Source: an uncultured Cytophagales bacterium (GTDB lineage Bacteria; Bacteroidota; Bacteroidia; Cytophagales; Cyclobacteriaceae). From it: a DNA stretch of 64,000 nt. The position numbers were made by a program, and so were the translations under genes. Within the stretch, counting starts at the first letter, position 1. The number at the start of each line of letters is the position of its first letter. Positions 1-64,000 of this stretch are shown here, in pieces. The stretch lies in the NCBI GenBank assembly GCA_963774615.1, contig CAVZFT010000035.1, positions 40,595 through 104,594 of the forward strand, in the 5' to 3' direction. The notes beneath the pieces are model-generated. The model was not told the origin of the DNA, made no database searches, and saw only the letters and a program-made list of their open reading frames with translations.

Positions 1-757
1 TTAATGTTGATATGTAAATGTCACCTTCGCCTTCCTCATAATAGAGGAAAAGGGTCTTGCCATCGGGAGACAGCGATGCAGCTGCATCATTGTATTTAAT
101 GTTCACATTGGCGCTTATAAGTTTGGGCGCAGTCCACCCGCTGGCGGTTTTATTAGATACGAATATGTCCTCGTAGTTTGCGTTGGCTTTTGCCCTTGCA
201 GGATCATCAGTCCTGTTCGATGTAAAGATCAGTGTATTTCCATCTGCGGAAATAATCGGTGAGTAATCGTTGTAGGGAGTATTTACTGCATTGCCGAGAT
301 TTTCAATTATTACATTCAATTCGTTTTGTGACAAAGAATCGGCAATATGACATTCAGCTATTTTCTCATCTGCAATACTTCCCAACTCTTTCTTCTTTTT
401 TTTGAACCGTTCGAAATGTTCGATGGCTTTTTTGAACTCGTTGGTGTTCTGGAATGCTATTCCAAGGTGATAGTCAATGTCGGGATTAACCGCCGGGTTG
501 AGACGATATGCTTTGTCAATGTACGATGCCGCTTTTGATTTCGTTTCGGAATAAAGATAAGTCAGACCGATCTTGAAATTAACAAGCGCATCATCAGGGT
601 TCATTTCGAACGCCGACATGTAGGACGACATTGCATTTTTGTAGTCCTTCTTTCCGTAGAATTTGTCTCCGGCAGCAATAAGGGATTTCACATCCTGGGC
701 ATATCCGAAGTGTGCGAACAGAACTAAAAATGCGGCTGCTAAAAAATGTTTATCCAT
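1..757 (-). CDS. TPR + PD40 beta-propeller periplasmic protein (probable OmpA-family N-terminus), runs off the window
   Basis: My translation of the minus strand from ATG at 757: signal peptide MDKHFLAAAFLVLFAHFGYAQ, TPR-like helices, then PD40 motifs (NTPYNDYSPIISADGNTLIFTSNR; ASLSPDGKTLFLY). Absent from the ORF track because it has no stop in the window. Confidence 0.8.
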   Translation of the reverse strand, partial: MDKHFLAAAFLVLFAHFGYAQDVKSLIAAGDKFYGKKDYKNAMSSYMSAFEMNPDDALVNFKIGLTYLYSETKSKAASYIDKAYRLNPAVNPDIDYHLGIAFQNTNEFKKAIEHFERFKKKKKELGSIADEKIAECHIADSLSQNELNVIIENLGNAVNTPYNDYSPIISADGNTLIFTSNRTDDPARAKANANYEDIFVSNKTASGWTAPKLISANVNIKYNDAAASLSPDGKTLFLYYEEGEGDIYISTL

Positions 758-870
758 GACGATGGATAGTTGGGGTTAACAGTTGAAAAAGTAAGACAAA
801 TATCCAAAAGTTAGGGCTGAAATGTAATCATCAGAAGAATGCATTAACCTCCAATATGGTACATCGTGAA

Positions 871-2559
871 TTATTGCATAACTGATGCACCCACCCATCC
901 GGGGCCACGAACAACACGGCCTGGAGTTGCTCCGGTGTGTTCGCCCTGTGACAGGACCATTGTTCCATTGACAAAAACATACACCATGCCTGTGGCATAC
1001 TGCATGGGCTTTTCGAATGTTGCATGATCCTGAATCTTATCTGCATCAAAAAGAACAATGTCGGCAAAGTTGCCAGGCGTTAACATTCCACGTTTCTTGA
1101 TCTTTAGATTTCCAGCTGGAAGTGATGTCAATCTGCGAATCGCTTCCTGCAGAGCGATCACTTTTTCTTCCCTAACATATTTTGACAATAACCTCGCGAC
1201 ATTTCCATATGCGCGCGGATGGGTACTTGATTTAAGGAAAACTCCTTCCGGCGCCGATGATTCTGCATCCGACCCGAAGCTAACATAGGGAAGCTTAATC
1301 TGCCTTTTAATATTTTCTTCCGACATCATGAAATACACCGTACCCACGCGAGTGCTATCTGTCATCACCAGATCCATCGCTGTTTCCTCAGGGGACTTTC
1401 CGTGCAATGCCGCGACCTCCGCTAATGTTTTTCCTGTGAGTTTTTTCAGGGAATCATTGGCAAATCCTACAAGAAGGACTTTGTCCGGACTGCCACTCAT
1501 TTGAAGAAGATTTTCCCAGGTATTTGATGGTGTTCGCATTTCACTGATAACTTTTTTTCGAATTGCAGGATCTTTTAATCTCCTGATCCATTCTTTGATT
1601 CCGCCTTCCTGCACCCATGGTGGCATGGCCGCGTCCAGACCGGTAGCCCCGGCGGTATATGTATACATGTCGGCCGTTATTTTCAGGCCCTCGTTATTTG
1701 CTCCTGCGATCTTGTTGATTACAGAATCGATCTTATTCCAATTGTCTTTTCCGGCCATCTTAAGGTGATAGATCTCGGCCGGGACCTTTGCTTCACGGGC
1801 GATCCGGATTGTTTCATCTATCGCTGCAAAGATGTTGTTTCCTTCACTGCGCATATGCGTAATGTACATTCCTCCGTATGCGCTAGCTTCTTTGCAAAGT
1901 TCGATGAGCTCTTCCGTCGAGGAGTAGTTGGCTGGTGCATAGATGAGCGACGCTCCTACGCCCAGCGCACCCTCTTCCATGGCTTCACGCGTGAGCTTTT
2001 TCATACGATCCAGCTCATCCGGTGTAGGAGGGCGGTTAGCCATTCCCAGCTCGTGTATCCGGAGTGATGTTGCTCCCACAAAAGAAGCTACGTTGCAGGA
2101 AACACCTTTTTTTTCCAAATGGTCCAGGTATTCTCCCAAGCTTGTCCAGGGTATTTCGAACGTGTAGTCATGCATTTGTGACCTCATTCCTTTTTTCATC
2201 TCTTCGTTGAGTGGTCCCATCGACATCCCTTCGCCAAACACTTCGAGCGTAACTCCTTGCCGGATATCACCCTGTGATTTTCCATCGACGATCAGGCTTT
2301 CAGTAGCCCAGCTCAGCATGTTGATAAAACCGGGAGCAACCGACAAACCTTTTGCGTCGATCTCTGATTTGCCGACAGCATTAGACAAATCCCCTATAGC
2401 AGCGATCGTATCCGAATTTATCCCGATGTCAGCAACAACAGGATCACCGCCGCTTCCATCGTAGATCGTTCCTCCGCGGATGACAACATCAAATGATTTT
2501 TTCTCTGTGCATGAAATGATAAGCGCCAGTACCAGCGCGACAAGGCCAAAACGGATCAT
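871..2559 (-). CDS. N-acyl-D-amino-acid deacylase (D-aminoacylase), amidohydrolase family, probable lipoprotein
   Basis: GGTIYDGSG, APGFINMLSW, THMRSEG, EIYHLK, GSDA and HPRAYG motifs; N-terminal lipobox-like IISC. Confidence 0.88.
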   Translation of the reverse strand: MIRFGLVALVLALIISCTEKKSFDVVIRGGTIYDGSGGDPVVADIGINSDTIAAIGDLSNAVGKSEIDAKGLSVAPGFINMLSWATESLIVDGKSQGDIRQGVTLEVFGEGMSMGPLNEEMKKGMRSQMHDYTFEIPWTSLGEYLDHLEKKGVSCNVASFVGATSLRIHELGMANRPPTPDELDRMKKLTREAMEEGALGVGASLIYAPANYSSTEELIELCKEASAYGGMYITHMRSEGNNIFAAIDETIRIAREAKVPAEIYHLKMAGKDNWNKIDSVINKIAGANNEGLKITADMYTYTAGATGLDAAMPPWVQEGGIKEWIRRLKDPAIRKKVISEMRTPSNTWENLLQMSGSPDKVLLVGFANDSLKKLTGKTLAEVAALHGKSPEETAMDLVMTDSTRVGTVYFMMSEENIKRQIKLPYVSFGSDAESSAPEGVFLKSSTHPRAYGNVARLLSKYVREEKVIALQEAIRRLTSLPAGNLKIKKRGMLTPGNFADIVLFDADKIQDHATFEKPMQYATGMVYVFVNGTMVLSQGEHTGATPGRVVRGPGWVGASVMQ

Positions 2560-2625
2560 GGAAGTGTTGAGTAAAAGTTACTCTTGAATGTAGCTGGATT
2601 AGATCAACATTCAAAAGAGATGTAT

Positions 2626-2663
2626 CCCAGCTACCTAGGTACCTAGGTACCTAGGTACCTGGG
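2626..2663. repeat. Palindromic octamer tandem array (TACCTAGG)n
   Basis: CCCAGCTACCTAGGTACCTAGGTACCTAGGTACCTGGG, nearly self-complementary, between the two D-aminoacylase genes. Confidence 0.85.
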
Positions 2664-2667
2664 AATG

Positions 2668-4314
2668 TTAGCGTCCTTTGTAACCCGGACCGCGTACTAT
2701 TTTTCCCGGAGTGGCACCGGTATGTTCACCATCCATCAAAACAGGAATACCATTTACAAATACGTGAATCATACCTTCAGCGTATTGTTTAGGATCTTCA
2801 AAAGTGGCGAGGTCCTTTATAGCCGACGGATTAAAAATAGCGAGGTCTGCATAATAGCCGACGTCAAGCGTTCCCCTCTTTTTGATTTTGAGATTTGTTG
2901 CCGGCAAGGATGTCAGTCTCTGGACCGCTTCTTCCATGCTAATCAGTTTTTCGTCGCGGACGTACTTGCCGAGGAAACGGGCAAACGTCCCGTAAGCACG
3001 AGGATGTGTTCCCCAATCCTTGAAAATCTCTGCATCGGACATAGATGCTCCATCAGATCCGAAGCTTACGTACGGCTGTCTGATTACTTTTCTGATATTT
3101 TCTTCCGACTGTTGATAATACAACGACGCAATGGTCGACTTATCCCGCATTACAAGATCGATGACGGTTTCATCCGGGTCTTTTCCATGAATAGAGGCTA
3201 CTTCATCAAGTCTTTTGCCGCGATAAAGTTTGTTAAGGGAATCAAGCCGGAATCCAAGCAGGACAACGTCGTGTGCGTCTGAGTTCTTATACGGTATGCC
3301 CACACGCATTTCGTGAAGTACTTTGGCACGCACCGAAGGATTTCTCATTCGCTTACGCATCGCCGCGGCGCCCCCTTCCTGAACCCAGTTAGGCAGTCGA
3401 GCCGTCAGCCCGGTTGCACTGGCTACATACGGATAACTATTTGCCGTGATCTTCAGTCCTGATTTTCTTGCACTGTCGATCTTGGTCAGGACGGTATCCA
3501 TCTTATTCCAGTTACGCGCAATGTTGATCTTCAGGTGATAGATCTCCGCGTGAATATTTGCTTCGCTGGCGATCCTGAATGTTTCGTTCAGCGCACTGAA
3601 GATGAAGTCGCCCTCACTTCTCATGTGGGTGGTGTACATACCCCCATAGCTCGAAACTACCTTTGCCATCTCAATGAGCTCTTCAGTGGAAGCATAATCC
3701 GCCGGAGCGTAAATGAGCGATGAGCCCAATCCCATTGCGCCATCCTCCATTGCCTGTTTCACCAGGTCTTTCATTCTTTTTAGTTCTTCGGCATTCGGTG
3801 GCCGTTTTTCATAGCCCAGCTCGTGAATGCGTACCGAAGTGGCACCGACGAAGGAAGCAGCGTTTGGGCTGATGCCTTTTTTGGTAAGGTAGTCGAAGTA
3901 ACCTCCCAGAGTGGTCCAAAGACTGTCAACGGGTTTGGTCGTATTTTTTCTTTTTACAGGTCCGGGGCTCCAGCCTTCTCCGAAAATTTCGAGTGTTACA
4001 CCCTGTTTAATATCACTCATGGAACTGCCGTCCAGCAACAAACTTCTATCGGCCCAGCTCAGCATATTGATAAATCCTGGTGCGATAGCCAGTCCGGTAG
4101 CGTCTATTTCCTTCTTTCCTTTAGCATTTGTAAGTTCTCCGATAGCGGCGATGGTATCAGCCTGGATAGCTACATCGCCGATGAATGAGGGTTTGCCGGT
4201 GCCATCATAGATCGTTCCGTGTCTCAGAATGTAATCGAACTCTTGTTGTGGCGGTTGTTGAGTACAGGCGATGATCAACGAAAGACCGAAGCCGAAAACG
4301 ATACCGTAGTACAT
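2668..4314 (-). CDS. N-acyl-D-amino-acid deacylase paralog, probable lipoprotein
   Basis: Same motif set as 871..2559 (APGFINMLSW, THMRSEG, EIYHLK, GSDG, HPRAYGTF); lipobox-like IIAC. Confidence 0.88.
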   Translation of the reverse strand: MYYGIVFGFGLSLIIACTQQPPQQEFDYILRHGTIYDGTGKPSFIGDVAIQADTIAAIGELTNAKGKKEIDATGLAIAPGFINMLSWADRSLLLDGSSMSDIKQGVTLEIFGEGWSPGPVKRKNTTKPVDSLWTTLGGYFDYLTKKGISPNAASFVGATSVRIHELGYEKRPPNAEELKRMKDLVKQAMEDGAMGLGSSLIYAPADYASTEELIEMAKVVSSYGGMYTTHMRSEGDFIFSALNETFRIASEANIHAEIYHLKINIARNWNKMDTVLTKIDSARKSGLKITANSYPYVASATGLTARLPNWVQEGGAAAMRKRMRNPSVRAKVLHEMRVGIPYKNSDAHDVVLLGFRLDSLNKLYRGKRLDEVASIHGKDPDETVIDLVMRDKSTIASLYYQQSEENIRKVIRQPYVSFGSDGASMSDAEIFKDWGTHPRAYGTFARFLGKYVRDEKLISMEEAVQRLTSLPATNLKIKKRGTLDVGYYADLAIFNPSAIKDLATFEDPKQYAEGMIHVFVNGIPVLMDGEHTGATPGKIVRGPGYKGR

Positions 4315-4403
4315 AGCTGAGAATATGGCGCCATGTTAGGCAGCTTTGGCGACAATTGAAAGAAGATGTAAGGTTCTGGATTCAATAAACCGTTTTCACC
4401 TAC

Positions 4404-5168
4404 CTACATCTTTAATAGTTTCAGGAAGACTGGAAAACGTACTGGTTTGCTGTCGTTGTCCCGATAATTATCGGGATTCCACACCTTTTCAAGCTGAGCT
4501 AACACGTCGGGTAACGGATTGTGGCCTGTTTTTCTAATATACATTTGGGTGGCTGACCAGCTTTCGAGATATCCAGTCAGGTGATTCAGTGTCCATGCCG
4601 AAGTAATATCAAACCTTGGGCTTTCGATCTCTTTGAAAGGAAACGAAAGGGAACGGTATTCATCTTCAACAAGGCGCCGGGCTTCGTCCCAGTAAGGACC
4701 AACGACGTTGTCGTAGAAGTTCATTAAGACCTCATCGATATCAGGTTGGATGTATAATAATGCGTACCCCCAAATAGCCAACAACGAGCCTTCTTTGCCG
4801 ACTCTCTTTGCCTCATCATAGAATTTTTCGCGATCGAACCAATGCAACGCTTGCGCTACAGTAATTAAGTCGAATTGATGATCTTCGAAGGTGGTTTGTT
4901 CACCCGGGCTGACCGAATAGATTATGTTATGCTTTTTAATAGCATTGTCGAGCTGCTGTTGACTGATATCTGTTGCATATACTTCGTCAAAATGGTCGGC
5001 GAGATGCCCGGCTACCTGGCCGTTGCCCGTTGCGCAGTCCCACGCTTTTTGCTTCGTTTCCAACTTGCTGAATATAAAATCGTAGAGTTCCTTCGGATAA
5101 GTGGGTCTGAAAGCTGCATATACGTTGGCTTGTGCTGAAAAAAGATCCTTCCGCGACGATTGATTCAT
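4404..5168 (-). CDS. Class I SAM-dependent methyltransferase
   Basis: WDCATGNGQ motif I, DIS motif II, DLITVAQALHWF. Confidence 0.85.
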   Translation of the reverse strand: MNQSSRKDLFSAQANVYAAFRPTYPKELYDFIFSKLETKQKAWDCATGNGQVAGHLADHFDEVYATDISQQQLDNAIKKHNIIYSVSPGEQTTFEDHQFDLITVAQALHWFDREKFYDEAKRVGKEGSLLAIWGYALLYIQPDIDEVLMNFYDNVVGPYWDEARRLVEDEYRSLSFPFKEIESPRFDITSAWTLNHLTGYLESWSATQMYIRKTGHNPLPDVLAQLEKVWNPDNYRDNDSKPVRFPVFLKLLKM

Positions 5169-5249
5169 ATAAGGGCCTCCTGAAAAAGTAATAAAAATCT
5201 AAAGATCTGTAATTCCTTGGTTAAAAAACTTTTCGCATGAAATGCATAT

Positions 5250-5344
5250 CCCGCAGATCGTCGCGGATTTAAAATACCGCAGAAAAATCGCAGAAAAAGT
5301 TTTCAGCGTAAATCTGCGTGCGTTCGATCAGCGAATTCTGCGGG
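5250..5344. repeat. Inverted array of CGCAGA/TCTGCG units
   Basis: CCGCAGATCGTCGCGG..CCGCAGAAAAATCGCAGA followed by AATCTGCG..TTCTGCGGG. Confidence 0.6.
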
Positions 5345-5557
5345 GAAAAGATAACTTTTTCAGCAGACCCAACTTAAATTATTTTTATCCTGTTCCAACC
5401 TTTCTACGTATGTCGGGGTCTAAAGGTGACGATGCACGGATATTTTTACCGTACGTGCACATGGTAGAGGGGTAGGTAAAAAGCGTAAGAAGTTGGATAG
5501 AGGGAGGTTAGCTGTTGACTGTTAAATGGGTAAGAATTCAGCTTCGAACGCATGAAG

Positions 5558-5590
5558 GGCCATATGAGCAATCGTATGGCTCTTTTTTTT
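5558..5590 (+). terminator. Intrinsic terminator with the T-tract on the + strand
   Basis: GGGCCATATG-AGCAAT-CGTATGGCTC followed by a run of T. Confidence 0.6.
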
Positions 5591-6374
5591 ACAACATTTT
5601 TACCAGGATCTCTTTGAAGAGTTTTGCGGCCACCATCGCTGTTGCGCCATTGACGTCGCGCGTGGGATTTAGTTCAACAATGTCGGCACCAACGATGTCG
5701 GCTTTCAGATTTTGAATGACGGATAATACCTGCCGTGTAGAAAATCCTCCAGGTTCATAATGTGATACACCCGGAACAAATGCAGGATCGAGCGCGTCTA
5801 GGTCCAGTGAAATATAAACGGGTCCCTCAAATTCAATAGTCACGCCATCTCTCCAGTCCTTCATTTCAATAGCCTCCACGTTGAATCGTTTTACCTGCTC
5901 GCGCTGATGAGCGTTGTAAGTTCGGATGCCGATCTGTAATAATCGCTTTGCAAGTCGTTCCTCCATGATTCTGGCAAATGGGCATGCGTGCGAAAGTTTG
6001 TTTCCTTCAAAATCATCATACAGGTCGCCATGCGCATCAATATGCAGGATGTTGAGGTTGGAATATTTTTTAGCGAAACCTTTTATGATGGGATAGGTTA
6101 TGGAATGATCTCCACCAAAACTTAAGACCCGGGCACCTTGATTCAATTGCTTTTCAACCTCGTTCGTTATTTCTGAAAACGCTGTTGGCATCGAAGATAA
6201 TTTCAGATCGCCGATGTCTTTCCAATTTTTATTGTCTTTCAGATTAATCCCGTTTTCAGTCCAATAGTTGGAGGAATCGGAATTATATGCTTCCCGGATA
6301 TGCCGTGGTGCATCCGATGCTCCCCGAAGAAATGAGGAATTTTCGTCGAGGGGTATTCCGAGGCAAACTACCAT
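5589..6374 (-). CDS. speB: Agmatinase / arginase-family ureohydrolase
   Basis: GGDHSI, HIDAHGD, DLDALDP and EPGG motifs. Confidence 0.8.
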   Translation of the reverse strand: MVVCLGIPLDENSSFLRGASDAPRHIREAYNSDSSNYWTENGINLKDNKNWKDIGDLKLSSMPTAFSEITNEVEKQLNQGARVLSFGGDHSITYPIIKGFAKKYSNLNILHIDAHGDLYDDFEGNKLSHACPFARIMEERLAKRLLQIGIRTYNAHQREQVKRFNVEAIEMKDWRDGVTIEFEGPVYISLDLDALDPAFVPGVSHYEPGGFSTRQVLSVIQNLKADIVGADIVELNPTRDVNGATAMVAAKLFKEILVKML

Positions 6375-6402
6375 ACGATCATTTTTATTTTGGAGCGCAA
6401 AT

Positions 6403-7455
6403 TCACTTCAGTTTAGCATCCATCCATTTAGTCATATGGTCCCACATGTCTGGAGTGTAAACGTGACCTGTTTTTGGATAAATAATGCTCTGGAATTCGT
6501 CGTCGGCTTTGTTAAGCTTGTACACCCGTTGAACGACGCTTTCGATCTTCTTGATTCCGCTGACAGGTGATCCGATGTCTTCATCGCCTGTAAGGAAAAG
6601 TATTGGCCTCGGAGCGATCAGGCTGATCACCGCTTCCGTGTCAAAGTGTTTGAGGAACCCAGGGACGAAATAGTAAATGCCGTGAGCTTTTAATTTTTGT
6701 TCCGACGTGAGTTCCTGGTAACGTGTAAGGCATCCTACAGCGACGCCCGCTTTTATTCGTTCGTCGAGCGCCATTAACCACCACGTTCGGGTTGCGCCCA
6801 TACTGATACCCGTCGCTGCTATATGCGCAGTATCAACTTCCGGTCGTGATAAAAGATATTCTAATGCCATTTGATCATCACGAACCATCATTGCCCATAA
6901 TGACCGTCCCATCCACAGCTCATATTTCGATGTAGACATCTCTTCTCCTCCGCCGATTTCCTGAGGCCCTCCGGGACCTTTTCCGCTTCTCTCTCCAAAA
7001 CAGTAAGCATCAATCGCGATCACTACATAGCCAAGACTGGTGAGTACATCAGCCGGTACTTGTGGTGTATGATGCGTTGTGAAGATCTCTTGTTTACCCA
7101 GGTCATAGTTTCCTCCATGCCAATGGGAATAATATATCGCAGGGTGTTTGGACTTACCATTGTTGGGAATGAGAAGGTAGCCGGGTACGATGGCACCTGC
7201 TCCATTATCAAACTCAAACTTTTCCAGTGTGTAAGCGCCCTTGTTTTCGCGTGAAAGTGTTTTGACCGGCGTAACCTTTGGTCGTGGCGGCAGATCACCC
7301 ATTACTTGAACGAGCGTCTTACGGATGTCCACACGTTGTTTTTTCCACTGATCCAACGTGGCTGGTATTGCTAATTCTGGAACATCAGGTTTCACGATCT
7401 GCGCAAGGTTTTTCAGCGGAACAAGAAGGGCAAGTAAAATGAAAATCTTTTTCAT
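6403..7455 (-). CDS. Secreted alpha/beta hydrolase (dienelactone hydrolase / acetyl xylan esterase-like)
   Basis: Signal peptide, nucleophile elbow GISMG, late Asp and His (GDED, GHVY). Confidence 0.75.
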   Translation of the reverse strand: MKKIFILLALLVPLKNLAQIVKPDVPELAIPATLDQWKKQRVDIRKTLVQVMGDLPPRPKVTPVKTLSRENKGAYTLEKFEFDNGAGAIVPGYLLIPNNGKSKHPAIYYSHWHGGNYDLGKQEIFTTHHTPQVPADVLTSLGYVVIAIDAYCFGERSGKGPGGPQEIGGGEEMSTSKYELWMGRSLWAMMVRDDQMALEYLLSRPEVDTAHIAATGISMGATRTWWLMALDERIKAGVAVGCLTRYQELTSEQKLKAHGIYYFVPGFLKHFDTEAVISLIAPRPILFLTGDEDIGSPVSGIKKIESVVQRVYKLNKADDEFQSIIYPKTGHVYTPDMWDHMTKWMDAKLK

Positions 7456-7477
7456 GTTCGTTATTCACTCACACTAA

Positions 7478-7630
7478 GGAGTTATAAGTTATGAGTTATG
7501 TGTTATGAGTTGGGGCATGGGCATGGGTGTGAGTGCGGACTGACTTTCGCCAAGTGTAGTCATTACGACGAATTTCACACCCCAAACCCACACCCACACA
7601 ATAAACTCATAACTCATAACTCATAACTCC
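7478..7630. repeat. Nested inverted tandem arrays: outer heptamer GAGTTAT/ATAACTC, inner hexamer GGGYRT/ACACCC
   Basis: GAGTTAT-type x4-5 at 7478-7511 and ATAACTC-type x4 at 7604-7630, enclosing GGGCATGGGCATGGGTGT and CACACCCCAAACCCACACCCACAC. Confidence 0.85.
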
Positions 7631-7633
7631 TAA

Positions 7634-9379
7634 CTACTTCTTCGTCAACGCAAGTTCTTTCAATTGCTCATCCGAAATAGTCGACGGTGTATCAATCATC
7701 ACATCGCGGCCGGCATTGTTCTTGGGAAATGCAATAAAATCGCGAATGGAATCAGCGCCGCCAAATAATGAGCACAACCGATCAAACCCGAATGCTATTC
7801 CACCGTGTGGAGGCGCACCAAACTCGAAAGCTTCCATAAGGAATCCAAATTGCTTCTTCGCCTCCTCTTCTGTAAAGCCGAGGTGGTTGAACATCATTTG
7901 TTGTGTAGGCCTATCGTGAATACGAATGGATCCGCCACCTACTTCGGTTCCGTTGATCACCATGTCGTATGCATTTGCGCGGACGTCCCCAGGCTGACTG
8001 TCCAGCAACTTTATATCCTCGTGTTTTGGAGACGTGAATGGGTGGTGCATGGCATGATAACGTTTCGTTTCTTCGCTCCACTCCAGCAACGGGAAGTCAA
8101 GAACCCACAAGGCGGAGAACTTTTGCTTGTCGCGAAGTCCGAGGCGTTCACCCATAAGAAGGCGCAGTTCGTTGAGCTGCTTGCGCGTCGACTCTGTTGG
8201 ACCTGCTAATAACAGAATAAGGTCACCGGGCTTGGCATTAAATCGTTCTGCCCAAATCTTCAGGTCTTCAGGTGAATAGAATTTATCAACAGACGATTTA
8301 AGAGAACCATCCGTCCTGAATTGCACATACACTAGTCCTTTGGCTCCAACCTGCGGACGCTTAATGAAGTCAGTTAATTCGTCGATCTGCTTGCGCGAAT
8401 ATTCGGAGCAACCCTGGGCATTGATACCAACCACCAGTTGCGCACTTTCAAATACAGCAAAGTTTTTTCCCTTAGTGAGGTCTGTGATCTCCACAAACTT
8501 CATCTCGAAACGCGTATCCGGCTTATCGGAGCCGTAGAGTTTCATCGCATCGTCATACTTCATCCGTGGTACGGCAGGTATATCGATGCCCTTCACATTC
8601 TTAAAAAGGTGACGTATTAACCCTTCGAACGTATTCAATATATCTTCCTGTGTAATGAATGACATTTCACAGTCGATCTGAGTGAACTCAGGCTGACGGT
8701 CAGCCCTCAGGTCTTCATCACGGAAACATTTCACGATTTGATAATACCTGTCAAACCCGGACACCATCAGCAATTGTTTGAAAGTCTGCGGAGACTGTGG
8801 CAATGCGTAAAATTCTCCATGATGTATGCGCGATGGCACAACAAAATCACGGGCGCCTTCTGGTGTCGACTTTATCAATACAGGAGTCTCGACCTCTATA
8901 AAATTCTGACCGTCGAGGTATGTCCTCGTTTGCTGCGCCATCTTATGACGGAGCTGCAAACTTTCCCTTACAGGATTCCGACGTAGATCCAGGTATCTGT
9001 ATTTCATTCTCAACTCATCTCCGCCATCTGTGTCATCCTCAATGGTGAAGGGAGGAAGTTTAGCGGCATTAAGCACACTCAGCTTCGTTACTTTTACTTC
9101 GATGTCGCCGGTTGCTATCTTATCATTTTTCGAAAGACGTTCTACCACTGTTCCTTCAACCTGGATGACAAACTCTCGTCCAAGATTTCGGCCCGCTTTC
9201 AGAAGTTCAGGATCTGTTTTCCCTTCTTCAAAAATCAACTGAGTGATGCCATAACGATCGCGCATATCAATCCATATCACGCTTCCTTTGTCGCGCAGGC
9301 GTTGTACCCAGCCCGCCAGGGTAACAAGCTTGTTCGCATCCGCTAATCTCAATTCGCCGCAAGTGTGAGTTCGTAACAT
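7634..9379 (-). CDS. aspS: Aspartate--tRNA ligase
   Basis: [10 protein letters not shown] start, [58 protein letters not shown]. Confidence 0.98.
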
Positions 9380-9491
9380 CTCAGTTTTAGTTAATTTTGC
9401 CCGCTAACCAGCCCTCGCCTGCAGAAAACCGCGTTTTCGAGGGGTGTACAGACTGGCGCGAATTTAAGAATACTTTGTATTTGAGTACTAT

Positions 9492-10058
9492 ATGCTAAAG
9501 ATTAAAAGTAGTCCGTTAATGTGGCTTTTTCCCGCAGTATTGTTCTTCATCGCGGCAGATAAGCCCAAGTTGATGAAAGTGAAAGTCAACGACGCCATCA
9601 CGGTGTCCGTACCCAAGGATTGGCTTCCGATGCAGGAGGACGATATAGTTCAGCGTTATCCATCGGTGCGCGCCCCTCTCATGGCCTATACTAATGCGGA
9701 ACGTGTTGCAGACTTCAGTGTGAATGTATCTGCAACTCAGTGGCCGGATGATGACATCGAGCTTGCTAAAAAGTTTTTTAAGGCCGGCCTGGTTAATGTT
9801 TTTGATCGCGTAGATATGATCGACGAAGGAATTCACGAGGTGCGTGGTAAAAAGTTTATCTTCTTTGAGTTTGAATCGCGAATAAATGGCAGCCGGCAGC
9901 AGGAATCAACGCAAGATCCGGTGATGCGCTATACTTACATTCAATATTTCATTGAACCGGGAAGGGCCCTCGTGTTTTCATTTAATTGTCCGCGTCGCGA
10001 CCGAGAATTATGGCAGGAAACTGCGCGGGCAATGATGGGAGAGGTGAGAATAAAATAA
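9492..10058 (+). CDS. Hypothetical secreted protein
   Basis: 188 aa ORF with a hydrophobic N-terminus, filling the intergenic space divergent from aspS. Confidence 0.7.
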   Translation: MLKIKSSPLMWLFPAVLFFIAADKPKLMKVKVNDAITVSVPKDWLPMQEDDIVQRYPSVRAPLMAYTNAERVADFSVNVSATQWPDDDIELAKKFFKAGLVNVFDRVDMIDEGIHEVRGKKFIFFEFESRINGSRQQESTQDPVMRYTYIQYFIEPGRALVFSFNCPRRDRELWQETARAMMGEVRIK

Positions 10059-10104
10059 ACCAGACAGTTTGGGGTCTTTGCGTTGTCATTCTGCATGAGG
10101 CTTT

Positions 10105-10112
10105 TAGCTTTG
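10105..10112 (+). promoter_or_regulatory. Bacteroidota sigma-A -7 box upstream of tadA
   Basis: TAGCTTTG matches TAnnTTTG; TTTG at ~10077 is a plausible -33 box. Confidence 0.55.
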
Positions 10113-10119
10113 TGCCTTT

Positions 10120-10563
10120 ATGGAGCTGTATACGGATGAGTTTTTCATGCGCGAAGCCTTAAAGGAGGCTACTAAAGCGTTGGAGATCAGTGAGGTACCG
10201 GTGGGTGCCGTGGTCGTATGCAAGAACAGGATAATCGCACGCGGTCATAATCAAACGGAAAAGCTCACGGACGCTACTGCTCATGCAGAGATGTTATCCG
10301 TTACAGCAGCGGCAAATTATTTGGGTTCGAAATATCTGAGTGAATGTACCTTGTATGTTACTCTTGAACCCTGTGTGATGTGTGCAGGGGCGCTGAACTG
10401 GACGCAATTGCAGAAACTGGTTTATGGAGCGTCAGATATTCAGCGCGGGTTCAGCCTCGTAAGTACTCCGTTGCTGCATCCGAGGACGGAAGTTGTTAAG
10501 GGAGTGAAGGCCGATGAATGCAAGAAACTGATCGACATGTTTTTTAAAACAATAAGAAAGTAG
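10120..10563 (+). CDS. tadA: tRNA adenosine deaminase / nucleoside deaminase
   Basis: EVPVGAV, AHAE and TLEPCVMCAGA zinc-deaminase motifs. Confidence 0.9.
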   Translation: MELYTDEFFMREALKEATKALEISEVPVGAVVVCKNRIIARGHNQTEKLTDATAHAEMLSVTAAANYLGSKYLSECTLYVTLEPCVMCAGALNWTQLQKLVYGASDIQRGFSLVSTPLLHPRTEVVKGVKADECKKLIDMFFKTIRK

Positions 10564-10592
10564 TTAACAACAATAAAACAGAATAAGTTAAG

Positions 10593-10935
10593 ATGGAAGT
10601 AAAAGGAAGAGTAACACAATTGCTGCCGCAGCAGTCTGGGATGGGAAAAAAAGGTCCCTGGAAAAAACAGGAGTTTATACTTGAAACTCAAAGTCAATAT
10701 CCTAAGAAGATATGTTTTTCTATTTGGGGCGATAAGATTGACCAGTACAACCTGGCTACCGGTGATATGGTAAACGTTTTTGTGGACCTCGAAAGCCGCG
10801 AGTATAACGGACGCTGGTATACGGAGGCCCGGGCATGGAAGATTGAAAAAGGGTGCATCATCAGGCACACCACCTCCGCCTGACCAGGAGCCTTTCTTAG
10901 CAGAGAACACATCGTCTGATGATCTGCCGTTCTAA
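10593..10935 (+). CDS. DUF3127 (OB-fold, SSB-like) protein; 1-bp frameshift near 10850
   Basis: WKKQEFILET..YPKKICFSIWGDKID..DLESREYNGRWYTEARAWKIE; the shifted frame restores the acidic tail ..SSDDLPF*. Confidence 0.85.
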
Positions 10936-11031
10936 AGCTACAAGCTTCAAGCTACAAGCTTCAAGCTTCAAGCTTATAGCCTATAGCTTATAGCTTATGG
11001 CTTGTGGCTTGTAGCTTGCGGCTTGAAGCTT
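10935..11031. repeat. Inverted heptamer array AAGCTAC/AAGCTTC ... GTAGCTT/GAAGCTT
   Basis: About 6 direct units then about 7 reverse-complement units, starting at the DUF3127 stop codon. Confidence 0.85.
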
Positions 11032-11084
11032 TTTTGATCAATCAATTTTGAGGAGATGAAATTTTCTTGGCTGTGTATTGGTTG

Positions 11085-11092
11085 TATATTTG
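11085..11092 (+). promoter_or_regulatory. Sigma-A -7 box upstream of sod
   Basis: TATATTTG about 50 bp before the ATG. Confidence 0.55.
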
Positions 11093-11139
11093 ACATCTTC
11101 AAAAAAACAATGTTTAACCTTTAAAAATTAAGAAACATT

Positions 11140-11749
11140 ATGGCCTTTACACTCCCCGCACTTCCCTATGCCTTTAATGCATTGGAACCACATATTGATG
11201 CACGCACCATGGAAATACACCATGGCAAACACCATAACGCTTACGTTACTAACCTTAACAACGCTATCGCTGGCAAGCCTGAAGAAAATTTGAGCATTGA
11301 AGAGATATGCAAATCAATATCGAAATATCCAGCAGCCTGTACGCAATAACGGCGGCGGCCATTATAACCATAGTTTGTTCTGGACACTACTAAGTCCAAA
11401 GGGTGAAGGTTCGCCTTCTGGTGCACTTGGCGATGCTATTAATTCAGCATTTGGAACATTTGATGAGTTTAAGACAAAGTTTGCTGCAGCAGCGACTGGT
11501 AGATTTGGTTCGGGCTGGGCATGGTTAATTGTGGATGCAGGTGGCAAGCTTCAGATCACATCAACACCAAATCAGGACAATCCTCTTATGGATGTTGCTG
11601 AAGGACGTGGTACTCCTGTTTTAGGACTCGATGTATGGGAGCACGCTTATTATCTGAATTATCAAAACCGTCGTCCGGATTATATCGCCGCGTTCTGGAA
11701 TGTGGTGAACTGGAGCGAAGCAGCTAAGAGATTTGGTTCAGCAAAATAA
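11140..11749 (+). CDS. sodA: Fe/Mn superoxide dismutase; 1-bp frameshift near 11337
   Basis: [27 protein letters not shown] and DVWEHAYY across two ORF-track pieces; Mn versus Fe cofactor not determined. Confidence 0.9.
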
Positions 11750-11777
11750 TTGCTGCCAACATTAACAATTCATTGGG

Positions 11778-11806
11778 GGCCGCTGGTAATCAGCGGCCTT
11801 TCTTTT
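11778..11806 (+). terminator. Intrinsic terminator after sod
   Basis: GGCCGCTG-GTAAT-CAGCGGCC-TTTCTTTT. Confidence 0.8.
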
Positions 11807-11807
11807 G

Positions 11808-12251
11808 TTATCTGCGTATCAGATACATTAGCCCTACACGGATTGCAAATTCGCCTTCGAAATAGTAATCGCCCATTGCTTCAAATTGAAAATTCGAGCC
11901 AAGAGGTTTGTTCCATCCTGCGCCTAGTGACAGGTCATTTTTACCGATAAGACCACGACCTCGCGCAAAGAAATGTTCCAGGGGATACCAGCGCGCACCA
12001 ACCACCGCGCTCATCACATTGTCGGCCCAGATATCCAGACCACCCGTTGCAGTAACTTTTGATGTGATAAAATAATTGAACTCTCCACCAACCTGCGCTT
12101 TCTGAACGAAACCTTCATTGTCGGTTTTGATCAGGTCAAATGCGCCGCCTACAAGAAAATCGTTGGCCTTCTGTGAAAACAGATCCATTGACGTTAGGCT
12201 CAGGGCAAAACTTAACAGCAAAATTTTCATCATCGCCGGAATAAAATGCAA
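11808..12251 (-). CDS. Small outer-membrane beta-barrel protein (hypothetical)
   Basis: Signal peptide, alternating hydrophobic pattern, terminal aromatic strand RVGLMYL. Confidence 0.65.
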   Translation of the reverse strand: MHFIPAMMKILLLSFALSLTSMDLFSQKANDFLVGGAFDLIKTDNEGFVQKAQVGGEFNYFITSKVTATGGLDIWADNVMSAVVGARWYPLEHFFARGRGLIGKNDLSLGAGWNKPLGSNFQFEAMGDYYFEGEFAIRVGLMYLIRR

Positions 12252-12257
12252 TAACGA

Positions 12258-13520
12258 TTAAGCTTTTTGTCCTTTACCATTTCCATGCCAGCGCTTGCGA
12301 CTCCGATGGAATGAGCCTTTTTGACGATTGTCTGACTCTTTGTTTGTGGAATGAATTTGAGGTGGTCTTGGCATGCCAACGTGCAACAAAGGATAAGGGT
12401 GGTCTTCGACGACGGGGATGGTTTTTTTGATCAGCTTGTGTATATCTGCCAGGAACTCCTTCTCCTCCTCATCGCAGAATGAGAACGATGTTCCTTTCGC
12501 CCCCGCGCGACCCGTTCTACCTATGCGATGTACGTAGGTCTCGGGTACATTGGGTAGTTCATAGTTGATCACGTGCGAAAGATCGTCTACATCAATGCCG
12601 CGTGCAGCGATATCGGTAGCGACCAAAACACGCGTGTGTTGTGACTTGAAATTAGCAAGGGCTCTTTGACGCGCTCCCTGTGACTTATTACCGTGTATGG
12701 CTTCTGCGCGGATTCCCGATTTTTTTAAATCACTGGCGATGCGGTCGGCGCCATGTTTGGTTCGGGCGAATACCAGTGCCGTTGCTATAGATGTATCTTT
12801 TAATACGTGCAACAAAAGTTTTTTCTTGTCTTTCTTTTCGACAAAATAGATGGATTGCTGAATTGTATTCGCAGTGGAAGATACAGGAGTTACTTCGACT
12901 TTTTCGGGATTAATCAGAATCGTCTGGGAGAGTTTTGCTATTTCTGTGGGCATTGTAGCCGAAAACAGAATCGTTTGCCGTTTCACAGGAACACGTGCAA
13001 TTATCTTTTTTACATCATGAATGAAACCCATGTCGAGCATACGGTCTGCTTCATCCAATACCAACATTTTCAGGTTTTGCAGTTTTACAAAACGTTGGTC
13101 CATCAGGTCAAGTAGTCGGCCTGGTGTCGCAATAAGAATATCTACACCAGCACGAAGCTTGTCGGTTTGCGCACGTTGTGGAACACCACCGAAAATAACA
13201 GTGTGGCTTAAGCGGAGATATTTACCGTACGAGGCGAAGCTTTCATCAATCTGAATAGCAAGTTCCCGAGTTGGCGTCAGGATCAAAGCTTTTATTCCAT
13301 CAGGCCCTTTTACATAAAGTTCGTCCTGGTGGAGTAATTGTAAAATAGGCAGCGCAAACGCCGCGGTCTTACCCGTTCCTGTTTGAGCACAACCTAACAA
13401 ATCGCGTCGCTGCAGCAGGACGGGAATTGCTTGTTGTTGAATGGGTGTGGGCGAAGTATAACCTTCGGACTTCAGAGCCCGCACGAGCGGCTCAATTAAA
13501 TTTAATTTTTCGAATGGCAT
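12258..13520 (-). CDS. rhlE: DEAD-box RNA helicase (RhlE-like)
   Basis: Q motif [42 protein letters not shown]. Confidence 0.9.
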
Positions 13521-13654
13521 GTTTTGATCTTAATAATTTGCGGAGGCAGCATTGTTAATTTTGAAGACGCCTCTCGATTAATCTGCACTGAAAGTGCGTT
13601 TTTGTACAATTTTGGGGGTTGCAACAGACAAAGGTACACGAATATCTTCAATAT

Positions 13655-13707
13655 CCAGCTACCTGGCTACCTGGCTACCTGGCTACCTAGGTACCTAGGC
13701 ACCTGGC
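13655..13707. repeat. Octamer tandem array (TACCTGGC/TACCTAGG)n
   Basis: CCAGCTACCTGGCTACCTGGCTACCTGGCTACCTAGGTACCTAGGCACCTGGC; same family as 2626-2663. Confidence 0.85.
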
Positions 13708-13716
13708 TTCGGCTAA

Positions 13717-14610
13717 CTATCTAAGAAATTCGTTAGGTGGCTCTTGCTTCATCAGGCTTTTGCGTTTCATTTCATCCGCCTGCCAACGGTATACCCATGA
13801 GAACCCAAAACGGCCGGTATAGTGGTCTTTTGATTGATAGACCTTATCCTTCAACGCTTCATTCAAACTGATGAAAGCGTAACCATCGTGTTTCAAACGT
13901 TTGATTAATTCACCCAAATAGTCGGTATTCAATGGGTTGTCATGGCACAAGTAAATGTGTTTGATGTTTCTGCCGTACATTTCTTTGCATAGCTTTTCAA
14001 AGTACGCGAATAGCTGCAGCGTATACGTTAGATAGGATTCGCCAATTTGTTTGGCTTTTTCCATATCATTATTCCGCAACGCAACTTCATAGCTGCTATT
14101 AAATGCCCAATCTTCGCTTTCAATTGTAAAAGGTGCGTTAATGTATCCCATTTCCTTTAAAAACAACTTTACCTGATGATGTGCTGCACTGTCTTTGCCC
14201 ATGCTGTTATAGGGAAAGCGAAAATATAACGGATTCTTTTTGATCGTTTCCTTCGTGATAATCGCCCCCTTTACAACATCATCCTTAAATGCAGTAAAAC
14301 TTGTGTCAGAGTAGTTCATATGACTATACGAATGATTGCCTGGCGTGATGTTCTTACTTGTTAACCACTTGACGAGTCCCTGCCGGTTTTCTTTTTCAAA
14401 CTCATTTAAATAGACATTTCTTTCATTGATAAAAATAGCAACGGGGAGTTTCAGCTCGTTGATCTGATTCAGCAGGAGAGATGAAAAGCCGTGTTGCTTA
14501 TAAACGTGCACGTTGGGGATGTCATCAATGGTTATAGAAACTTCTTTATGTTGGGCGATGGTCGCTTGTGCGATGAAGCACAGTAATATCAAGGCGCGCA
14601 GTTTGTTCAC
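13717..14610 (-). CDS. Polysaccharide deacetylase (CE4 family), secreted
   Basis: ITIDD, GNHSYSH, YFRFPY, LCHD motifs. Confidence 0.85.
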   Translation of the reverse strand: MNKLRALILLCFIAQATIAQHKEVSITIDDIPNVHVYKQHGFSSLLLNQINELKLPVAIFINERNVYLNEFEKENRQGLVKWLTSKNITPGNHSYSHMNYSDTSFTAFKDDVVKGAIITKETIKKNPLYFRFPYNSMGKDSAAHHQVKLFLKEMGYINAPFTIESEDWAFNSSYEVALRNNDMEKAKQIGESYLTYTLQLFAYFEKLCKEMYGRNIKHIYLCHDNPLNTDYLGELIKRLKHDGYAFISLNEALKDKVYQSKDHYTGRFGFSWVYRWQADEMKRKSLMKQEPPNEFLR

Positions 14611-14648
14611 GGTGGGCTTCAGCTAAGGTAAAACGAAAAAATAAATTA

Positions 14649-15711
14649 CTAAAGATTACCGGTTGTAACAAATGGCTTAGCAATCGGCACTGAGGGCTCG
14701 TTTAATTTATCAGCTAACTTCTCAAGAGTTGTGGATTCCAATTCTACGCGACTCGCTATTCCATTTGTGGATTCCCATTTTATCAGCTTGATATACCCAT
14801 CGACGATTTCGATTCCTGTAATGTCCCCATCATCAAAACAACAACACCCCGTGTTAAAGTAGGATGGTTTTATGTCCTTGTAGAGGTTATTGTCTTTTTG
14901 TCGCTGCAGGCGCTCAAAGTGTGTGAATGATTCAAATACCGGTTGATGCGTATGGCCGGTGATGAGCAACATCCCTTTTTGTTCTGACGACCATTCATAC
15001 ATTAGTCTATTGTGCTCCGTTTTTAGTGTAACGTCATAAGCCGGCGTGTTTGGATTTATATGCAAATAAGCTTGCAACGGTGCCCATATTTTCGAGATAA
15101 AGAATTTACTGAAAAGATTACCATCGCTCTGCCCATCGCCCTGGTGACCATGAGTGCAGTATATAGAAAGTGTTTTACCTGAAATCGTCCCTTCAAGAAT
15201 AATTCCTTCGAGAGCGACGATATCGTCATCATAAATTCCTCGCAGCTCGTTTTCGGCCAGCGGGTTTATTTCCCATTCCAGATCATGATTACCGAATATT
15301 TTAGTAAAAGCGTGGCGACTTAGAAATTGTTTCTCTGCTTCAAATGAATCCCTGTTATGCTTCTTTACCTGTGCCAGTGTATTTTCCCAGAGTTCTTCGG
15401 AATCGCCCAGGCAAATGAGGTGGAAGTTATTTGAATAATAATGGTTAAGGGCAGCGATATAGTTCGGTTCGGCAAGCTGGAAATCATCTGCTCCGTTCTT
15501 TGCCCCTTTATGCTGGTCTGAGAAAATAATGAACCTGCTGTTTGTGCTAGTCCAAAGGAAGAACCATTCCCTTCTTGCCCTGCGACGTTTTGATTTTCAC
15601 CTGTAGTTTGCTCAATGCCTCGAAGACCCGGGTACGGTCAGGATTTGAGCTGAGCCGGATAGCCAGCCAGCGAATCGGCCTCAAGAATAAGTAACGAATT
15701 AGTTTCCGCAT
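14649..15711 (-). CDS. Calcineurin-like metallophosphoesterase; frameshift near 15547
   Basis: My translation of the gap between ORF-track pieces gives SDQH, LGDSEE, GNHD and THGH, joining the GHTH-containing C-terminal ORF. Confidence 0.8.
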
Positions 15712-15901
15712 TTGAAGGTTGAAATCTAAACGATGGCCATTGTAACAAAGTACACAGGTACTTGTGTCACAACTATTTCGTTCAAACTTTTTTTTAACCA
15801 CCAATAAAATAACGCAAAAGATGCCTATAAAATCCCTGCGTAATTGAAATCCGGGATTAATGGAATTCTATACCTTCAACTTATAAAGTAAACTACGAGT
15901 T

Positions 15902-17420
15902 ATGAAATATCTATTGATGACACTATGCTTTCTGGCCGCAACAAACGGACGTGCCCAGGAAAACGCCGTTGGGGTATTTCAGGATCACATCGACGTAGGA
16001 AATCCAAAAATGGCGGGAACAACGCAGTATGACGCCAAAACACAAACGTATAACCTTAAGGGAGCAGGATACAACATCTGGTTTAACAGGGATGAGTTTC
16101 AGTTTGCTTATAAAAAGCTCAAGGGAGACTTTATTGTGACGGCCGACTTTGAGTTTGTTGGTACCGGTACGGACGCTCACAGAAAGATCGGATGGATGGT
16201 GAGGGCCTCGAAGGATGACAATGCTATGCATGTGAGCGCCGTGGCCCACGGCGACGGACTGACAGTTTTGCAATGGAGAAGATTACGTGGTGCATTCATG
16301 AGGGATCCTGAGGACGAGATCTTTACCCCGAAAAAGTCTTACCGTACAATTCAGTTGGAGCGGGCCGGCAAAGAGATCATCATGCGTGCCGCACACCCGG
16401 GTGAACCACTTCAGACGATCGGATCAATTGTGCTCGAAGATATGCCTGATGAGGTCTTGTCGGGCTTATTCATCGGCTCGCACAACCCCGATGTTGTTGA
16501 GGAAGCAAATGTTTGGAATGTGCGTATAGATCAGCCGGTACCTGACAGCTTATAATCCTGGCCGCGAGGGTTATCTGGGCTGCCGACTGGAGCTTTTAAA
16601 TGTTTTCGATGGAAAACGAAAAGTCATTCATGAAGAACCCGGACGTTTTGAAGCGCCTAATTGGACACCTGATGGAAAGAAATTGATCATCAACAAGGAT
16701 GGCTCATTGTACAGGATACCGGTGGAAGGAGGGGAGCTCGAAAAGATAAACACCGGAACGGCTAACAGAAATAATAATGACCATGGGATTTCATTTGATG
16801 GCAAGATGCTGGCACTTAGTCACCATCGTGATGGACTTCCGGGAGGCGGATCTACCGTTTACGTCGTGCCGATTGAAGGAGGTACACCGAAGCAGGTGAC
16901 AGAGCTTACACCATCCTATTGGCACGGATGGGCGCCGAACAACAAGGAAGTGTTGTTTGTCGGTCAACGCGACGGAAAAAATTACGACATCTACAAGATT
17001 GCAGTAAATGGCGGCAAAGAGATCAAGCTTACAAACAATAATGGAACTCACGCCGATGGCCCTGAATATTCTCCGGACGGAAAATATATCTATTACAACG
17101 GCAACCAGTCGGGCACAATGCAGATCTGGCGTATGAAACCCGACGGATCAGGCAAAGAACAATTAACGTTCGATGATAACAACAATTGGTTTCCACATAT
17201 ATCACCTGATGGCAAATGGATAGTTTACATTTCATTTCCATCCACTATCCCCGTTAGTGCTCATCCATCCTACAAACGCGTAACCTTAAAACTGATGCCC
17301 GTGTCCGGTGGCGCACCAAAGGTTATCGCTTATTTGTACGGAGGGCAGGGAACGATCAATGTTCCTTCATGGTCGCCGGACAGTAAATCCATTGCATTTG
17401 TAAGCAATTCAGGAAAATAG
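15902..17420 (+). CDS. TolB-like PD40 beta-propeller protein with an N-terminal lectin-like domain; frameshift near 16550
   Basis: Signal peptide; repeated WTPDGK/SFDGK/WAPNNK/YSPDGK/ISPDGK/WSPDSK; the frame continues ..DSYNPGREGYLGCRLE after removing one T. Confidence 0.85.
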
Positions 17421-17609
17421 TGATGTTCAATTAGACTACTGAAATTTCCAGTGCGGACATAAAATATTTTCAATAAACTGCACGTGAATGTCGAACGCCC
17501 AATCCTGTATCCACAATTTCCAATGTCAAAAGCAACAGACTCGCAATAGCTTATTTAGCGAAATTTTTCTTGAATTGAGCCTCGAGTTGCTCCATTCCGA
17601 TCGACATTC

Positions 17610-17650
17610 CCTGCCCGTCCGGCAGGCGGGGGAGTTGGACATTGGACATT
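17610..17650. repeat. REP-like palindrome CCTGCCCGTCCGGCAGGCGGG next to GGACATT heptamers
   Basis: Seen directly in the intergenic region. Confidence 0.6.
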
Positions 17651-17832
17651 CAGGAACGAAGCAAGACCTTCAAAAAAGATTCTACTCTTGAAATGAGGCA
17701 GCCTTAAAAGAGCTTCGCGAAACGCCTGTCTCGGCAGAATTGTTTCCTGGTTATTGAAGCAAATAACAAAGGTTGAATTTTAAGAGGCAATAGACGTCTT
17801 TTGAATGAGGATGTATTTGTATTGCTTTCGTA

Positions 17833-19227
17833 ATGATTGAAATTAGAAACGCAGTTGTAATTAAAAGCGGAAAAAGGCTGTTTGATGACTTCAGCTGGAA
17901 GATCCACGACGGCGAGCATTGGGTCATAAGCGGACCAAATGGAAGTGGTAAGACTACGTTGCTCGAAATAATTTCCGGAGCGGTACATCTTCCGCAAGGG
18001 GAGTTGATTTTTAGTTTTATCGACGGCGATACGTGGGACGAACGTTATGCTCAACGCAGGAGAAAGATACATTATATCCCCGCGCATGCCATCCATACAT
18101 TGTTAAGCGACGTCCAGGGACTTTATTATCAGCAACGCTATTACGGTATTGGTGACGAGCGGATCCCACTGGTAAGAGAAGTATTGGGAAAGGCAGGAGA
18201 AGAAATTAAAAACCTTCCGATTCCCGAAAGCCTTTCCATAAACCATTTCCTTGATCTGGAAGTGACGCGGCTATCAAACGGGCAGTTGAAGAAAGTACTG
18301 CTGTTGAAAGCTGTCCTGACTGAAATTCCGAAGTTGCTTTTACTGGATTATCCCTTCGAGGGGCTTGATTTTGACAGCCGTGAAGATCTTTGCCGGTTTA
18401 TTGATTTTCTGGCATCAACCTATGGTGTTCAGATAATCCTCGTTGATCACCATCACCACTTGCCGGGTGTTATTAATCGAAAACTAATTCTCAACGACTT
18501 TGCCATTGAAGCCGAAGAAGTTTGTTCACCAGAACCCTCCCGTATTTTTTCATCTCCTGGCCAGCCCGATAAATCAGGCTCCGGAATACCTGTTGTTGAA
18601 ATACGGGATTTGAAAATTCAGTATAAGGATCACATCGTGCTGAAGGATTTCAATTGGACTGTTCACCAGGGTGACCGTTGGGCGTTGATAGGCAAGAATG
18701 GATCAGGGAAGACAACTTTGTTCAGTATGATCTTCGCCGATCATCCTATGGCCTATAGTCAGCAAATCTGGTTGTTCGGCCGGCGCCGGGGTAGTGGTGA
18801 GTCGATATGGGAGATCAAAAAGAGGATGGCTTACGTTGGACCGGAGTTGGTTAGCTATCTCGCTCCCAAATCGATAGGGTTATCGGCGAGAGAATATATC
18901 CGAAGCATAAACAAAAAATTGAATGAGAGCAGCCTGAATGCACTCATCGATCATTTCGGTGCTGAAACTTTTATAGACAAGGCCGTAAGAAGTTTATCAT
19001 CCGGCGAGTTGCAGCTGATGCTGATCATGAATTGTTTCCTTACCGAAAAAGAGCTTTTGTTGTTGGATGAACCCTTTCAGTTCCTTGATGATCGGCAGAA
19101 GCAGAATCTTAGTCGTTATCTTCAGAGTCACCTGCATGCTGAAACCACATTGATCCTGATCACTCACTACGCAGACGATCTTGCTGAGTGGACGAACTAT
19201 ACGAAGGCAGTGAGCAATGAGCAGTGA
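17833..19227 (+). CDS. Duplicated ABC ATP-binding protein (ModF/YlmA-like)
   Basis: Two Walker A motifs (GPNGSGKT, GKNGSGKT), LSNGQ/LSSGE signatures, LLLD motifs. Confidence 0.85.
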   Translation: MIEIRNAVVIKSGKRLFDDFSWKIHDGEHWVISGPNGSGKTTLLEIISGAVHLPQGELIFSFIDGDTWDERYAQRRRKIHYIPAHAIHTLLSDVQGLYYQQRYYGIGDERIPLVREVLGKAGEEIKNLPIPESLSINHFLDLEVTRLSNGQLKKVLLLKAVLTEIPKLLLLDYPFEGLDFDSREDLCRFIDFLASTYGVQIILVDHHHHLPGVINRKLILNDFAIEAEEVCSPEPSRIFSSPGQPDKSGSGIPVVEIRDLKIQYKDHIVLKDFNWTVHQGDRWALIGKNGSGKTTLFSMIFADHPMAYSQQIWLFGRRRGSGESIWEIKKRMAYVGPELVSYLAPKSIGLSAREYIRSINKKLNESSLNALIDHFGAETFIDKAVRSLSSGELQLMLIMNCFLTEKELLLLDEPFQFLDDRQKQNLSRYLQSHLHAETTLILITHYADDLAEWTNYTKAVSNEQ

Positions 19228-19262
19228 GCAATGAGCAATGAGCAATGAGGAATGAGGAATGG
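19208..19262. repeat. Heptamer array GAGCAAT/GAGGAAT overlapping the last codons of the ABC gene
   Basis: CAGTGAGCAATGAGCAGTGAGCAATGAGCAATGAGCAATGAGGAATGAGGAATGG. Confidence 0.85.
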
Positions 19263-19320
19263 AATATTGACGAGCGGACGCATGAGTTATAGCTGAGTAC
19301 GGGATCCTTAGTGGGTTGAC

Positions 19321-19361
19321 CCTTATACCTTATACCTTATACCTTATACCTTATACCTTAT
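19321..19361. repeat. Heptamer array (CCTTATA)x5-6 at the stop of the TonB-dependent receptor
   Basis: CCTTATACCTTATACCTTATACCTTATACCTTATACCTTAT. Confidence 0.9.
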
Positions 19362-19362
19362 C

Positions 19363-21810
19363 CTACCCTTCATCCGACGTAGGAGCTTTCTTCGCCTGCT
19401 TCATTTGATTGATGCGATACGTGAAGGTAAGGTTGATCTGCCGGCGTCTGCCCTGGAAATCTCCAACGGTATAAAAATCCGGTCCTTCTGTGATCGACCT
19501 CATGCGGCGCGTGTTAAAGACATCGAGTATGTTGAAATTTATTGTTCCGCGGCCCTTAAGAATGTCTTTGCTCATGGAGAGGTCAAGATAATATAAAGCC
19601 CTGCGTTCGCCTTGTGCCGTCTTCTGCGGCGCTTCATAGTTTCCTCTAAGCTGACCATCAAAATTGTTGGCAAATGTAAAGCGCGATGTTAACCGCGTAA
19701 ACCAACTATACGTCGTTGTCTTATAGGTGTCGACAATGTTGCTTCCGTCAATATCCGAATGAAAGAGGTTGAAGTTGAAGTCCAGCTTCCACCATTTATA
19801 AGGAGTATAACCACTGGTAAGCTCGACGCCCACCGCCCGTTCTGAATTTAGATTCTCGGGCTGAGTGACCGCCCATCCTGTCTCCGGATCAACGGTCCTG
19901 ATCCTTTCTATCTTTCCGTCAGTGTCCCTGAAATAGACTGAAGAGGTTACGGTACCTTTTTCAAAATACTTAATGTGACCAACCTCATAAACATTGCTGA
20001 ACTCAGGATTGAGATCAGGATTACCGCTAAAAAAATTGCGGCTGTCGGAGAACGTCATAAACGGACTTAGGTCGTTGTAAAAAGGACGCCTTACCCTTCG
20101 ACCATAACTCACCTGAAGAGCGTTTTCTTTCGGAAGGTTTACCGTAAAGTGAGCGCTTGGAAACAAGTTGGCATACTTTCGCGGGTTGATTTCATTGGTT
20201 TCTTCCAGTGTTGTCTTTACATCCGTCCATTCAGCACGAAGGCCTGCCTGGTAAGAGATCTTGTTCGTCTTATTTCCGAGGATCCCATAGACTGCGTGTA
20301 TGTTTTCATCATACAAGAAAACATTGTCCAGCCCGGGGATTGGATCAAAAGTGCCATCCGCATTTTCAGCCGACACGATGTAGTCATTCACCATGTTACG
20401 GAAGCTGGTTCTTGCGCCGGCTTCGAACTTTCCTTCTTTGCCGATGGGTTTCACGTAATCCAACTGAACCAGGAATTGTTTTTCGGACTCATCGTTCAGT
20501 GATGTTTCCACCCTTGAGCTATCTAATGTGTTATCGGGAGTATATCTGTATTGCGTGAATAGCTGGTTTGAACTCTCCCAATTGTCGAGATATTTTACTT
20601 CTGCGGTAAGGTCATGGCCCTTTTGTTCAAATGATCTCTTATAGATCAATGAATACTCCGAGTTTGGCTCAATTTCATCCTCGTCCTGGCGGCGTGTTGT
20701 ATAACTTTGAAGATTTTCCGTCGAGTTAAGGTAATCTTCATAGAGGATTTTTGTAATCCGGTGTGCATCACTTCGGCGGAAAAGATAGGAACCGGTAAGT
20801 ATACTTTTCTCGCTGAAGAAATAGTCTAAGCCTCCACGGATGTTATTGTTGAAACCCATCAAATATCCTTCGTTGCTTTGTTTGGTTATCTTGGTCGATC
20901 CTTCATCATAAACTTCCTGGTATTGTTTGCCTTCGTAGGGTTGTTCCCGATAAGCGATAGCGTAATTGATGAAGAAATTGATCTTCCTGTGACGATAGTT
21001 AAGGTTTGCAGCGCCGCCGTAATTGATGGGATGACCGGTGATCACCTCAAAGGATCCGTTGAATCCCTCGTTCCGTTCCTTCTTCAACACAATGTTTATA
21101 ATTCCCGCCATACCTTCAGCTTCATAACGTGCGGATGGGTTGGTGATAACTTCTACACGTTCTATCATACTCGCCTGAAGTTGCTGCAATCCACTGCCTC
21201 CTTTAAAACTAACCAGCCCAGATGGTTTTCCATCTATGAGTATGCGGACGTTGTCACTGCCGCGAAGCTTTACGGTTCCTTCAGGATCTACGGAGACAGA
21301 CGGAATATTCATTAGAATGTCGTTGGCAGATCCACCGGCATTTGCAAGGTCCTGGCCTACGTTAAAGATCTTTTTGTCAAGCGATAATTCCATTGACGTT
21401 TTTTCTGCCTGGACCACCACTTCTTCGAGCGTGCTTGTTGACGGACTCAGTTTGATTTGTCCCAGATCGTGCGCGCGTTGTTCTTTTGATAGTTTAAATG
21501 ATTGAACTTTATAGGAGTTGTATCCCAGAAAATCTATTTCAGCATAATAATCGCCGGGAGATAGTTCAAGGGAAAATTCGCCCGTCTCGCCGGAGATATT
21601 GCCATTGATTAATTTTTTATCGACGTTATCAAACACCCGGACCGTAGCGAAACCCAGTGGCAAAGATGTAAGTGAGTCAATTACTCTTCCCTTTACGACT
21701 ATTTTTCCCTGTGATTGAGCTGACAATTCGTTGCAAACCAGGGTGATCAGCAATAACCCTATAAAACTGAATCGATACATCTTAGCTTTTGGCAATTTTT
21801 TTCTGCCCAT
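19363..21810 (-). CDS. TonB-dependent outer-membrane receptor (CarboxypepD_reg + plug + barrel)
   Basis: LEEVVV TonB-box region, plug IERVEVITNPSARYEAEGMAGIINIVLK, GNPDLNPE. Confidence 0.88.
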   Translation of the reverse strand: MGRKKLPKAKMYRFSFIGLLLITLVCNELSAQSQGKIVVKGRVIDSLTSLPLGFATVRVFDNVDKKLINGNISGETGEFSLELSPGDYYAEIDFLGYNSYKVQSFKLSKEQRAHDLGQIKLSPSTSTLEEVVVQAEKTSMELSLDKKIFNVGQDLANAGGSANDILMNIPSVSVDPEGTVKLRGSDNVRILIDGKPSGLVSFKGGSGLQQLQASMIERVEVITNPSARYEAEGMAGIINIVLKKERNEGFNGSFEVITGHPINYGGAANLNYRHRKINFFINYAIAYREQPYEGKQYQEVYDEGSTKITKQSNEGYLMGFNNNIRGGLDYFFSEKSILTGSYLFRRSDAHRITKILYEDYLNSTENLQSYTTRRQDEDEIEPNSEYSLIYKRSFEQKGHDLTAEVKYLDNWESSNQLFTQYRYTPDNTLDSSRVETSLNDESEKQFLVQLDYVKPIGKEGKFEAGARTSFRNMVNDYIVSAENADGTFDPIPGLDNVFLYDENIHAVYGILGNKTNKISYQAGLRAEWTDVKTTLEETNEINPRKYANLFPSAHFTVNLPKENALQVSYGRRVRRPFYNDLSPFMTFSDSRNFFSGNPDLNPEFSNVYEVGHIKYFEKGTVTSSVYFRDTDGKIERIRTVDPETGWAVTQPENLNSERAVGVELTSGYTPYKWWKLDFNFNLFHSDIDGSNIVDTYKTTTYSWFTRLTSRFTFANNFDGQLRGNYEAPQKTAQGERRALYYLDLSMSKDILKGRGTINFNILDVFNTRRMRSITEGPDFYTVGDFQGRRRQINLTFTYRINQMKQAKKAPTSDEG

Positions 21811-21941
21811 CGTCGGTTGTTATGAGACAGGACTATAATGGGTCCTTTTCGAACGTCAAAAATCGCGTGATTAAACCACGTGCATTTTGTTTTTCGTAGC
21901 GTAGGATGGATAAAATGATAGCCGGTAATTTGGCGGGGGAA

Positions 21942-22454
21942 TTACCTTCTCTTCATAACAAGGCTGTCAGGCGGATATTGTGATTTTAATGTATCCATTT
22001 GTGTCTTTGCCCAGTGTATTAATGTATTCTTTTGTTGGTCTGTGAGATTGGCCTGAGAATGAAGACCGAACCAGGTATAGGAAGCCAACGGCATTTCACC
22101 TTCGTCTAATACTTCAATTACTTCTTCGAACTTATGATTCTGTCTGGCGATCGGACTAGTCGTGAAATCAGAAAAATTAAGGTGACCTTTCCCGTGGTTG
22201 ATGTGATTGTTTAACCACCACGCTACCGGCTGAATGTTCGAATACCATGGATATTCCGTGCGATTGCTGTGGCAGTCGTTGCAAGCAAAGGCGAGAATTG
22301 TCTTAACAGAATCAGACATAGCATAGCGCGTGGCTACATCGTTTTGGTTTTCGCCCGAAACATTCTTCTCAGGTCTGAAAAATTGAATGATGACAAGAAC
22401 GACTACCAGGGCGATGATGATTTTACGTTTCATGGGACTTGAATATTTTGCCAA
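21942..22454 (-). CDS. Heme-binding domain protein (CxxCH, Haem_bd-like)
   Basis: ACNDCHSNRTEYPWY, GKGHLNFS, GEMPL. Confidence 0.8.
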   Translation of the reverse strand: MAKYSSPMKRKIIIALVVVLVIIQFFRPEKNVSGENQNDVATRYAMSDSVKTILAFACNDCHSNRTEYPWYSNIQPVAWWLNNHINHGKGHLNFSDFTTSPIARQNHKFEEVIEVLDEGEMPLASYTWFGLHSQANLTDQQKNTLIHWAKTQMDTLKSQYPPDSLVMKRR

Positions 22455-22558
22455 GAAAAGAAATATTCGTGGTATTTAAAATAATGCCCTAGGAGTTCGG
22501 CGGCCTAAGGCATTTGATGCAGGGAAACTTTTTACGAAACTTTTTCGTATTTATGCTG

Positions 22559-22582
22559 ATCGATATATTTATATCCATCAAT
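22559..22582. promoter_or_regulatory. Putative ArsR operator 1
   Basis: ATCGATATATTTATATCCATCAAT, an imperfect 24 bp inverted repeat directly before the arsR ATG. Confidence 0.65.
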
Positions 22583-22587
22583 AGTTC

Positions 22588-22869
22588 ATGATTTTAAGTA
22601 TTAAACAGGTCGAAAAGATATCCAAAGCGCTGGGGGATGCAAACCGCCTCAAGATATTACAACATATATCCAAAAAGGGCGGATGTGGCCAGTGTGCCGA
22701 GATCCAGGGGATAGTTGACCTTGCCCAGCCCTCCATCAGCCACCACATCAAGATTTTGTTGGAAGCGGGCCTTATTGAGGCTGAAAAAGAGGGCAGGAAC
22801 CACAAATACAACCTTAACGAGCAACTGATCAAGGATTATACGGCTGCCGTAAACATGATCAAGTCGTAA
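22588..22869 (+). CDS. ArsR/SmtB-family transcriptional regulator with a CxxC motif
   Basis: KALGDANRLKIL, LAQPSISHHIKILLEAGLI, CGQC. Confidence 0.88.
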   Translation: MILSIKQVEKISKALGDANRLKILQHISKKGGCGQCAEIQGIVDLAQPSISHHIKILLEAGLIEAEKEGRNHKYNLNEQLIKDYTAAVNMIKS

Positions 22870-22890
22870 AAAAATTTTTTTATAAAATAG

Positions 22891-22914
22891 ATCGAAAAAT
22901 TTAAATATATCAAT
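22891..22914. promoter_or_regulatory. Putative ArsR operator 2
   Basis: ATCGAAAAATTTAAATATATCAAT. Confidence 0.65.
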
Positions 22915-22954
22915 GAACTATTTGAACCCGGAAATCATTTAGAGTAGAGAAGCG

Positions 22955-22977
22955 AGGACCTAAGGTCCCTTTTTTTG
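22955..22977 (+). terminator. Intrinsic terminator between arsR and the OYE gene
   Basis: GAGGACC-TAA-GGTCCC followed by a T-run. Confidence 0.6.
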
Positions 22978-22986
22978 ACAAAATAC

Positions 22987-23010
22987 ATCGAAACATTTAA
23001 ATATATAATT
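22987..23010. promoter_or_regulatory. Putative ArsR operator 3
   Basis: ATCGAAACATTTAAATATATAATT, 10 bp before the OYE ATG. Confidence 0.65.
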
Positions 23011-23020
23011 ACATCAATCT

Positions 23021-24125
23021 ATGAGTTCCAAAACAACACTATCACCCTACAAACTTGGCAACCTGCCACTGAAGAACAGAATCGTAATGGCTCCGATGAC
23101 CAGAAGCCGCGCAATCGGTAACATTCCAAACAAGCTGATGGCGGAATACTATCAGACAACGCGCCTCAGCCGGATTGATCATCACAGAAGGTATTTCCCC
23201 TTCACCTAACGGACTCGGCTATGCGAGAATACCCGGGCTCTTTTCAGACGAACAGGTTGAAGGCTGGAAAGAAGTAACGGATGCCGTTCATGGTCGCGGC
23301 GGAAAAATATTCGCACAGCTCATGCACACAGGAAGAATCGCCCATTCAAACAATCTGCCGGCCGGAGCGAAGGTCCTTGCACCTTCATCAGTACATGCTT
23401 CCGGCTTGATGTGGACCGACCAGGATGGAATGCTTGAACATTCCACACCGAAGGAAATGGACCTGGAAGAAATAGAATCAACGAAAGCGGAATACGTGCG
23501 GGCTGCACGCAATGCGGTAGTTGCTGGATTTGATGGAATTGAATTGCATGGCGCTAATGGATACCTGCTGGAACAATTTTTATCCCCTCACTCGAACCAG
23601 CGGACCGATCATTATGGTGGCACAGTTGAAAACAGGGCAAGATTTGTCCTTGAAGTCGCCGGAGAAATAAGCGATGCAATTGGCAGCGACAAAACTGCTA
23701 TCCGGTTATCACCATACGGAGTTTTTAACGAAATGCCACACTATGACGAGATCGATGCGACCTATGCGCACCTGGCTCGTGAACTCGACAAAATTGGAAT
23801 TGCGTATATCCACCTGGTGGACCACAGCTCAGGCGGTGCACCCGAAGTGCCTCTTTCTATAAAGAAAACAATCCGCGATGCGTTCAAAAATACCATCATC
23901 CTTACCGGAGGTTACACGATGAGTGATGCCGAACGCGATGTCAATTCAGGTTTAGCTGACCTCGTAGGTTTTGGCAAACCATTTATATCCAACCCTGACC
24001 TGGTTGATAGATTCAAAAAGAATTTTCCGCTCAACATTAAAATGGATGCGAGCACTTTTTATACGCCCGGTTCCAAAGGCTATACCGATTACCCTGTGTT
24101 TGAAGAAGAGACAGTCAGTGCGTAA
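23021..24125 (+). CDS. nemA: Old yellow enzyme / alkene reductase (NemA-like); frameshift near 23155
   Basis: NRIVMAPMTRSRA, QLMHTGR, ELHGANGYL, RTDHYGG, GKPFISNPDLV. Confidence 0.85.
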
Positions 24126-24158
24126 AAAAACTCTTTATCACCTAAACATTAAAAATGT

Positions 24159-24566
24159 ATGTCAACTAAAATCAAATCAGCTTCTGTCGTAACGGCACGT
24201 ATCGTGCTTGGACTCATCTATTTCGTGTTTGGACTAAATTTTTTCCTCCATTTTCTTCCGACTCCGCCGTCGACAGGAGGGCCGGCGGAAAATTTCACCA
24301 CTGGATTGTTTCAGTCGGGATACTTCTTTCCTTTCTTGAAAGGTGCGGAAGTGCTCCTTGGGGGATTGTTACTGGCTGGAACGTTTGTTCCTCTTGCATT
24401 GGTGATCCTGATGCCGATCACGTTGAACATTTTATTGTTCCATGTCTTCTTAACAGACAATGCGATCATGAGTGTTGTGATCGTTGCCCTTCAACTTTAT
24501 CTTGCCTGGGCATACCGGGACTATTATAAACCGTTATTCAACCGAAAGTCCGTCGCGACCCTCTAA
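24159..24566 (+). CDS. DoxX-family membrane protein
   Basis: ARIVLGLIYFVFGLN, four hydrophobic segments, PITLNILLFH. Confidence 0.8.
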   Translation: MSTKIKSASVVTARIVLGLIYFVFGLNFFLHFLPTPPSTGGPAENFTTGLFQSGYFFPFLKGAEVLLGGLLLAGTFVPLALVILMPITLNILLFHVFLTDNAIMSVVIVALQLYLAWAYRDYYKPLFNRKSVATL

Positions 24567-24576
24567 CTAATACCAC

Positions 24577-24604
24577 AGGCCCTGAAAGAACAGGGCCTTT
24601 TTTT
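24577..24604 (+). terminator. Intrinsic terminator after doxX
   Basis: AGGCCCTG-AAAGAA-CAGGGCCT-TTTTTT. Confidence 0.8.
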
Positions 24605-24711
24605 GCACACATGCACCCGTTATTCGATAATCGTGAGTGTCGTGTTCATGGGTTGCGCAATTGAATGAGTCCAATGCGAGTGGAATTTCCAATAGTTCGA
24701 AAGTAAATCCC

Positions 24712-24812
24712 TAATCGCTGAGGACGCGAGTTAATGCCGCTGAGGACCACAGAGGGATTTATCTGACAAACTGTGGTTCTCTGCATTTTCACTCTGTGGT
24801 CCTCAGCGATTA
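24712..24812. repeat. Inverted repeat element of the CACAGAG/CTCTGTG type
   Basis: TAATCGCTGAGGAC..CGCTGAGGACCACAGAG versus CTGTGGTTCTCTG..CTCTGTGGTCCTCAGCGATTA. Confidence 0.7.
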
Positions 24813-24984
24813 AAAAGTCTGGGCACGCCATCGGAAATCACCACACATTATCGATTAATCGTGAACGAGGGAGTTGGAGTAAGGCGATAGCTGATATCCG
24901 TGAAAGAAATTCGTTAAACGCCCGGATTGAGTTGTTGCTTGTTTTCGAAATGTGAACGTTCTTCGCACATAATTCAATCGGAAA

Positions 24985-25830
24985 ATGAACAGCGGATCCT
25001 TTGCTTTTGTGCGTGGCGAAATCATTTCACAGGAAAAGGCTTTCCTTCACATCAGTGATCTTTCCATCCAGAGAGGATACGGTGTTTTTGATTTCTTCAA
25101 GGTCAGCGGCGAGCATCCTTATTTTCTCAACGACTATCTCGATCGTTTCTATCACTCTGCTACTGTGATGAGGCTGGTGGTTCCTTATGTACGACGAGAT
25201 CTGAAAATAATTATTCTCCAACTTATCAAACAGAACGACCTGCGAGAATCCGGCGTCAAGATGATTCTCACCGGAGGATACTCTCGCGATGGATATCAAG
25301 TGGGAGAATCCAACCTCATTATTACGCAACAACCCTTGGTGCTACCCGCTAATGAACAAATCGACAAGGGCATAAAGGTGATCACCTATGAATACGTGAG
25401 GGACTTTGCACTCGCAAAGACGATAAATTACACGATGGGGATATGGCTTTCAAAATTGGTAGCAGACAACAATGCATCGGATGTCTTATACTATAAAAAT
25501 GGAACCGTGTCAGAATTTCCCCGCTGTAATTTTTTTATTGTCAAAAAGGATGGGACGGTTGTCACGCCTGCTGAAAATGTTCTCTTGGGTGTGACGCGTA
25601 TGCAAGTAATGAACCTTGCGTCCAAACATTATCGTTGTGAAACCGCAACCGTTACTCTCGAGGATTTGCGGACGGCCAGGGAAGCTTTTTTAACCAGCAC
25701 CACGAAGCGGATCGTACCCATCGTGCAGATAGGCGATGTATCCATTGGCAATGGCAAACCCGGACCTGTCACAATTTCCCTGTTAAATCACCTCATCGAT
25801 CTCGAAAAGGCAGACCGCGAAAAGCAGTAA
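24985..25830 (+). CDS. Class IV PLP aminotransferase (D-amino-acid / branched-chain / ADC-lyase family)
   Basis: RGYGVFD, AKTINY, LLGVTR, REAFLTST. Confidence 0.85.
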   Translation: MNSGSFAFVRGEIISQEKAFLHISDLSIQRGYGVFDFFKVSGEHPYFLNDYLDRFYHSATVMRLVVPYVRRDLKIIILQLIKQNDLRESGVKMILTGGYSRDGYQVGESNLIITQQPLVLPANEQIDKGIKVITYEYVRDFALAKTINYTMGIWLSKLVADNNASDVLYYKNGTVSEFPRCNFFIVKKDGTVVTPAENVLLGVTRMQVMNLASKHYRCETATVTLEDLRTAREAFLTSTTKRIVPIVQIGDVSIGNGKPGPVTISLLNHLIDLEKADREKQ

Positions 25831-25870
25831 TCTCCCCCACAAAAATTATTTTAAAAACGCCAGATACTGT

Positions 25871-25886
25871 TGACATAGGGCTGTCA
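25871..25886. promoter_or_regulatory. Palindromic operator TGACA-N6-TGTCA
   Basis: TGACATAGGGCTGTCA, 36 bp upstream of the GyrI-like gene. Confidence 0.5.
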
Positions 25887-25922
25887 CACCTGATACGTTG
25901 ATTAGCATAAAAAAGGACGTCT

Positions 25923-26375
25923 ATGCAAATCAAGAGCGTAAAACCCATTAACTTTTTGTTCTATCGAACAGAAACCCGCGTCACCGACCTGGCGAACCTG
26001 ACCTGGGTAGCAAGGGATCTCTTCAAGGAGGCTGTGGCACAAGATCTCACCGTGACAGGTCCTGTGCATTGGCATTATTTCGGGTTTTGTGGAGATGAAA
26101 GCAAAGACTTTACACTCGAAATCGCCATTCCCATTGCTGACATTCCGCAAGAATACGATGGCCGTTTTCATTTCAAGAGAACGGAACCGTTCCGGTGCGT
26201 GGCAACGACCCACGAAGGAAGCTGGTTTGAAATCCCCAAAACCTATGGAAAGCTCATGGAGTTCATAACTCTGCAAAAGTTGGCGCCAAATGCAATCAAC
26301 AGGGAGTTGTATGTAAACGCCGACTTCAAAGATCCAGAGGCTAATGTTACCGAGATTCAGATTGGAATAAGCTGA
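25923..26375 (+). CDS. GyrI-like small-molecule-binding protein
   Basis: HEGSWFEIPKTYGKLMEFI..RELY..VTEIQI. Confidence 0.8.
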   Translation: MQIKSVKPINFLFYRTETRVTDLANLTWVARDLFKEAVAQDLTVTGPVHWHYFGFCGDESKDFTLEIAIPIADIPQEYDGRFHFKRTEPFRCVATTHEGSWFEIPKTYGKLMEFITLQKLAPNAINRELYVNADFKDPEANVTEIQIGIS

Positions 26376-26401
26376 TCATGAATGGTTCAAGATATACGAT
26401 A

Positions 26402-26554
26402 ATGAAAAAGCTGATAATTGCAATCGGAATCATTGCTGCGATTTTGGCGGTCCTTATTTCATTCAAAGCGAAGAGCGGAATAGAAATCATAGGACGCACG
26501 CTTAACCTTCACACGGTGATCTCAATAGAGATCGACGACAGCGATCAGATCTGA
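26402..26554 (+). CDS. 50-aa hypothetical membrane/secreted protein (not in the ORF track)
   Basis: MKKLIIAIGIIAAILAVLISFKAKSGIEIIGRTLNLHTVISIEIDDSDQI*, preceded by an A-rich leader. Confidence 0.5.
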   Translation: MKKLIIAIGIIAAILAVLISFKAKSGIEIIGRTLNLHTVISIEIDDSDQI

Positions 26555-26728
26555 CAATTTCCGATTCATACAAGAACGCAACACCATTAATAGCTCTCTC
26601 CGTCCGCCTTTTTTCCATTAGGCAGGGCGGAGGAACGGATAATGTCCTTTACAAACAAAATAGTTGACGCAATATTGCTACCGTTGGCGGGGCTGACTAT
26701 CTTGTTTGTATTCCGTTCCCACGCATGT

Positions 26729-27193
26729 ATGAACGACAATGAGAGATTGATCCATCGGTTTTATTCTGCATTTCAAAATAAGGACTATGCGACCATGCAG
26801 AGCCTGTATCATCCGGAAGCGCATTTTTCGGATCCGGTTTTTACGTCTTTAAAGAGCGTGGAGGTCAGGGCGATGTGGCAAATGCTGGTAACGGCGGGAA
26901 AGGATCTTAAGATAACTTTTCAAGACATCAAGGCAGATGACAAGCGTGGAAGCTGTCATTGGGAAGCATGGTATACGTTTTCACGCACCGGTAAGAAGGT
27001 GCACAACATAATAGAGGCGTCGTTCGAATTCAGCGACGGCCTTATAGTGAAGCATAACGACCAATTCGATTTCTGGAGATGGTCCAGGCAAGCGATTGGG
27101 CTTCCGGGTTTGTTATTAGGCTGGACCCCTGCTCTAAAGAATAAGATCAGAACCACCGCGGCAGCGAGTTTGCAAAGATTCATGCAACGATAG
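26729..27193 (+). CDS. SnoaL/NTF2-like family protein
   Basis: Likely start MNDNERLIHRFY; FSDPVF, AMWQML, HWEAWYTF, DQFDFWRW. Confidence 0.8.
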   Translation: MNDNERLIHRFYSAFQNKDYATMQSLYHPEAHFSDPVFTSLKSVEVRAMWQMLVTAGKDLKITFQDIKADDKRGSCHWEAWYTFSRTGKKVHNIIEASFEFSDGLIVKHNDQFDFWRWSRQAIGLPGLLLGWTPALKNKIRTTAAASLQRFMQR

Positions 27194-27232
27194 CGTCCAA
27201 AGTCCCCTCTATCTTTTCCGTAAGTTTGTACC

Positions 27233-27802
27233 ATGTTGCCAGAAAAAGTGAAGGCTGTCGAGGAAGTGTTCGACATTCTCGACCGGGAGATTGCCTCCTT
27301 TCAGTCGTGGTCGGGATTACATTGCGGATGGGGCTGTGGCAAGTGTTGCTTTAAGCCTGACATCGAAGCTACGATCCTGGAGTTCCTCCCTTTTGCGCAC
27401 CATCTTTACAGAGAAGGTCAGGCGTTTGTATGGCTGGAAAGATTAAGGGATAACACGTCTCAAACTTGTCTGATCCTGAATCCAACGCAGCATGGAGCAG
27501 GCCTTTGTTCAGAATATAAACATCGGGGATTGATTTGCCGGCTCTTTGGTTACTCTGCGAGAACCAACAAATACGGCGCAAAGGAACTCGTGACTTGTCA
27601 GGTGATAAAATCCGAGCAAACGGCCAATTATGAGGCGGCTGCCACGAAGATTTCCGGTGGTGCAGACGTTCCCGTCATGAACCAATACTACATGCGACTG
27701 CATGCCATCGATTTCGAATTGACCCGCGAATTTTTCCCAATCAACGAGGCCATAAAGAGGGCAATTGAAGTTATATTGCATTACTATGCGTATCAGGAGT
27801 AG
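27233..27802 (+). CDS. YkgJ-family cysteine-cluster (putative Fe-S) protein
   Basis: CGWGCGKCC, CLIL, CSEYKHRGLICRLFG. Confidence 0.8.
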   Translation: MLPEKVKAVEEVFDILDREIASFQSWSGLHCGWGCGKCCFKPDIEATILEFLPFAHHLYREGQAFVWLERLRDNTSQTCLILNPTQHGAGLCSEYKHRGLICRLFGYSARTNKYGAKELVTCQVIKSEQTANYEAAATKISGGADVPVMNQYYMRLHAIDFELTREFFPINEAIKRAIEVILHYYAYQE

Positions 27803-28388
27803 CATTTGGAAAGGGGCGTTGATTTTTGTGTTGGCGCTGGGTACTCATAGTCTGCTTGCTCAGGTAGAAAATGACAACAAAGTAAAGGGCAACGACTATG
27901 AGGTCGTTAGTACACCCTTCGAGCGTTACTGGACCAAGCCCCGTATTGTTCCAAAGGTTGGAATAGGAACGATGGATCGCCCGTTCGTGGAATTAGGCAT
28001 TCAATGGCATGATATCTACAAAACTCCTCTCACCCTTGTTTCCAAAGGTCCCTATTGCACTGTTGACATTTTTATAGATAACAGCAACTTCCTGCTGGGT
28101 CCAAAGCTGGGTTATGAAATGACCGCCGGACTTTTTGGGGCGGCGCTCGACATGACCTATTTTATCGATCACAACTATGATGGCGAAGGCGGAAACCGAA
28201 GCGGTATCCAATTAACCCCTAAAGTAGGTATTTCCGTCCTGGGATTTGCGGATCTTTTTTACGGTTATGCAATTCCGTTGACCGAGGAAAGGATCAGTAC
28301 CATTACCCGCAACCGCTTTTCGCTTGTTTTTAACCTCAACAAAGATTACTTCGATCTTAAGGAAGCAAGGCGCCGTACTCCACGGTAA
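27765..28388 (+). CDS. Hypothetical outer-membrane beta-barrel protein
   Basis: Signal peptide and amphipathic strands. Confidence 0.6.
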   Translation: MKLYCITMRIRSSIWKGALIFVLALGTHSLLAQVENDNKVKGNDYEVVSTPFERYWTKPRIVPKVGIGTMDRPFVELGIQWHDIYKTPLTLVSKGPYCTVDIFIDNSNFLLGPKLGYEMTAGLFGAALDMTYFIDHNYDGEGGNRSGIQLTPKVGISVLGFADLFYGYAIPLTEERISTITRNRFSLVFNLNKDYFDLKEARRRTPR

Positions 28389-28440
28389 CCTTTTCTGATT
28401 TCGCTCGGTATCATTACCGAACCTGTTTCCCTATACTGCT

Positions 28441-30848
28441 ATGCTCAAGAATTATTTCAAGATCGCCCTGCGCTCATTTCAGAAGCACAAGGGTTATGCT
28501 GCGCTAAACCTCCTTGGCCTTACTATCGGCATCACCAGTGCCTTGATGGTTTTTCTTTTTGCGTACGATGAATTTACGTATGACCACTATCATAAAAAGG
28601 CTGAAAGCATTTACCGTTTGAATGGGGCCTATCATTTGCCAAATAACGGAGGGTTTGAACAATACGCGGCGGCTGGGCCAGTAGTTGGCGAGATGCTCGT
28701 TAAGGATTTTCCCGAAATCAAACAAGTTGTACGGATACGACGGATTGGAGACCGGATGGTAGAAACCCCTGAATCGCACGACCGGGTTTACGAAACTGTT
28801 TTTGCCGCGGATTCAAACATTTTCAGAATGTTCACCTATCAATTTCTGCAGGGTGATCCGGACAAATCTTTGCTCGATCCACAATCTATCGTGATTACGC
28901 GTAAGGTCGCGATGAAGTATTTTAATCGAGTCGATGTCGTGGGTGAAAGTTTATTTTTTCCGGAAGATACTATGTCATTCAAAATTACCGGCGTCATCGA
29001 AAATAATCCATCCAATACCCATCTGAAGCTGGATATCATTACTTCATTCGAAACATTGCGCACACTAGGAGTTAACTTCGACAGCTGGTGGAACTACGGT
29101 TTCTACAATTACCTTGAACTCAGCGACAATGTTGATCCTGAGGGGCTGACAGAAAAGTTAAAATTCATTTCCAGAAAATACATTGCCGATCAGGAAGACA
29201 ATTCGGGTTACAAACAAGAGTATAGTCTTACTAGTTTAAAAGATATTCATCTCTATTCTAACATGCGATCAGAGATAGAGCCTAACTCAAAGGCCGCGTA
29301 TGCCTATACATTTCTCCTCGTTGGCATATTTATTATCCTCATTGCGTGCATAAACTTCATGAATCTCGCAACCGCCCGGTCAGCCATGCGCGCAAAGGAG
29401 GTCGGAGTAAGAAAAGTTTCCGGTGCATTCAGGTCGCAGCTCATCGGTCAGTTTCTTAGCGAATCAATATATGATGGTTGTATTTTCGACGCTATTATCG
29501 ATTGTTTTAGCAATTGCGCTGATACCTCAGCTAAATGATCTCACAGGTAAAGTCTTGTCCACGGCGATTCTTAGCAACCCGGTGCTTTGGCTATTGCTTG
29601 GTGGGATGTCACTATTTGTCGGGCTTCTGGCAGGAAGTTATCCGTCGTTCTTTTTATCCATGATCCGTCCTGTTGAAACACTAAAAGGAAATTTTAAATC
29701 GTCAAGTCGTGGTAATCTTCTCAGGAAAGCATTGGTGGTGTTTCAGTTTACGATTTCCATCGTTTTGATTTCCGGAACACTGGTGGTCTACCGACACCTC
29801 AATTTTCTCCGAAGCATAAATCTTGGTTTTGAAAAAGAGAAAACCATAGTGATCCCAAGCCGTTTTGCAGCTCATGCCGATACTGACTATAAAGTCTTAA
29901 AAGACGAATTAAAGAATATTCAGGGTGTGACCGCGGCATCACTTTCCTATCGTGTTCCGGGAAAAGAAATGGGAAATAACGTCGTCCGTTTAGGATGGGA
30001 TGAAAAAGCTGCATGGAGCGATATGAGATTTCTCGCAATGGATCACGACTTTGTTTCTCTTTATGATCTCGAATGTAATTGCCGGAAGATCATTTGACGA
30101 GAGCTTTCCATCTGATGTTGAGGAAGCGTTCATGTTGAATGAATCGGGGATGCGGCGTCTGGGTTGGAAAGATCCACAGGAAGCGATCGGACAAAAATTA
30201 GCGTGGCAGGATCGCAACGGTTATGTTATTGGCATTGTTAAAGATTTTCATTTTATGTCCGCTAACATTGCCGTCGAACCATTCATCATGGTGATGAACA
30301 AGCCATGGAGCGTTGGTTATTTGTCTTTGAAGCTTACCACGGGCGACCCTGCGCAGACACTGGACAGGATTCGCAATAAATTCAGCGAAGTATTACCGGA
30401 CAAGATTTTTGAGTATTACTTCCTGGACGAAGAATATGATAAGCAATACAAGGCCGAAGATCGTTTCATGAATGTCTTTACGTTGTTCGCAGGTATTGCA
30501 ATTTTTATCGCTTGCCTGGGATTATATGGTCTTGCGATGTTTACGGCAGAACAAAAGTTCAAGGAAATAGGAATTCGCAAAGTGCTCGGTGCATCCGCTT
30601 TCAGCCTCGTCTATTTGCAGGTTCGAAATTTCGTTACACTAGTTCTTATTGCATTCGCAATATCCGTTCCGTTAGCGTATTTTCGATGGATAAATGGCTG
30701 CAGAGTTTTCCCTTGCGGGAAGAGATAACCCAGTACAATTTTTATTGTTTCCGGATTAGCCTCGGTCGTTATTGCGTGGATCACCGTAAGCTATCAGTCG
30801 ATCAAGGCCGCTAACATCAATCCGGTAAAATCCATCAATGAGCAATGA
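28441..30848 (+). CDS. ABC transporter permease (MacB/FtsX, ~800 aa type); several frameshifts near 29470, 30070 and 30690
   Basis: MLKNYFKIALR, LIACINFMNLATARSAMRAKEVGVRKVSGA, QFTISIVLI, IACLGLYGLA..KEIGIRKVLGAS, AANINPV. Confidence 0.85.
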
Positions 30849-30890
30849 CCAAATGGAATGAGGAATGAGGAATGAAGAATGATCAATGAT
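30838..30890. repeat. Heptamer array GAGCAAT/GAGGAAT at the permease stop
   Basis: ATGAGCAATGACCAAATGGAATGAGGAATGAGGAATGAAGAATGA. Confidence 0.75.
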
Positions 30891-30939
30891 GAAGACAAAA
30901 TCCAAGCTCTGCCATTGCACTCATCTCAAACAGATGGCA

Positions 30940-31000
30940 CCTTCTCCTAAAGGAGAAGGGCAGGCTTGCCTGCCGAAGCTTTGCGAAGGAGGGGATGAGG
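30940..31000. repeat. Composite REP-like element
   Basis: CCTTCTCC-TAAA-GGAGAAGG-G + CAGGCTTGCCTG + CCGAAGCTTTGCGAAGG + AGGGGATGAGG. Confidence 0.65.
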
Positions 31001-31291
31001 TGGCTTCAGAAGCGAACCTACTACTGATTTCACCAGGGAGTTTATTACTGGCATAACTCGTTCGGCTGTTGGCATCAAAGTATTTTTTGAGTGATGATCG
31101 TCTCCCTTTTGAAACCAAAGGGTTATGGCGATGATCATGGCCACAAATACACCCAACACCAGGGTCAGCTCTTTATAAGTAAACTTCCGCTTCACATTAC
31201 GACGGCTTGCCAATGGCATGCCAGCCCGAAAATCCCTCTTTCCGCTACTCTTTACCAATTTGTGGTTAATATATTGTTCGGTTATGAACAT
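30947..31291 (-). CDS. Hypothetical single-pass membrane protein; C-terminus runs into a REP element
   Basis: One TM segment (LTLVLGVFVAMIIAITLWF); start and end uncertain. Confidence 0.5.
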   Translation of the reverse strand: MFITEQYINHKLVKSSGKRDFRAGMPLASRRNVKRKFTYKELTLVLGVFVAMIIAITLWFQKGDDHHSKNTLMPTAERVMPVINSLVKSVVGSLLKPPHPLLRKASAGKPALLL

Positions 31292-31387
31292 AAAAATTAT
31301 CCTAATCGTACAATAAGTACCGCTTTAATACATGGAGGTTACTCTTGTAAGGCTGGAAAATATTAAGGGGTATATCTGACCTCTTTT

Positions 31388-31975
31388 ATGCTTAAATTTG
31401 TTGCCGATAAGAGGATCGAATTACAGTTTATGAAAAGATTACTGGCAAGTATTTGCGCGTTAATGGGTGTATTGCTGGTCACTTCGATGTCCGGCATCCC
31501 TGAGGCTGGCGAGGGAGGGGCTGTAAAATGGATGACGTTTGAAGAGGCCTTGCAGAAATCAAAGAAAGAAAAACGGCCGGTATTTATCGACGTTTACACG
31601 GACTGGTGTGGATGGTGTAAGGTTATGGACAAAAATACGTTCAATGACCCGCAGGTATCGAAGTTGCTAAATGAAAAGTTCTATGCCGTAAAGTTCAATG
31701 CTGAGCAACGGGAAGATGTGGTGTTTGATAATCATACCTTCAAGTTTGTCGCCAGTGGAAGAAATGGATATCACGAGCTGGCCGCTGCATTGTTAAACAA
31801 CCAGCTAAGTTATCCCACCGTGGTTTTCCTGGATGAAGAGTTCAAAATGATACAGCCTTTGGCAGGATATCGTCAGGCGCCTGAATTTCATAGTATCGCC
31901 CAGTTCATCGGCGAAGGTCACTACAAAACCGTCAAATGGGATGAGTGGCAGAAGAAGTACAAATCTCCGTATTAA
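31388..31975 (+). CDS. Thioredoxin-family protein (DUF255-like)
   Basis: DVYTDWCGWCKVM, VKFNAE, SYPTVVFLD. Confidence 0.85.
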   Translation: MLKFVADKRIELQFMKRLLASICALMGVLLVTSMSGIPEAGEGGAVKWMTFEEALQKSKKEKRPVFIDVYTDWCGWCKVMDKNTFNDPQVSKLLNEKFYAVKFNAEQREDVVFDNHTFKFVASGRNGYHELAAALLNNQLSYPTVVFLDEEFKMIQPLAGYRQAPEFHSIAQFIGEGHYKTVKWDEWQKKYKSPY

Positions 31976-31995
31976 GATATAAGAGGTGGTGTAAC

Positions 31996-32031
31996 AAAAA
32001 AGCCCTGGCATTCTTCGATACCAGGGCTTTT
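31996..32031. terminator. Bidirectional terminator
   Basis: AAAAAGCCCTGG...CCAGGGCTTTT between convergent genes. Confidence 0.75.
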
Positions 32032-32052
32032 ATATTGCTCATGATCGAACTG

Positions 32053-32184
32053 TCAATCTTCCTTTTTTCCTTCTTTCTTAGTCTTCATGAAATCAATGTA
32101 GCCAAGCGCAGTAGCAAAGCCCACCAAAACCGCTACGATCGTGATAAAAAGACTGGCGCCATCTCCAATAAATTGCTGAAACAT
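32053..32184 (-). CDS. 43-aa single-TM small protein (not in the ORF track)
   Basis: MFQQFIGDGASLFITIVAVLVGFATALGYIDFMKTKKEGKKED*, A-rich leader, ends near the terminator. Confidence 0.6.
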   Translation of the reverse strand: MFQQFIGDGASLFITIVAVLVGFATALGYIDFMKTKKEGKKED

Positions 32185-32342
32185 GTTATTAGTTGTTTAC
32201 CAGACAAAGGTATATTTTGAGGTATTATGTTGAAAGGATTTTGTGTTAAAAATTAGTTAATCAAAGTAATGGTCATTATCGCTGATTTCAACCGTTTACT
32301 GAAAGGTATTTCGAGTCGTTAAGTGTAGGTGCTACAACCAAA

Positions 32343-32885
32343 CTATCCAATGCCAAGTTCGTCCTTGTTATTCTTTAATACGGTAATAATGAATGAGATA
32401 TGATCATTAAGATTCACACCAAAAAGTTCAGCTCCTTTATACACCTCATCTCTCTCAACTTTGGCCGCAAAACTTTTGTCTTTTAACTTTTTGACGACCG
32501 ACTTTGACTCAAGGCTGTTGATCCCATCCGGCCGTACCTGACAACAGGCAATGACAAATCCGGTTAACTCGTCACAAGCCAGAAGAGCCTTGTCTAATAA
32601 AGAATCGTAGGGGACATTCCATTTGGTGTAATGTGCCGAAATAGCGTGAGCGATTTCGTTCAGACCCATAGCGTTCAGCTTGTCAACTATGACCTGTGGA
32701 TGTTTGTCGGGATAAGCTTCATAGTCGGCGTCGTGCAACAGACCAGCGATAGCCCACGTATCCACGTTTTCGCCGAGCTTTTCTGCGTACGCTTCCATTA
32801 CCAGCTCGATACTACGCATATGACGGAGGAGGCTGGAGCCTTGTGTCATTTGCTCGAGCAGCGCCTTTGCTTCTGAGCGTGTCAT
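32343..32885 (-). CDS. HD-domain phosphohydrolase (HDIG-like)
   Basis: LRHM..AGLLHDADYE, HPQ, LLACDELTG. Confidence 0.85.
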   Translation of the reverse strand: MTRSEAKALLEQMTQGSSLLRHMRSIELVMEAYAEKLGENVDTWAIAGLLHDADYEAYPDKHPQVIVDKLNAMGLNEIAHAISAHYTKWNVPYDSLLDKALLACDELTGFVIACCQVRPDGINSLESKSVVKKLKDKSFAAKVERDEVYKGAELFGVNLNDHISFIITVLKNNKDELGIG

Positions 32886-34072
32886 TCGCCTGCCTCCCGT
32901 GCCAGCTTCGCCTCGTGTTTTCTGATCTTAAGGGATTTCTTCTTGTTGATGTAATAGAAATTAAATCCTCCAATGATAGTCAACACGGCAATAATGACGA
33001 GCAGGATAAAAAGCCTGCTGTTGTGAAGTTCCAGTCTGTCGATTTCGCTTTGCTTCCGAAGTATGTCGTATTCCTTCTCCTTCTCCTGGAAGTCGATAAC
33101 CATTTCCATCTGTGCGATGTTGCGGCTGCTCTCCTCACCGTAGACACGTTCCCGTGATTCGTCATATTTCATCTGTAACTCATAGGCATCCTTCCAATTG
33201 TTTTGGTTGGCTTCGTTAGCGGCCCTGGCCTTGTATATCGCGGGCAAAAATGAATACGCCTGAAGCTCAGTGCACAGCGTTGATGCTTCATCGAGATATT
33301 GTGCTGCGGGTTTGGGTTGTTTAGCCTTCGCGTACGTGATGCCGAGATTTGTTACCACATTAAGTATCCCAAGCTTGTTGTCGTTTTCGCGTTCAATAGC
33401 AAGCGCTTTTTCGTAGTGCTCAACCGCGAGCTGATAATTTCCCTGTCTGTAATAGATGTTGCCAATGTTATTCAAAGGATCTGGAAACTTCGCGCCAAGT
33501 TTCGCACTCAGCTCAGAAGCATCCTTAAAATACCGGAGCGCTTTGTCATAGAGTTGAATGTCGATGTTGAGATTGCCAAGGTTGTTCAGCGATCCCACGA
33601 TCTTTGATTCGTCTTTTAATTCAAGAAAGAGGTTGTAAGATTCTTCAAGGTACTTCATTGCTTCGGCGTACTCCTTTTTAACGGCATATAAGTTTGCGAT
33701 ATTATTTTTTGTGGTGGCTATGCCTTCTTTGTTATCTAGTCCTTCATAGATGCGAAGAGACGTCAGATAATAGTCCAGCGCCTTGTCGAGTGCGCCCTGG
33801 TTCCGATAGATGATTCCGAGGTTGTTGTAGGATGCTGCCATGCCTTTTTTGTCGTCGATCTCGGTAGCGAGATTTAATGCTTCACGGGCGTAGCCTAAGG
33901 CTTTGACAGGATCTGAATTCAGGTTGGCGCGGAACAGCTCATTTAGCGTCTTAACTTTCCGGTCATCCTTTGCGGTATCCAACACCGCATGCAAACTGTC
34001 TATTTTCTGGGCGATGGAAACAGTGGTCAATAGAATGCCGAGCAAGACCGCCGTTAGAGTTTTCTGTATCAT
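32882..34072 (-). CDS. Periplasmic TPR protein with a C-terminal TM anchor and no kinase domain
   Basis: Signal peptide, repeated ASYNNLGIIY/NNIANLY/NNLGNL TPR units, TM at about aa 355-373, short basic tail. Confidence 0.85.
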   Translation of the reverse strand: MIQKTLTAVLLGILLTTVSIAQKIDSLHAVLDTAKDDRKVKTLNELFRANLNSDPVKALGYAREALNLATEIDDKKGMAASYNNLGIIYRNQGALDKALDYYLTSLRIYEGLDNKEGIATTKNNIANLYAVKKEYAEAMKYLEESYNLFLELKDESKIVGSLNNLGNLNIDIQLYDKALRYFKDASELSAKLGAKFPDPLNNIGNIYYRQGNYQLAVEHYEKALAIERENDNKLGILNVVTNLGITYAKAKQPKPAAQYLDEASTLCTELQAYSFLPAIYKARAANEANQNNWKDAYELQMKYDESRERVYGEESSRNIAQMEMVIDFQEKEKEYDILRKQSEIDRLELHNSRLFILLVIIAVLTIIGGFNFYYINKKKSLKIRKHEAKLAREAGE

Positions 34073-34217
34073 GGTTAGATTATCACAATCTAAAATTACT
34101 AACTATTCTCCATATTTATCATGAAATGCGGAAACCGCTCTACTGATCGCAGGGGTACCCGCTTCGTGTTGAAGGATGTTACGTTTTTAATGATCTTTAC
34201 CAATAATACCTGAAATA

Positions 34218-34721
34218 ATGCTCCTACGATATTCCTTAGCCCTTGCGTTTGCTCTCTTCATATTCATTCCGTCATTACAAGCTCAGCAGGCAGCGGAAAA
34301 TGATGCTATAATAAAAGTGGTTCGCCGCCTCTTCGAAGGCATGGAAAAAGGAGACAGCGCAATGGTCAGGTCTACCTTTGCAAAGGACGTTACAATGGCC
34401 ACCATGCGACGCAATAAGGAAAACAAAGGGCAGTTAAGTCGCGAAAATTCCATCGCCGGATTTCTTAAAGCAGTCGGCACTCCGCACCCGGACATTTGGT
34501 ATGAAGAAATATGGAATATAAAAGTTCAACAGGACGACAACTTTGCGCAAGTGTGGTGTGACTACGCCTTTTATATTGGCAACAGGTTCAGCCACTGCGG
34601 TGTGGATGCACTTCATCTCTACAAGGGCGATGATGGTTGGAAAATTTTTCACCTGGCCGATACACGACGCAGCAACCCTTGCACTATCCCTGAAGAAATT
34701 GAACGTAAACACAGACCTTGA
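34218..34721 (+). CDS. NTF2-like (lumazine-binding type) secreted protein
   Basis: LFEGM..GDSAMVRSTF, AQVWCDYAFYIG..HCGVDALHL..WKIFHLADTR. Confidence 0.75.
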   Translation: MLLRYSLALAFALFIFIPSLQAQQAAENDAIIKVVRRLFEGMEKGDSAMVRSTFAKDVTMATMRRNKENKGQLSRENSIAGFLKAVGTPHPDIWYEEIWNIKVQQDDNFAQVWCDYAFYIGNRFSHCGVDALHLYKGDDGWKIFHLADTRRSNPCTIPEEIERKHRP

Positions 34722-34771
34722 TTACGACCAGGATTACCATGATTATGACCAAGATTACCAAGATTACCATG
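34719..34771. repeat. GATTACCA-type 8/9-mer tandem array
   Basis: TGATTACGACCAGGATTACCATGATTATGACCAAGATTACCAAGATTACCATGAT. Confidence 0.75.
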
Positions 34772-35270
34772 ATCAGAGTCGCGTTGTTTCTTGCAATCGT
34801 GTTGGCCATTTCTGTACAATCTTTTGCGCAGAGCCAGATAACAACGTTTCATTCTTGTCAGGCATGCGGAAAGGGGAGAAGATGGAACCAAGGATCCTGA
34901 TATTTCGGAAGAGGGGAAGAAAAGGGCAAGCCGTTTAGCGGAGATGCTTTCGAAAACGTCAATCGCGGCTATCTATTCCACGGCGTATAAACGCACTCGA
35001 AATACAGTCGCGCCGTTGGCCGGTGCTAAAGGCCTTGAAGTCTTGCCCTACGAGCCACTGAAAGGTGAAGCGATCGACAAAATGTTACAGGATCATGCTG
35101 GTCAAACCGTTGTCATCAGCGGTCACTCAAACACAATCCCCTGGACCGCGAATTACCTAACAGGTAACAATGAGTTAAAGGACTTTGCCGACAATGATTA
35201 CACGAATTTTCTCGTTGTCTCGGTGTTGAAAAAAGGTACGAGCACCAATGTCACCTGGCTGACCTATTGA
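34769..35270 (+). CDS. Histidine phosphatase (phosphoglycerate mutase-like), secreted; frameshift near 34850
   Basis: The corrected frame gives ILVRHAEK; then IYSTAYKRTRNT and SGHSNTIP. Confidence 0.8.
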
Positions 35271-35370
35271 TTTTTTTCGTACAAACCGCTTAAGAAGGCA
35301 AATTTTTCCCTCTGTCATCAATCTTTCTTCAGGGCTAGGTGTTTGACTAGTTAAAGCTTGCCCTTTTAGT

Positions 35371-36408
35371 ATGAGTTTATTGGAATTCACAGGCAATGGT
35401 ATCTATTGTCCGGCCGCCGATGTTTATCTCGACCCTTGGAAACCCGTTGCAAAGGCATTGATCACCCATGGTCATTCGGATCACGCCTCGTGGGGACATG
35501 GTGCTTACCTATGCACAACGTCTGCGGCACCTGTGATCAAGCACCGGCTGAACTTATCCGGAAACATTCAAACTGCAGACTATGGCAAGCCGGTTTCGAT
35601 CAATGGGCGTAGAGTTCTCATTTCACCCTGCGGGACACATTCCTGGATCTGCACAGATCCGCGTAGCCCATGAGGGAGAAGTATGGGTGTTTTCCGGCGA
35701 TTATAAACTGGAAAACGACGGAATCTCTGAACCCTTCGAGCCTGTGAAGTGCCATACTTTCATTACCGAATCCACGTTCGGGCTACCTGTCTACAAATGG
35801 AGGCCTCAGCAGGAAGTGTTTAACGATATTAACCAGTGGTGGCGAAAAAATCAGGCTGCGGGTAAAGTAACAATCCTCGCAGGATATGCTCTTGGCAAGA
35901 GTCAGCGGATACTCAAAAACATCGACCCGTCGATCGGAAAAATATTTGTGCATGGCGCTATTGACTCCTTAACCCAAATATTTCGAAAACACGATACTGG
36001 AGCTGCCTCCAACGACCTATGTAACAAGCGAGATGAAAAAGAAGGAGTTCGAGGGTGCAATGGTCCTTTGTCCGCCGTCAGCTATTGGTTCGTTGTGGCT
36101 AAGAAAGTTTGATCCATACTCGCTTGGAATTGCTTCGGGGTGGATGGGATTACGGGGAGCGAGAAGGAGGAGAGGAGCTGACAGAGGGCTTTGTACTTTC
36201 AGATCACGCCGACTGGACAGCGCTAAATAGCGCAGTGAAAGCAACGGGGGCAGAGCAGGTTTTTGTCACTCATGGTTACTCAGAAGTATTTGCTCATTGG
36301 TTATCCGAAACTGGTATTGAAGCAAAAGCAGTAAAAACACAATTTGAAGGGGAGCTGGCGGAAATCGCCGAGTCTGGCATCGACGAATCAAAAACGGAAG
36401 CCGCATGA
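35371..36408 (+). CDS. Ligase-associated DNA damage response exonuclease (MBL / beta-CASP); several frameshifts
   Basis: LITHGHSDHA, PAGHIPGSAQIR, SGDYK, ITESTFGLPVYKW, YALGKSQR, LSDHADW, THG. Confidence 0.85.
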
Positions 36409-37991
36409 ATGACTTTGCAATGTTATTCACAATGCTTGATCAAACCACAAAGACATTGGATAAGATCGACGCGCTTGTTGAATACTTTGACAAAGCATCA
36501 AACCAGGATAAACTTTGGGCTATTGCAATTCTTTCTCATCGAAGGCCCAGGCGTACCGTTAGTGCGTCACTTCTTGGTGCATGGGCGTCCGAACTTTCAG
36601 GATTGCCTTCATGGCTCTTCGAAGAATCATATCACGTGGTGGGTGACCTGGCAGAGACGATAACACTGGTGTTACCGCCATCGTCCGGGAAATCGGATGA
36701 GACACTAACGTACTGGATTGAATTCATCCGTGCCCTTGAGCCTCTTGATGTCGAAGAAAAGAGGAAACGGATTCGTGAAGCCTGGCTGCGTATGGAACCA
36801 ACGGAGCGATTTGTGTTCAACAAACTCATAACCGGAAGTTTTCGCGTCGGAGTATCCCAACAGCTGATGGTAAAAGCGTTGGCAAAGCATGCGAAGGTGA
36901 AAGAAAATATCATTGCTCACCGCCTTATGGGCAATTGGTCACCAATAGATGATAACTATGATGAACTTATTCTCTCCGAAGAAATTCGTGACACGTCACG
37001 GCCTTATCCATTTTACCTGGCTTATGCGTTGGATGAAGAAGTCGAATCCTTGGGTGACCCCGAGGAATGGCAGGCAGAATGGAAGTGGGATGGCATTAGA
37101 GGACAGGTGATTGTTCGAGACCGTCAGTTGTTTGTGTGGTCGCGGGGCGAGGAGCTTGTAACAGATAAGTATCCGGAGTATGGGATCTTTCCCGATCTAT
37201 TGGAGGATGGAACTGTACTGGATGGAGAGATCCTTCCGTTCAAAAACAATCAACCATTACCTTTTAGCCTGCTCCAGACGCGAATTGGCCGTAAGACCTT
37301 AAGTCAGAAGATCCTAAATGAAGTACCAGTGGCTTTTGTTGCCTATGATGTCCTCGAATACAACGGAATAGATATACGTGAATGGAAACTTATTGACAGA
37401 CGCAATAAGTTGGAAGAGATTTACGCGCGACAGGAAGCCACGGCACTGAGGATATCGCCAGTGGTTTCCTTTGACAGCTGGGAGGCAATACGGGAAAAAC
37501 GGAGCCACGCACGCGAATTTTTCAGCGAGGGAATAATGCTCAAGCGCAAGGATTCGATCTATCGCGATGGTCGCAGACGCGGAGATTGGTGGAAATGGAA
37601 GATCGATCCATTTACCGTTGATGCCGTGATGATCTATGCTATGAGTGGTCACGGAAGACGAGCTAATCTTTATACAGACTATACATTCGCGGTATGGAAT
37701 GGAGACCAGTTAGTACCGTTCACAAAAGCGTATAGTGGACTCACTGATGAAGAGATCCGCGAAGTTGATCGATGGATAAGACAGAATACCATCGAAAAAT
37801 TTGGTCCCGTGCGCAGCGTCAAGCCCGAATTGGTATTTGAGATCGCATTTGAAGGTATCGCGAAATCAACACGGCATAAATCCGGAATTGCGTTGCGTTT
37901 CCCCAGAATAAACCGGTGGCGGAAAGATAAGCCCATCCGTGAAGCAAACACATTGGACGATCTTACCGCATTGTTGCACGCAAATCCCTAA
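36405..37991 (+). CDS. ATP-dependent DNA ligase (LigB-like)
   Basis: EWKWDGIR (motif I), LDGEI, YDVL, EGIMLK, WWKWK, ELVFEI, LRFPRI. Confidence 0.92.
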   Translation: MNDFAMLFTMLDQTTKTLDKIDALVEYFDKASNQDKLWAIAILSHRRPRRTVSASLLGAWASELSGLPSWLFEESYHVVGDLAETITLVLPPSSGKSDETLTYWIEFIRALEPLDVEEKRKRIREAWLRMEPTERFVFNKLITGSFRVGVSQQLMVKALAKHAKVKENIIAHRLMGNWSPIDDNYDELILSEEIRDTSRPYPFYLAYALDEEVESLGDPEEWQAEWKWDGIRGQVIVRDRQLFVWSRGEELVTDKYPEYGIFPDLLEDGTVLDGEILPFKNNQPLPFSLLQTRIGRKTLSQKILNEVPVAFVAYDVLEYNGIDIREWKLIDRRNKLEEIYARQEATALRISPVVSFDSWEAIREKRSHAREFFSEGIMLKRKDSIYRDGRRRGDWWKWKIDPFTVDAVMIYAMSGHGRRANLYTDYTFAVWNGDQLVPFTKAYSGLTDEEIREVDRWIRQNTIEKFGPVRSVKPELVFEIAFEGIAKSTRHKSGIALRFPRINRWRKDKPIREANTLDDLTALLHANP

Positions 37992-38043
37992 AAACTTAAC
38001 AGGACCTGTAGACTTCGGTCGTACATATCCTTATCTTTAGTAT

Positions 38044-38457
38044 GTGAAAAGGCTTCTGATCCTTTCCTGCATGTCGATGATTTGTGCTGTTGGATTTTCT
38101 CAGCAACAGGACGAGATACGCAAAAGCATTTACTTTGGAGGCGGCAGTTATTACGTCGATGACTTTCAGATCGAAGACCTGTATCATTGGCTTGATTCCA
38201 TTCCTAACGTGCTGGAAAAGTACGACATACACCTTATCAGCCATACCGATCCCATTGGCGGCAAAGAATACAATGCCTGGCTTTCAAGAATGAGGAGCGA
38301 GGCTGTGCAGCAGATCTTATTGCAGAGAGAGATCCCTGAACAAAAGATCACCATCAAAGACTGGGGACTTGACAACCCTGTTTACAGCAATACCTCTTAC
38401 GAGGGGATGCAGATGAATAGAAGGGTGGATGTCATCTTATATCCGATTGTGTTTTGA
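38044..38457 (+). CDS. OmpA-family peptidoglycan-binding protein
   Basis: SHTDPIGGKEYNAWLSRMRSEAV, NRRVDV. Confidence 0.85.
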   Translation: MKRLLILSCMSMICAVGFSQQQDEIRKSIYFGGGSYYVDDFQIEDLYHWLDSIPNVLEKYDIHLISHTDPIGGKEYNAWLSRMRSEAVQQILLQREIPEQKITIKDWGLDNPVYSNTSYEGMQMNRRVDVILYPIVF

Positions 38458-38629
38458 CCCCACCCCCCGGCCCCCTCAGGGGAGAATTTAATGAGTGCAC
38501 AGTTGGTCCAGAATTCAAGGTCAGCCTTGGAGAAAATACTTGAGTGTTGAGTGTTGATATATTGAATATTGAGTGTTCTGCTCCGGCTTGACCCCCCGGC
38601 CCCCTTCAGGGGAGTATTTAATGAGTGCA
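38455..38629. repeat. Two direct copies of a REP-like element CCCCCGGCCCCCT(T)CAGGGGAG-WATTTAATGAGTGCA
   Basis: Copies at 38455-38499 and 38589-38629, with GAGTGTT heptamers between them. Confidence 0.8.
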
Positions 38630-38894
38630 AAAAACCCTCATCACAATCCAAACTAAGTGAAACACCCCTCAGGCAAGCAATAAAACTACACAAGGAGTTT
38701 TGACCCCCTTATACCCTATATACCCCCGCGGCGCCCGCGGCGTCCGAAAAAGAACACCGATTTGCACAATCGGACGTATTATCTGTAACCTTTACCCCTT
38801 TTAAGCCAGTCTAAGCCAGCAAATTCCCTTGGCATTATTGTTGGCTTTATGCCCGTCCAAGGGCCTGAACGCCGTGTGTTAACAACCCATTTTC

Positions 38895-39581
38895 ATGATA
38901 AAACTACAGGATATCGACAAATACGTGGACTCACGTTTCCAGCGCACTTTTGTCTTAAAAGGCATCAACCTCGAGGTTAAGCAAGGAGAGTTTCTAACCA
39001 TTATGGGGCCCAGCGGGGCTGGAAAATCCACCCTGATGAACATTATAGGGATGCTGGATGAGCCTTCCGCCGGAGAATACTACTTCTTCGATGAGCCGGT
39101 TCACAAGATGAAAGAGAAGCAGAAGTCCGACATGCATAAGAACTATATCGGGTTCATCTTTCAGGCCTATCACTTGATTGACGAGCTCACTGTCTATGAG
39201 AACATCGAGACACCGCTCCTGTACAAAGGAGTGAGCGGCACGCAACGAAAAAGTATGGTTGCTGAAATGCTTGACCGCTTTAATATGGTTGCCAAGAAAG
39301 ATCTTTTTCCTGAACAGCTGAGCGGCGGACAACAGCAGCTTGTTGGTGTAGCACGGGCTATCGTTGGTCAACCGAAATTATTACTTGCCGACGAACCTAC
39401 GGGTAATCTGCACTCCGACCAGGGCAAGCAGATCATGGACATTTTCAAAAAACTAAACGACGAAGGAATTACTATCATCCAGGTCACGCACTCTGAAGAG
39501 AATGCGCGTTCGGGTAAACGCATTATTCGCGTGGCTGATGGAGCAGTGGTAGCCGATGAAAAATTAACAGTCAATGTGTAA
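38895..39581 (+). CDS. ABC transporter ATP-binding protein (MacB/LolD type)
   Basis: GPSGAGKST, LSGGQQQ, LLADEPTGNL. Confidence 0.9.
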   Translation: MIKLQDIDKYVDSRFQRTFVLKGINLEVKQGEFLTIMGPSGAGKSTLMNIIGMLDEPSAGEYYFFDEPVHKMKEKQKSDMHKNYIGFIFQAYHLIDELTVYENIETPLLYKGVSGTQRKSMVAEMLDRFNMVAKKDLFPEQLSGGQQQLVGVARAIVGQPKLLLADEPTGNLHSDQGKQIMDIFKKLNDEGITIIQVTHSEENARSGKRIIRVADGAVVADEKLTVNV

Positions 39582-39588
39582 AAGAAAA

Positions 39589-40936
39589 ATGAAGAGGATT
39601 ATTATTTTCTGTTATTGCGAGTATTTTGTTTTTATCCTTGCACGCGCAGGATAACGCTCCAAAAAAGTTGACCTTTAAGGAAGCTGTCAAGCTAGGACTT
39701 CAGAACAATGTTGTCCTTACTCAGCAACGAAACCAGTTGGAGTACACACAGGTGAACAAGACAGCCACTTTGCTCCAGATGGGACCGAATATCAACGCAT
39801 CCGGTGATTTTTATAGAACGGATGGTAATTCATTCAATTCTAATGAAGGAAGTGTGGTAAATGGAGTCATTGATTTTATCGGAGGCAATATTTCCGCTAA
39901 CATGCCGGTATTCAGTGGCCTCACGTTTATGAACCAGCATCGTGCTGCGAACAACGCAAACGAAGCACAACTCCACCAGGTTGTGCGGTCAAACCAGGAT
40001 GTGATCGCACTTGTATCAAACCAGTATCTTCAGTGCCTGTTGGATAGAGAACTTATTAGGGTCAATGCCGAAAATGTAAAAACGCAACAGACAACATACG
40101 ACCAGATAAGAGAGCAAGCAGCGGCAGGAGCAAGGGCTGTAGCAGATCAGTATACGCAGGAATACCAGTTAAGGAATGCTGAGTTGTTATTGGTGCGGGC
40201 TCAAAATGCATTTAAGAACAACTTAGCTCTGTTAGCTGTAACGTTGGGAATTGACCCTGCGTCATTTGATGTTGTGGAGATCAATTGGGATATCAACAAA
40301 GCATTTGCCGATACAACGACTCTCGAGAACATGCGCGCAATTGCTCTCGATATGAGGGGTGACCTTAAGCAGGCTACCTACTCGGAGAAGGCTTTTCAAC
40401 ACGGCTTTTCTGCGGCAAAGGGACGTTACTATCCGAACATTTATGCTGGTATACAATACGGATCGCGTTATAATTATGTGCAGGGCGAAGAAAACAGAAG
40501 CTTTGGTGATCAGTTCTACAAGGATAATACGCAGTTAAGTTATGGGTTCAGTGTAACGGTTCCTATATGGAATGGTTGGCAATATAAATCTCAGACTGCG
40601 CTTGCCAAGGTTGCCTACAAGAACTCTTCAATAAGGCGTCAAAATACCGAAATTGTTGTCAAGAGCGATGTACAAAGAGCATATCAGAATTTTAACGATG
40701 CAAAGACGGCATACACTGCAGCACAAGCAGGCATGAGGGCAGCCGAGCTTTCGTATCAGACGGAAAAGGAGCGGTATGACCTTGGGGCCTCAAACATTGT
40801 ACAGTTGGCGACCGTGAATGGGGCATATGTACGGGCTCAAGGCGATTTTGCAACGGCAACATTCACGTTGATGTTCCAACGGGTACTGATGGCCTATGCC
40901 GAGGGAACTCTAAAATTTGAGGATATTCCGGAATAA
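39589..40936 (+). CDS. TolC-family outer-membrane efflux protein
   Basis: An upstream in-frame ATG near 39589 gives a signal peptide; OEP repeats GRYYPNI, SYGFSVTVPIWNG, ERYDLGAS. Confidence 0.85.
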
Positions 40937-40938
40937 CA

Positions 40939-41299
40939 CCCTAAATCCCCTTTAGGGGACTTGAATGCAAGTTCCACTTTAGAGTTGAATGCCTTCTAAT
41001 TTAGACAGTCAAAAAATATCAATATTCCCCTTAGAGGGGGCTGGGCGGTCCTGCACCATCCCTTTCGGGGACTTGAAATGCATGGTGATAATAAATCCTT
41101 GAATGTTGAGTGTTGATTTGCTGAGTGCTGAGTGTTTTTACTGAGAATGATTCGCGAGAACATTCAACATTCACTTCAAGTTAAGCCTACAAGAAATGGA
41201 CTATTCCCCTGGAGGGCCAGGGGTTTCCCTAAATCCCCATAAGGCGACTGAAATGCACTTTCTGATAAAATTTCGCCTGCTCCTGAGGGGGTCAGGGGG
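40939..41299. repeat. Cluster of three alternating REP-like pairs (BIME-like)
   Basis: A = CCCTAAATCCCC..GGGGACTT (40939, ~41058, 41227); B = TTCCCCT..AGGGGG(C/T)NGGG (~41025, ~41203, ~41279); GAGTGTT/AACATTC heptamers at about 41100-41180. Confidence 0.75.
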
Positions 41300-41307
41300 T
41301 ATTTTCC

Positions 41308-41315
41308 TACATTTG
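41308..41315 (+). promoter_or_regulatory. Sigma-A -7 box of rpsA
   Basis: TACATTTG followed by a leader hairpin GCCCCGA..TCGGGGC. Confidence 0.65.
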
Positions 41316-41416
41316 CAGCCCCGATAATTGTCGGGGCTTTCTGATGATTTTCAGGAGGCTATTCTAAACAAATTTGCAGCAGTTGCCCGCCTGCCGCATG
41401 TAAAAAGGGCGTTTTT

Positions 41417-43410
41417 ATGGCAAAAGTTTCAAAGCCAGGTGAAAGACCAAGAAAGGCTGCTCCCGTTGAGGTAGCAAAGCCTGTAGCGAAGAAGCAAAAA
41501 GAAGGTAAAATCGAGATTGACGAAGATGATCCGTTAGCAGAGATCAAATCCCTTCAGAAAGAGGAAATCCATACTGAAGCCATTCCGGTTTCAGAACTCA
41601 AAAAAGCCAAGTACGAGAAGCAGGTTCCTGGTGAATTTGACTTTGACGCGTTTGAATCAAGGGGCTTTGGCGAAGGATACTCCAAAGACAAGCGTGCTGA
41701 AATGGAGAAGATGTACTCCGTCACGGTTACTTCTGTTGATACTGGTGAAGTTGTAAAAGGAACAGTTGTTGGAATAAACGACCGCGACGTGATCCTTAAC
41801 ATTGGATTCAAGTCCGACGGTCTTGTGCCGCTGGCGGAATTCAAGGAAATGCCGAACCTGAAGATCGGTGACATAGTTGACCTGTTCATTGAAGAGCGTG
41901 AAGACTCAATGGGTCAATTGGTGTTGAGCCGCAGAAAAGCGAAACTGGTGAAGGGTTGGGAATATGTACAAACGCACTTGATAAGGATCAGGTTATCGAA
42001 GGTTTTGTAAAACGCAGAACCAAAGGTGGTCTTATCGTGGATGTCTTTGGAATCGAAGCGTTCCTTCCTGGATCACAAATCGATGTGAAGCCTATCCGCG
42101 ATTTCGATATTTATGTTAATAAGTCAATCGAAGTGAAAGTTGTGAAGATCAACTACACTAACGACAACGTAGTTGTATCGCATAAAGTCCTTATCGAGAA
42201 AGATCTCGAGCAGCAGAAAGCAGTTATCCTCACCAACCTCGAAAAAGGTCAGGTGTTGGAAGGTGTGATCAAGAACATGACCAACTTCGGTGTGTTCATC
42301 GACCTTGGTGGTGTGGACGGATTACTTCACATTACAGATATCAGCTGGGGACGTATCAACCATCCGGAAGAAGTGCTCAAGCTTGATCAGACTGTTAAAG
42401 TTGTTGTGCTTGACTTCGACGGTGACAAGAAGAGAATTTCACTGGGTATGAAGCAGCTTACTCCTCATCCTTGGGATGCGTTGGCTGCTGAGATCCAGGT
42501 TGGATCTAAAGTAAAAGGTCGGATCGTTAACGTTGCTGACTACGGCGCGTTCCTCGAATTGCAGCCAGGTGTTGAAGGATTGATCCACGTAAGCGAAATG
42601 AGCTGGTCACAGCACTTGCGCAATCCTCAGGACTTCATGAAGGTTGGTGACGAAGTTCAAGCTGTAGTGTTGACGTTGGATCGCGACGAGCGTAAGATGT
42701 CTCTTGGCATTAAGCAACTCACGAAGATCCATGGACAAGACAAGATGTTCTTACCAAGTATGCGGTGGGAACGAGACACAAAGGTATCGTTCGTAACCTT
42801 ACCAACTTCGGCTTGTTCATCGAGCTGGAAGAAGGTATCGACGGTCTCGTTCACGTATCAGACCTAAGCTGGACGAAGAAGATCAAACATCCTTCTGAGT
42901 TCGTGAAAGTTGGAGATACCATGGAAGTACAAGTGCTGGAGCTTGATGCTGCTAACCGAAGATTAGCGCTTAGCCATAAGCACATGGAAGAGAACCCTTG
43001 GGATACTTTCGAAACGATCTTCACTATAGGATCGGTCCACAAGTGTACGGTGATCAACAAGAATGACAAAGGTGCTATTCTTGAATTGCCTTACGGTATC
43101 GAAGGTTTCTGCGCCGCGAAGAACCTTGCTAAGGAAGACAACTCAAAGATCGAAGTTGGCGAATCGCTTGACTTCAAAGTTCTCGAGTTCTCGAAAGACG
43201 ACAGAAGAATTGTTCTTTCACACAAGTCTACGTGGTCTGCTGACGAAGAGAAGCCTGCAGCTCCTCCTGTGAAGAAGAAGCCAGTTCCTGCTAAGGGTAC
43301 ACGTTCAATCGATCAATCAGCAAGCTGAGAAGTCGACACTCGGTGACCTCGAAGCACTCAGTGCGTTAAAGGAAAAGATGTCTGGCGGCGGCGAGCCAAA
43401 AGCTGAATAA
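41417..43410 (+). CDS. rpsA: 30S ribosomal protein S1 (bS1); three apparent frameshifts (~41975, ~42725, ~43320)
   Basis: S1 repeats: NIGFKSDG, AFLPGSQID, FGVFIDLGGVDGLLHITDISW, EGLIHVSEMSW, DGLVHVSDLSW; tail STLGDLEAL. Confidence 0.95.
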
Positions 43411-43426
43411 GCCTTTTAATATAAAG

Positions 43427-43464
43427 GAAAGGTGACCGAGCTTTTGGTCACCTTTCTTTTTTTT
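43427..43464 (+). terminator. Intrinsic terminator after rpsA
   Basis: GAAAGGTGACC-GAGCTTTT-GGTCACCTTTC followed by a T-run. Confidence 0.85.
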
Positions 43465-43541
43465 GATAGGGTTGTAATCAACAGTGATTTTTATAGTTTT
43501 GCAAGGGAAGGTTTTAGTAGTTAAACCTTGATTGAATAAAT

Positions 43542-43612
43542 GGTCTCGTGGCCGAGTGGCTAGGCAGAGCTCTGCAAAAGCTTCTACAGCGGTTCGAATC
43601 CGCTCGAGACCT
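43542..43612 (+). tRNA. tRNA-Cys(GCA), CCA not encoded
   Basis: Acceptor GGTCTCG/CGAGACC, anticodon stem GAGCT/AGCTT with loop CTGCAAA, T-arm AGCGG-TTCGAAT-CCGCT. Confidence 0.95.
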
Positions 43613-43625
43613 CTACAAGGAAAAG

Positions 43626-43653
43626 AGTCAGTCACCTTAAGACTGACTTTTTT
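43626..43653 (+). terminator. Terminator after tRNA-Cys, repeated at ~43829 and ~54723
   Basis: AGTCAGTC-N7-GACTGACT followed by a T-run. Confidence 0.8.
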
Positions 43654-43674
43654 GTTTTTGAGAGATTATTTAAA

Positions 43675-43938
43675 TCAGCGACTGGTTCGAATCGCTCGCC
43701 GTCCGTAGCGCCTCGCGAAGGCGGCCGCTCGAGACCTCTAAAATAAATTCAGCGACTGGTTCGAATCGCTCGCCGTCCGTAGCGCTTCGCGAAGGCGGCC
43801 GCTCGAGACCTCTAATAAAATAATAAGAAGTCAGTCGCAGAAGACTGACCTTTTGTTTTTGAGAGTTTATTTAAATCAGCGACTGGTTCGAATCGTTCGG
43901 CGACGTAGCGTCTCGCGAAGTCGACCGCTCGAGACCTC
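43675..43938 (+). repeat. Three modified copies of the tRNA-Cys 3' end (R1 43675-43740, R2 43749-43814, R3 43876-43938)
   Basis: TCAGCG-ACTG-GTTCGAATC-[31-32 nt]-CGCTCGAGACCTC versus tRNA CAGCG-GTTCGAATC-CGCTCGAGACCTC; R1 and R2 differ at one base. Confidence 0.9.
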
Positions 43939-44340
43939 AGGAAGCCTTGGAATCTTAAATGATTTCAAGGCTTTTTTATTTTTTAGAAAGCATTCATATT
44001 ATTTTATGTTGTGGACATTTTGCCACGGACCATTCATGTGCCAACGATGAATTTCACTTGTTAAACTGAGGATCGCAAACCTCTGAAACGAGTGAAATGT
44101 GGTATGATTTTTTCCCTACTCCTTTGAAAAGAAGTTCATCGCATGCATATGAATTTTGCATATATGTTATTTGTTGAAGGAGATTGAAAATGACAGATTT
44201 CACCATCGTCACTATACGCCATCAAGAGATGACTGGAATGAAGCTAACACCTTGGGAGTAGTTTACAATTTTGGCAAGGCGGCTAGCTTTATGGATTTGA
44301 ACTTATACATCTGAAATGATTTTACATAAATAGAAATCAT

Positions 44341-44508
44341 ATGAATACAAGATTAAGTTTAATTTTTTTAATCGGTGTCGCGATGGGAACGGCCTTGGGA
44401 CTGTTGATCGCGCCCGAGCCCGCACGCGCTACTTTGCGAAAGGTAAAGCGGGACGCGGACCGGCTCGTTGATAAGGTTGAACAGTTAAAGGAGCAAACGC
44501 AGGCATAA
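44341..44508 (+). CDS. YtxH-domain small protein (not in the ORF track)
   Basis: MNTRLSLIFLIGVAMGTALGLLIAPEPARATLRKVKRDADRLVDKVEQLKEQTQA*, with the G..LGLLxAP pattern. Confidence 0.7.
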   Translation: MNTRLSLIFLIGVAMGTALGLLIAPEPARATLRKVKRDADRLVDKVEQLKEQTQA

Positions 44509-44862
44509 TAGCCTATTATCATGGTTCAATAGAGTTTATTGAAATGTTTTGTATGGGTATTGATTTTTTTATAGGAGTTACATATCAATTGGTAAAGGGC
44601 ACTCACCAGGCCCCAAGACGATCGGGGGGAAGGCATCGCTATTGGAAGATCAGGAGCCTACGCTGGACAAGCAGGATTCCGACTTTGATCCTTCCCATGT
44701 TATTATGAGCTGCCGTGTACCTGTGATTTGTATGCTCAGTCATTAGGAAACAGACGCAAAATAAATCAATGTAGTGTGAATAAATTCAATTCCAGTATGA
44801 ACACACATCAAGAAGGACCTTATGGTTTGACGCTTTCAGATAAATCAATTGTATTTAATTGG

Positions 44863-45126
44863 ATGTCGCAGAAACCGAAAAAACCAAACGAGATCCCCGT
44901 GCCCGGAAAAAATCCTGAAACAATCCCTACTCCAGAACCTGAGCCTGGCGTATGGCCCACGAAGGAACCGGAAATTCAACCCGAGAGAGAGCCACTCACT
45001 GTACCGCCAACACCACCTCCTGAAATTCCGAAACCTCCACAAGAGTTGGTAATTCTTGATTCCTTTTTAGTGGAAGAGAAGAGTTTATCAATGAAGCAAG
45101 ATGCTCTAATGAATTACGTACTATAA
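44863..45126 (+). CDS. Small Pro/Glu-rich hypothetical protein
   Basis: MSQKPKKPNEIPVPGKNPETIPTPEPEP...; start and C-terminus uncertain. Confidence 0.5.
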   Translation: MSQKPKKPNEIPVPGKNPETIPTPEPEPGVWPTKEPEIQPEREPLTVPPTPPPEIPKPPQELVILDSFLVEEKSLSMKQDALMNYVL

Positions 45127-45142
45127 CTTTTAAATAACTTCT

Positions 45143-45607
45143 ATGGAAACTATTGTTAAAACCAAAACAAAACTGAGTATCAGCAGTCCCTCGTTCAAGC
45201 ACGAAGGCTTGATCCCGAGGACTTATACTTGTGAAGGCTCCAATATTAATCCATCCCTGGTTATTGAGGGAATTCCGGAAGAAGCACGAAGTCTTGCGCT
45301 TATCGTAGAGGACCCTGATGCTCCTGGAGGAACGTTTGATCATTGGCTGATATGGAACATTCCACCTGTTAACGTAATTCCTGAGAATTCGCGTCCTGGA
45401 TTGGAAGGAATGAACAGCAAGGGTGAAGTAGGATATACAGGACCGTGTCCTCCTTCCGGCTCGCACCGATACTTTTTCAAAGTATATGCTGTGAATGTAT
45501 TGCTTGATACACAGAAGGGAGCAACTAAAGAAAAACTAGAATTTGCTTTGAAGAATCATACGATTTCGAATGGTGAAATGATCGGCCTATATAAAAAAAC
45601 GAATTGA
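45143..45607 (+). CDS. YbhB/YbcL (PEBP / Raf kinase inhibitor-like) protein
   Basis: LIVEDPDAP..FDHW, YTGPCPP, HRYFFKVYA. Confidence 0.9.
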   Translation: METIVKTKTKLSISSPSFKHEGLIPRTYTCEGSNINPSLVIEGIPEEARSLALIVEDPDAPGGTFDHWLIWNIPPVNVIPENSRPGLEGMNSKGEVGYTGPCPPSGSHRYFFKVYAVNVLLDTQKGATKEKLEFALKNHTISNGEMIGLYKKTN

Positions 45608-45833
45608 CAACTGCCATAGTAATCAATCAATTAGGGAGCACTTGACCCAAGGGGTAATTACGACTCGATGCAAATTAGACAAACTTAATGCGTTGAGACT
45701 GCATTGATAACCGGATATGACATGTTTGCCTTTTTATCAATCTTTCGATAGGATTGTGCAAGTACTCAAATGAAATATTTGTAGTCTTACAATTATCAAC
45801 AAGATATCTACAACAAGGTCACGAAACCACGTC

Positions 45834-46206
45834 TCATATTCTACCTTTTTCATCGACAATAAAATCAACGAAAACGGTTCCTTCATAGCCCTTTTCGCGA
45901 GCTGCTTCAGGATATGTCAGGTTATTTTTAAGATATTGTCTCATTTCATCAAATCCACCCGTATATGAGGCATCAACATCTGCCTTGTAATACACGATTT
46001 TTCCGGAAGCATCTTTATAGGTTGGTGTTGGCTTTGCTTTCTCAGCTATCGCAAGTTTTCGTTGCGCTTCTTTTTCTGCGCTTGCTTTTGCGATTTTCGC
46101 CCGTGTGGCGGCAATCTCAACTGGCTGCTTTATCTGCTTTGGGCGCGCAGCTTTGCCCGATACCAAGAGCTGATACTAAAACACAAAGTATTATAATGTT
46201 TTTCAT
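45834..46206 (-). pseudogene. Truncated TonB C-terminal-domain lipoprotein
   Basis: Lipobox GQSC, frameshift near 46115, YLKNNLTYPEAA..GYEGTVFVDFIVDEKG, then TGA with no recognisable rest of the domain. Confidence 0.6.
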
Positions 46207-46243
46207 AAAATATGGTTTGATGAACGAATTGTAAATCGATGTA

Positions 46244-46307
46244 CAAAGATCACATAACGGCCGGTTAAAAGATTGCACTCCCCTATGTTGTTGTTACATA
46301 CATCACT
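46244..46307 (-). promoter_or_regulatory. Island motif copy B plus -7-like box
   Basis: AGTGATGTA-TGTAA-N16-TGCAAT-N19-TGATCTTTG, upstream of the tonB-like gene. Confidence 0.7.
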
Positions 46308-46430
46308 GAATGTGGCAAGGACTACCCAGACGTATACATATAAGGACTCACTTTATTTTGTTTTTGGCAAGTGATTATATAAGAATATTACCATGCGCGA
46401 TAAGCGAATCATCCTGGTCGTTGTTAAAAC

Positions 46431-46495
46431 TGTGATATATGTAAGATTCATGACCCTGGGTGTAACGAATAACGTGTTGCAGCCGCTGATCTTTG
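46431..46495 (+). promoter_or_regulatory. Island motif copy A plus -7-like box
   Basis: TGTGATATA-TGTAA-N16-TGTAAC-N20-TGATCTTTG, upstream of the small-protein cluster. Confidence 0.75.
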
Positions 46496-46555
46496 TAGCC
46501 TGTAGAATTCAAAGTACCCTGTAGAATTACAAACTCTTATCTCTGAAGACAAATC

Positions 46556-46768
46556 ATGAAAAAAGCTGGCATCATTATCCTGATTATCGGACTGGTAGTA
46601 ACTATTGTTACCGGACTGACCTTTGTGACGAGAGAGAAAGTAGTAGATATAGGGAAACTGGAGATCAATGCTGAGAAGAAGCATTCATTATCCTGGTCAC
46701 CGGTTGTTGGAGTGGTTATGATGACCATCGGTGCAGGTGTTTACCTGACAGGCACAAAGAAACTCTGA
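46556..46768 (+). CDS. Small two-TM hypothetical protein
   Basis: MKKAGIIILIIG..FVTREKVVDIGKLEI..WSPVVG. Confidence 0.7.
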   Translation: MKKAGIIILIIGLVVTIVTGLTFVTREKVVDIGKLEINAEKKHSLSWSPVVGVVMMTIGAGVYLTGTKKL

Positions 46769-46801
46769 TCGCTCTATTGTAGTACACGAAAAAAATAAGT
46801 C

Positions 46802-46990
46802 ATGAAAAATATAACAGCCTTGAAAGGAAATTGGAATGAGATCAAGGGAAAACTGAAACAAAAATTTGCCATGCTTACCGATAGCGATCCGCTGTTTTTA
46901 GAGGGCAAGCAGGACGAGCTTTTAGGCAGGCTTCAGACTAAGCTGGGTAAAACAAATGAAGAAATAAAAAAGATCATTGCTGACTTATAA
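46802..46990 (+). CDS. CsbD-family general stress protein
   Basis: [33 protein letters not shown]. Confidence 0.85.
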
Positions 46991-47163
46991 ATCAACGTCA
47001 TCAGCTACGAACCTTCAACAGGAACGAGGAATTTGACAACGACAATATCCGCAAAGACATTAACCCTGGGTATAGATTTTATAATTCGAACATAACAAAG
47101 GAACGTTGTTTGAAATTTCAGATGACGTTTCTTTTTCACTCCACAAATAAACAAACAACGTTC

Positions 47164-47319
47164 ATGGGAAATTTACTTTACGCAATTGCAGTCATCTTAC
47201 TTATTTTTTGGGCTATTGGATTCATCGGGTATAATATTGGAGGAATCATTCATATTCTATTGGTGATCGCAGTCATCGCAGTTTTATTTAAAGTTATTCA
47301 GGGAAAAAGGATTTTTTAA
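47164..47319 (+). CDS. lmo0937-family small membrane protein
   Basis: MGNLLYAIAVILLIFWAIGFIGYNIGGIIHILLVIAVIAVL. Confidence 0.8.
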   Translation: MGNLLYAIAVILLIFWAIGFIGYNIGGIIHILLVIAVIAVLFKVIQGKRIF

Positions 47320-47498
47320 ACTCCTTAACGCTATATACTTATAAGAAATAAGCAGTCAGGAATGGACTATGAGTTAATGGCGAATTTATCCTTCGGGCGA
47401 GACGCGTCCAACGTGGTACTAAAAATGCCCACACAATCAGGTTGTTGGTTATAAATGCGTTGAACTTAAAAAAAGGCCCACGCAAATCTGAACTAACC

Positions 47499-48608
47499 AT
47501 GGATACCTCTCTTAGAATACCGTTTTATGCCAAAGTTGCGCTCATATCGATCAGCACGCTTGCATTTATCTTTACGATGCATATTGGTCAGGGAATTATC
47601 ATTCCTATTATATATGCAACCATCATAGCCATTTTACTGAATCCTCTTGTAAACTTTCTGCAGCGCAGAAGCATTAACAGGATTGTTGCCATCTCAATTT
47701 CAGTGGCACTTACCATTTTTGTAGTGTTGTGTATTTTTTATGTGCTCTCTTCTCAGCTTACGATGTTCAGTGAATCATGGCCGCAGCTGAAGGAAAAATT
47801 CAATACTACAAGCGCTGAGCTTGTTCATTGGATTTCCGATAAGTTTAACATCCGGGTGTCGCGAATCAATGCCTGGACAAAAGAGACACAAAACGAGGCG
47901 ATCAGTGATTTTGCCATTGGCGATACCCTTGCTGATGTAGGCGGGATACTCGTGATCTTTATGCTGTTACCGGTTTACTTGTTCATGATCCTCTATTATA
48001 AACCTCTACTCTTGGAATTTATCCGCAGGTTGTTCAGGGACGAACATCAGGCGAAAGTGACTTCCGTGCTCACGAGCAGTAAAAGTATTATTCAAACTTA
48101 CCTGGTTGGATTGTTTTTCGAGCTGATCATTGTAGCGATTTTAAACTCTGCAGGCCTCCTGCTCCTTGGAATCGAATATGCGATCATCCTTGGTGTGATC
48201 GGGGCGATCCTTAATCTTATTCCTTACCTGGGCGGCATCATCGCCATCGCCCTACCCATGGTCATCGCCTTTGTCACGAAGGATTCGCTTACCTATCCCA
48301 TCCTGGTATTTTTTGTCTACCTCTTTATTCAGTTTGTCGATAATAACTTTATCGTCCCGAAAATCGTAGCAGCACGAGTAAAGATCAATGCTCTGATTTC
48401 GGTTGTCGCTGTGTTGATTGGAGGAGCTTTATGGGGAATCTCAGGCATGTTTCTTTCCATTCCGATTACCGCGATCCTCAAAGTTATGTTCGATCACATT
48501 GAATCATTAAAACCCTGGGGATTTCTATTGGGTGATATCGTTCCTACGACATCCAAGTTTACCTTTGTCAAGAAAGGTAAAATACCATCAGCTTCTGAAG
48601 TTAGGTAG
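47499..48608 (+). CDS. AI-2E family transporter
   Basis: Multi-TM; LNLIPYLG, IQFVDNNFIVPKI, GGALWGISGMFLSIP. Confidence 0.85.
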   Translation: MDTSLRIPFYAKVALISISTLAFIFTMHIGQGIIIPIIYATIIAILLNPLVNFLQRRSINRIVAISISVALTIFVVLCIFYVLSSQLTMFSESWPQLKEKFNTTSAELVHWISDKFNIRVSRINAWTKETQNEAISDFAIGDTLADVGGILVIFMLLPVYLFMILYYKPLLLEFIRRLFRDEHQAKVTSVLTSSKSIIQTYLVGLFFELIIVAILNSAGLLLLGIEYAIILGVIGAILNLIPYLGGIIAIALPMVIAFVTKDSLTYPILVFFVYLFIQFVDNNFIVPKIVAARVKINALISVVAVLIGGALWGISGMFLSIPITAILKVMFDHIESLKPWGFLLGDIVPTTSKFTFVKKGKIPSASEVR

Positions 48609-48632
48609 GCCGTCGTACGAGTCGAACAGTGA

Positions 48633-49125
48633 TTACAGGTGCGTCGATTTTAATTGGCGTGAGGTAATCAGTTCAGTGAGTTCAGGATAGTCCTTTATCC
48701 ATTCACTGTTCAGGCAATGTGTCTTTGAAATATGAAACAATTGATCTCGCCTTTAATTATCGAATGGATATGGGCAATACCTGTTTAATCAGTGTTAACT
48801 CTTTCTCAACCTCTGGGTAGTGGAATGGAATGAAGTTGATACCCTTTTTATAAGATAAAACTGATTTACCGGTGTTATTTAATATTGCTACAGTAATAGA
48901 GCCAGGGAGTCGAAATAAAAGTGGAGTTGAATCGAGCTGGATATTTGTTTTGCGTGAACACTCACCTGCAGGGTTTAAAAAGTCCACTTCGTCACAAACG
49001 CTGCAATCGAATCAAACGTTTCTGTGAAAAATCCCACAACGCGAACGAAAACACTTTTTGGCATAATGGCTGTTCATTGCGACCATGTTCTTCGGTTGCG
49101 ATAAAATAAACTGTCTTTCACTCAT
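48633..49125 (-). pseudogene. Possible degraded or frameshifted hypothetical gene downstream of motif C
   Basis: ATG with an A-rich leader at 49125, short protein-like fragments in different frames, no recognised family. Confidence 0.3.
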
Positions 49126-49193
49126 AATGGTTGTTTGCAATTGTTATAAAAACAGCACACTCCTGTTGAGCGGCCCTGCTTTCTTGCATGACA

Positions 49194-49257
49194 CAAGGTG
49201 ATACTATAAACCGGATATGACATTACAGCTGGGGATAAAAAAGTTACATCAATCACT
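49194..49257 (-). promoter_or_regulatory. Island motif copy C plus -7-like box
   Basis: AGTGATTGA-TGTAA-N16-TGTAAT-N19-ATCACCTTG. Confidence 0.7.
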
Positions 49258-49269
49258 GATTTACGCCAT

Positions 49270-49362
49270 TTCGGATGTCGGATGTCGGAAGGAGTTAGAT
49301 TAGGATGGATGTAGACTAATCGAATAATACGTCGCCGAAATCCGAAATCGTAAGTCCGAAAT
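49270..49362. repeat. Inverted heptamer array TCGGATG/TCGGAA ... TCCGAAA
   Basis: TTCGGATGTCGGATGTCGGAA ... CCGAAATCCGAAATCGTAAGTCCGAAAT. Confidence 0.7.
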
Positions 49363-49731
49363 TTGGATTGGCTCTATCTTGAATTTATCAGCAATAACCA
49401 GAAAGGCCATGAGACGAATAGTTTGCTGGGTCAATTATGACTACATTACTGTAAATGGACAATATTTATAAGGAGGGGACCTTCATTACGGCAAAAGCCG
49501 ATTCTGAATGCAAGTTAATCATCAATCGCTATCTAGGACGGATTTATTATTGTAAAGCCGTGAATGATCCGAATGGAAAACTATTAGCTTATTTTGAAAG
49601 AGAACTTATTGCTCCGGAGAACGCAAAATAACTCTCTTGTTGCTTTTGCCTTATGATGCTGATCACAGCCCCTTGAGACAAATGGCATTGCTGCTTCCTG
49701 CTATCTTATCCCACATTGTTACTGGACGACC

Positions 49732-49796
49732 TGTGACTTATGTAACAATTTAGGTCTGCTGCGTAACATTTCTATGGTTCTGGTTATCGATCTTCA
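49732..49796 (+). promoter_or_regulatory. Island motif copy D plus -7-like box, upstream of the AraC gene
   Basis: TGTGACTTA-TGTAA-N16-CGTAAC-N20-CGATCTTCA. Confidence 0.7.
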
Positions 49797-49821
49797 CGGT
49801 TAGGCTTTAAAGATTCCGAAT

Positions 49822-50409
49822 TTGAAATTATTTATCAAATACATGGTTAGCAACCGCTGCAAGCTTGCAGTGAAAGAAGAGCTAAAAAAGCTCGGGCTGC
49901 ATTTCATTGTTGTGGGTCTTGGGGAAGTTGAAATTATGGAAGATTTAACATTAGAGCAGCAGCAGCTATTACAGGCCGGTCTCGTTTCATCAGGACTGGA
50001 ACTCATGGACGATAAACGGGCGGTACTGATAGAAAAGATCAACAACGTAATTACGGAAATGATCCATCATTCGGAAGAGTTACCAAGAGTGAACTATTCT
50101 GATTACATCAGCGAAAAACTAAATTACGATTACACGTATCTCTCGAATCTATTCTCGGAAGTAAAAGGCATTACCATTCAGCAATTCATTATCATTCATA
50201 AGATCGAAAAGGTAAAAGAGCTGCTCTTTTACAATGAGCTCAATCTTACAGAGATATCCTATAAAATGCATTACAGCAGTGTTGCTCATTTATCCAATCA
50301 ATTCAAGAAAGTAACGGGACTTACGCCTTCTGCTTACAAACAACTGAAGGATAAAAAGAGAAATACATTGGAAGAAATCGGAAGATCAAATGGTGTCCAT
50401 CAAAATTAA
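49822..50409 (+). CDS. AraC-family transcriptional regulator (Bacteroidota type with a short HMA-like N-terminus)
   Basis: YDYTYLSNLFSEVKGITI, LTEISYKMHYSSVAHLSNQFKKVTGLTPS; N-terminal MVSNRC. Confidence 0.9.
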   Translation: MKLFIKYMVSNRCKLAVKEELKKLGLHFIVVGLGEVEIMEDLTLEQQQLLQAGLVSSGLELMDDKRAVLIEKINNVITEMIHHSEELPRVNYSDYISEKLNYDYTYLSNLFSEVKGITIQQFIIIHKIEKVKELLFYNELNLTEISYKMHYSSVAHLSNQFKKVTGLTPSAYKQLKDKKRNTLEEIGRSNGVHQN

Positions 50410-52432
50410 AACACATACTGTGCAACCCACTACTTTGGAAACAACGAAAACAAAGGAATCAGGATATGCCAGGAGTTTGATTGAAGCAAGCCTGGATCCA
50501 CTGGTGACCATTAGCGCCAAAGGTAAAATCATGGATATGAATGAGGCGTTAGCCAATATTACGGGCATAACGCGTGAGAAACTTACCGGCACGGATTTTC
50601 TCGATTATTTCACGGAACCTCAAAAGGCGCGTGCTGTATATCAGGAGGTTTTTGCTAAGGGCTCTGTCGCTGATTCTCCGCTCACGCTGCGTCATCAGAA
50701 CGGAACGCTTACCGATGTGCTGTTCAATGGCTCTATTTATAAGGATGACAGCGGAAATGTTTTGGGTGTGGTGATCGTGGCCAGGGATGTTACGGAACAA
50801 AAACGAATCGCTACCGCGCTTCAGGAAGCGATCGTGTTTGCTGAGCTGGCAACAAACATTGCAGAAGAGGCTAAATTGAAAGCAGATGGTGCGCGGAAAA
50901 TTGCCGAGGATGCTGTGAAAGCGAAGCAGCAATTTTTGTCAAACATGAGCCATGAGATCCGCACTCCGATGAACGCAATCATTGGGTTCACAAAAGTTGT
51001 TTTGAAAACTGAACTTTCCCTCAAGCAAAAAGAATATCTAAACGCTATTAAAACGAGTGGTGACGCGCTGATTGTTCTCATTAACGATATTCTCGATCTG
51101 GCAAAAGTAGATGCGGGGAAAATGACATTTGAGCAAACACCATTTAAAATGGCGTCCTCCATTGCTGCCATGCTCCACTTATTCGAGCTGAAGATCCAGG
51201 AGAAAAATCTGAAACTGATCAAACAATACGATGAAAAAATTCCGGAGGTATTGCTGGGCGATCCGGTTCGTTTACACCAGATCATCCTCAACCTTGTAAG
51301 CAATGCAGTTAAGTTCACCAAAGAAGGAACAATTACCGTGGCTGTGACCTTACTTGAGGAAGACGAAACAAAAGTTTTGGTAGAGTTTGTTGTTACCGAT
51401 ACCGGGATAGGAATAGGAGAGGACCGGATGGATACCATCTTTGAAAACTTCCAGCAGGCTACAAGCGACACCTCGAGATTATTCGGTGGTACTGGCCTTG
51501 GTCTTGCCATCGTTAAACAGCTGGTAGAGGCGCAGGGAGGAAGTATTCATGTGAAGAGCCGAATTGAAGAAGGTTCCGATTTCTGCTTTTCATTGAGCTT
51601 TAAAAAAACTAATGAGGCTGCAGAATCAGAACCCGTAAGCGTTCTTTCAGACACACCGTTGAGAAGTGTGAAAGTTCTTGTGGTTGAAGATATTGCACTC
51701 AATCAACTTCTGATGCGCACGCTGCTGGATGATTTTGGATTTGAATGCGACATTGCCGCCAATGGGAAACTAGCGATCGAAAAACTTCAGCATAAAGTTT
51801 ACGATATTATCTTAATGGACCTGCAGATGCCGGAGCTCAATGGGTTTGAAGCCACGGAATACATTCGTAAAACGCTAAAACTTAGCATACCGATCATTGC
51901 CCTTACGGCAGACGTAACTACGGCCGACCTGGCCAAATGTAAATCGGTAGGTATGGACGATTATATCTCAAAGCCTGTTGATGAACGATTGCTGCAAAGC
52001 AAAATTATTTTATTTCTTGCGCGCGTCAACGCCATGAAGGGAAAGGAATCTCCCAATATGGTTGGAAATGTAAAGTATGTAGATCTCACATACCTGGGTA
52101 AACGCACCAAGTCAGACCCGGGCTTAATGAGAGAAATGATCTCCCTTTACCTGGGGCAAACAACCTCACTGATCAAGGAGATGCTTGCCAGCGCGAACAC
52201 CAAAGATTGGAAGACATTACAATCTGTTGCCCATAAAATGATCCCTTCTTTTTCGATTGTTGGCATTGATAAACAATATGAAGATATGGCGAAGGGGCTA
52301 CAGGAATCTGCGCGCACAGGCGAAAATCAGGAAGAGATCAGGGGCTTTGTTCTGGACCTTGAAAATGTTTTGACCCAAGCCTGCGAAGAACTTGAAACTG
52401 AATTGAGCCTGATCCAAAACACCGTATTATGA
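50390..52432 (+). CDS. Cytoplasmic hybrid histidine kinase PAS-HisKA-HATPase-REC-Hpt
   Basis: PAS ARSLIEASLDPL, H-box MSHEIRTPM, NAVKFT, DTGIG, GTGLGL, REC ILMDLQMP, Hpt AHKMIPSF; no TM segment. Confidence 0.92.
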   Translation: MVSIKIKTHTVQPTTLETTKTKESGYARSLIEASLDPLVTISAKGKIMDMNEALANITGITREKLTGTDFLDYFTEPQKARAVYQEVFAKGSVADSPLTLRHQNGTLTDVLFNGSIYKDDSGNVLGVVIVARDVTEQKRIATALQEAIVFAELATNIAEEAKLKADGARKIAEDAVKAKQQFLSNMSHEIRTPMNAIIGFTKVVLKTELSLKQKEYLNAIKTSGDALIVLINDILDLAKVDAGKMTFEQTPFKMASSIAAMLHLFELKIQEKNLKLIKQYDEKIPEVLLGDPVRLHQIILNLVSNAVKFTKEGTITVAVTLLEEDETKVLVEFVVTDTGIGIGEDRMDTIFENFQQATSDTSRLFGGTGLGLAIVKQLVEAQGGSIHVKSRIEEGSDFCFSLSFKKTNEAAESEPVSVLSDTPLRSVKVLVVEDIALNQLLMRTLLDDFGFECDIAANGKLAIEKLQHKVYDIILMDLQMPELNGFEATEYIRKTLKLSIPIIALTADVTTADLAKCKSVGMDDYISKPVDERLLQSKIILFLARVNAMKGKESPNMVGNVKYVDLTYLGKRTKSDPGLMREMISLYLGQTTSLIKEMLASANTKDWKTLQSVAHKMIPSFSIVGIDKQYEDMAKGLQESARTGENQEEIRGFVLDLENVLTQACEELETELSLIQNTVL

Positions 52433-52863
52433 AACCCGAAAATAAAATAAAACTTTTCCTTGTAGACGATGATGTCGTGTTTTTGAAATCACTGGAAATG
52501 GAATTCAATGAGCGTGGAAATTTTGATATTGAAACCTATGTATCAGGTGAACTTTGCATAGACAACCTTTCGAATAGGCCGGATCTCATTATCCTGGATT
52601 ATCTTCTTGACGGTACCAATAAGGACGCCATGCATGGAATTGCAACACTGGATAAGATTAAAGCGCATGATGCTGACATACCGGTCGTCATGTTATCTTC
52701 CCAGGATAAGATAGAGGTTGCCGTAAATTGTATGCATCACAAAGCGTTTGACTATGTAGTGAAAAGTGAAACTGCGTTCTTGCGTCTACAAAAAATCATC
52801 ACCTCGGTTTTTCACCTGCGCAAAATTGAAAAAGAGCTTGTTTGGTATATGGAACGGATGTGA
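52429..52863 (+). CDS. Single-domain response regulator
   Basis: LVDDD, IILDYLLD, MLSSQ, YVVK. Confidence 0.88.
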   Translation: MKPENKIKLFLVDDDVVFLKSLEMEFNERGNFDIETYVSGELCIDNLSNRPDLIILDYLLDGTNKDAMHGIATLDKIKAHDADIPVVMLSSQDKIEVAVNCMHHKAFDYVVKSETAFLRLQKIITSVFHLRKIEKELVWYMERM

Positions 52864-53143
52864 AATAGGGTCCGAATTCCTGGTTGGGTTTTGGTGTATT
52901 GACCAGAAGATCCGGTTTCATCCAAAGTTTAAAGATCTGAGCTTCTAAGTTCGAGTTTCTAATGTTCCCCTTTGTAATGGCTGAATCTTAGCCAGAACAG
53001 GATCTGTTACCATGGCTGGCAATTCGATTCGTAAGCAATAGTAGTTGGCTTTTTAAATTCACTGCGTTGTCCGCTAAAACGGCAACGCATTTTTTGTTTT
53101 GACACGATTCAAATAGGCAACTCCGTGCCTTCCATGTACAATC

Positions 53144-53179
53144 TGTTAATAATGTAATCTTTCACTAACCATGTGTAAT
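53144..53179 (+). promoter_or_regulatory. Island motif copy E
   Basis: TGTTAATAA-TGTAA-N16-TGTAAT, then CTCACTTTA 19 nt later. Confidence 0.6.
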
Positions 53180-53245
53180 GCATGTAGATCGTTATTGTCT
53201 CACTTTATCAGATATTTTTGTTTGATATCAAATTGAAACGGCACC

Positions 53246-53281
53246 TGTAAGATATGTAATACTCTCCGGCCGGCCTGTAAA
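53246..53281 (+). promoter_or_regulatory. Island motif copy F
   Basis: TGTAAGATA-TGTAA-N16-TGTAAA. Confidence 0.5.
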
Positions 53282-53619
53282 TCCTTCCACCGAATAGTTG
53301 CGACATTTATATCATCAAACAGCAACGAAAAATGACGCTCCTCCAACAATTTCCTGACGTATCGATGCAAATGAGACGGCTCAATCAGAAAAACACGCAA
53401 AAGAAAATAGGAAGCGCAAAAAGAGCATATATGACAATGGCAATGGCAAAGAGCTCGATCTGTATTACGATAATGAATTCAGGAAATGGCATAACAAACT
53501 AGCGTTAATTATTGTGTTTATCATTACCTGTCTTTTAGCTGCACTAGTCGGGATTTCAAGACTTTTCTAACGGTTAAATACTTTAAATCAAAATACTTTC
53601 AACATTAAACTGATACAAT

Positions 53620-53991
53620 ATGAAATACAAAACAATTATTTTGACGCTGGCCGCAGCATCTTTTTTTGCGGGCCAGGCATTTGCCCAAGACAGCAATGTC
53701 ATGACGCAAGCACAGCGTGAACGGAAAGACAGCGTGCAAACTGCAACGCATCAGGAGGCACAAGTGCAAAACAGGAATGACGAAAACAGAATGGCGGATG
53801 CCAAACTTGACAGAAAAGAAACAAAAGCGAAAGCAAAAGAGGCACGACGTGTCGAAAATGAAGCGAATGACGCAGCGCACCAGTCGAAAAATGCGTTGAA
53901 GGCTGAGCGCAAAGCGCAGAAGTCGCGCAAGCAAGCCAATCAACAGGCTCAAAAAGCTTCTGACGCAAGAGACAAGTCAAACAAGAATTAG
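53620..53991 (+). CDS. Secreted, highly charged Ala/Lys/Gln-rich helical protein (LEA/hydrophilin-like composition)
   Basis: Signal peptide ending AFA-Q, then a low-complexity A/K/E/Q/R-rich chain. Confidence 0.75.
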   Translation: MKYKTIILTLAAASFFAGQAFAQDSNVMTQAQRERKDSVQTATHQEAQVQNRNDENRMADAKLDRKETKAKAKEARRVENEANDAAHQSKNALKAERKAQKSRKQANQQAQKASDARDKSNKN

Positions 53992-54033
53992 CACACGTCA
54001 ATTATAATGTAACTGGAACTTAAAATTAAAGTC

Positions 54034-54484
54034 ATGAAAAAAACGGGGCCGATAATGATCATAGAGGATGACATGGATGATCAGGAGTTTTTGGAAGAAA
54101 CATTCTCAATTCTTGATTACCCAAATCCCGTTATTTTCTTTTCCAATGGGAACGAAGCGCTGGAGTATCTACTTGAAACAAAGACTCCTCCGGTTCTCAT
54201 TATATCGGACATCAACATGCCGGAAATCAGCGGGATTGAAGTAAGGGAAAGAATTAACAGCAACAAGAAATTACAAAAGCTCCAAATACCTTATGTATTT
54301 TTCACAACAGCGCAAAAGGCATCGGTTGTAAGTGAGTGTTCATTGTCTGACTTTGGCTTCTTCACAAAACCGAATACAATGGCTTGAGATTCAAAATACG
54401 ATTAAAACCATTATGGAGTATTGGCTTGAGCGTTATACGCCAAGTTTAGTTATCAAACAAGCCGACTGTCAAGCAGCTGCATAG
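54034..54484 (+). CDS. Single-domain response regulator; frameshift near 54385
   Basis: IIEDDMDD, LIISDINMP, FFTT, FTKP; the shifted frame continues EIQNTIKTIMEYW. Confidence 0.85.
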
Positions 54485-54685
54485 TCTTCATAAGTTATAT
54501 TAAACTTCTGCGATTTGAGATTTAAATAGTATGATTTGCTGTTGTAAAAAGGAAAGGGAATTTCAAAAGTGAGTTGGTAGTTAGCTTTTTTTGTTCACAG
54601 CATCGTATTTTTCATCAGTGCAGGGATTGATTGCTCTGTCTTATAGTGTAAGATTAGGCTATCGATCTGCAGAATTGTGCAAACC

Positions 54686-54764
54686 TTCGAATCCGCTCGT
54701 GACCTCCAAGAAAATAATAAGAAGTCAGTCGCCCAAGACTGACTTTTTGTTTTTAAGAGATTAT
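54686..54764 (+). repeat. att-like copy of the tRNA-Cys 3' end plus terminator and linker
   Basis: TTCGAATCCGCTCGTGACCTCC-AAGAAAATAATAAGAAGTCAGTC-GCCCAA-GACTGACTTTTTGTTTTTAAGAGATTAT, closely matching 43800-43870. Confidence 0.85.
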
Positions 54765-54815
54765 GATCTTTTTAAAAAACTAAGAACAGCAGCCGAGGCA
54801 AAAACCTCAGCAGAG

Positions 54816-55767
54816 TTATTTTACAAAGGCGTACAATTGCCTTGGGTTTTCAATAAAAATTTTTTTCTGATAGTCGGCCAGACCTCTTTTGTGCAATTCA
54901 GTTACAAAATCAGTGAGCAAATAAGTTAGGCCGGGCTTGCCACCATACGATTTCCAGTAAGTATGCCGGGCGGCATCCATCCCTACCGTGATTTGATCAG
55001 GATAATCCGACAACAGCTTCTCCAGCAGGAGGAACGTAAAATTCTCACCGCCCGGTTTCCAGCGAAAGGCACTGTCGTACTCCACCCGCACACCGGTTTG
55101 CATCAGCGCCTGATGATATCCCAAGTCGTTGCAGCGGTCAACATGGGATATTACGACATGACCTAAATCAGCGCCCAATTGATGAAACAGTTCGGCTTGT
55201 TCAACAGCATGTCTGCCTGCATTGGTGTGTGTCAATATCGGTACACCGGTTTTCTTATGCGTTGCCACAACAGCGCGAAAAATCTTTTTTAGGTTGTCAT
55301 CAAAAGGCTCATCGCCACTGGCTAACTTGATCATGCCCGCCTTGTGGGAGGTTCTTTCCACAACCGGCGAACTGTAATCATATCGATCAATTCCTATCAC
55401 GACATCGTCGATAAACAACTGGGTTAATTGCTCTTCCGACAGATAAAATTGCCAATGACGGGGTGGATAATATATGGGCAGATGAATACCCGTAGGTGCA
55501 ATGATTTGTATTCCGCGAAAGCCGGGATACTTCCGCTAATTTCATTACATTTCTTCCACAGGCAGCCGGCATGGTATCAACCATGGTACGGCCACCGGCT
55601 ATATATACTTCTTTTAACTCCGCGGAAATTTTCGTTGTATCATTCAATAAAAAATCAGGGTTCTGTAAAACGGGAAAACTTTCTTCAATGACAATATGTT
55701 CGTGCGAATACGTAACGCCCATTTGGGAAGGCTCAATATCGCCCAGCACTGTTCTTACAAAACTCAT
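54816..55767 (-). CDS. Phosphotriesterase-family (aryldialkylphosphatase-like) protein; frameshifts near 55450-55515
   Basis: TYSHEHI, VDTMP, ILTHT, VISHVDR, GMDAAR. Confidence 0.82.
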
Positions 55768-55786
55768 TGCTGAATAAATTAGAAAA

Positions 55787-57200
55787 TTATTTTTTTAGGA
55801 TATGAACCACCGTTTCCAGGGTACCTGCCGTTATATTTTTGCTCCATTCATTTCTTCCCGTGAACGCTGTTGTAGAAGGTAATTCCAATACAGCGCCTGT
55901 TCGGTATAATCTTTCGCGCAATGCAGTCACATCCAATTGATGTGCTGCCTGTTCTTTTTGTAACGATTGCACAGCCGCGAGTCCCGCTGCCTGGCCCATA
56001 CTCATGGTTTGAGCCATCGAGCGACAGGAAGCATGGGCATCATGCGTGGCAGAAAAACAACGGCCTACTACCCATGCCGTTGTACTTCCTTTGGGAACAA
56101 TAGTTCCGTATGGCACGCCATATACACCATTCTCGGGAATATAGGCCCAATACGTTTCGTCTCCGCCGTCCTTTCCTTTGCGGTGGTCTTCAATCGGCGC
56201 GCCGCAAACTAAAATAGTATCGGCTGGGATTTTAGCTTCCATGCAATCTTCTTTTGTAAGCCGGTATTCACCATATACCCGGCGCGTTTCTCGTACGCCG
56301 ATCTGGTGGGACAAACCAACAATATTGGAGGCTTCATAGCCGGGTACTTCCTGCTGAAAAAATTTTTCAAACACAAAGGCCTGGCGACGCCCTTCTATTT
56401 CTGCTTTGGTTAATTCTTCCGCAATGAGCGGACGAAGGTCACTCACTTTTACGGCAACGGTTGATATACACTTTTTTGCATTCATCTCGTGCGCCGATCC
56501 CTCCTTACGTGGCAGCGGATGTTTGCCGGCTTGCGACCGCCTCCTGCATTTTTTGCTGCAACATTTTTTTTCCACCCGCGCTCTCAAACAGTTCAAGTTC
56601 CACGTTACTCATGCGGAAAGTTGTGGTCATACTTTGAGCTGGCTCCAACTCCCCGGCAATTTCATACGGAAAACCGGCCAGGTGACAAAAGTCTGCATCG
56701 CCGGAAGCATCGATTACGCGTTGCGCAATGATCTTTCCAAAGCCGGATTTATTCCAGCATATACATTCATATCTCAAATCCCCTAAAATATTTACATCTA
56801 CCAGTGTCGTGTGTAATAAATAACGTATCGCCGATTGCAGAATAAGTTTGTCCCATACCTGTTTTAACCTTTCAGGATTATAATTCACACCCGTACCAGC
56901 GCCATACGTATTAGGACGTAAAAAAATTTCGCCCAAGGCCTCCAGTTCATTCACAACAACATCGGGAAATCCGCCAGCTACTTTTCGGGCCCTTGCACCA
57001 GGCGTAAAGAAGCCATAAAAAGTATCCAGCATTTGTGTTGAAGTACCTCCCGGAAAGCCATAACGTTCGATCAGCATGACCGGGTAAGGACCGGTAGCAG
57101 CAGCCAATGCAGCGGTACATCCTGCCGATCCTGCTCCTATTACCAAAATACCGGTTTCAGCCAGTACAGGAATTTTATTATGATTAATGAAATCGTACAA
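55787..57200 (-). CDS. FAD-dependent oxidoreductase (FAD_oxidored type); frameshift near 56520-56590
   Basis: VIGAGSAGCTAA, IDASGDAD, IGVRETRRVYGEY, VVGRCFSATH. Confidence 0.82.
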
Positions 57201-57275
57201 AGGATGCCTGTTTTGTTTGATGCGTTTACTGTTCAGCTGTGAAGAAATTTTAAATATCGTTTATTCATCAATTAC

Positions 57276-57395
57276 TTGACGATTATCCGTTCAATTTCAA
57301 TTTCAATAAATTTCGATGTTGGTGTGTGGCTTTTATCCGCTACAGAGTTGAGTGGCACCAACGCATTGGCGTCAGGAAAATAAGCAGCTGCACAC
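57276..57395 (-). repeat. Orphan duplicate of the last ~120 bp of the ydeP-like gene
   Basis: 5 mismatches in 120 bp versus 58304-58423; encodes CAAAYFPDANALVPLNSVADKSHTPTSKFIEIEIERIIVK*. Confidence 0.9.
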
Positions 57396-57485
57396 ACTAA
57401 CCCAAAAGGTAAGCACTCCCTTTGTTTAAATTGATTCCCATCAAAATTACAATTAAAGACAATTTGTTCACGATAACTAAAACTG

Positions 57486-58130
57486 TCATTTCTTTACCGC
57501 TACGATATAGGTAAGTGGAATATTACCATTTATATATATGTTCTTTGTTACACTGAATCCATTTTGCTCTATAAACTCCTGATAGCTTTTTTGGCTCCAT
57601 CGGCTTCTTGTCTTTTGGCCGAGTAATGATAATAATCTTGATAAAATTTGGCTTCGCAAATGGGCGGCATGGCAAAAAGTGGGTAATATAGCTTTCCCAT
57701 TTTCATCGAGCACCCTGCTGATCTCGTGCATTGCCAATTTAGGTTGGAATAATAAATGCAACACATTTGAGGCTATTACCGTATCAAAACTTTTATCATC
57801 GAACGGAAGAGCACAAATATCCCCAATCTTAAAATCAATATTCTTGGTTTTCTTATTGCTACTTTTTTCTTTGGCAATCTTTAACATCTCAGGAGCAATA
57901 TCAACCGCGGTTATCTGACCGACATAATCGCTTAATCTGATCGCTAGTATTCCAGTACCTGTGGCTACCTCTAATAATTTTTTTGATTGTTTAGCGTCCT
58001 TTATTAGGTTTTCGATAATGGTTTCATAAATCTTTTGGAATAATTTACCCACTATTTTATCATATCCTTTGGCTTTAGCGTCCCAAAATTTTCTTTCCGA
58101 TGCCAGCCGATTTTCAATTTGTTTTTCCAT
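57486..58130 (-). CDS. Class I SAM-dependent methyltransferase
   Basis: LEVATGTG, VDIAPEML, GDICALPF, FDTVIASNVLH. Confidence 0.85.
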   Translation of the reverse strand: MEKQIENRLASERKFWDAKAKGYDKIVGKLFQKIYETIIENLIKDAKQSKKLLEVATGTGILAIRLSDYVGQITAVDIAPEMLKIAKEKSSNKKTKNIDFKIGDICALPFDDKSFDTVIASNVLHLLFQPKLAMHEISRVLDENGKAILPTFCHAAHLRSQILSRLLSLLGQKTRSRWSQKSYQEFIEQNGFSVTKNIYINGNIPLTYIVAVKK

Positions 58131-58299
58131 TGTCTTCTTTTTAGGTACAAAATAATTTGGTCGTAGTTTCGTTCAACTAATTTGAACACCCTTTAGAAAC
58201 ACCGATGTGTGCCCTGATGATGGCTAGACCCTTGCATTACTTTGGTTTTTATTTTAATTTAAAATCTACCACAGCTGAGCAAAAAGATAACTGAAAACG

Positions 58300-60555
58300 T
58301 CAATTGACGATCATCCGTTCAATTTCAATTTCAATAAATTTCGAAGTTGGTGTATGGCTTTTATCCGCTACAGAGTTGAGTGGCACCAACACATTGGCTT
58401 CAGGAAAATAAGCAGCTGCACACCCTTCTGGAATATTGTACGGAATTGCTTTAAATCCTTTTGCTGTCCTGCGGATACCATCTGATGCGAGGCTGAAGAT
58501 GTCCAGGACATCTCCGCTTACAATATTTTTCTTTCTCATATCCGACTCATTCAGGAAAATAACTTTCCGTTCTCCTTTTACTCCACGATAGCGGTCGTCC
58601 ATTCCATAAATGGTAGTGTTGTACTGATCATGAGAACGGATGGTCATTAATCTTAATTTGCCTGGCTTCATAGAAAGTATCGGCAACGGAGCCGTTATAA
58701 AATTAGCCTTGCCAGTGGATGTATTCCATCTTCTTTCACGGGCTGCATTTCCCAGATAAAATCCTCCCGGGTGTTTTAGGCGTTCATTAAAGTTTTCGAA
58801 GGCAGGAAGCACTCTTTCAATTTTGTCCCGGATACGATTATAATCACTCACCAGTCCTGCCCAATCTATTTTTGTATTTGGTAAAGAGGCAATGGCCATG
58901 CACGCGACAATAGAAGGTTCGGACAATAAATGTTCGGACGCAGGCTTGTTAATTCCTTCTGACGTATGCACCATGGACATGGAATCTTCTACAGTAACCT
59001 TTTGAGGAATTTTATTTTGAAGATCAATTTCTGTTCTTCCTAAGCAGGGAAGGATAAATGCTTGATGTCCAGTTACCAGATGACTTCTGTTAAGTTTTGT
59101 GCTAATGTAAGTTGTAAGCTCGCATTTCTTAATAGCATCTTCGGTAAACGATGTGTCGGGGGTAGACGACACGAAATTTCCACCCATACCGATAAATACT
59201 TTTACTTTATGGGCATTCATCGCACGGATCGCATCCACTGTATTGTAACCGTGCTGTCGCGGAGCGACAAAATCAAATACATTTTCTAAAGCATCCAAAA
59301 AAAACTCTGATGGATTTTCAACAATACCCATCGTACGATCACCTTGCACATTGCTATGTCCGCGCACGGGGCACAGCCCTGCACCCGGCTTACCAATATT
59401 TCCTTTTAATAAAAGTAAGTTCACAATTTGCTGAATGGTGATAACGGCATGCTTGCTTTGTGTGAGTCCCATTGCCCAACACACAATTGTTTTAGAGGAA
59501 CGCAGATAAACCTCAGCTGCCTCTAAAATTTGTTCCTGCGTCAATCCGGATTGTTGGACAATGTCCCCCCATAAGGTTTGCGCTATATCCGCTTTTAGTT
59601 CCTCAACGCCAACGGTATGTGCAACAATAAAATCATGATCCAATTGGTGAGGATTTTTTTCAGATGCTTCGAATACAGCTTTCAATAATCCTTTTAATAC
59701 GGCAAAGTCTCCTCCTATTACGGGTTGATAATAATGTGTGGATATAGCACTGCCTTTATTTAGCAATGTCTGCACTATGTGCTGTGGATTGACAAAACTT
59801 TCAAGTCCTTTTTCTCTTAAAGGATTGAAGGATAAAATCTGACAGCCTCTTTTCGCGGCACGTTCTAACACGGTAAGCATGCGGGGATGGTTTGTACCGG
59901 GGTTTTGTCCGAAAATAAAAATAGCTTCAGCTTCTTCGAAATCATCTAACGATACAGTACCCTTCCCAACGCCTACTGCTTCGGTCATGGCAACCCCTGA
60001 GGATTCATGACACATGTTGGAGCAGTCAGGGAAATTGTTAGTGCCAAGTTCTCTTCCAAAAAGCTGATAGAGAAAAGCTGCTTCATTACTGGTGCGTCCG
60101 GAAGTATAAAATACGGCTTCATCCGGATGCTCCATCCTCTGAATTTCTTGACCAATGGTATAAAATGCTTTCTCCCAGGTTACTCGTTCATATTTATCGG
60201 TTTTCGGATTGTAGCGCATGGGTTCTGTGAGACGCCCTTGTTGCTCAAGCCAGTATCCGTCTTTTTGCAGCAAGTCAGAAACGGTATGCTTTTCAAAAAA
60301 TTCCTTTGTTATTCTTTTGCCTGTAGTCTCGGCGGCGATAGCTTTTACACCGTTTTCGCAAAACTCAGTGATGGAATAATTTTTTGGATCCGGCCAGGCA
60401 CATCCCGGACAATCAAAACCTCCTGGCTTATTCATTCTGAGCAACGCCTTAACACCAGGTGTCATCGCGCGCTCGTGTAAAATATGTTTTAAGCTCGATG
60501 CCAACGCTTCAAGACCTGCTGCAGGGCCGGGTTGGGAAGATTTGTTTGATTTCAT
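58300..60555 (-). CDS. FdhF/YdeP-family molybdopterin oxidoreductase (Fdh4A-like)
   Basis: GFDCPGCAWPD, EFCENG, YTSGRTSNEAAF, FPDCSNMCHE, RGHSNVQGDRTMG, TIRSHDQYNTTIYG. Confidence 0.92.
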   Translation of the reverse strand: MKSNKSSQPGPAAGLEALASSLKHILHERAMTPGVKALLRMNKPGGFDCPGCAWPDPKNYSITEFCENGVKAIAAETTGKRITKEFFEKHTVSDLLQKDGYWLEQQGRLTEPMRYNPKTDKYERVTWEKAFYTIGQEIQRMEHPDEAVFYTSGRTSNEAAFLYQLFGRELGTNNFPDCSNMCHESSGVAMTEAVGVGKGTVSLDDFEEAEAIFIFGQNPGTNHPRMLTVLERAAKRGCQILSFNPLREKGLESFVNPQHIVQTLLNKGSAISTHYYQPVIGGDFAVLKGLLKAVFEASEKNPHQLDHDFIVAHTVGVEELKADIAQTLWGDIVQQSGLTQEQILEAAEVYLRSSKTIVCWAMGLTQSKHAVITIQQIVNLLLLKGNIGKPGAGLCPVRGHSNVQGDRTMGIVENPSEFFLDALENVFDFVAPRQHGYNTVDAIRAMNAHKVKVFIGMGGNFVSSTPDTSFTEDAIKKCELTTYISTKLNRSHLVTGHQAFILPCLGRTEIDLQNKIPQKVTVEDSMSMVHTSEGINKPASEHLLSEPSIVACMAIASLPNTKIDWAGLVSDYNRIRDKIERVLPAFENFNERLKHPGGFYLGNAARERRWNTSTGKANFITAPLPILSMKPGKLRLMTIRSHDQYNTTIYGMDDRYRGVKGERKVIFLNESDMRKKNIVSGDVLDIFSLASDGIRRTAKGFKAIPYNIPEGCAAAYFPEANVLVPLNSVADKSHTPTSKFIEIEIERMIVN

Positions 60556-61382
60556 GCCTTTGCTTCATAAGCCCTATCACTCTGCAATGATCTTGGTGAA
60601 ATTACATGCTGTTGATTTGTGTAAACCGTGGCTCTGTTTTCCCTGCAAAAGGCAATGAGCGTTATGCCTTTTTCATTGCATACCTCCACCGCCATTGACG
60701 AGGGTGCCGATACGGCCAACAAAAATGGAATGTTTGCCATCGCACATTTTGAAACTATTTCATAGGAGACTCTCCCGCTTACAGCGAGTATGTCTGCCTT
60801 CTCAAGGGTGCTGGAAAGAAATAATTCTCCAATGGTTTTATCAACCGCGTTATGCCTGCCAATGTCTTCCTGCACAGATAGCATCGTGCCATCTATGCTA
60901 AACAAGGCAGCGCTGTGTGTACCTCCTGTCTCATCAAATGTTGATTGACGTGAACGCATTTCCTTCAATAGCTCCGGAACGCGGGTGATGTCGAACTTTT
61001 CTGTAGTCTCCAGGGGCTGACTCTTGTGATAAATGTCACAAATTTCTGTTGTGCCACATACGCCGCACGATGCACTGGAAGCAATGGACCGGTTCCATAA
61101 ATTTTTTCCTTCCAATGCTTCAGTATGAACATTTACATTTACCGAAAGTGCTTGCTTATTTTGTTCATCGCTTTCTTCCGTGATACTAATAATGTCGGAT
61201 GTTTTTCGAAGAATACCTTCCGTGTATAATAAGCCGACAGCAAGCATAATGTTATTGGATGGCGAACACATGGTGATGGAATAAGCCCTTCCGTTTACTT
61301 TAATCTGAAGGGCATTCTCCGGGGCCAACATCTCAAAGGTTTTTTCAGGAAGCCCGTTGATGTATTTTGTAGCAGTTGTCAT
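60552..61382 (-). CDS. fdhD: Formate dehydrogenase accessory sulfurtransferase
   Basis: SCGVCG, TGGTHSAA, EDIGRHNAVDK, SGRVSYE, VSAPSS. Confidence 0.9.
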   Translation of the reverse strand: MTTATKYINGLPEKTFEMLAPENALQIKVNGRAYSITMCSPSNNIMLAVGLLYTEGILRKTSDIISITEESDEQNKQALSVNVNVHTEALEGKNLWNRSIASSASCGVCGTTEICDIYHKSQPLETTEKFDITRVPELLKEMRSRQSTFDETGGTHSAALFSIDGTMLSVQEDIGRHNAVDKTIGELFLSSTLEKADILAVSGRVSYEIVSKCAMANIPFLLAVSAPSSMAVEVCNEKGITLIAFCRENRATVYTNQQHVISPRSLQSDRAYEAKA

Positions 61383-61492
61383 TTTTAAAAAATCCCACGC
61401 TTCAATCTAAATCATCTGGTAATGAATAAGTACGAAGTCTGGGACATTTGTAAGTGTCAAAAATTGAGAAAACACTCGCAAGCCCATAAGGG

Positions 61493-62683
61493 TTATGCTG
61501 GGATCATGCCATGCGGATCAAGCACAAATTTCTTGGCAGCACCTTTATCAAAATCCTTGTAACCTTTGGGTGCATCGTCCAGGCGAATGACATTAACATT
61601 AACTGCCTTTGCGATTTGTATTTTGTCATACAAAATGGCTTGCATCAATTGCCGGTGGTACTTCATAACAGGACACTGACCAGTAAAGAATGAATGCGAC
61701 TTCGCCCAGCCCAATCCTATTCTGATCTGAAGCATTCCAATTTTTGCAGCGTCATCAACAGCGCCAGGATCACCGGTAACATATAAACCCGGAATACCGA
61801 TGGCACCACCAGCCCGGGTTACATCCATGACAGAATTCAATACGGTTGCAGGATGTTCGTGACCGCAATCATGACCATGACCACGTGCTTCAAATCCAAC
61901 GCAGTCAATAGCCGCATCCACAACAGGCTCTCCGATAATGTCTGCAATCTGATCTGGGAGCAAAGCATCTTTTCGAAGGTCAATTACTTCACAACCAAAG
62001 GTTTTGGCTTGGGCTAATCTTTCCGGAATCATGTCGCCGACAATAACGCAAGCTGCTCCCAATAAATGGCAGGACGCAGCACATGCTAGTCCAACGGGGC
62101 CGGCACCAGCTACATATGCAATCGAGCCAGGCCCTACTCCAGCAGTAACGGCACCATGGTAGCCAGTAGGGAATATGTCAGACAAAAGGGTTAAGTCCTT
62201 GATCTTTGCGAATGCCTGATCTTTATCCGGAAATTTCAACAGATTAAAATCAGCGTAGGGCACCATTACATACTCCGCCTGGCCTCCAACCCAACCACCC
62301 ATATCCACATAACCATAAGCCGCTCCAGGACGTGCAGGGTTAACGGCAAGGCAGATGCCTGTTTTACCTTCTTTACAATTTCTACACCTGCCGCAAGCAA
62401 TGTTAAACGGAACAGAAACAATATCACCCATGCGTATAAATTCTACATCTCTACCAACCTCAATTACCTCTCCGGTAATTTCGTGTCCTAATATCAAGCC
62501 CGCCGGAGCCGTAGTCCTGCCTCTTACCATGTGCTGATCGCTTCCGCAAATATTGGTCGATATTATTTTCAGGATAACACCATGATCGCACTTACGCGAC
62601 CCGATACTTAGTTTTGGATAATCAATATTTTGTACTTCCACCACACCTGGCTTAACGTACGCAACACCTCTGTTTTGTGCCAT
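61493..62683 (-). CDS. fdhA: Glutathione-independent formaldehyde dehydrogenase (zinc MDR family)
   Basis: TNICGSDQHMVRGRT, GHEITGE, CGRCRNC, LSDIFPTGYHG, GAIGIPGLYV, GWAKSH. Confidence 0.9.
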   Translation of the reverse strand: MAQNRGVAYVKPGVVEVQNIDYPKLSIGSRKCDHGVILKIISTNICGSDQHMVRGRTTAPAGLILGHEITGEVIEVGRDVEFIRMGDIVSVPFNIACGRCRNCKEGKTGICLAVNPARPGAAYGYVDMGGWVGGQAEYVMVPYADFNLLKFPDKDQAFAKIKDLTLLSDIFPTGYHGAVTAGVGPGSIAYVAGAGPVGLACAASCHLLGAACVIVGDMIPERLAQAKTFGCEVIDLRKDALLPDQIADIIGEPVVDAAIDCVGFEARGHGHDCGHEHPATVLNSVMDVTRAGGAIGIPGLYVTGDPGAVDDAAKIGMLQIRIGLGWAKSHSFFTGQCPVMKYHRQLMQAILYDKIQIAKAVNVNVIRLDDAPKGYKDFDKGAAKKFVLDPHGMIPA

Positions 62684-63087
62684 AAAATTTTAGTGTTAAA
62701 GTTTATATTTTGAAATTGAAATCAGATATTGGTGCGCCCGGATACTAATTCGTATGCAGAGCAAATTCTTTTGGTTTCAAAGCAAGTTGTATTTACAATC
62801 CCAGACTTTGCATTAGAAAAATAGAAAGTCCTGTCTTTTTTGTCAGACGATATCAAACAAACCGCCTAATTATAGCTCTATGCGAAATAAACTTAATGAA
62901 TCTTACGAAAACTTGATAGAATAACAAGCTATAAACTGAACCGTTCAATTGAATTTTATTCGAACGTCTCCTATGCACTATTATAACACCAAAGATACAG
63001 TACGGAAATTCTAAATATGCCTATTGGGGACTATAAACATTGCTTTAAAGCCTAATAAAGAGCAATGTTTGGTAAGGTTGTGTAACA

Positions 63088-63102
63088 GTTCGAATCCGCT
63101 CG
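63088..63102 (+). repeat. 15-bp match to the tRNA-Cys T-arm/3' end
   Basis: GTTCGAATCCGCTCG. Confidence 0.5.
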
Positions 63103-63421
63103 GGTTCCGCTACTTTCACAACTTTAGCGGGATACAACATTATTAACAAACATAATTTTGTCGCCTACGAATTAAGAAGTCTAACGCACCATTAAACAGC
63201 TTCGAGAACTCTGCTTCTGTTTTAATCATACTTGCGACCTTCCTGGCGGGTTGCGCTGGCTAAGGGTGGGTTCACGCGTGCCAATCATGTCTCGCCAACA
63301 TACTTCCACCGCTGGAAGACTCATATCTCAACAAATCAAAAGTTATTTTTGTGACATCCCACCACCTGGTGTTATAAAAAGAACGGTAACGAAATTCACT
63401 CCATAAGAGAACAAGGCATTG

Positions 63422-64000
63422 TCAGCCCATCGCAGACGAAACGTAAGTTTTCATTTTTAAGACTTTCGACTTTAATCGTTCATACGCAGGTGTTTTAAAA
63501 ACCGGCAACATGCTTTCACGAATATCGTATCCATAAGACGAACGACTGGTAATGATAATTGGTGGTGACTGAATACGCTTAAAAATATTCTTTTGAATTG
63601 TTGATACAAACCATTCAAGGTCTTCAACGAAAACACCAGGATTATCAATCTCCCACCTTATAATAAGCTTCTTGTCAATTTTCAAGTTATGCTCGAGGGC
63701 ACCTGCAAGATACCATTCAAGAATCTCTTCTGGAGACTTTGCGGATAAAATCAGTTAGCGCTTCTAACAAAGCGTCGTGATACCCAAAGCGCATCGGATC
63801 AACCTGGTCTTTCTTCAATTCAGGCGATGGAACAATCCATCGTTTATCAAACGTAAAAAGGTGATCCGGCAACAACGAGGATGGAATCACTTGTTCTCCG
63901 AAGATTTCGTCGTTAAGAAAGTGAGCCATTTCATACACTTCCGTTTTTGTGAGATCTCCGATCGGCGCCAATGCGCCATTTACATCACCATATAGCGTTG
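63422..64000 (-). CDS. nadE: NAD+ synthetase C-terminal part (partial; frameshift near 63740)
   Basis: TLYGDVNGALAPIGDLTKTEVY, PSPELKKDQVDP, FKRIQSPPII. Confidence 0.8.

Follow-up and report, generated by a model that had tools for sequence, protein, structure and literature searches.

The window, meaning the whole 64-kb stretch (64,000 nucleotides) that was analysed, is part of a 109-kb contig. Its sole tRNA gene encodes tRNA-Cys(GCA), without an encoded CCA, and is situated about 130 nt 3′ of rpsA and the rpsA terminator. Beyond it lies an array of partial copies of the tRNA 3′ end (R) and terminators (T) in the order tRNA - T1 - R1 - R2 - T2 - R3 - T3. BLAST of L134, the only assembled relative with a unit, against the window revealed a fifth tRNA-Cys 3′ copy, M4, degenerate and placed 10.7 kb downstream. 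The features are as follows.

43472..43501, + strand: candidate Bacteroidota-type promoter for tRNA-Cys (TTG, 19 nt, TAGTTTTG), from by-eye reading of the sequence.
43542..43613, + strand: tRNA-Cys(GCA) gene (ARAGORN; Rfam tRNA, 59.9 bits; repeat family D2).
43621..43675, + strand: terminator T1 (AGAGTCAGTC/GACTGACT and T-run) at 43621-43653, then AT-rich linker TTTTTGAGAGATTATTTAAAT (terminator scan; repeat families D1 and D5; alignment A1).
43676..43738, + strand: unit R1, with T-arm-like 5′ part at 43676-43697, hairpin at 43698-43725 and core at 43725-43738.
43739..43749, + strand: AT-rich R1-R2 linker of 11 nt, TAAAATAAATT.
43750..43812, + strand: unit R2, with hairpin at 43772-43799 and core at 43799-43812.
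43813..43876, + strand: spacer, terminator T2 (43830-43849) and linker TTTTTGAGAGTTTATTTAAAT (repeat analysis; terminator scan).
43877..43938, + strand: unit R3, diverged, 62 nt, with hairpin at about 43899-43925 and core at 43925-43938; also present in metagenome contig X1.
43939..43982, + strand: terminator T3 (AAGCCTTGG/CAAGGCTT and T-run), at 43939-43976 (terminator scan).
54666..54706, + strand: M4, a hairpin-less tRNA-Cys 3′ copy with core CCGCTCGTGACCTC at 54693-54706.
54707..54765, + strand: spacer, terminator T4 (a AGTCAGTC paralogue, closest to T2) and linker TTTTTAAGAGATTAT.

The promoter candidate is named by reference to what we take to be the Bacteroidota promoter consensus. An identical TTG-N19-TAGTTTTG lies upstream of tRNA-Cys in the relative L195, and no motif of this type precedes any unit in the window. 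Among named sequences, the best match to rpsA is a fragment from a Cyclobacteriaceae MAG (82% identity).

Units R1 and R2 are 63 nt in length, differing at 1 of 63 positions, and R3 is 62 nt. Each comprises the last 27 nt of tRNA-Cys (CAGCG-GTTCGAATC-CGCTCGAGACCTC) together with ACTG, placed 3′ of CAGCG, and a 32-nt insert (31 nt in R3) placed 3′ of GGTTCGAATC. This make-up, proposed in the earlier note, is confirmed at R1, R2 and R3. The T-arm part is split by the insert, and uninterrupted identity with the tRNA is confined to the last 14 nt (43600-43613 in the gene, CCGCTCGAGACCTC), which we term the core. The tRNA and the three units all carry CCGCTCGAGACCTC exactly, with successive copies 125, 74 and 126 nt apart; these four copies, like the one with 1 mismatch in M4, lie on the + strand. 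A 5-6-nt direct repeat, (C)GCTCG...CGCTCG, brackets the 32-nt insert and has the look of either a target duplication or a junction at microhomology.

These motifs occur far more often than chance would provide. There are 3 occurrences of CGTAGCGnnTCGCGAAG in 64 kb against 0.11 expected, and CGCTCGAGACC is found four times exactly and once with 1 mismatch against 0.41 expected. Outside the array the rest of the 64 kb holds no CGTAGCGnnTCGCGAAG at up to 3 mismatches, nor, at the same tolerance, any hairpin in the other 63.7 kb. In the DNA examined from this lineage the hairpin occurs in the tRNA-Cys array alone.

T1 and T2 are paralogous AGTCAGTC terminators, paralogous also to T4, and the linker of the T2 module is the one that follows T1; the terminator-linker-unit module has been duplicated as a block. 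T3 is unrelated to T1 and T2. The gene-free spacing noted before holds, with no credible ORFs between units; ORFs running across units are judged spurious because GTAG supplies an in-frame stop. A possible anti-terminator pairing of the R2 5′ end with the left arm of T2 (11 nt, 91% complementary) is likely a coincidence. Vector contamination was also considered since GCGGCCGCTCGAG in the unit resembles a NotI-XhoI cloning junction, but the idea was rejected because numerous independent metagenomes from soil, peat and sediment contain this sequence.

M4 matches the tRNA without interruption over 54684-54706 at 20 of 23 positions, the 3 mismatches in these last 23 nt including one in the core, and it carries neither ACTG nor the hairpin. 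Synteny with the relatives L192 and L193 (94-97% identical) starts at about 54788, some 25-80 nt past M4 and about 25 nt past the linker of its module, and to the left of this point both have unrelated genes. The 10.7-kb block between R3 and M4 encodes YtxH, a PEBP protein, a TonB-C fragment, CsbD, an AI-2E transporter, an AraC regulator, a hybrid histidine kinase and response regulators. No integrase was identified in the block (Pfam, 10 ORFs between 45 and 56.6 kb), and no integrase or transposase in the rest of the window (PHROGs, 49 further ORFs). In no relative are the two flanks adjacent, L192 and L193 sharing the right flank only, and a clean empty site is seen in none because gene order is rearranged around both flanks. 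GC content is lower after 44 kb and remains so beyond the distal copy; since the drop extends past the distal repeat, composition does not mark an island here and delimitation on that basis was abandoned.

The linkage of rpsA and tRNA-Cys is kept in L189, L190, L191 and L195, and in L188 the tRNA gene has been relocated. What follows the tRNA differs from one relative to the next: HipBA in L189, sulfite reductase in L190, a LytTR regulator in L134 and, in L195, ORFs that lack annotation and Pfam hits and border on a predicted provirus. No units are present at tRNA-Cys of L188, L189, L190 and L195, and in L191, representing a second lineage, the gene is followed by an array of altered tRNA-Cys T-arm copies. 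The units are restricted to a narrow lineage. The metagenome runs that hold pieces of the locus derive from soil, rhizosphere, peat and sediment.

Across this lineage the unit ends are constant (CAGCG...GAGACCTC) in at least six flank contexts, and copy number and order vary. The arrangements seen are no unit, tRNA-unit-T3, tRNA-unit-T1, tRNA-T1-unit, tRNA-T2-R3-unit and the tRNA-T1-R1-R2-T2-R3-T3 of the window. L134 has tRNA-T1-unit and X31 has tRNA-unit-T1. In X6 a T3-like terminator follows a single unit (tRNA-unit-T3), in X3, X11 and X9 a short linker joins tRNA and unit, and X29 reads tRNA-T2-linker-R3-linker-unit with the T2 module directly 3′ of the tRNA. In most other strains (X6, X31, X3, X11 and X9) the unit sits 8-11 nt past tRNA-Cys and ahead of the terminator. 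The TAAAATAAATT linker recurs, identical or nearly so, at tRNA-unit or unit-unit joins in X9, X10, X29 and X31.

Comparison of the window with L134 gives identities of 98% for the tRNA, 93% for the hairpin and 92% for the core, against 68% for the T-arm-like part, 49% for the spacer and terminator and 37% past the unit. On this pattern hairpin and core behave as one constrained module, and it suggests that this pair is what counts, its simplest role being that of a recombination site bound by a protein. The array itself is a mosaic. After the R2 core comes the T2 module, which in X29 adjoins the tRNA, and the tRNA of the window is followed by T1 as in L134 and X31 (in X31 after a unit), so that two alleles of the downstream region are joined exactly at the core.

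The insert belongs to a hairpin family with the consensus CCGCC-GTAGCG-YYT-CGCGAA-GGCGG, which is distributed over at least five phyla and has no Rfam match. A scan of the genome collection with CGTAGCGNNTCGCGAAGKCG gave at least 120 loci, mostly chance matches inside GC-rich coding sequence, and about ten true hairpins were picked from these matches by their complementary flanks. A metagenome scan for TTCGAA followed by the hairpin, a query biased to TTCGAA, gave 46 loci of which the relevant ones are L134, with a true unit, and L143. Members occur in Acidobacteriota (L032, L046, L090), Planctomycetota (L048), Nitrospirota (L069), Paraburkholderia (L036), a rumen MAG (L053) and Bacteroidota (L045, L060, L066, L143, L134).

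Among 17 aligned copies 16 columns are invariant, namely GTAGCG, TCGCGAAG and two positions in the 3′ arm of the stem. Two loop positions separate GTAGCG from TCGCGAAG and hold pyrimidines in all 17. An alternative fold, in which CGYY/GGCG comes after GTAG, is 98.5% paired and would account for the pyrimidines. The outer stem covaries, with double changes at four pairs and a covariation score matched by 0 of 500 shuffles of the 17 copies. The earlier description of the insert as structured has to be qualified, since single units fold as RNA no better than shuffles (z 0.06 to 0.57); nor do the hairpins when folded as DNA (z -0.16 and -0.89). Similarly, the compensatory change claimed for R3 contains one true double change (to A-T) but also a new G.A mismatch adjoining it, and true covariation of the outer stem is visible only with the 17 family members aligned.

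Where do these hairpins lie? L045 carries three in tandem, the first 2 nt past tRNA-Gly, and L143 has one about 165 nt past tRNA-Arg, so that in Bacteroidota the hairpin is located 3′ of three different tRNAs (Cys, Gly and Arg), in the tRNA orientation. No tRNA is near the hairpin at the other family loci, and this applies to most of the non-Bacteroidota members. An inverted second copy is present in L036 and L048, and in L053 the hairpin is antisense to both neighbouring genes. About 66 kb of the relatives L188-L193 contain 0 copies. No recombinase or RAYT was found beside the hairpins at six loci, and no RAYT in the window (PHROGs). Rfam at permissive thresholds, applied to the window and ten hairpin loci, returned tRNAs and noise only. 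The Xanthomonadaceae sRNA sX5 (RF02224) scored 25.3 bits, against a gathering threshold of 50 bits, solely at the tRNA-Gly end and hairpin of L045, with no match in the window. Viral sequences gave only chance matches to the hairpin motif in coding sequence and do not contain the unit, and a BLAST search of plasmids gave no match. A literature search with the motif strings found no paper, and the hairpin sequence is not listed in the paper on GTAG/CGTC REPs.

On the basis of these observations we read the array, tentatively and with a probability of about 45%, as a set of gene-less attachment-site modules of tRNA-Cys-targeting integrative elements, shuffled at their cores and carrying a REP-like hairpin. 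What lies 3′ of tRNA-Cys is then most likely leftover, still-recombining DNA debris at an integration hot spot, and neither a gene nor a series of tRNA mimics. In each module a copy of the tRNA T-arm, now decayed, would be followed by the hairpin, which is GC-rich and REP-like, and by the intact 14 bp of the tRNA 3′ end (CCGCTCGAGACCTC). Recombination between any two cores could excise, insert or duplicate the intervening DNA, be it an 11-nt linker, a terminator-linker module or a 10.7-kb gene block, and would generate arrays that differ in number and order among strains. The hairpin-less copy at 54.7 kb may represent the displaced distal end of such an insertion. The units themselves could be the surviving attP-like region (arm, hairpin and core) of an integrative element stripped of its genes, with a recombinase encoded elsewhere acting on hairpin and core.

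This reading is drawn from the intact tRNA gene, the displaced distal copy and the hypervariable neighbourhood. We have counted in its favour that the units are non-coding, promoterless and unremarkable in their folding, and that M4 is followed by the T4 module just as T1 and T2 modules occur in the array. Attachment-site scars were one of three options raised in the earlier note, and they fare best, given the displaced copy at a synteny breakpoint, the hypervariable downstream DNA and the exchange at the 14-bp core. The associated proposal that the insert had disabled the recombination core finds no support, as the 3′ 14 bp are intact in each unit and the hairpin splits the T-arm part instead. 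The note's assignment of the insert to the GTAG-type REPs fits in shape (GTAG within a palindrome) and in multi-phylum occurrence, but neither dispersed copies nor a RAYT was found in the DNA examined.

Several points count against attachment modules. No recombinase was found in the 64 kb or beside the unit in L134, no relative offers a clean empty site, and composition sets off no island. As duplex DNA, segments of 74-125 bp are too short to form circles, and the small units are consequently not direct products of classical excision and integration. The hairpin breaks up the tRNA identity, unlike the identity blocks of ordinary att sites. In addition, the metatranscriptome contig described below, which joins tRNA and unit, also fits a role as RNA.

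An alternative that we regard as unlikely is that the unit is a non-autonomous mini-cassette whose hairpin is recognised in trans, on single-stranded DNA, by an enzyme like the HUH/RAYT transposases or integron integrases. The 14 nt beside the hairpin would copy the target tRNA end, and arrays would lengthen as one unit after another inserted at the 3′ end of tRNA-Cys. The near invariance of the hairpin over Bacteroidota, Acidobacteriota, Planctomycetota, Nitrospirota and Burkholderia, the covariation of its outer stem and its position 3′ of three tRNAs in Bacteroidota are all consistent with such a cassette, as are the direct repeat that flanks the insert and the sharp unit ends in many contexts, with hairpin and core far better conserved than the flanks. 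In L036 and L048, the presence of a second, inverted copy is reminiscent of REPINs. Set against this, a candidate enzyme is found neither in the window nor by the hairpins at six other loci, most members outside Bacteroidota have no tRNA nearby, and the match in L143 came from the scan biased to TTCGAA. The absence of the hairpin from the remaining 63.7 kb of the window and the ~66 kb of relatives means that no ongoing spread is visible, and HUH transposition does not make target duplications. The empty cassettes of a nuclease-driven system, as put forward in the earlier note, are conceivable, but no enzyme was found. It is doubtful, and we would put little weight on it, that the hairpin is the recognition element of undescribed non-autonomous mini-elements that insert at tRNA 3′ ends, bring along a short copy of the targeted end and form gene-less arrays, here at tRNA-Cys and in L045 at tRNA-Gly.

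Might the units act as RNA? By analogy with known trailer RNAs they could be elements of the tRNA-Cys 3′ trailer, co-transcribed with the tRNA, freed by 3′ processing and serving a regulatory or decoy role; the predicted RNA would run from near CAGCG to ...GAGACCUC. We consider this improbable. The position of the unit between tRNA-Cys and terminator in most other strains is favourable, as is a metatranscriptome contig of 168 nt (X9, at least 99% identical) that joins tRNA, linker and unit, with the caveat that its depth is 2.5 and DNA carry-over is possible; in that run the nearby mapping consists solely of rpsA fragments that belong to other species. Since the two variable bases of the loop are always pyrimidines, they could pair with G as G-C or G.U. 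The architecture recurs at the tyrT/tyrV locus of E. coli, and a further E. coli analogue is the sponge from the glyW-cysT-leuZ 3′ trailer. In the window, however, T1, a strong terminator, stands between the tRNA and R1, and the units have no promoter of their own. The folding is at the level of shuffled sequence and the units are without a 5′ acceptor strand. The T-arm-like hairpin AGCGA/TCGCT, to which the earlier note drew attention, is present in the window but specific to its lineage; L134 has CCGCTAC-GTTCGAATCGTTCG in its place, and CTGGATATTCGAAAAAAGCAGCG is found in a diverged copy from run X3. ARAGORN and Rfam call only the genuine tRNA-Cys on the array, with no tRNA-like or tmRNA units, and a search of 42500-45000 for rtT or any other Rfam family at E values up to 10 gave no match. 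The antisense orientation of the L053 hairpin with respect to both neighbours is as expected of an element that acts at the DNA level. The transcribed tRNA mimic of the earlier note is accordingly a weak candidate, sustained by the location of the unit inside the tRNA-Cys transcription unit of most other strains and by the single contig.

It is similarly improbable, in our view, that the array is neutral junk, in which one duplication of the tRNA 3′ end and one REP-like insertion were amplified by replication slippage and unequal crossing-over at a place that was never an att site. The near identity of R1 and R2, only 11 nt apart, the block duplication of terminator, linker and unit, the lack of a recombinase and the ordinary folding energy would all suit such a history. 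It leaves unexplained the position of M4 and its terminator module, 10.7 kb downstream where synteny breaks off, the exchange of downstream modules between strains at the core, and the conservation of hairpin and core at 92-93% against 37-49% for the flanks.

An artefact, in the form of a repeat collapsed or expanded in an error-prone long-read assembly, is very improbable and largely refuted, with the qualification that copy number in the source genome itself rests on this assembly. The window does have frameshifts in essential or conserved genes (rpsA, phosphotriesterase and FAD oxidoreductase), and related contigs have one more base than the window after 41972 and again after 42721, in each case at a change of rpsA frame or no more than about 45 nt from it, so these frameshifts are probably long-read indel errors. 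Units of 63 nt are beyond what single-base indel errors can create, and all of the array junctions are present in independent short-read metagenome contigs. X1, of 271 nt, runs from the end of R1 through R2, T2, R3 and T3 with 2 substitutions relative to the window; X10, X11, X25 and X29 hold unit-unit junctions and X2 the tRNA-T1 junction.

Partial tRNA copies are the standard landmarks of genomic islands and here they have been kept and multiplied as gene-less modules of 63 nt, which island-finding software would mis-score and tRNA annotators ignore. Should the hairpin turn out to act as a signal for recombination or mobility in several phyla, it would open a new way into the targeting of tRNA 3′ ends; should the units turn out to be processed from the tRNA-Cys trailer, the rtT type, which is poorly understood, would gain a second example. 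The hairpin family could itself be something novel, although we give this a minority probability. As it stands the locus is a well-documented curiosity of one soil Cytophagales lineage.

Comparisons with known systems place the array in context. REP sequences and REPINs of the GTAG class, with their RAYT transposases, have been described (PMC3733652, PMC2817692). The hairpin shares with them a GC-rich imperfect palindrome of 25-30 nt that contains GTAG and occurs in either orientation, sometimes as inverted pairs. It differs in that it is not dispersed or abundant in the DNA examined from the lineage, no RAYT was found, and GTAG lies inside the outer stem instead of at the foot. REPs are usually species-specific, in contrast to the near identity of this sequence over phyla. 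An integron cassette array is not matched either: no integrase was found in the window and the ‘cassettes’ have no ORFs.

The E. coli tyrT-tyrV locus, with its rtT/RttR RNA and tpr ORF, was checked directly. It has three repeats of 178 nt, with the tRNA-proximal repeat overlapping the tRNA-Tyr 3′ end by 19 nt, and rttR is annotated. As here, there are tandem repeats 3′ of a tRNA, each carrying the tRNA 3′ end, and in other strains of our lineage the unit is likewise inside the tRNA transcription unit. The units described here show no sequence or Rfam similarity to that locus, are one-third of the size, and have an inserted hairpin and terminators between them.

The NBU1/NBU2-type mobilizable elements of Bacteroides use a core of 13-14 bp at the 3′ end of tRNA-Leu or tRNA-Ser and carry integrase and mobilisation genes. 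Likened by description, our array comes from the same phylum and has a 14-bp core at the extreme 3′ end of a tRNA; the integrase and mobilisation genes are absent. Close parallels also lie in the direct repeats of partial tRNAs at the ends of genomic islands and integrative elements, including arrays that arise by successive integrations (PMC4383910; bioRxiv 10.1101/2020.12.28.424599). Islander islands and the tycheposons of Prochlorococcus have, as here, an intact tRNA with direct repeats of its 3′ end, a distal copy that bounds a variable block, a hypervariable neighbourhood and remnant copies without integrases. In the window, by contrast, there is no integrase or integrase fragment in 64 kb, and three of the four extra copies are gene-free, with 11-111 nt between cores, and split by a 32-nt hairpin insert and ACTG. 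The signature of integration at a tRNA 3′ end is already familiar; what is unusual is a run of three tRNA-end copies that enclose only linkers or a terminator.

Beyond the array of split copies, 10.7 kb further downstream, the tRNA-Cys 3′ end recurs once more in the window as a degenerate fifth copy that lacks the hairpin. Synteny with the relatives L192 and L193 starts just past the end of this copy. The tRNA-Cys neighbourhoods considered here are:

Window 54666-54765, fifth tRNA-Cys 3′ copy, including its own AGTCAGTC terminator and linker
L191 9500-10111, array of altered T-arm repeats after tRNA-Cys
L195 (IMGVR_UViG_2595698225_000001) 1-600, edge of a predicted provirus, with tRNA-Cys

In the more distant relative L191 (S1 identity 76%) a different altered T-arm repeat (ATCAGCGCAGCTAATCCGCTC) is present in four copies, spaced by approximately 110-190 nt, after tRNA-Cys and its terminator, and the 118-kb contig stops within this array. 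The predicted provirus L195, 24.5 kb in length and derived from an isolate genome, starts with the rpsA terminator, a promoter and tRNA-Cys, the 3′ end of which is identical to that in the window; its first three ORFs gave no Pfam match. A partial Rfam match to CsrC at window 43398-43459 scores 25 bits (threshold 61) and consists only of the intrinsic terminator of rpsA, which matches the terminator end of the model.

Within the array, the 5′ end of the second unit, R2 (TTCAGCGACTG, 43748-43758), shows 91% complementarity to the left arm and loop (43832-43842) of T2, the terminator between R2 and R3. The two stretches might form an alternative pairing, or the match may be coincidental.

Three conserved genes of the window are broken across two or three frames, and the window also contains a direct repeat:

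41417-43328, rpsA
54816-55767, phosphotriesterase
55787-57200, FAD oxidoreductase
57276-57352 and 58303-58380, direct repeat of approximately 77 nt (TTGACGATyATCCGTTCAATTTCAATTTCAATAAATTTCGA...)

In related metatranscriptome contigs, 41972 is followed by one additional C and 42721 by one additional G; both positions coincide with the frame changes in rpsA or lie close to them. The breaks in all three genes are probably single-base deletion errors of a long-read assembly and not pseudogenes. The two repeat copies flank a 1-kb segment, and at the matching position L193 carries approximately 5.8 kb of other genes.

The hairpin CCGCC-GTAGCG-YYT-CGCGAA-GGCGG occurs, near-identical, in at least five phyla; an Rfam search returned no family and a literature search no match for it. 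The loci are:

L032, L036, L045, L046, L048, L053, L060, L066, L069, L090 and L143, hairpin
L045 3841-4010, tRNA-Gly(CCC) and three tandem hairpin units

In Acidobacteriota the hairpin is part of a bigger two-hairpin structure closed by GGCCGCCT/AGGCGGCC, and in L060 and L066 it is embedded in a repeat of more than 150 nt. The three 32-nt units of L045 (TCTCACC...GGCGGG) begin 2 nt after the tRNA. The tRNA-Gly end together with the first hairpin matches, below threshold, the Xanthomonadaceae sRNA sX5, the consensus of which itself starts with a resemblance to a tRNA T-loop and 3′ end.

Follow-up and report, generated by a model that had tools for sequence, protein, structure and literature searches.

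A three-box promoter module conserved across Bacteroidota and its candidate AraC-type regulator

Relation to described regulatory systems

The closest described counterparts of the promoters reported here are those served by AraC at araI1-araI2 (E. coli pBAD), XylS at Pm, and RhaS/RhaR, where regulators with an AraC/XylS double helix-turn-helix (HTH) DNA-binding domain recognize a pair of half-sites arranged as direct repeats of 21-bp period between approximately -72 and -35; of the two, the promoter-proximal half-site covers the -35/-33 region and is the weaker. A 64-kb stretch of DNA from an uncultured Cytophagales bacterium, hereafter called the window, combines a regulator gene of this type with sites of the same layout, and class II activation with autoregulation, as in AraC, XylS, and RhaS, is proposed here as well. 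In contrast to these systems, the candidate regulator has an N-terminus of ~75 aa with an alpha/beta-plus-helix layout instead of a cupin sugar-binding dimerization domain, the promoters follow the -33/-7 scheme of Bacteroidota, the half-site pairs two similar pentamers, TGTGA and TGTAA, at a distance of 9 bp, and a phosphorelay apparently takes the place of a small ligand as input.

A related DNA-binding domain and a genetic tie to a histidine kinase are shared with YesN/AraT and the Bacteroides HTCS proteins, whereas here the REC and AraC domains are separate proteins, a soluble PAS hybrid kinase brings its own REC and HPt, and the putative target genes belong to stress response and the envelope rather than to polysaccharide utilization loci as in HTCS. 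MarA, SoxS, and Rob are, as is proposed here, small autoregulated AraC-family activators with a dispersed stress regulon and asymmetric class I/II sites; however, MarA and SoxS bind a single 20-bp box as monomers and are controlled by abundance, unlike the three-box, ~40-bp site at a fixed position and the linked kinase found here. In gene content (CsbD, YtxH, Dps/ferritin, lmo0937-type peptides, Usp, catalase, and OmpA-like proteins), presumed positive autoregulation, and input from a PAS or other sensory kinase, the system resembles SigB of Bacillus and Listeria, RpoS, and PhyR-NepR-EcfG of Alphaproteobacteria, but it appears to use a transcription factor on housekeeping-type promoters instead of an alternative sigma factor with partner switching, and no sigma/anti-sigma gene is conserved in the present locus. 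RsbR/S/T-like genes occur nearby in one locus. A published description of such a circuit in Bacteroidota was not found in the literature, nor was an NCBIfam model.

Composite promoters in the window and in other Bacteroidota

A scan of the window with the seed pattern GTGAT-N3-TGTAA-N16-TGTAA, allowing up to two mismatches, gave six matches versus 0.14 expected, a number attained in none of 100 shuffles, and exact TGTAA-N16-TGTAA occurred four times versus 0.20 expected. The six sites, A to F (Table 1), have the coordinates and strands given in an earlier note on this DNA, and there are no further matches in the 64 kb, including the first 43 kb, in which that note had noticed no full motif. 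When a position weight matrix (PWM) built from other genomes alone was applied to the window, the best score outside A-F was 12.0 bits. The -7-like boxes claimed for A-E are present 19-20 nt past the third box, and site F, absent from the note's list in this respect, also has one at +47.

Table 1. Features of the composite promoters and neighboring genes in the window (TSS, transcription start site, all predicted)
Feature	Position	Strand	Details
TonB_C-like lipoprotein gene	45834..46206	-	downstream of site B; apparently split over two reading frames
Site B composite promoter	46243..46312	-	divergent from A; first TGTAA 46298; degenerate third box TGCAAT; -7-like box GATCTTTG; PWM 15.6 bits; TSS ~46238; predicted to drive the TonB_C-like lipoprotein gene
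Site A composite promoter	46426..46495	+	pattern scan and PWM (31.9 bits); AAA; TGTGA 46431-35; TGTAA 46440-44; TGTAAC 46461-66; -7-like GATCTTTG 46488-95; TSS ~46500; predicted to drive 70-aa membrane protein and csbD
70-aa two-TM protein	46556..46768	+	first gene after site A; candidate target
csbD	46802..46990	+	Pfam CsbD
lmo0937/DUF5670 family membrane protein	47164..47319	+	no own site in window
AI-2E family transporter	47499..48608	+	no own site in window
42-aa ORF	49012..49140	-	follows site C; distance first TGTAA to start codon 108 nt
Site C composite promoter	49193..49262	-	first TGTAA 49248; PWM 32.4 bits; TSS ~49188; predicted to drive small ORF(s)
Site D composite promoter	49727..49796	+	first TGTAA 49741; third box CGTAAC; PWM 28.2 bits; TSS ~49801; box to araC ATG 102 nt; assigned as autoregulatory site
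araC-type regulator, 188 aa	49843..50409	+	Pfam HTH_18/HTH_AraC
Hybrid histidine kinase	50390..52432	+	Pfam PAS, HisKA, HATPase_c, REC; C-terminal HPt-like region
Single-domain response regulator	52429..52863	+	Pfam REC; short C-terminal helix; no DNA-binding domain
Site E composite promoter	53139..53208	+	first TGTAA 53153; tandem with F; PWM 27.8 bits
Site F composite promoter	53241..53310	+	first TGTAA 53255; -7-like GACATTTA 53302-09; PWM 17.6 bits; TSS ~53315, shortly 5' of ORF start 53332
56-aa ORF (MTLLQQFPDVS...)	53332..53502	+	downstream of sites E and F

At the sites of other loci, the consensus extends beyond the seed pattern in that AAA, TGTGA, and the -7 box are also conserved, giving a rigid module, AAA-N2-TGTGA-N4-TGTAA-N16-TGTAA-N21/22-CAnCTTTG, the last box of which has the looser form (C)AnnTTTG. 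The sequence between the boxes varies among sites. An nAnnTTTG box is found in 284 of 303 sites, in 275 of them exactly at +47 or +48, and the geometry claimed in the earlier note, a 21-bp direct repeat with its proximal box on the -33 region and a -7 box at a fixed distance, is kept in 94% of sites. The promoters are devoid of their own -33 TTTG, at the position of which the third TGTAA sits, and in 66% of sites the -7 box starts with C instead of the consensus T, which could indicate a different holoenzyme. The -7 box of Bacteroidota sigma-A has been placed at -12 to -5 (PMC9723704); with the last box read as this element, the three pentamers lie at approximately -69, -60, and -39. Counted from the first TGTAA, conserved downstream ORFs most often begin at +90 to +120, with a usual distance to the start codon of about 95-110 nt.

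In 80 loci retrieved with the AraC protein from other Bacteroidota of different orders, 297 PWM sites (>=14 bits) were found versus none in shuffled DNA, far above background. A site lies upstream of the MVSNRC-type araC gene in 50 of the 80 orthologues, at -97 to -118 from the ATG in 49 and further upstream in one (L054), and the PWM scan showed no autoregulatory site for the other ~30. Site density is highest directly upstream of araC and directly downstream of the operon. The only genes conserved around the sites are araC, the PAS hybrid kinase with HPt, and the REC-only regulator; across the 80 loci, the surroundings of the sites contain no conserved gene for a sigma factor, an anti-sigma, or a second DNA-binding protein. 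A metagenome scan starting from the motif, with the -7 box left out of the search pattern, yielded 144 matches, of which 135 of 143 had the -7 box, and the downstream gene families were the same as in the loci retrieved with AraC. Among those motif-first loci that span at least 8 kb, about two-thirds lack araC on their contig, indicating that the link between araC and motif is regional, not obligatory. The six sites are real promoter elements conserved phylum-wide. The earlier note had placed them in a tRNA-Cys island; the module is a core system of the phylum and no mobile island of this kind.

Regulator operon and downstream genes

In the 188-aa AraC-type protein, a small alpha/beta domain at the N-terminus is followed by a long helix and, at the C-terminus, by a double-HTH AraC/XylS domain, the fold of which is supported by Pfam, an AF2 model, and PDB matches; the N-terminal module has no Pfam match. 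Its closest solved relatives by sequence (3lsg, 6swi, and 12aw) are the DNA-binding domains of the two-component regulators YesN, AraT, and Bacteroides HTCS. There are more than 8000 homologues, with 79-98% identity among the 120 matches listed. The two recognition helices, YTYLSNLFSEVK and VAHLSNQFKKVT, resemble each other (YLSNLF and HLSNQF), which fits with two similar pentamers in the same orientation. They are almost invariant across the 80 orthologues, in parallel to the invariant motif, and a Ser/Ala variant in the first helix is accompanied by no corresponding motif change. The start of the kinase ORF and the end of araC, including its stop codon, share 20 nt, placing both genes in the same operon; the kinase adjoins araC, and the REC-only gene is the third operon gene, in at least 63 of the 80 loci each. 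Alignments of the kinase to ArcB/TorS/EvgS extend through their HPt regions. In Bacteroides, there is a precedent for an HTCS REC domain that gates DNA binding by the AraC domain, holding it inactive (PMC11253607).

Families downstream of the motif include CsbD, lmo0937-like, Dps/ferritin, OmpA, beta-barrel, cupin, ice-binding-like secreted proteins, and MlaE-like permeases. The earlier note had named csbD, lmo0937, and AI-2E genes as targets and had raised enrichment upstream of csbD, ytxH, lmo0937, and MVSNRC-type araC genes. After araC itself, csbD is the most consistent target family, with a site in 19 of 22 genes near araC orthologues. Homologues of the lmo0937 type elsewhere have their own site in 5 of 14 and 8 of 16 cases, and ytxH genes elsewhere seldom have a site (2 of 11). 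In the window, the lmo0937 and AI-2E genes could be reached only via read-through from site A, and AI-2E homologues carry a site in only 3 of 18 cases, so that AI-2E is weakly indicated as a regulon member. The 70-aa two-TM family follows the motif elsewhere too, in a cluster of four loci, and a homologue of the TonB_C-like lipoprotein gene is also motif-driven in another locus (L046). Downstream of site C, positions 48903-49146 are covered by soil RNA-seq contigs; the 42-aa ORF is transcribed in soil relatives. The 56-aa ORF is akin to a motif-driven family with members of ~75-110 aa, and is probably truncated in this window.

Alternative readings and proposed mechanism

With a probability of about 0.7, the six sites are activator-dependent promoters of one autoregulated, phosphorelay-controlled regulon under a class II AraC/XylS-type activator, comprising the operon and stress and envelope genes. 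This supports the interpretation given in the earlier note, whose proposed computational tests all turned out in its favor. The 188-aa AraC is the candidate binder on account of co-localization, autoregulation, and the lack of any other conserved DNA-binding gene in the 80 loci, which is guilt by association. Direct repeats are also recognized by LytTR- and OmpR-type regulators, at periods of 21 or 10-11 bp; for LytTR, a period of 21 bp in front of the promoter is typical. Such a response regulator encoded elsewhere might bind the motif, with the araC-kinase operon as a mere regulon member. The many sites on contigs devoid of araC and the araC genes lacking a site would fit with this, but the peak of site density at the araC operon, the suitability of similar pentamers at 9-bp spacing for a double-HTH protein with two like recognition helices, and the extreme conservation of AraC in parallel with the motif make it unlikely. 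It is highly improbable that AraC binds but mainly represses or anti-activates, blocking the -33 region as long as no signal displaces it. The proximal box does overlap the expected position of sigma region 4, and REC domains hold HTCS-type AraC domains inactive; however, the missing -33 TTTG and the non-consensus first base of the -7 box are both typical of activator-dependent promoters, and the geometry is that of the araI1-I2, XylS, and RhaS activator sites.

A different division of the boxes, in which the two TGTAAC boxes are the -35/-10 elements of an ECF-type sigma factor and the CAnCTTTG box lies inside the transcript, is quite improbable. ECF promoters have the form TGAAAC/TGTAAC-N16-17-CGTA, to which TGTAAC and site D (TGTAAC-N15-GCGTAAC) show some likeness, but the third box begins with T in 96% of sites, versus the C of ECF CGT motifs, and the spacer of 15 nt is one below the usual ECF spacer. 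Moreover, the TGTGA and AAA elements are left unexplained, the TTTG box, fixed at +47/48 in 94% of sites, is the hallmark of Bacteroidota sigma-A promoters, and neither a sigma nor an anti-sigma gene is conserved nearby. Among the metatranscriptome contigs crossing the promoters (X26, X28, and X29), X26 starts upstream of the -7-like box, as an ECF promoter would allow, but X26 and X28 additionally span a non-transcribed promoter, suggesting DNA carry-over; contigs from the true RNA-seq runs X24 and X25 end well before the ECF-type TSS positions, and the A/B intergenic promoters are uncovered. Apart from the shortness of each box, nothing favors chance repeats, a dispersed repeat or mobile-element end, or a cis-regulatory RNA, which together are practically negligible: the site counts against expectation and shuffled DNA rule out chance, the non-conserved spacers rule out a repeat family, and the absence of an Rfam match with folding no better than shuffles (z -0.75 to +1.4) rules out an RNA element.

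In the favored activator model, two AraC monomers would bind in direct repeat with an offset of 21 bp. The upstream one would use both HTH motifs on TGTGA and TGTAA 9 bp apart, and the downstream one would occupy the third TGTAA, where the -33 element is missing. In the second half-site, the upstream box shows no conservation, and binding by two monomers is therefore a model only. From the third TGTAA, AraC may recruit RNA polymerase like a class II activator and switch on its own operon of araC, kinase, and REC-only regulator. The REC-only protein is probably the last station of the kinase phosphorelay and would control AraC in trans, the pair acting as a 'split' response regulator of the YesN/HTCS type. 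AraC would also turn on stress and envelope genes, and the module may thereby govern a general-stress-like regulon in Bacteroidota.

Composition and conservation of the promoter motif

The earlier note had described six copies of a direct-repeat motif and proposed them as a regulon signal, and all six are found where it placed them. The TGTAA-N16-TGTAA core matches four times in the 64-kb window, with 0.20 matches expected, and the longer pattern GTGAT-N3-TGTAA-N16-TGTAA, allowing up to two mismatches, recovers the six copies (sites A to F, spanning 46.2-53.3 kb) and no others, for which 0.14 are expected and no shuffle reached six. In 1.2 Mb of sequence from 80 Bacteroidota loci fetched by the neighbouring AraC-type regulator (the araC-first sample), the loose pattern TGTAA-N16-YGYAA occurs 205 times, compared with about 10 estimated by chance, and many of these matches lie ~100 nt 5′ of araC. 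Alignment of the sites revealed conserved elements outside the seed, namely AAA at −14 to −12, TGTGA at −9 to −5, and a TTTG box near +52. A 43-nt position weight matrix (PWM) built from the sites in these loci detects 297 sites at ≥14 bits (282 at ≥20 bits) in the 80 loci and none in shuffled sequence, with an almost bimodal score distribution, so that the motif stands well clear of the background against which the note had wished it to be measured; in the window, the matrix returns the same six sites at ≥14 bits. The refined matrix reads T-G-T-G-A / T-[G>A]-T-A-A / T-[G>A]-T-A-A, and most positions of the three boxes are 84-100% conserved. Among ~300 sites, TGTGA and the first TGTAA are offset by 9 bp and the TGTAA of the third box lies 21 bp beyond the first, and the upstream box of this second half-site shows no conservation. 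A chance origin or a repeat family is ruled out by the shuffles and by the non-conserved spacers.

A second sample was fetched from metagenomes by the pattern TGTGA-N3-ATGTAAC-N15-TGTAAC (the motif-first sample), which gave 144 matches in 120 loci. A −7 box, which is absent from the search pattern, follows 135 of the 143 matches with enough 3′ sequence. These loci hold 92 additional PWM sites; 23 of the 120 encode an araC orthologue, as do 12 of the 38 loci that are at least 8 kb long. The motif is almost certainly a real, conserved regulon signal.

The sites appear to be parts of a composite promoter. Of 303 sites, 284 have an nAnnTTTG box; counted from the first TGTAA, it stands at exactly +47 or +48 in 275 of them. 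Conserved downstream ORFs most often start 90-120 nt past the first TGTAA and 45-60 nt past the start of the box. The flavobacterial sigma-A −7 box, TAnnTTTG, occupies −12 to −5 (PMC9723704); read in the same register, the box here puts the transcription start site (TSS) ~60 nt past the first TGTAA and the three pentamers at about −69/−65, −60/−56, and −39/−35. The promoters thus have a Bacteroidota sigma-A-type box and a short predicted 5′ UTR, except that the box opens with C in 66% and with T in only 14% of ~300 sites (L001-L165), giving CAyCTTTG rather than the consensus; this C may be a cause of activator dependence of these promoters. No −33 TTTG element is found in the sites, and the conserved TGTAAC box occupies its place. 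An asymmetric bipartite half-site, a direct repeat of 21-bp period, and a proximal copy over the −35/−33 region are all present, which is the class II arrangement of the araI1-I2, XylS, and RhaS sites.

The AraC-type regulator and its proposed signal input

The 188-aa AraC protein has more than 8000 homologues, 120 of which were listed at 79-98% identity. The 80 loci, obtained from one scan of species-representative genomes, encode orthologues of 70-85% identity and belong to Cytophagales, Chitinophagales, Bacteroidales (Paludibacter, Prolixibacteraceae), Flavobacteriales, and others. The candidate regulator is kept at 70-98% identity over at least five orders. Its C-terminal ~100 residues carry the double helix-turn-helix of the family (PF12833/PF00165; HTH_18, 2.7e-16; HTH_AraC, 1.8e-13), PDB profile searches match the YesN, AraT, and XylR domains, and Foldseek gives TM scores of 0.73-0.79 to AraT, AdpA, YesN, and MarA. 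The nearest solved relatives are output domains of two-component systems (YesN 3lsg, AraT 6swi, and Bacteroides HTCS 12aw). In the AF2 model (mean pLDDT 78), the DNA-binding domain (85-172) is preceded by a long helix (57-75) and, at the N terminus, by a helix-strand-strand-helix module; pLDDT is 52-77 over this module and the long helix. Residues 1-85 match nothing in Pfam or NCBIfam, including ligand-binding or dimerisation domains such as the cupin of AraC; the family of this domain comprises ~1068 representative clusters, nearly all of whose proteins are no longer than ~190 aa.

The two recognition helices, YTYLSNLFSEVK and VAHLSNQFKKVT, share the core [Y/H]-L-S-N-x-F and are almost invariant among the 80 orthologues. 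Two such similar tandem helices could match two similar pentamers set 9 bp apart in direct orientation. A Ser/Ala variant of helix 1 shows no clear covariation with the motif across these orthologues. A high-scoring site lies 5′ of araC in 50 of the 80 loci, the other 30 being without one; 49 of these sites are at −97 to −118 from the ATG, most of them at −100 to −106, and the remaining one (locus L054) at −203. Site density falls from 10.9 per 10 kb just 5′ of araC to ~5 just 3′ of the operon and to 1.4-2 at a distance of 8-10 kb. Judged from sequence, the AraC protein is probably an activator that acts at the motif.

The araC and kinase genes overlap by 20 nt, a kinase linkage like that of REC-AraC regulators, and at least 63 of the 80 loci preserve the order araC, hybrid kinase, REC-only protein, with a varying number of N-terminal PAS units in the kinase. 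When all ORFs of at least 90 aa were clustered across these loci, only the three operon genes proved conserved; sigma factors, anti-sigma factors, and further DNA-binding proteins were not among them. The AraC protein has no Response_reg match and hence no fused REC; REC domains in the operon are confined to the kinase and the 144-aa protein, a complete receiver without output domain. Kinase alignments to ArcB, TorS, and EvgS extend through their HPt regions, with a candidate HPt histidine in SVAHKM. NCBIfam holds no specific model for the regulator, the kinase, or the REC protein.

Bacteroides HTCS proteins gate their AraC-type domain through REC (PMC11253607). The REC and AraC-type domains of HTCS, as of YesN and AraT, lie in one polypeptide, whereas here they are separate proteins. 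The simplest model of signal input, we infer, is a split HTCS-like arrangement in which the REC protein would act in trans on the AraC protein. In a more tentative reading, the phosphorylated stand-alone receiver would dock on the small N-terminal domain, the docked AraC protein would be licensed to bind the TGTGA/TGTAA repeats, and the bound protein would recruit sigma-A RNA polymerase to promoters that have no −33 element.

Orthologous kinases in other loci (L012, 7162-9483, and several metagenome loci) combine a variable number of N-terminal PAS units with long arrays of the repeat ANKELVFQNEEKEKRAAEL, and some of these kinases themselves lie 3′ of a motif site. In L081, 7 kb 3′ of the araC operon, an RsbR/RsbS/RsbT-like set (RsbRD_N+STAS, STAS, and HATPase_c_2) and another PAS kinase are encoded at 17243-19909, which suggests a stressosome-like input nearby.

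Other readings of the motif can be weighed against these data. The pair of repeats might be an ECF-type promoter, TGTAAC-N15-TGTAAC. This is disfavoured because the third box opens with T at 96% of sites after a 15-nt spacer, instead of the AAC-N16/17-CGT of such promoters; moreover, it leaves TGTGA and AAA unexplained, a sigma-A-type TTTG box stands at a fixed 21-22 nt past the third box, and no sigma gene lies nearby. A CRP/FNR-type site was rejected since the boxes are direct repeats and not palindromic. That a different factor encoded elsewhere binds the motif is less probable and has no positive support. The 80 loci share no LytTR- or OmpR-type regulator gene near the sites, and the conserved REC protein lacks an output domain. 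A structured RNA or riboswitch was also rejected, as Rfam matched only tRNA-Cys and a sub-threshold CsrC, and folding z-scores range from −0.75 to +1.4.

Genes and transcripts at the sites

In the araC-first sample, the genes 3′ of sites are led by araC (55 sites), Big_5 + Ice_binding secreted proteins (45), and CsbD (24), followed by small secreted and His-rich proteins, lmo0937-like peptides, OMP beta-barrels, REC proteins, cupin, GH130, OmpA/TSP3 proteins, AI-2E, YtxH, and Dps. The families recur in the motif-first sample, with CsbD (21), lmo0937-like (13), Ice_binding (13), cupin (10), OmpA with glycine zipper (10), and MlaE-like (8). Single motif-first targets look like universal stress protein, Mn-catalase, ferritin, cold-shock protein, dodecin, and sigma-70-like proteins, names read from the sequences without a Pfam check. 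General stress proteins (CsbD, YtxH, Dps, and others) are thus among the targets in both samples. How often a site lies 60-260 nt 5′ of such genes was counted in the araC-first sample, whose selection did not involve the motif. Of the enrichment proposed earlier for csbD, ytxH, lmo0937, and araC, that for csbD (19/22) and araC holds, lmo0937-like genes have a site in 5/14 cases, and ytxH falls away (2/11); cupin (6/15), Dps (3/5), and AI-2E (3/18) complete the series. These shares make CsbD and araC the core targets, with YtxH and AI-2E occasional targets at best. At one metagenome locus among L086-L205, the gene directly 3′ of a motif site encodes a 287-aa sigma-70-family protein, matching the Bacteroidota primary sigma in size.

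Pfam bore out the gene calls of the earlier note in the window.

Genes and motif sites of the window, with predicted transcription start sites
Feature	Position	Predicted TSS	Remarks
tRNA-Cys	43542-43613		
YtxH	44341-44508		
Site B	first TGTAA 46298 (-)	~46238	divergent from A; serves TonB_C-like lipoprotein gene
Site A	first TGTAA 46440 (+)	~46500	serves 70-aa membrane protein and csbD
CsbD	46802-46990		
DUF5670/lmo0937	47164-47319		
AI-2E transporter	47499-48608		
Site C	first TGTAA 49248 (-)	~49188	serves small ORFs; transcribed in soil relatives
Site D	first TGTAA 49741 (+)	~49801	serves araC-HK-REC
AraC-type regulator	49843-50409		
PAS-HisKA-HATPase-REC hybrid kinase	50390-52432		
REC-only protein	52429-52863		
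Site E	first TGTAA 53153 (+)		tandem with F; serves ORF at 53332
Site F	first TGTAA 53255 (+)		tandem with E; serves ORF at 53332
Second REC-only protein	54034-54387		

The position of site D favours ATG 49843 over TTG 49822 as the start of araC. Neither lmo0937 nor the AI-2E gene has its own site in the window, and no convincing terminator precedes them; they may or may not be co-transcribed from site A. The predicted 5′ UTR of site A contains a 19-20-nt tandem duplication at 46497-46535 (CCTGTAGAATTCAAAGTA / CCTGTAGAATTACAAACT), present as one copy in the contig of a related soil organism. The TonB_C-like lipoprotein gene at 45834-46278(−) is split, with the signal peptide MKNIIILCVLVSALGIGQSC in one frame, the remainder in another, and a truncated TonB_C domain; it is either a pseudogene or an assembly error. 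The ORF in the region 53332-53570 (MTLLQQFPDVS...) stops at 56 aa. Its homologues reach ~75-110 aa and have a membrane helix at the C terminus, and past the stop another frame encodes a helix-like stretch, so a frameshift is probable.

Between site C and a 58-aa ORF, imperfect inverted repeats (ATTTCGGATGTCGGATGTCGGA / TCCGAAATCGTAAGTCCGAAAT) lie 51 nt apart at 49268-49362. The 58-aa ORF (49455-49631, MDNIYKEGTF...), just 5′ of araC, is kept in at least seven other loci and motif-driven in two; since RNA contigs of relatives extend from it towards araC, araC may have a second, upstream promoter. Inside the small ORF 3′ of site C, all RNA contigs of soil relatives have one base fewer than the window at 49071-49072; deleting that base gave no long ORF and no identifiable family, and a longer reading frame there was rejected.

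No public run contains this exact genome, and no more than 26% of sampled words recur in soil and rhizosphere DNA runs; the RNA material consists of assembled soil metatranscriptome contigs of 88-95% similar relatives. In two true RNA-seq runs, such contigs lie on both sides of the A/B intergenic region and 3′ of C, ending 17-42 nt inside the predicted TSSs and leaving the motif-bearing promoters uncovered. Contigs from three other runs enter or cross the promoters, one beginning at GCTGATCTTTG, and these could be DNA carry-over or read-through.

The earlier note placed the sites in a tRNA-Cys island. GC content is only slightly lower from 44 kb on (0.40-0.43 vs 0.45-0.47) and the module is a phylum-wide core system, and for both reasons the region is not treated as a mobile island. 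The 3′ end of tRNA-Cys (CCGCTCGAGACCTC) recurs four times 3′ of the gene, at 43600-43960, together with two tandem 74-nt units, 95% identical, that carry a T-arm-like GGTTCGAATC. ARAGORN calls none of these copies and units as a tRNA; they could represent either degenerate tRNA copies or repeated attachment-site scars. The sub-threshold CsrC match at 43398-43471 scores 25 bits, where the gathering score is 61. It falls on a 26-nt inverted repeat that follows the ORF at 42765-43328, and is most likely that gene's terminator.

A proposed stress circuit of Bacteroidota

Full-text literature searches found no description of the regulator, the motif, or a Bacteroidota general stress regulon, and the F. 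psychrophilum TSS atlas (PMC9723704) makes no mention of the motif or regulator. The AraC-type class II activator mechanism belongs to an already known class. What appears new is the domain architecture, the phosphorelay link via a stand-alone receiver, the promoter grammar in a −33/−7 phylum, and a general-stress-like regulon conserved over Bacteroidota.

To our knowledge, no general stress response has been defined in Bacteroidota, a dominant phylum in soil, water, and gut for which few genetic tools exist. The SigB, RpoS, and EcfG systems have dedicated sigma and anti-sigma or partner-switch genes near their core, whereas only araC, kinase, and REC are conserved here. The module could be a phylum-wide stress switch working through a split response regulator, a counterpart of those systems in which a transcription factor replaces the sigma factor; we hold this tentatively, at a probability of about 0.35, and are just as guarded about calling the system the master switch of a general stress response. 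The data provide a testable circuit, consisting of a ~70-bp promoter module, a near-bimodal PWM, a candidate regulator, a linked sensor phosphorelay, and a list of regulon genes, in which a phosphorelay may be coupled in a new way to an AraC-type activator. This circuit could serve to annotate hundreds of hypothetical small proteins as stress-induced, could allow stress-responsive promoters of uncultured Bacteroidota to be predicted, and could supply inducible promoter parts for the phylum.
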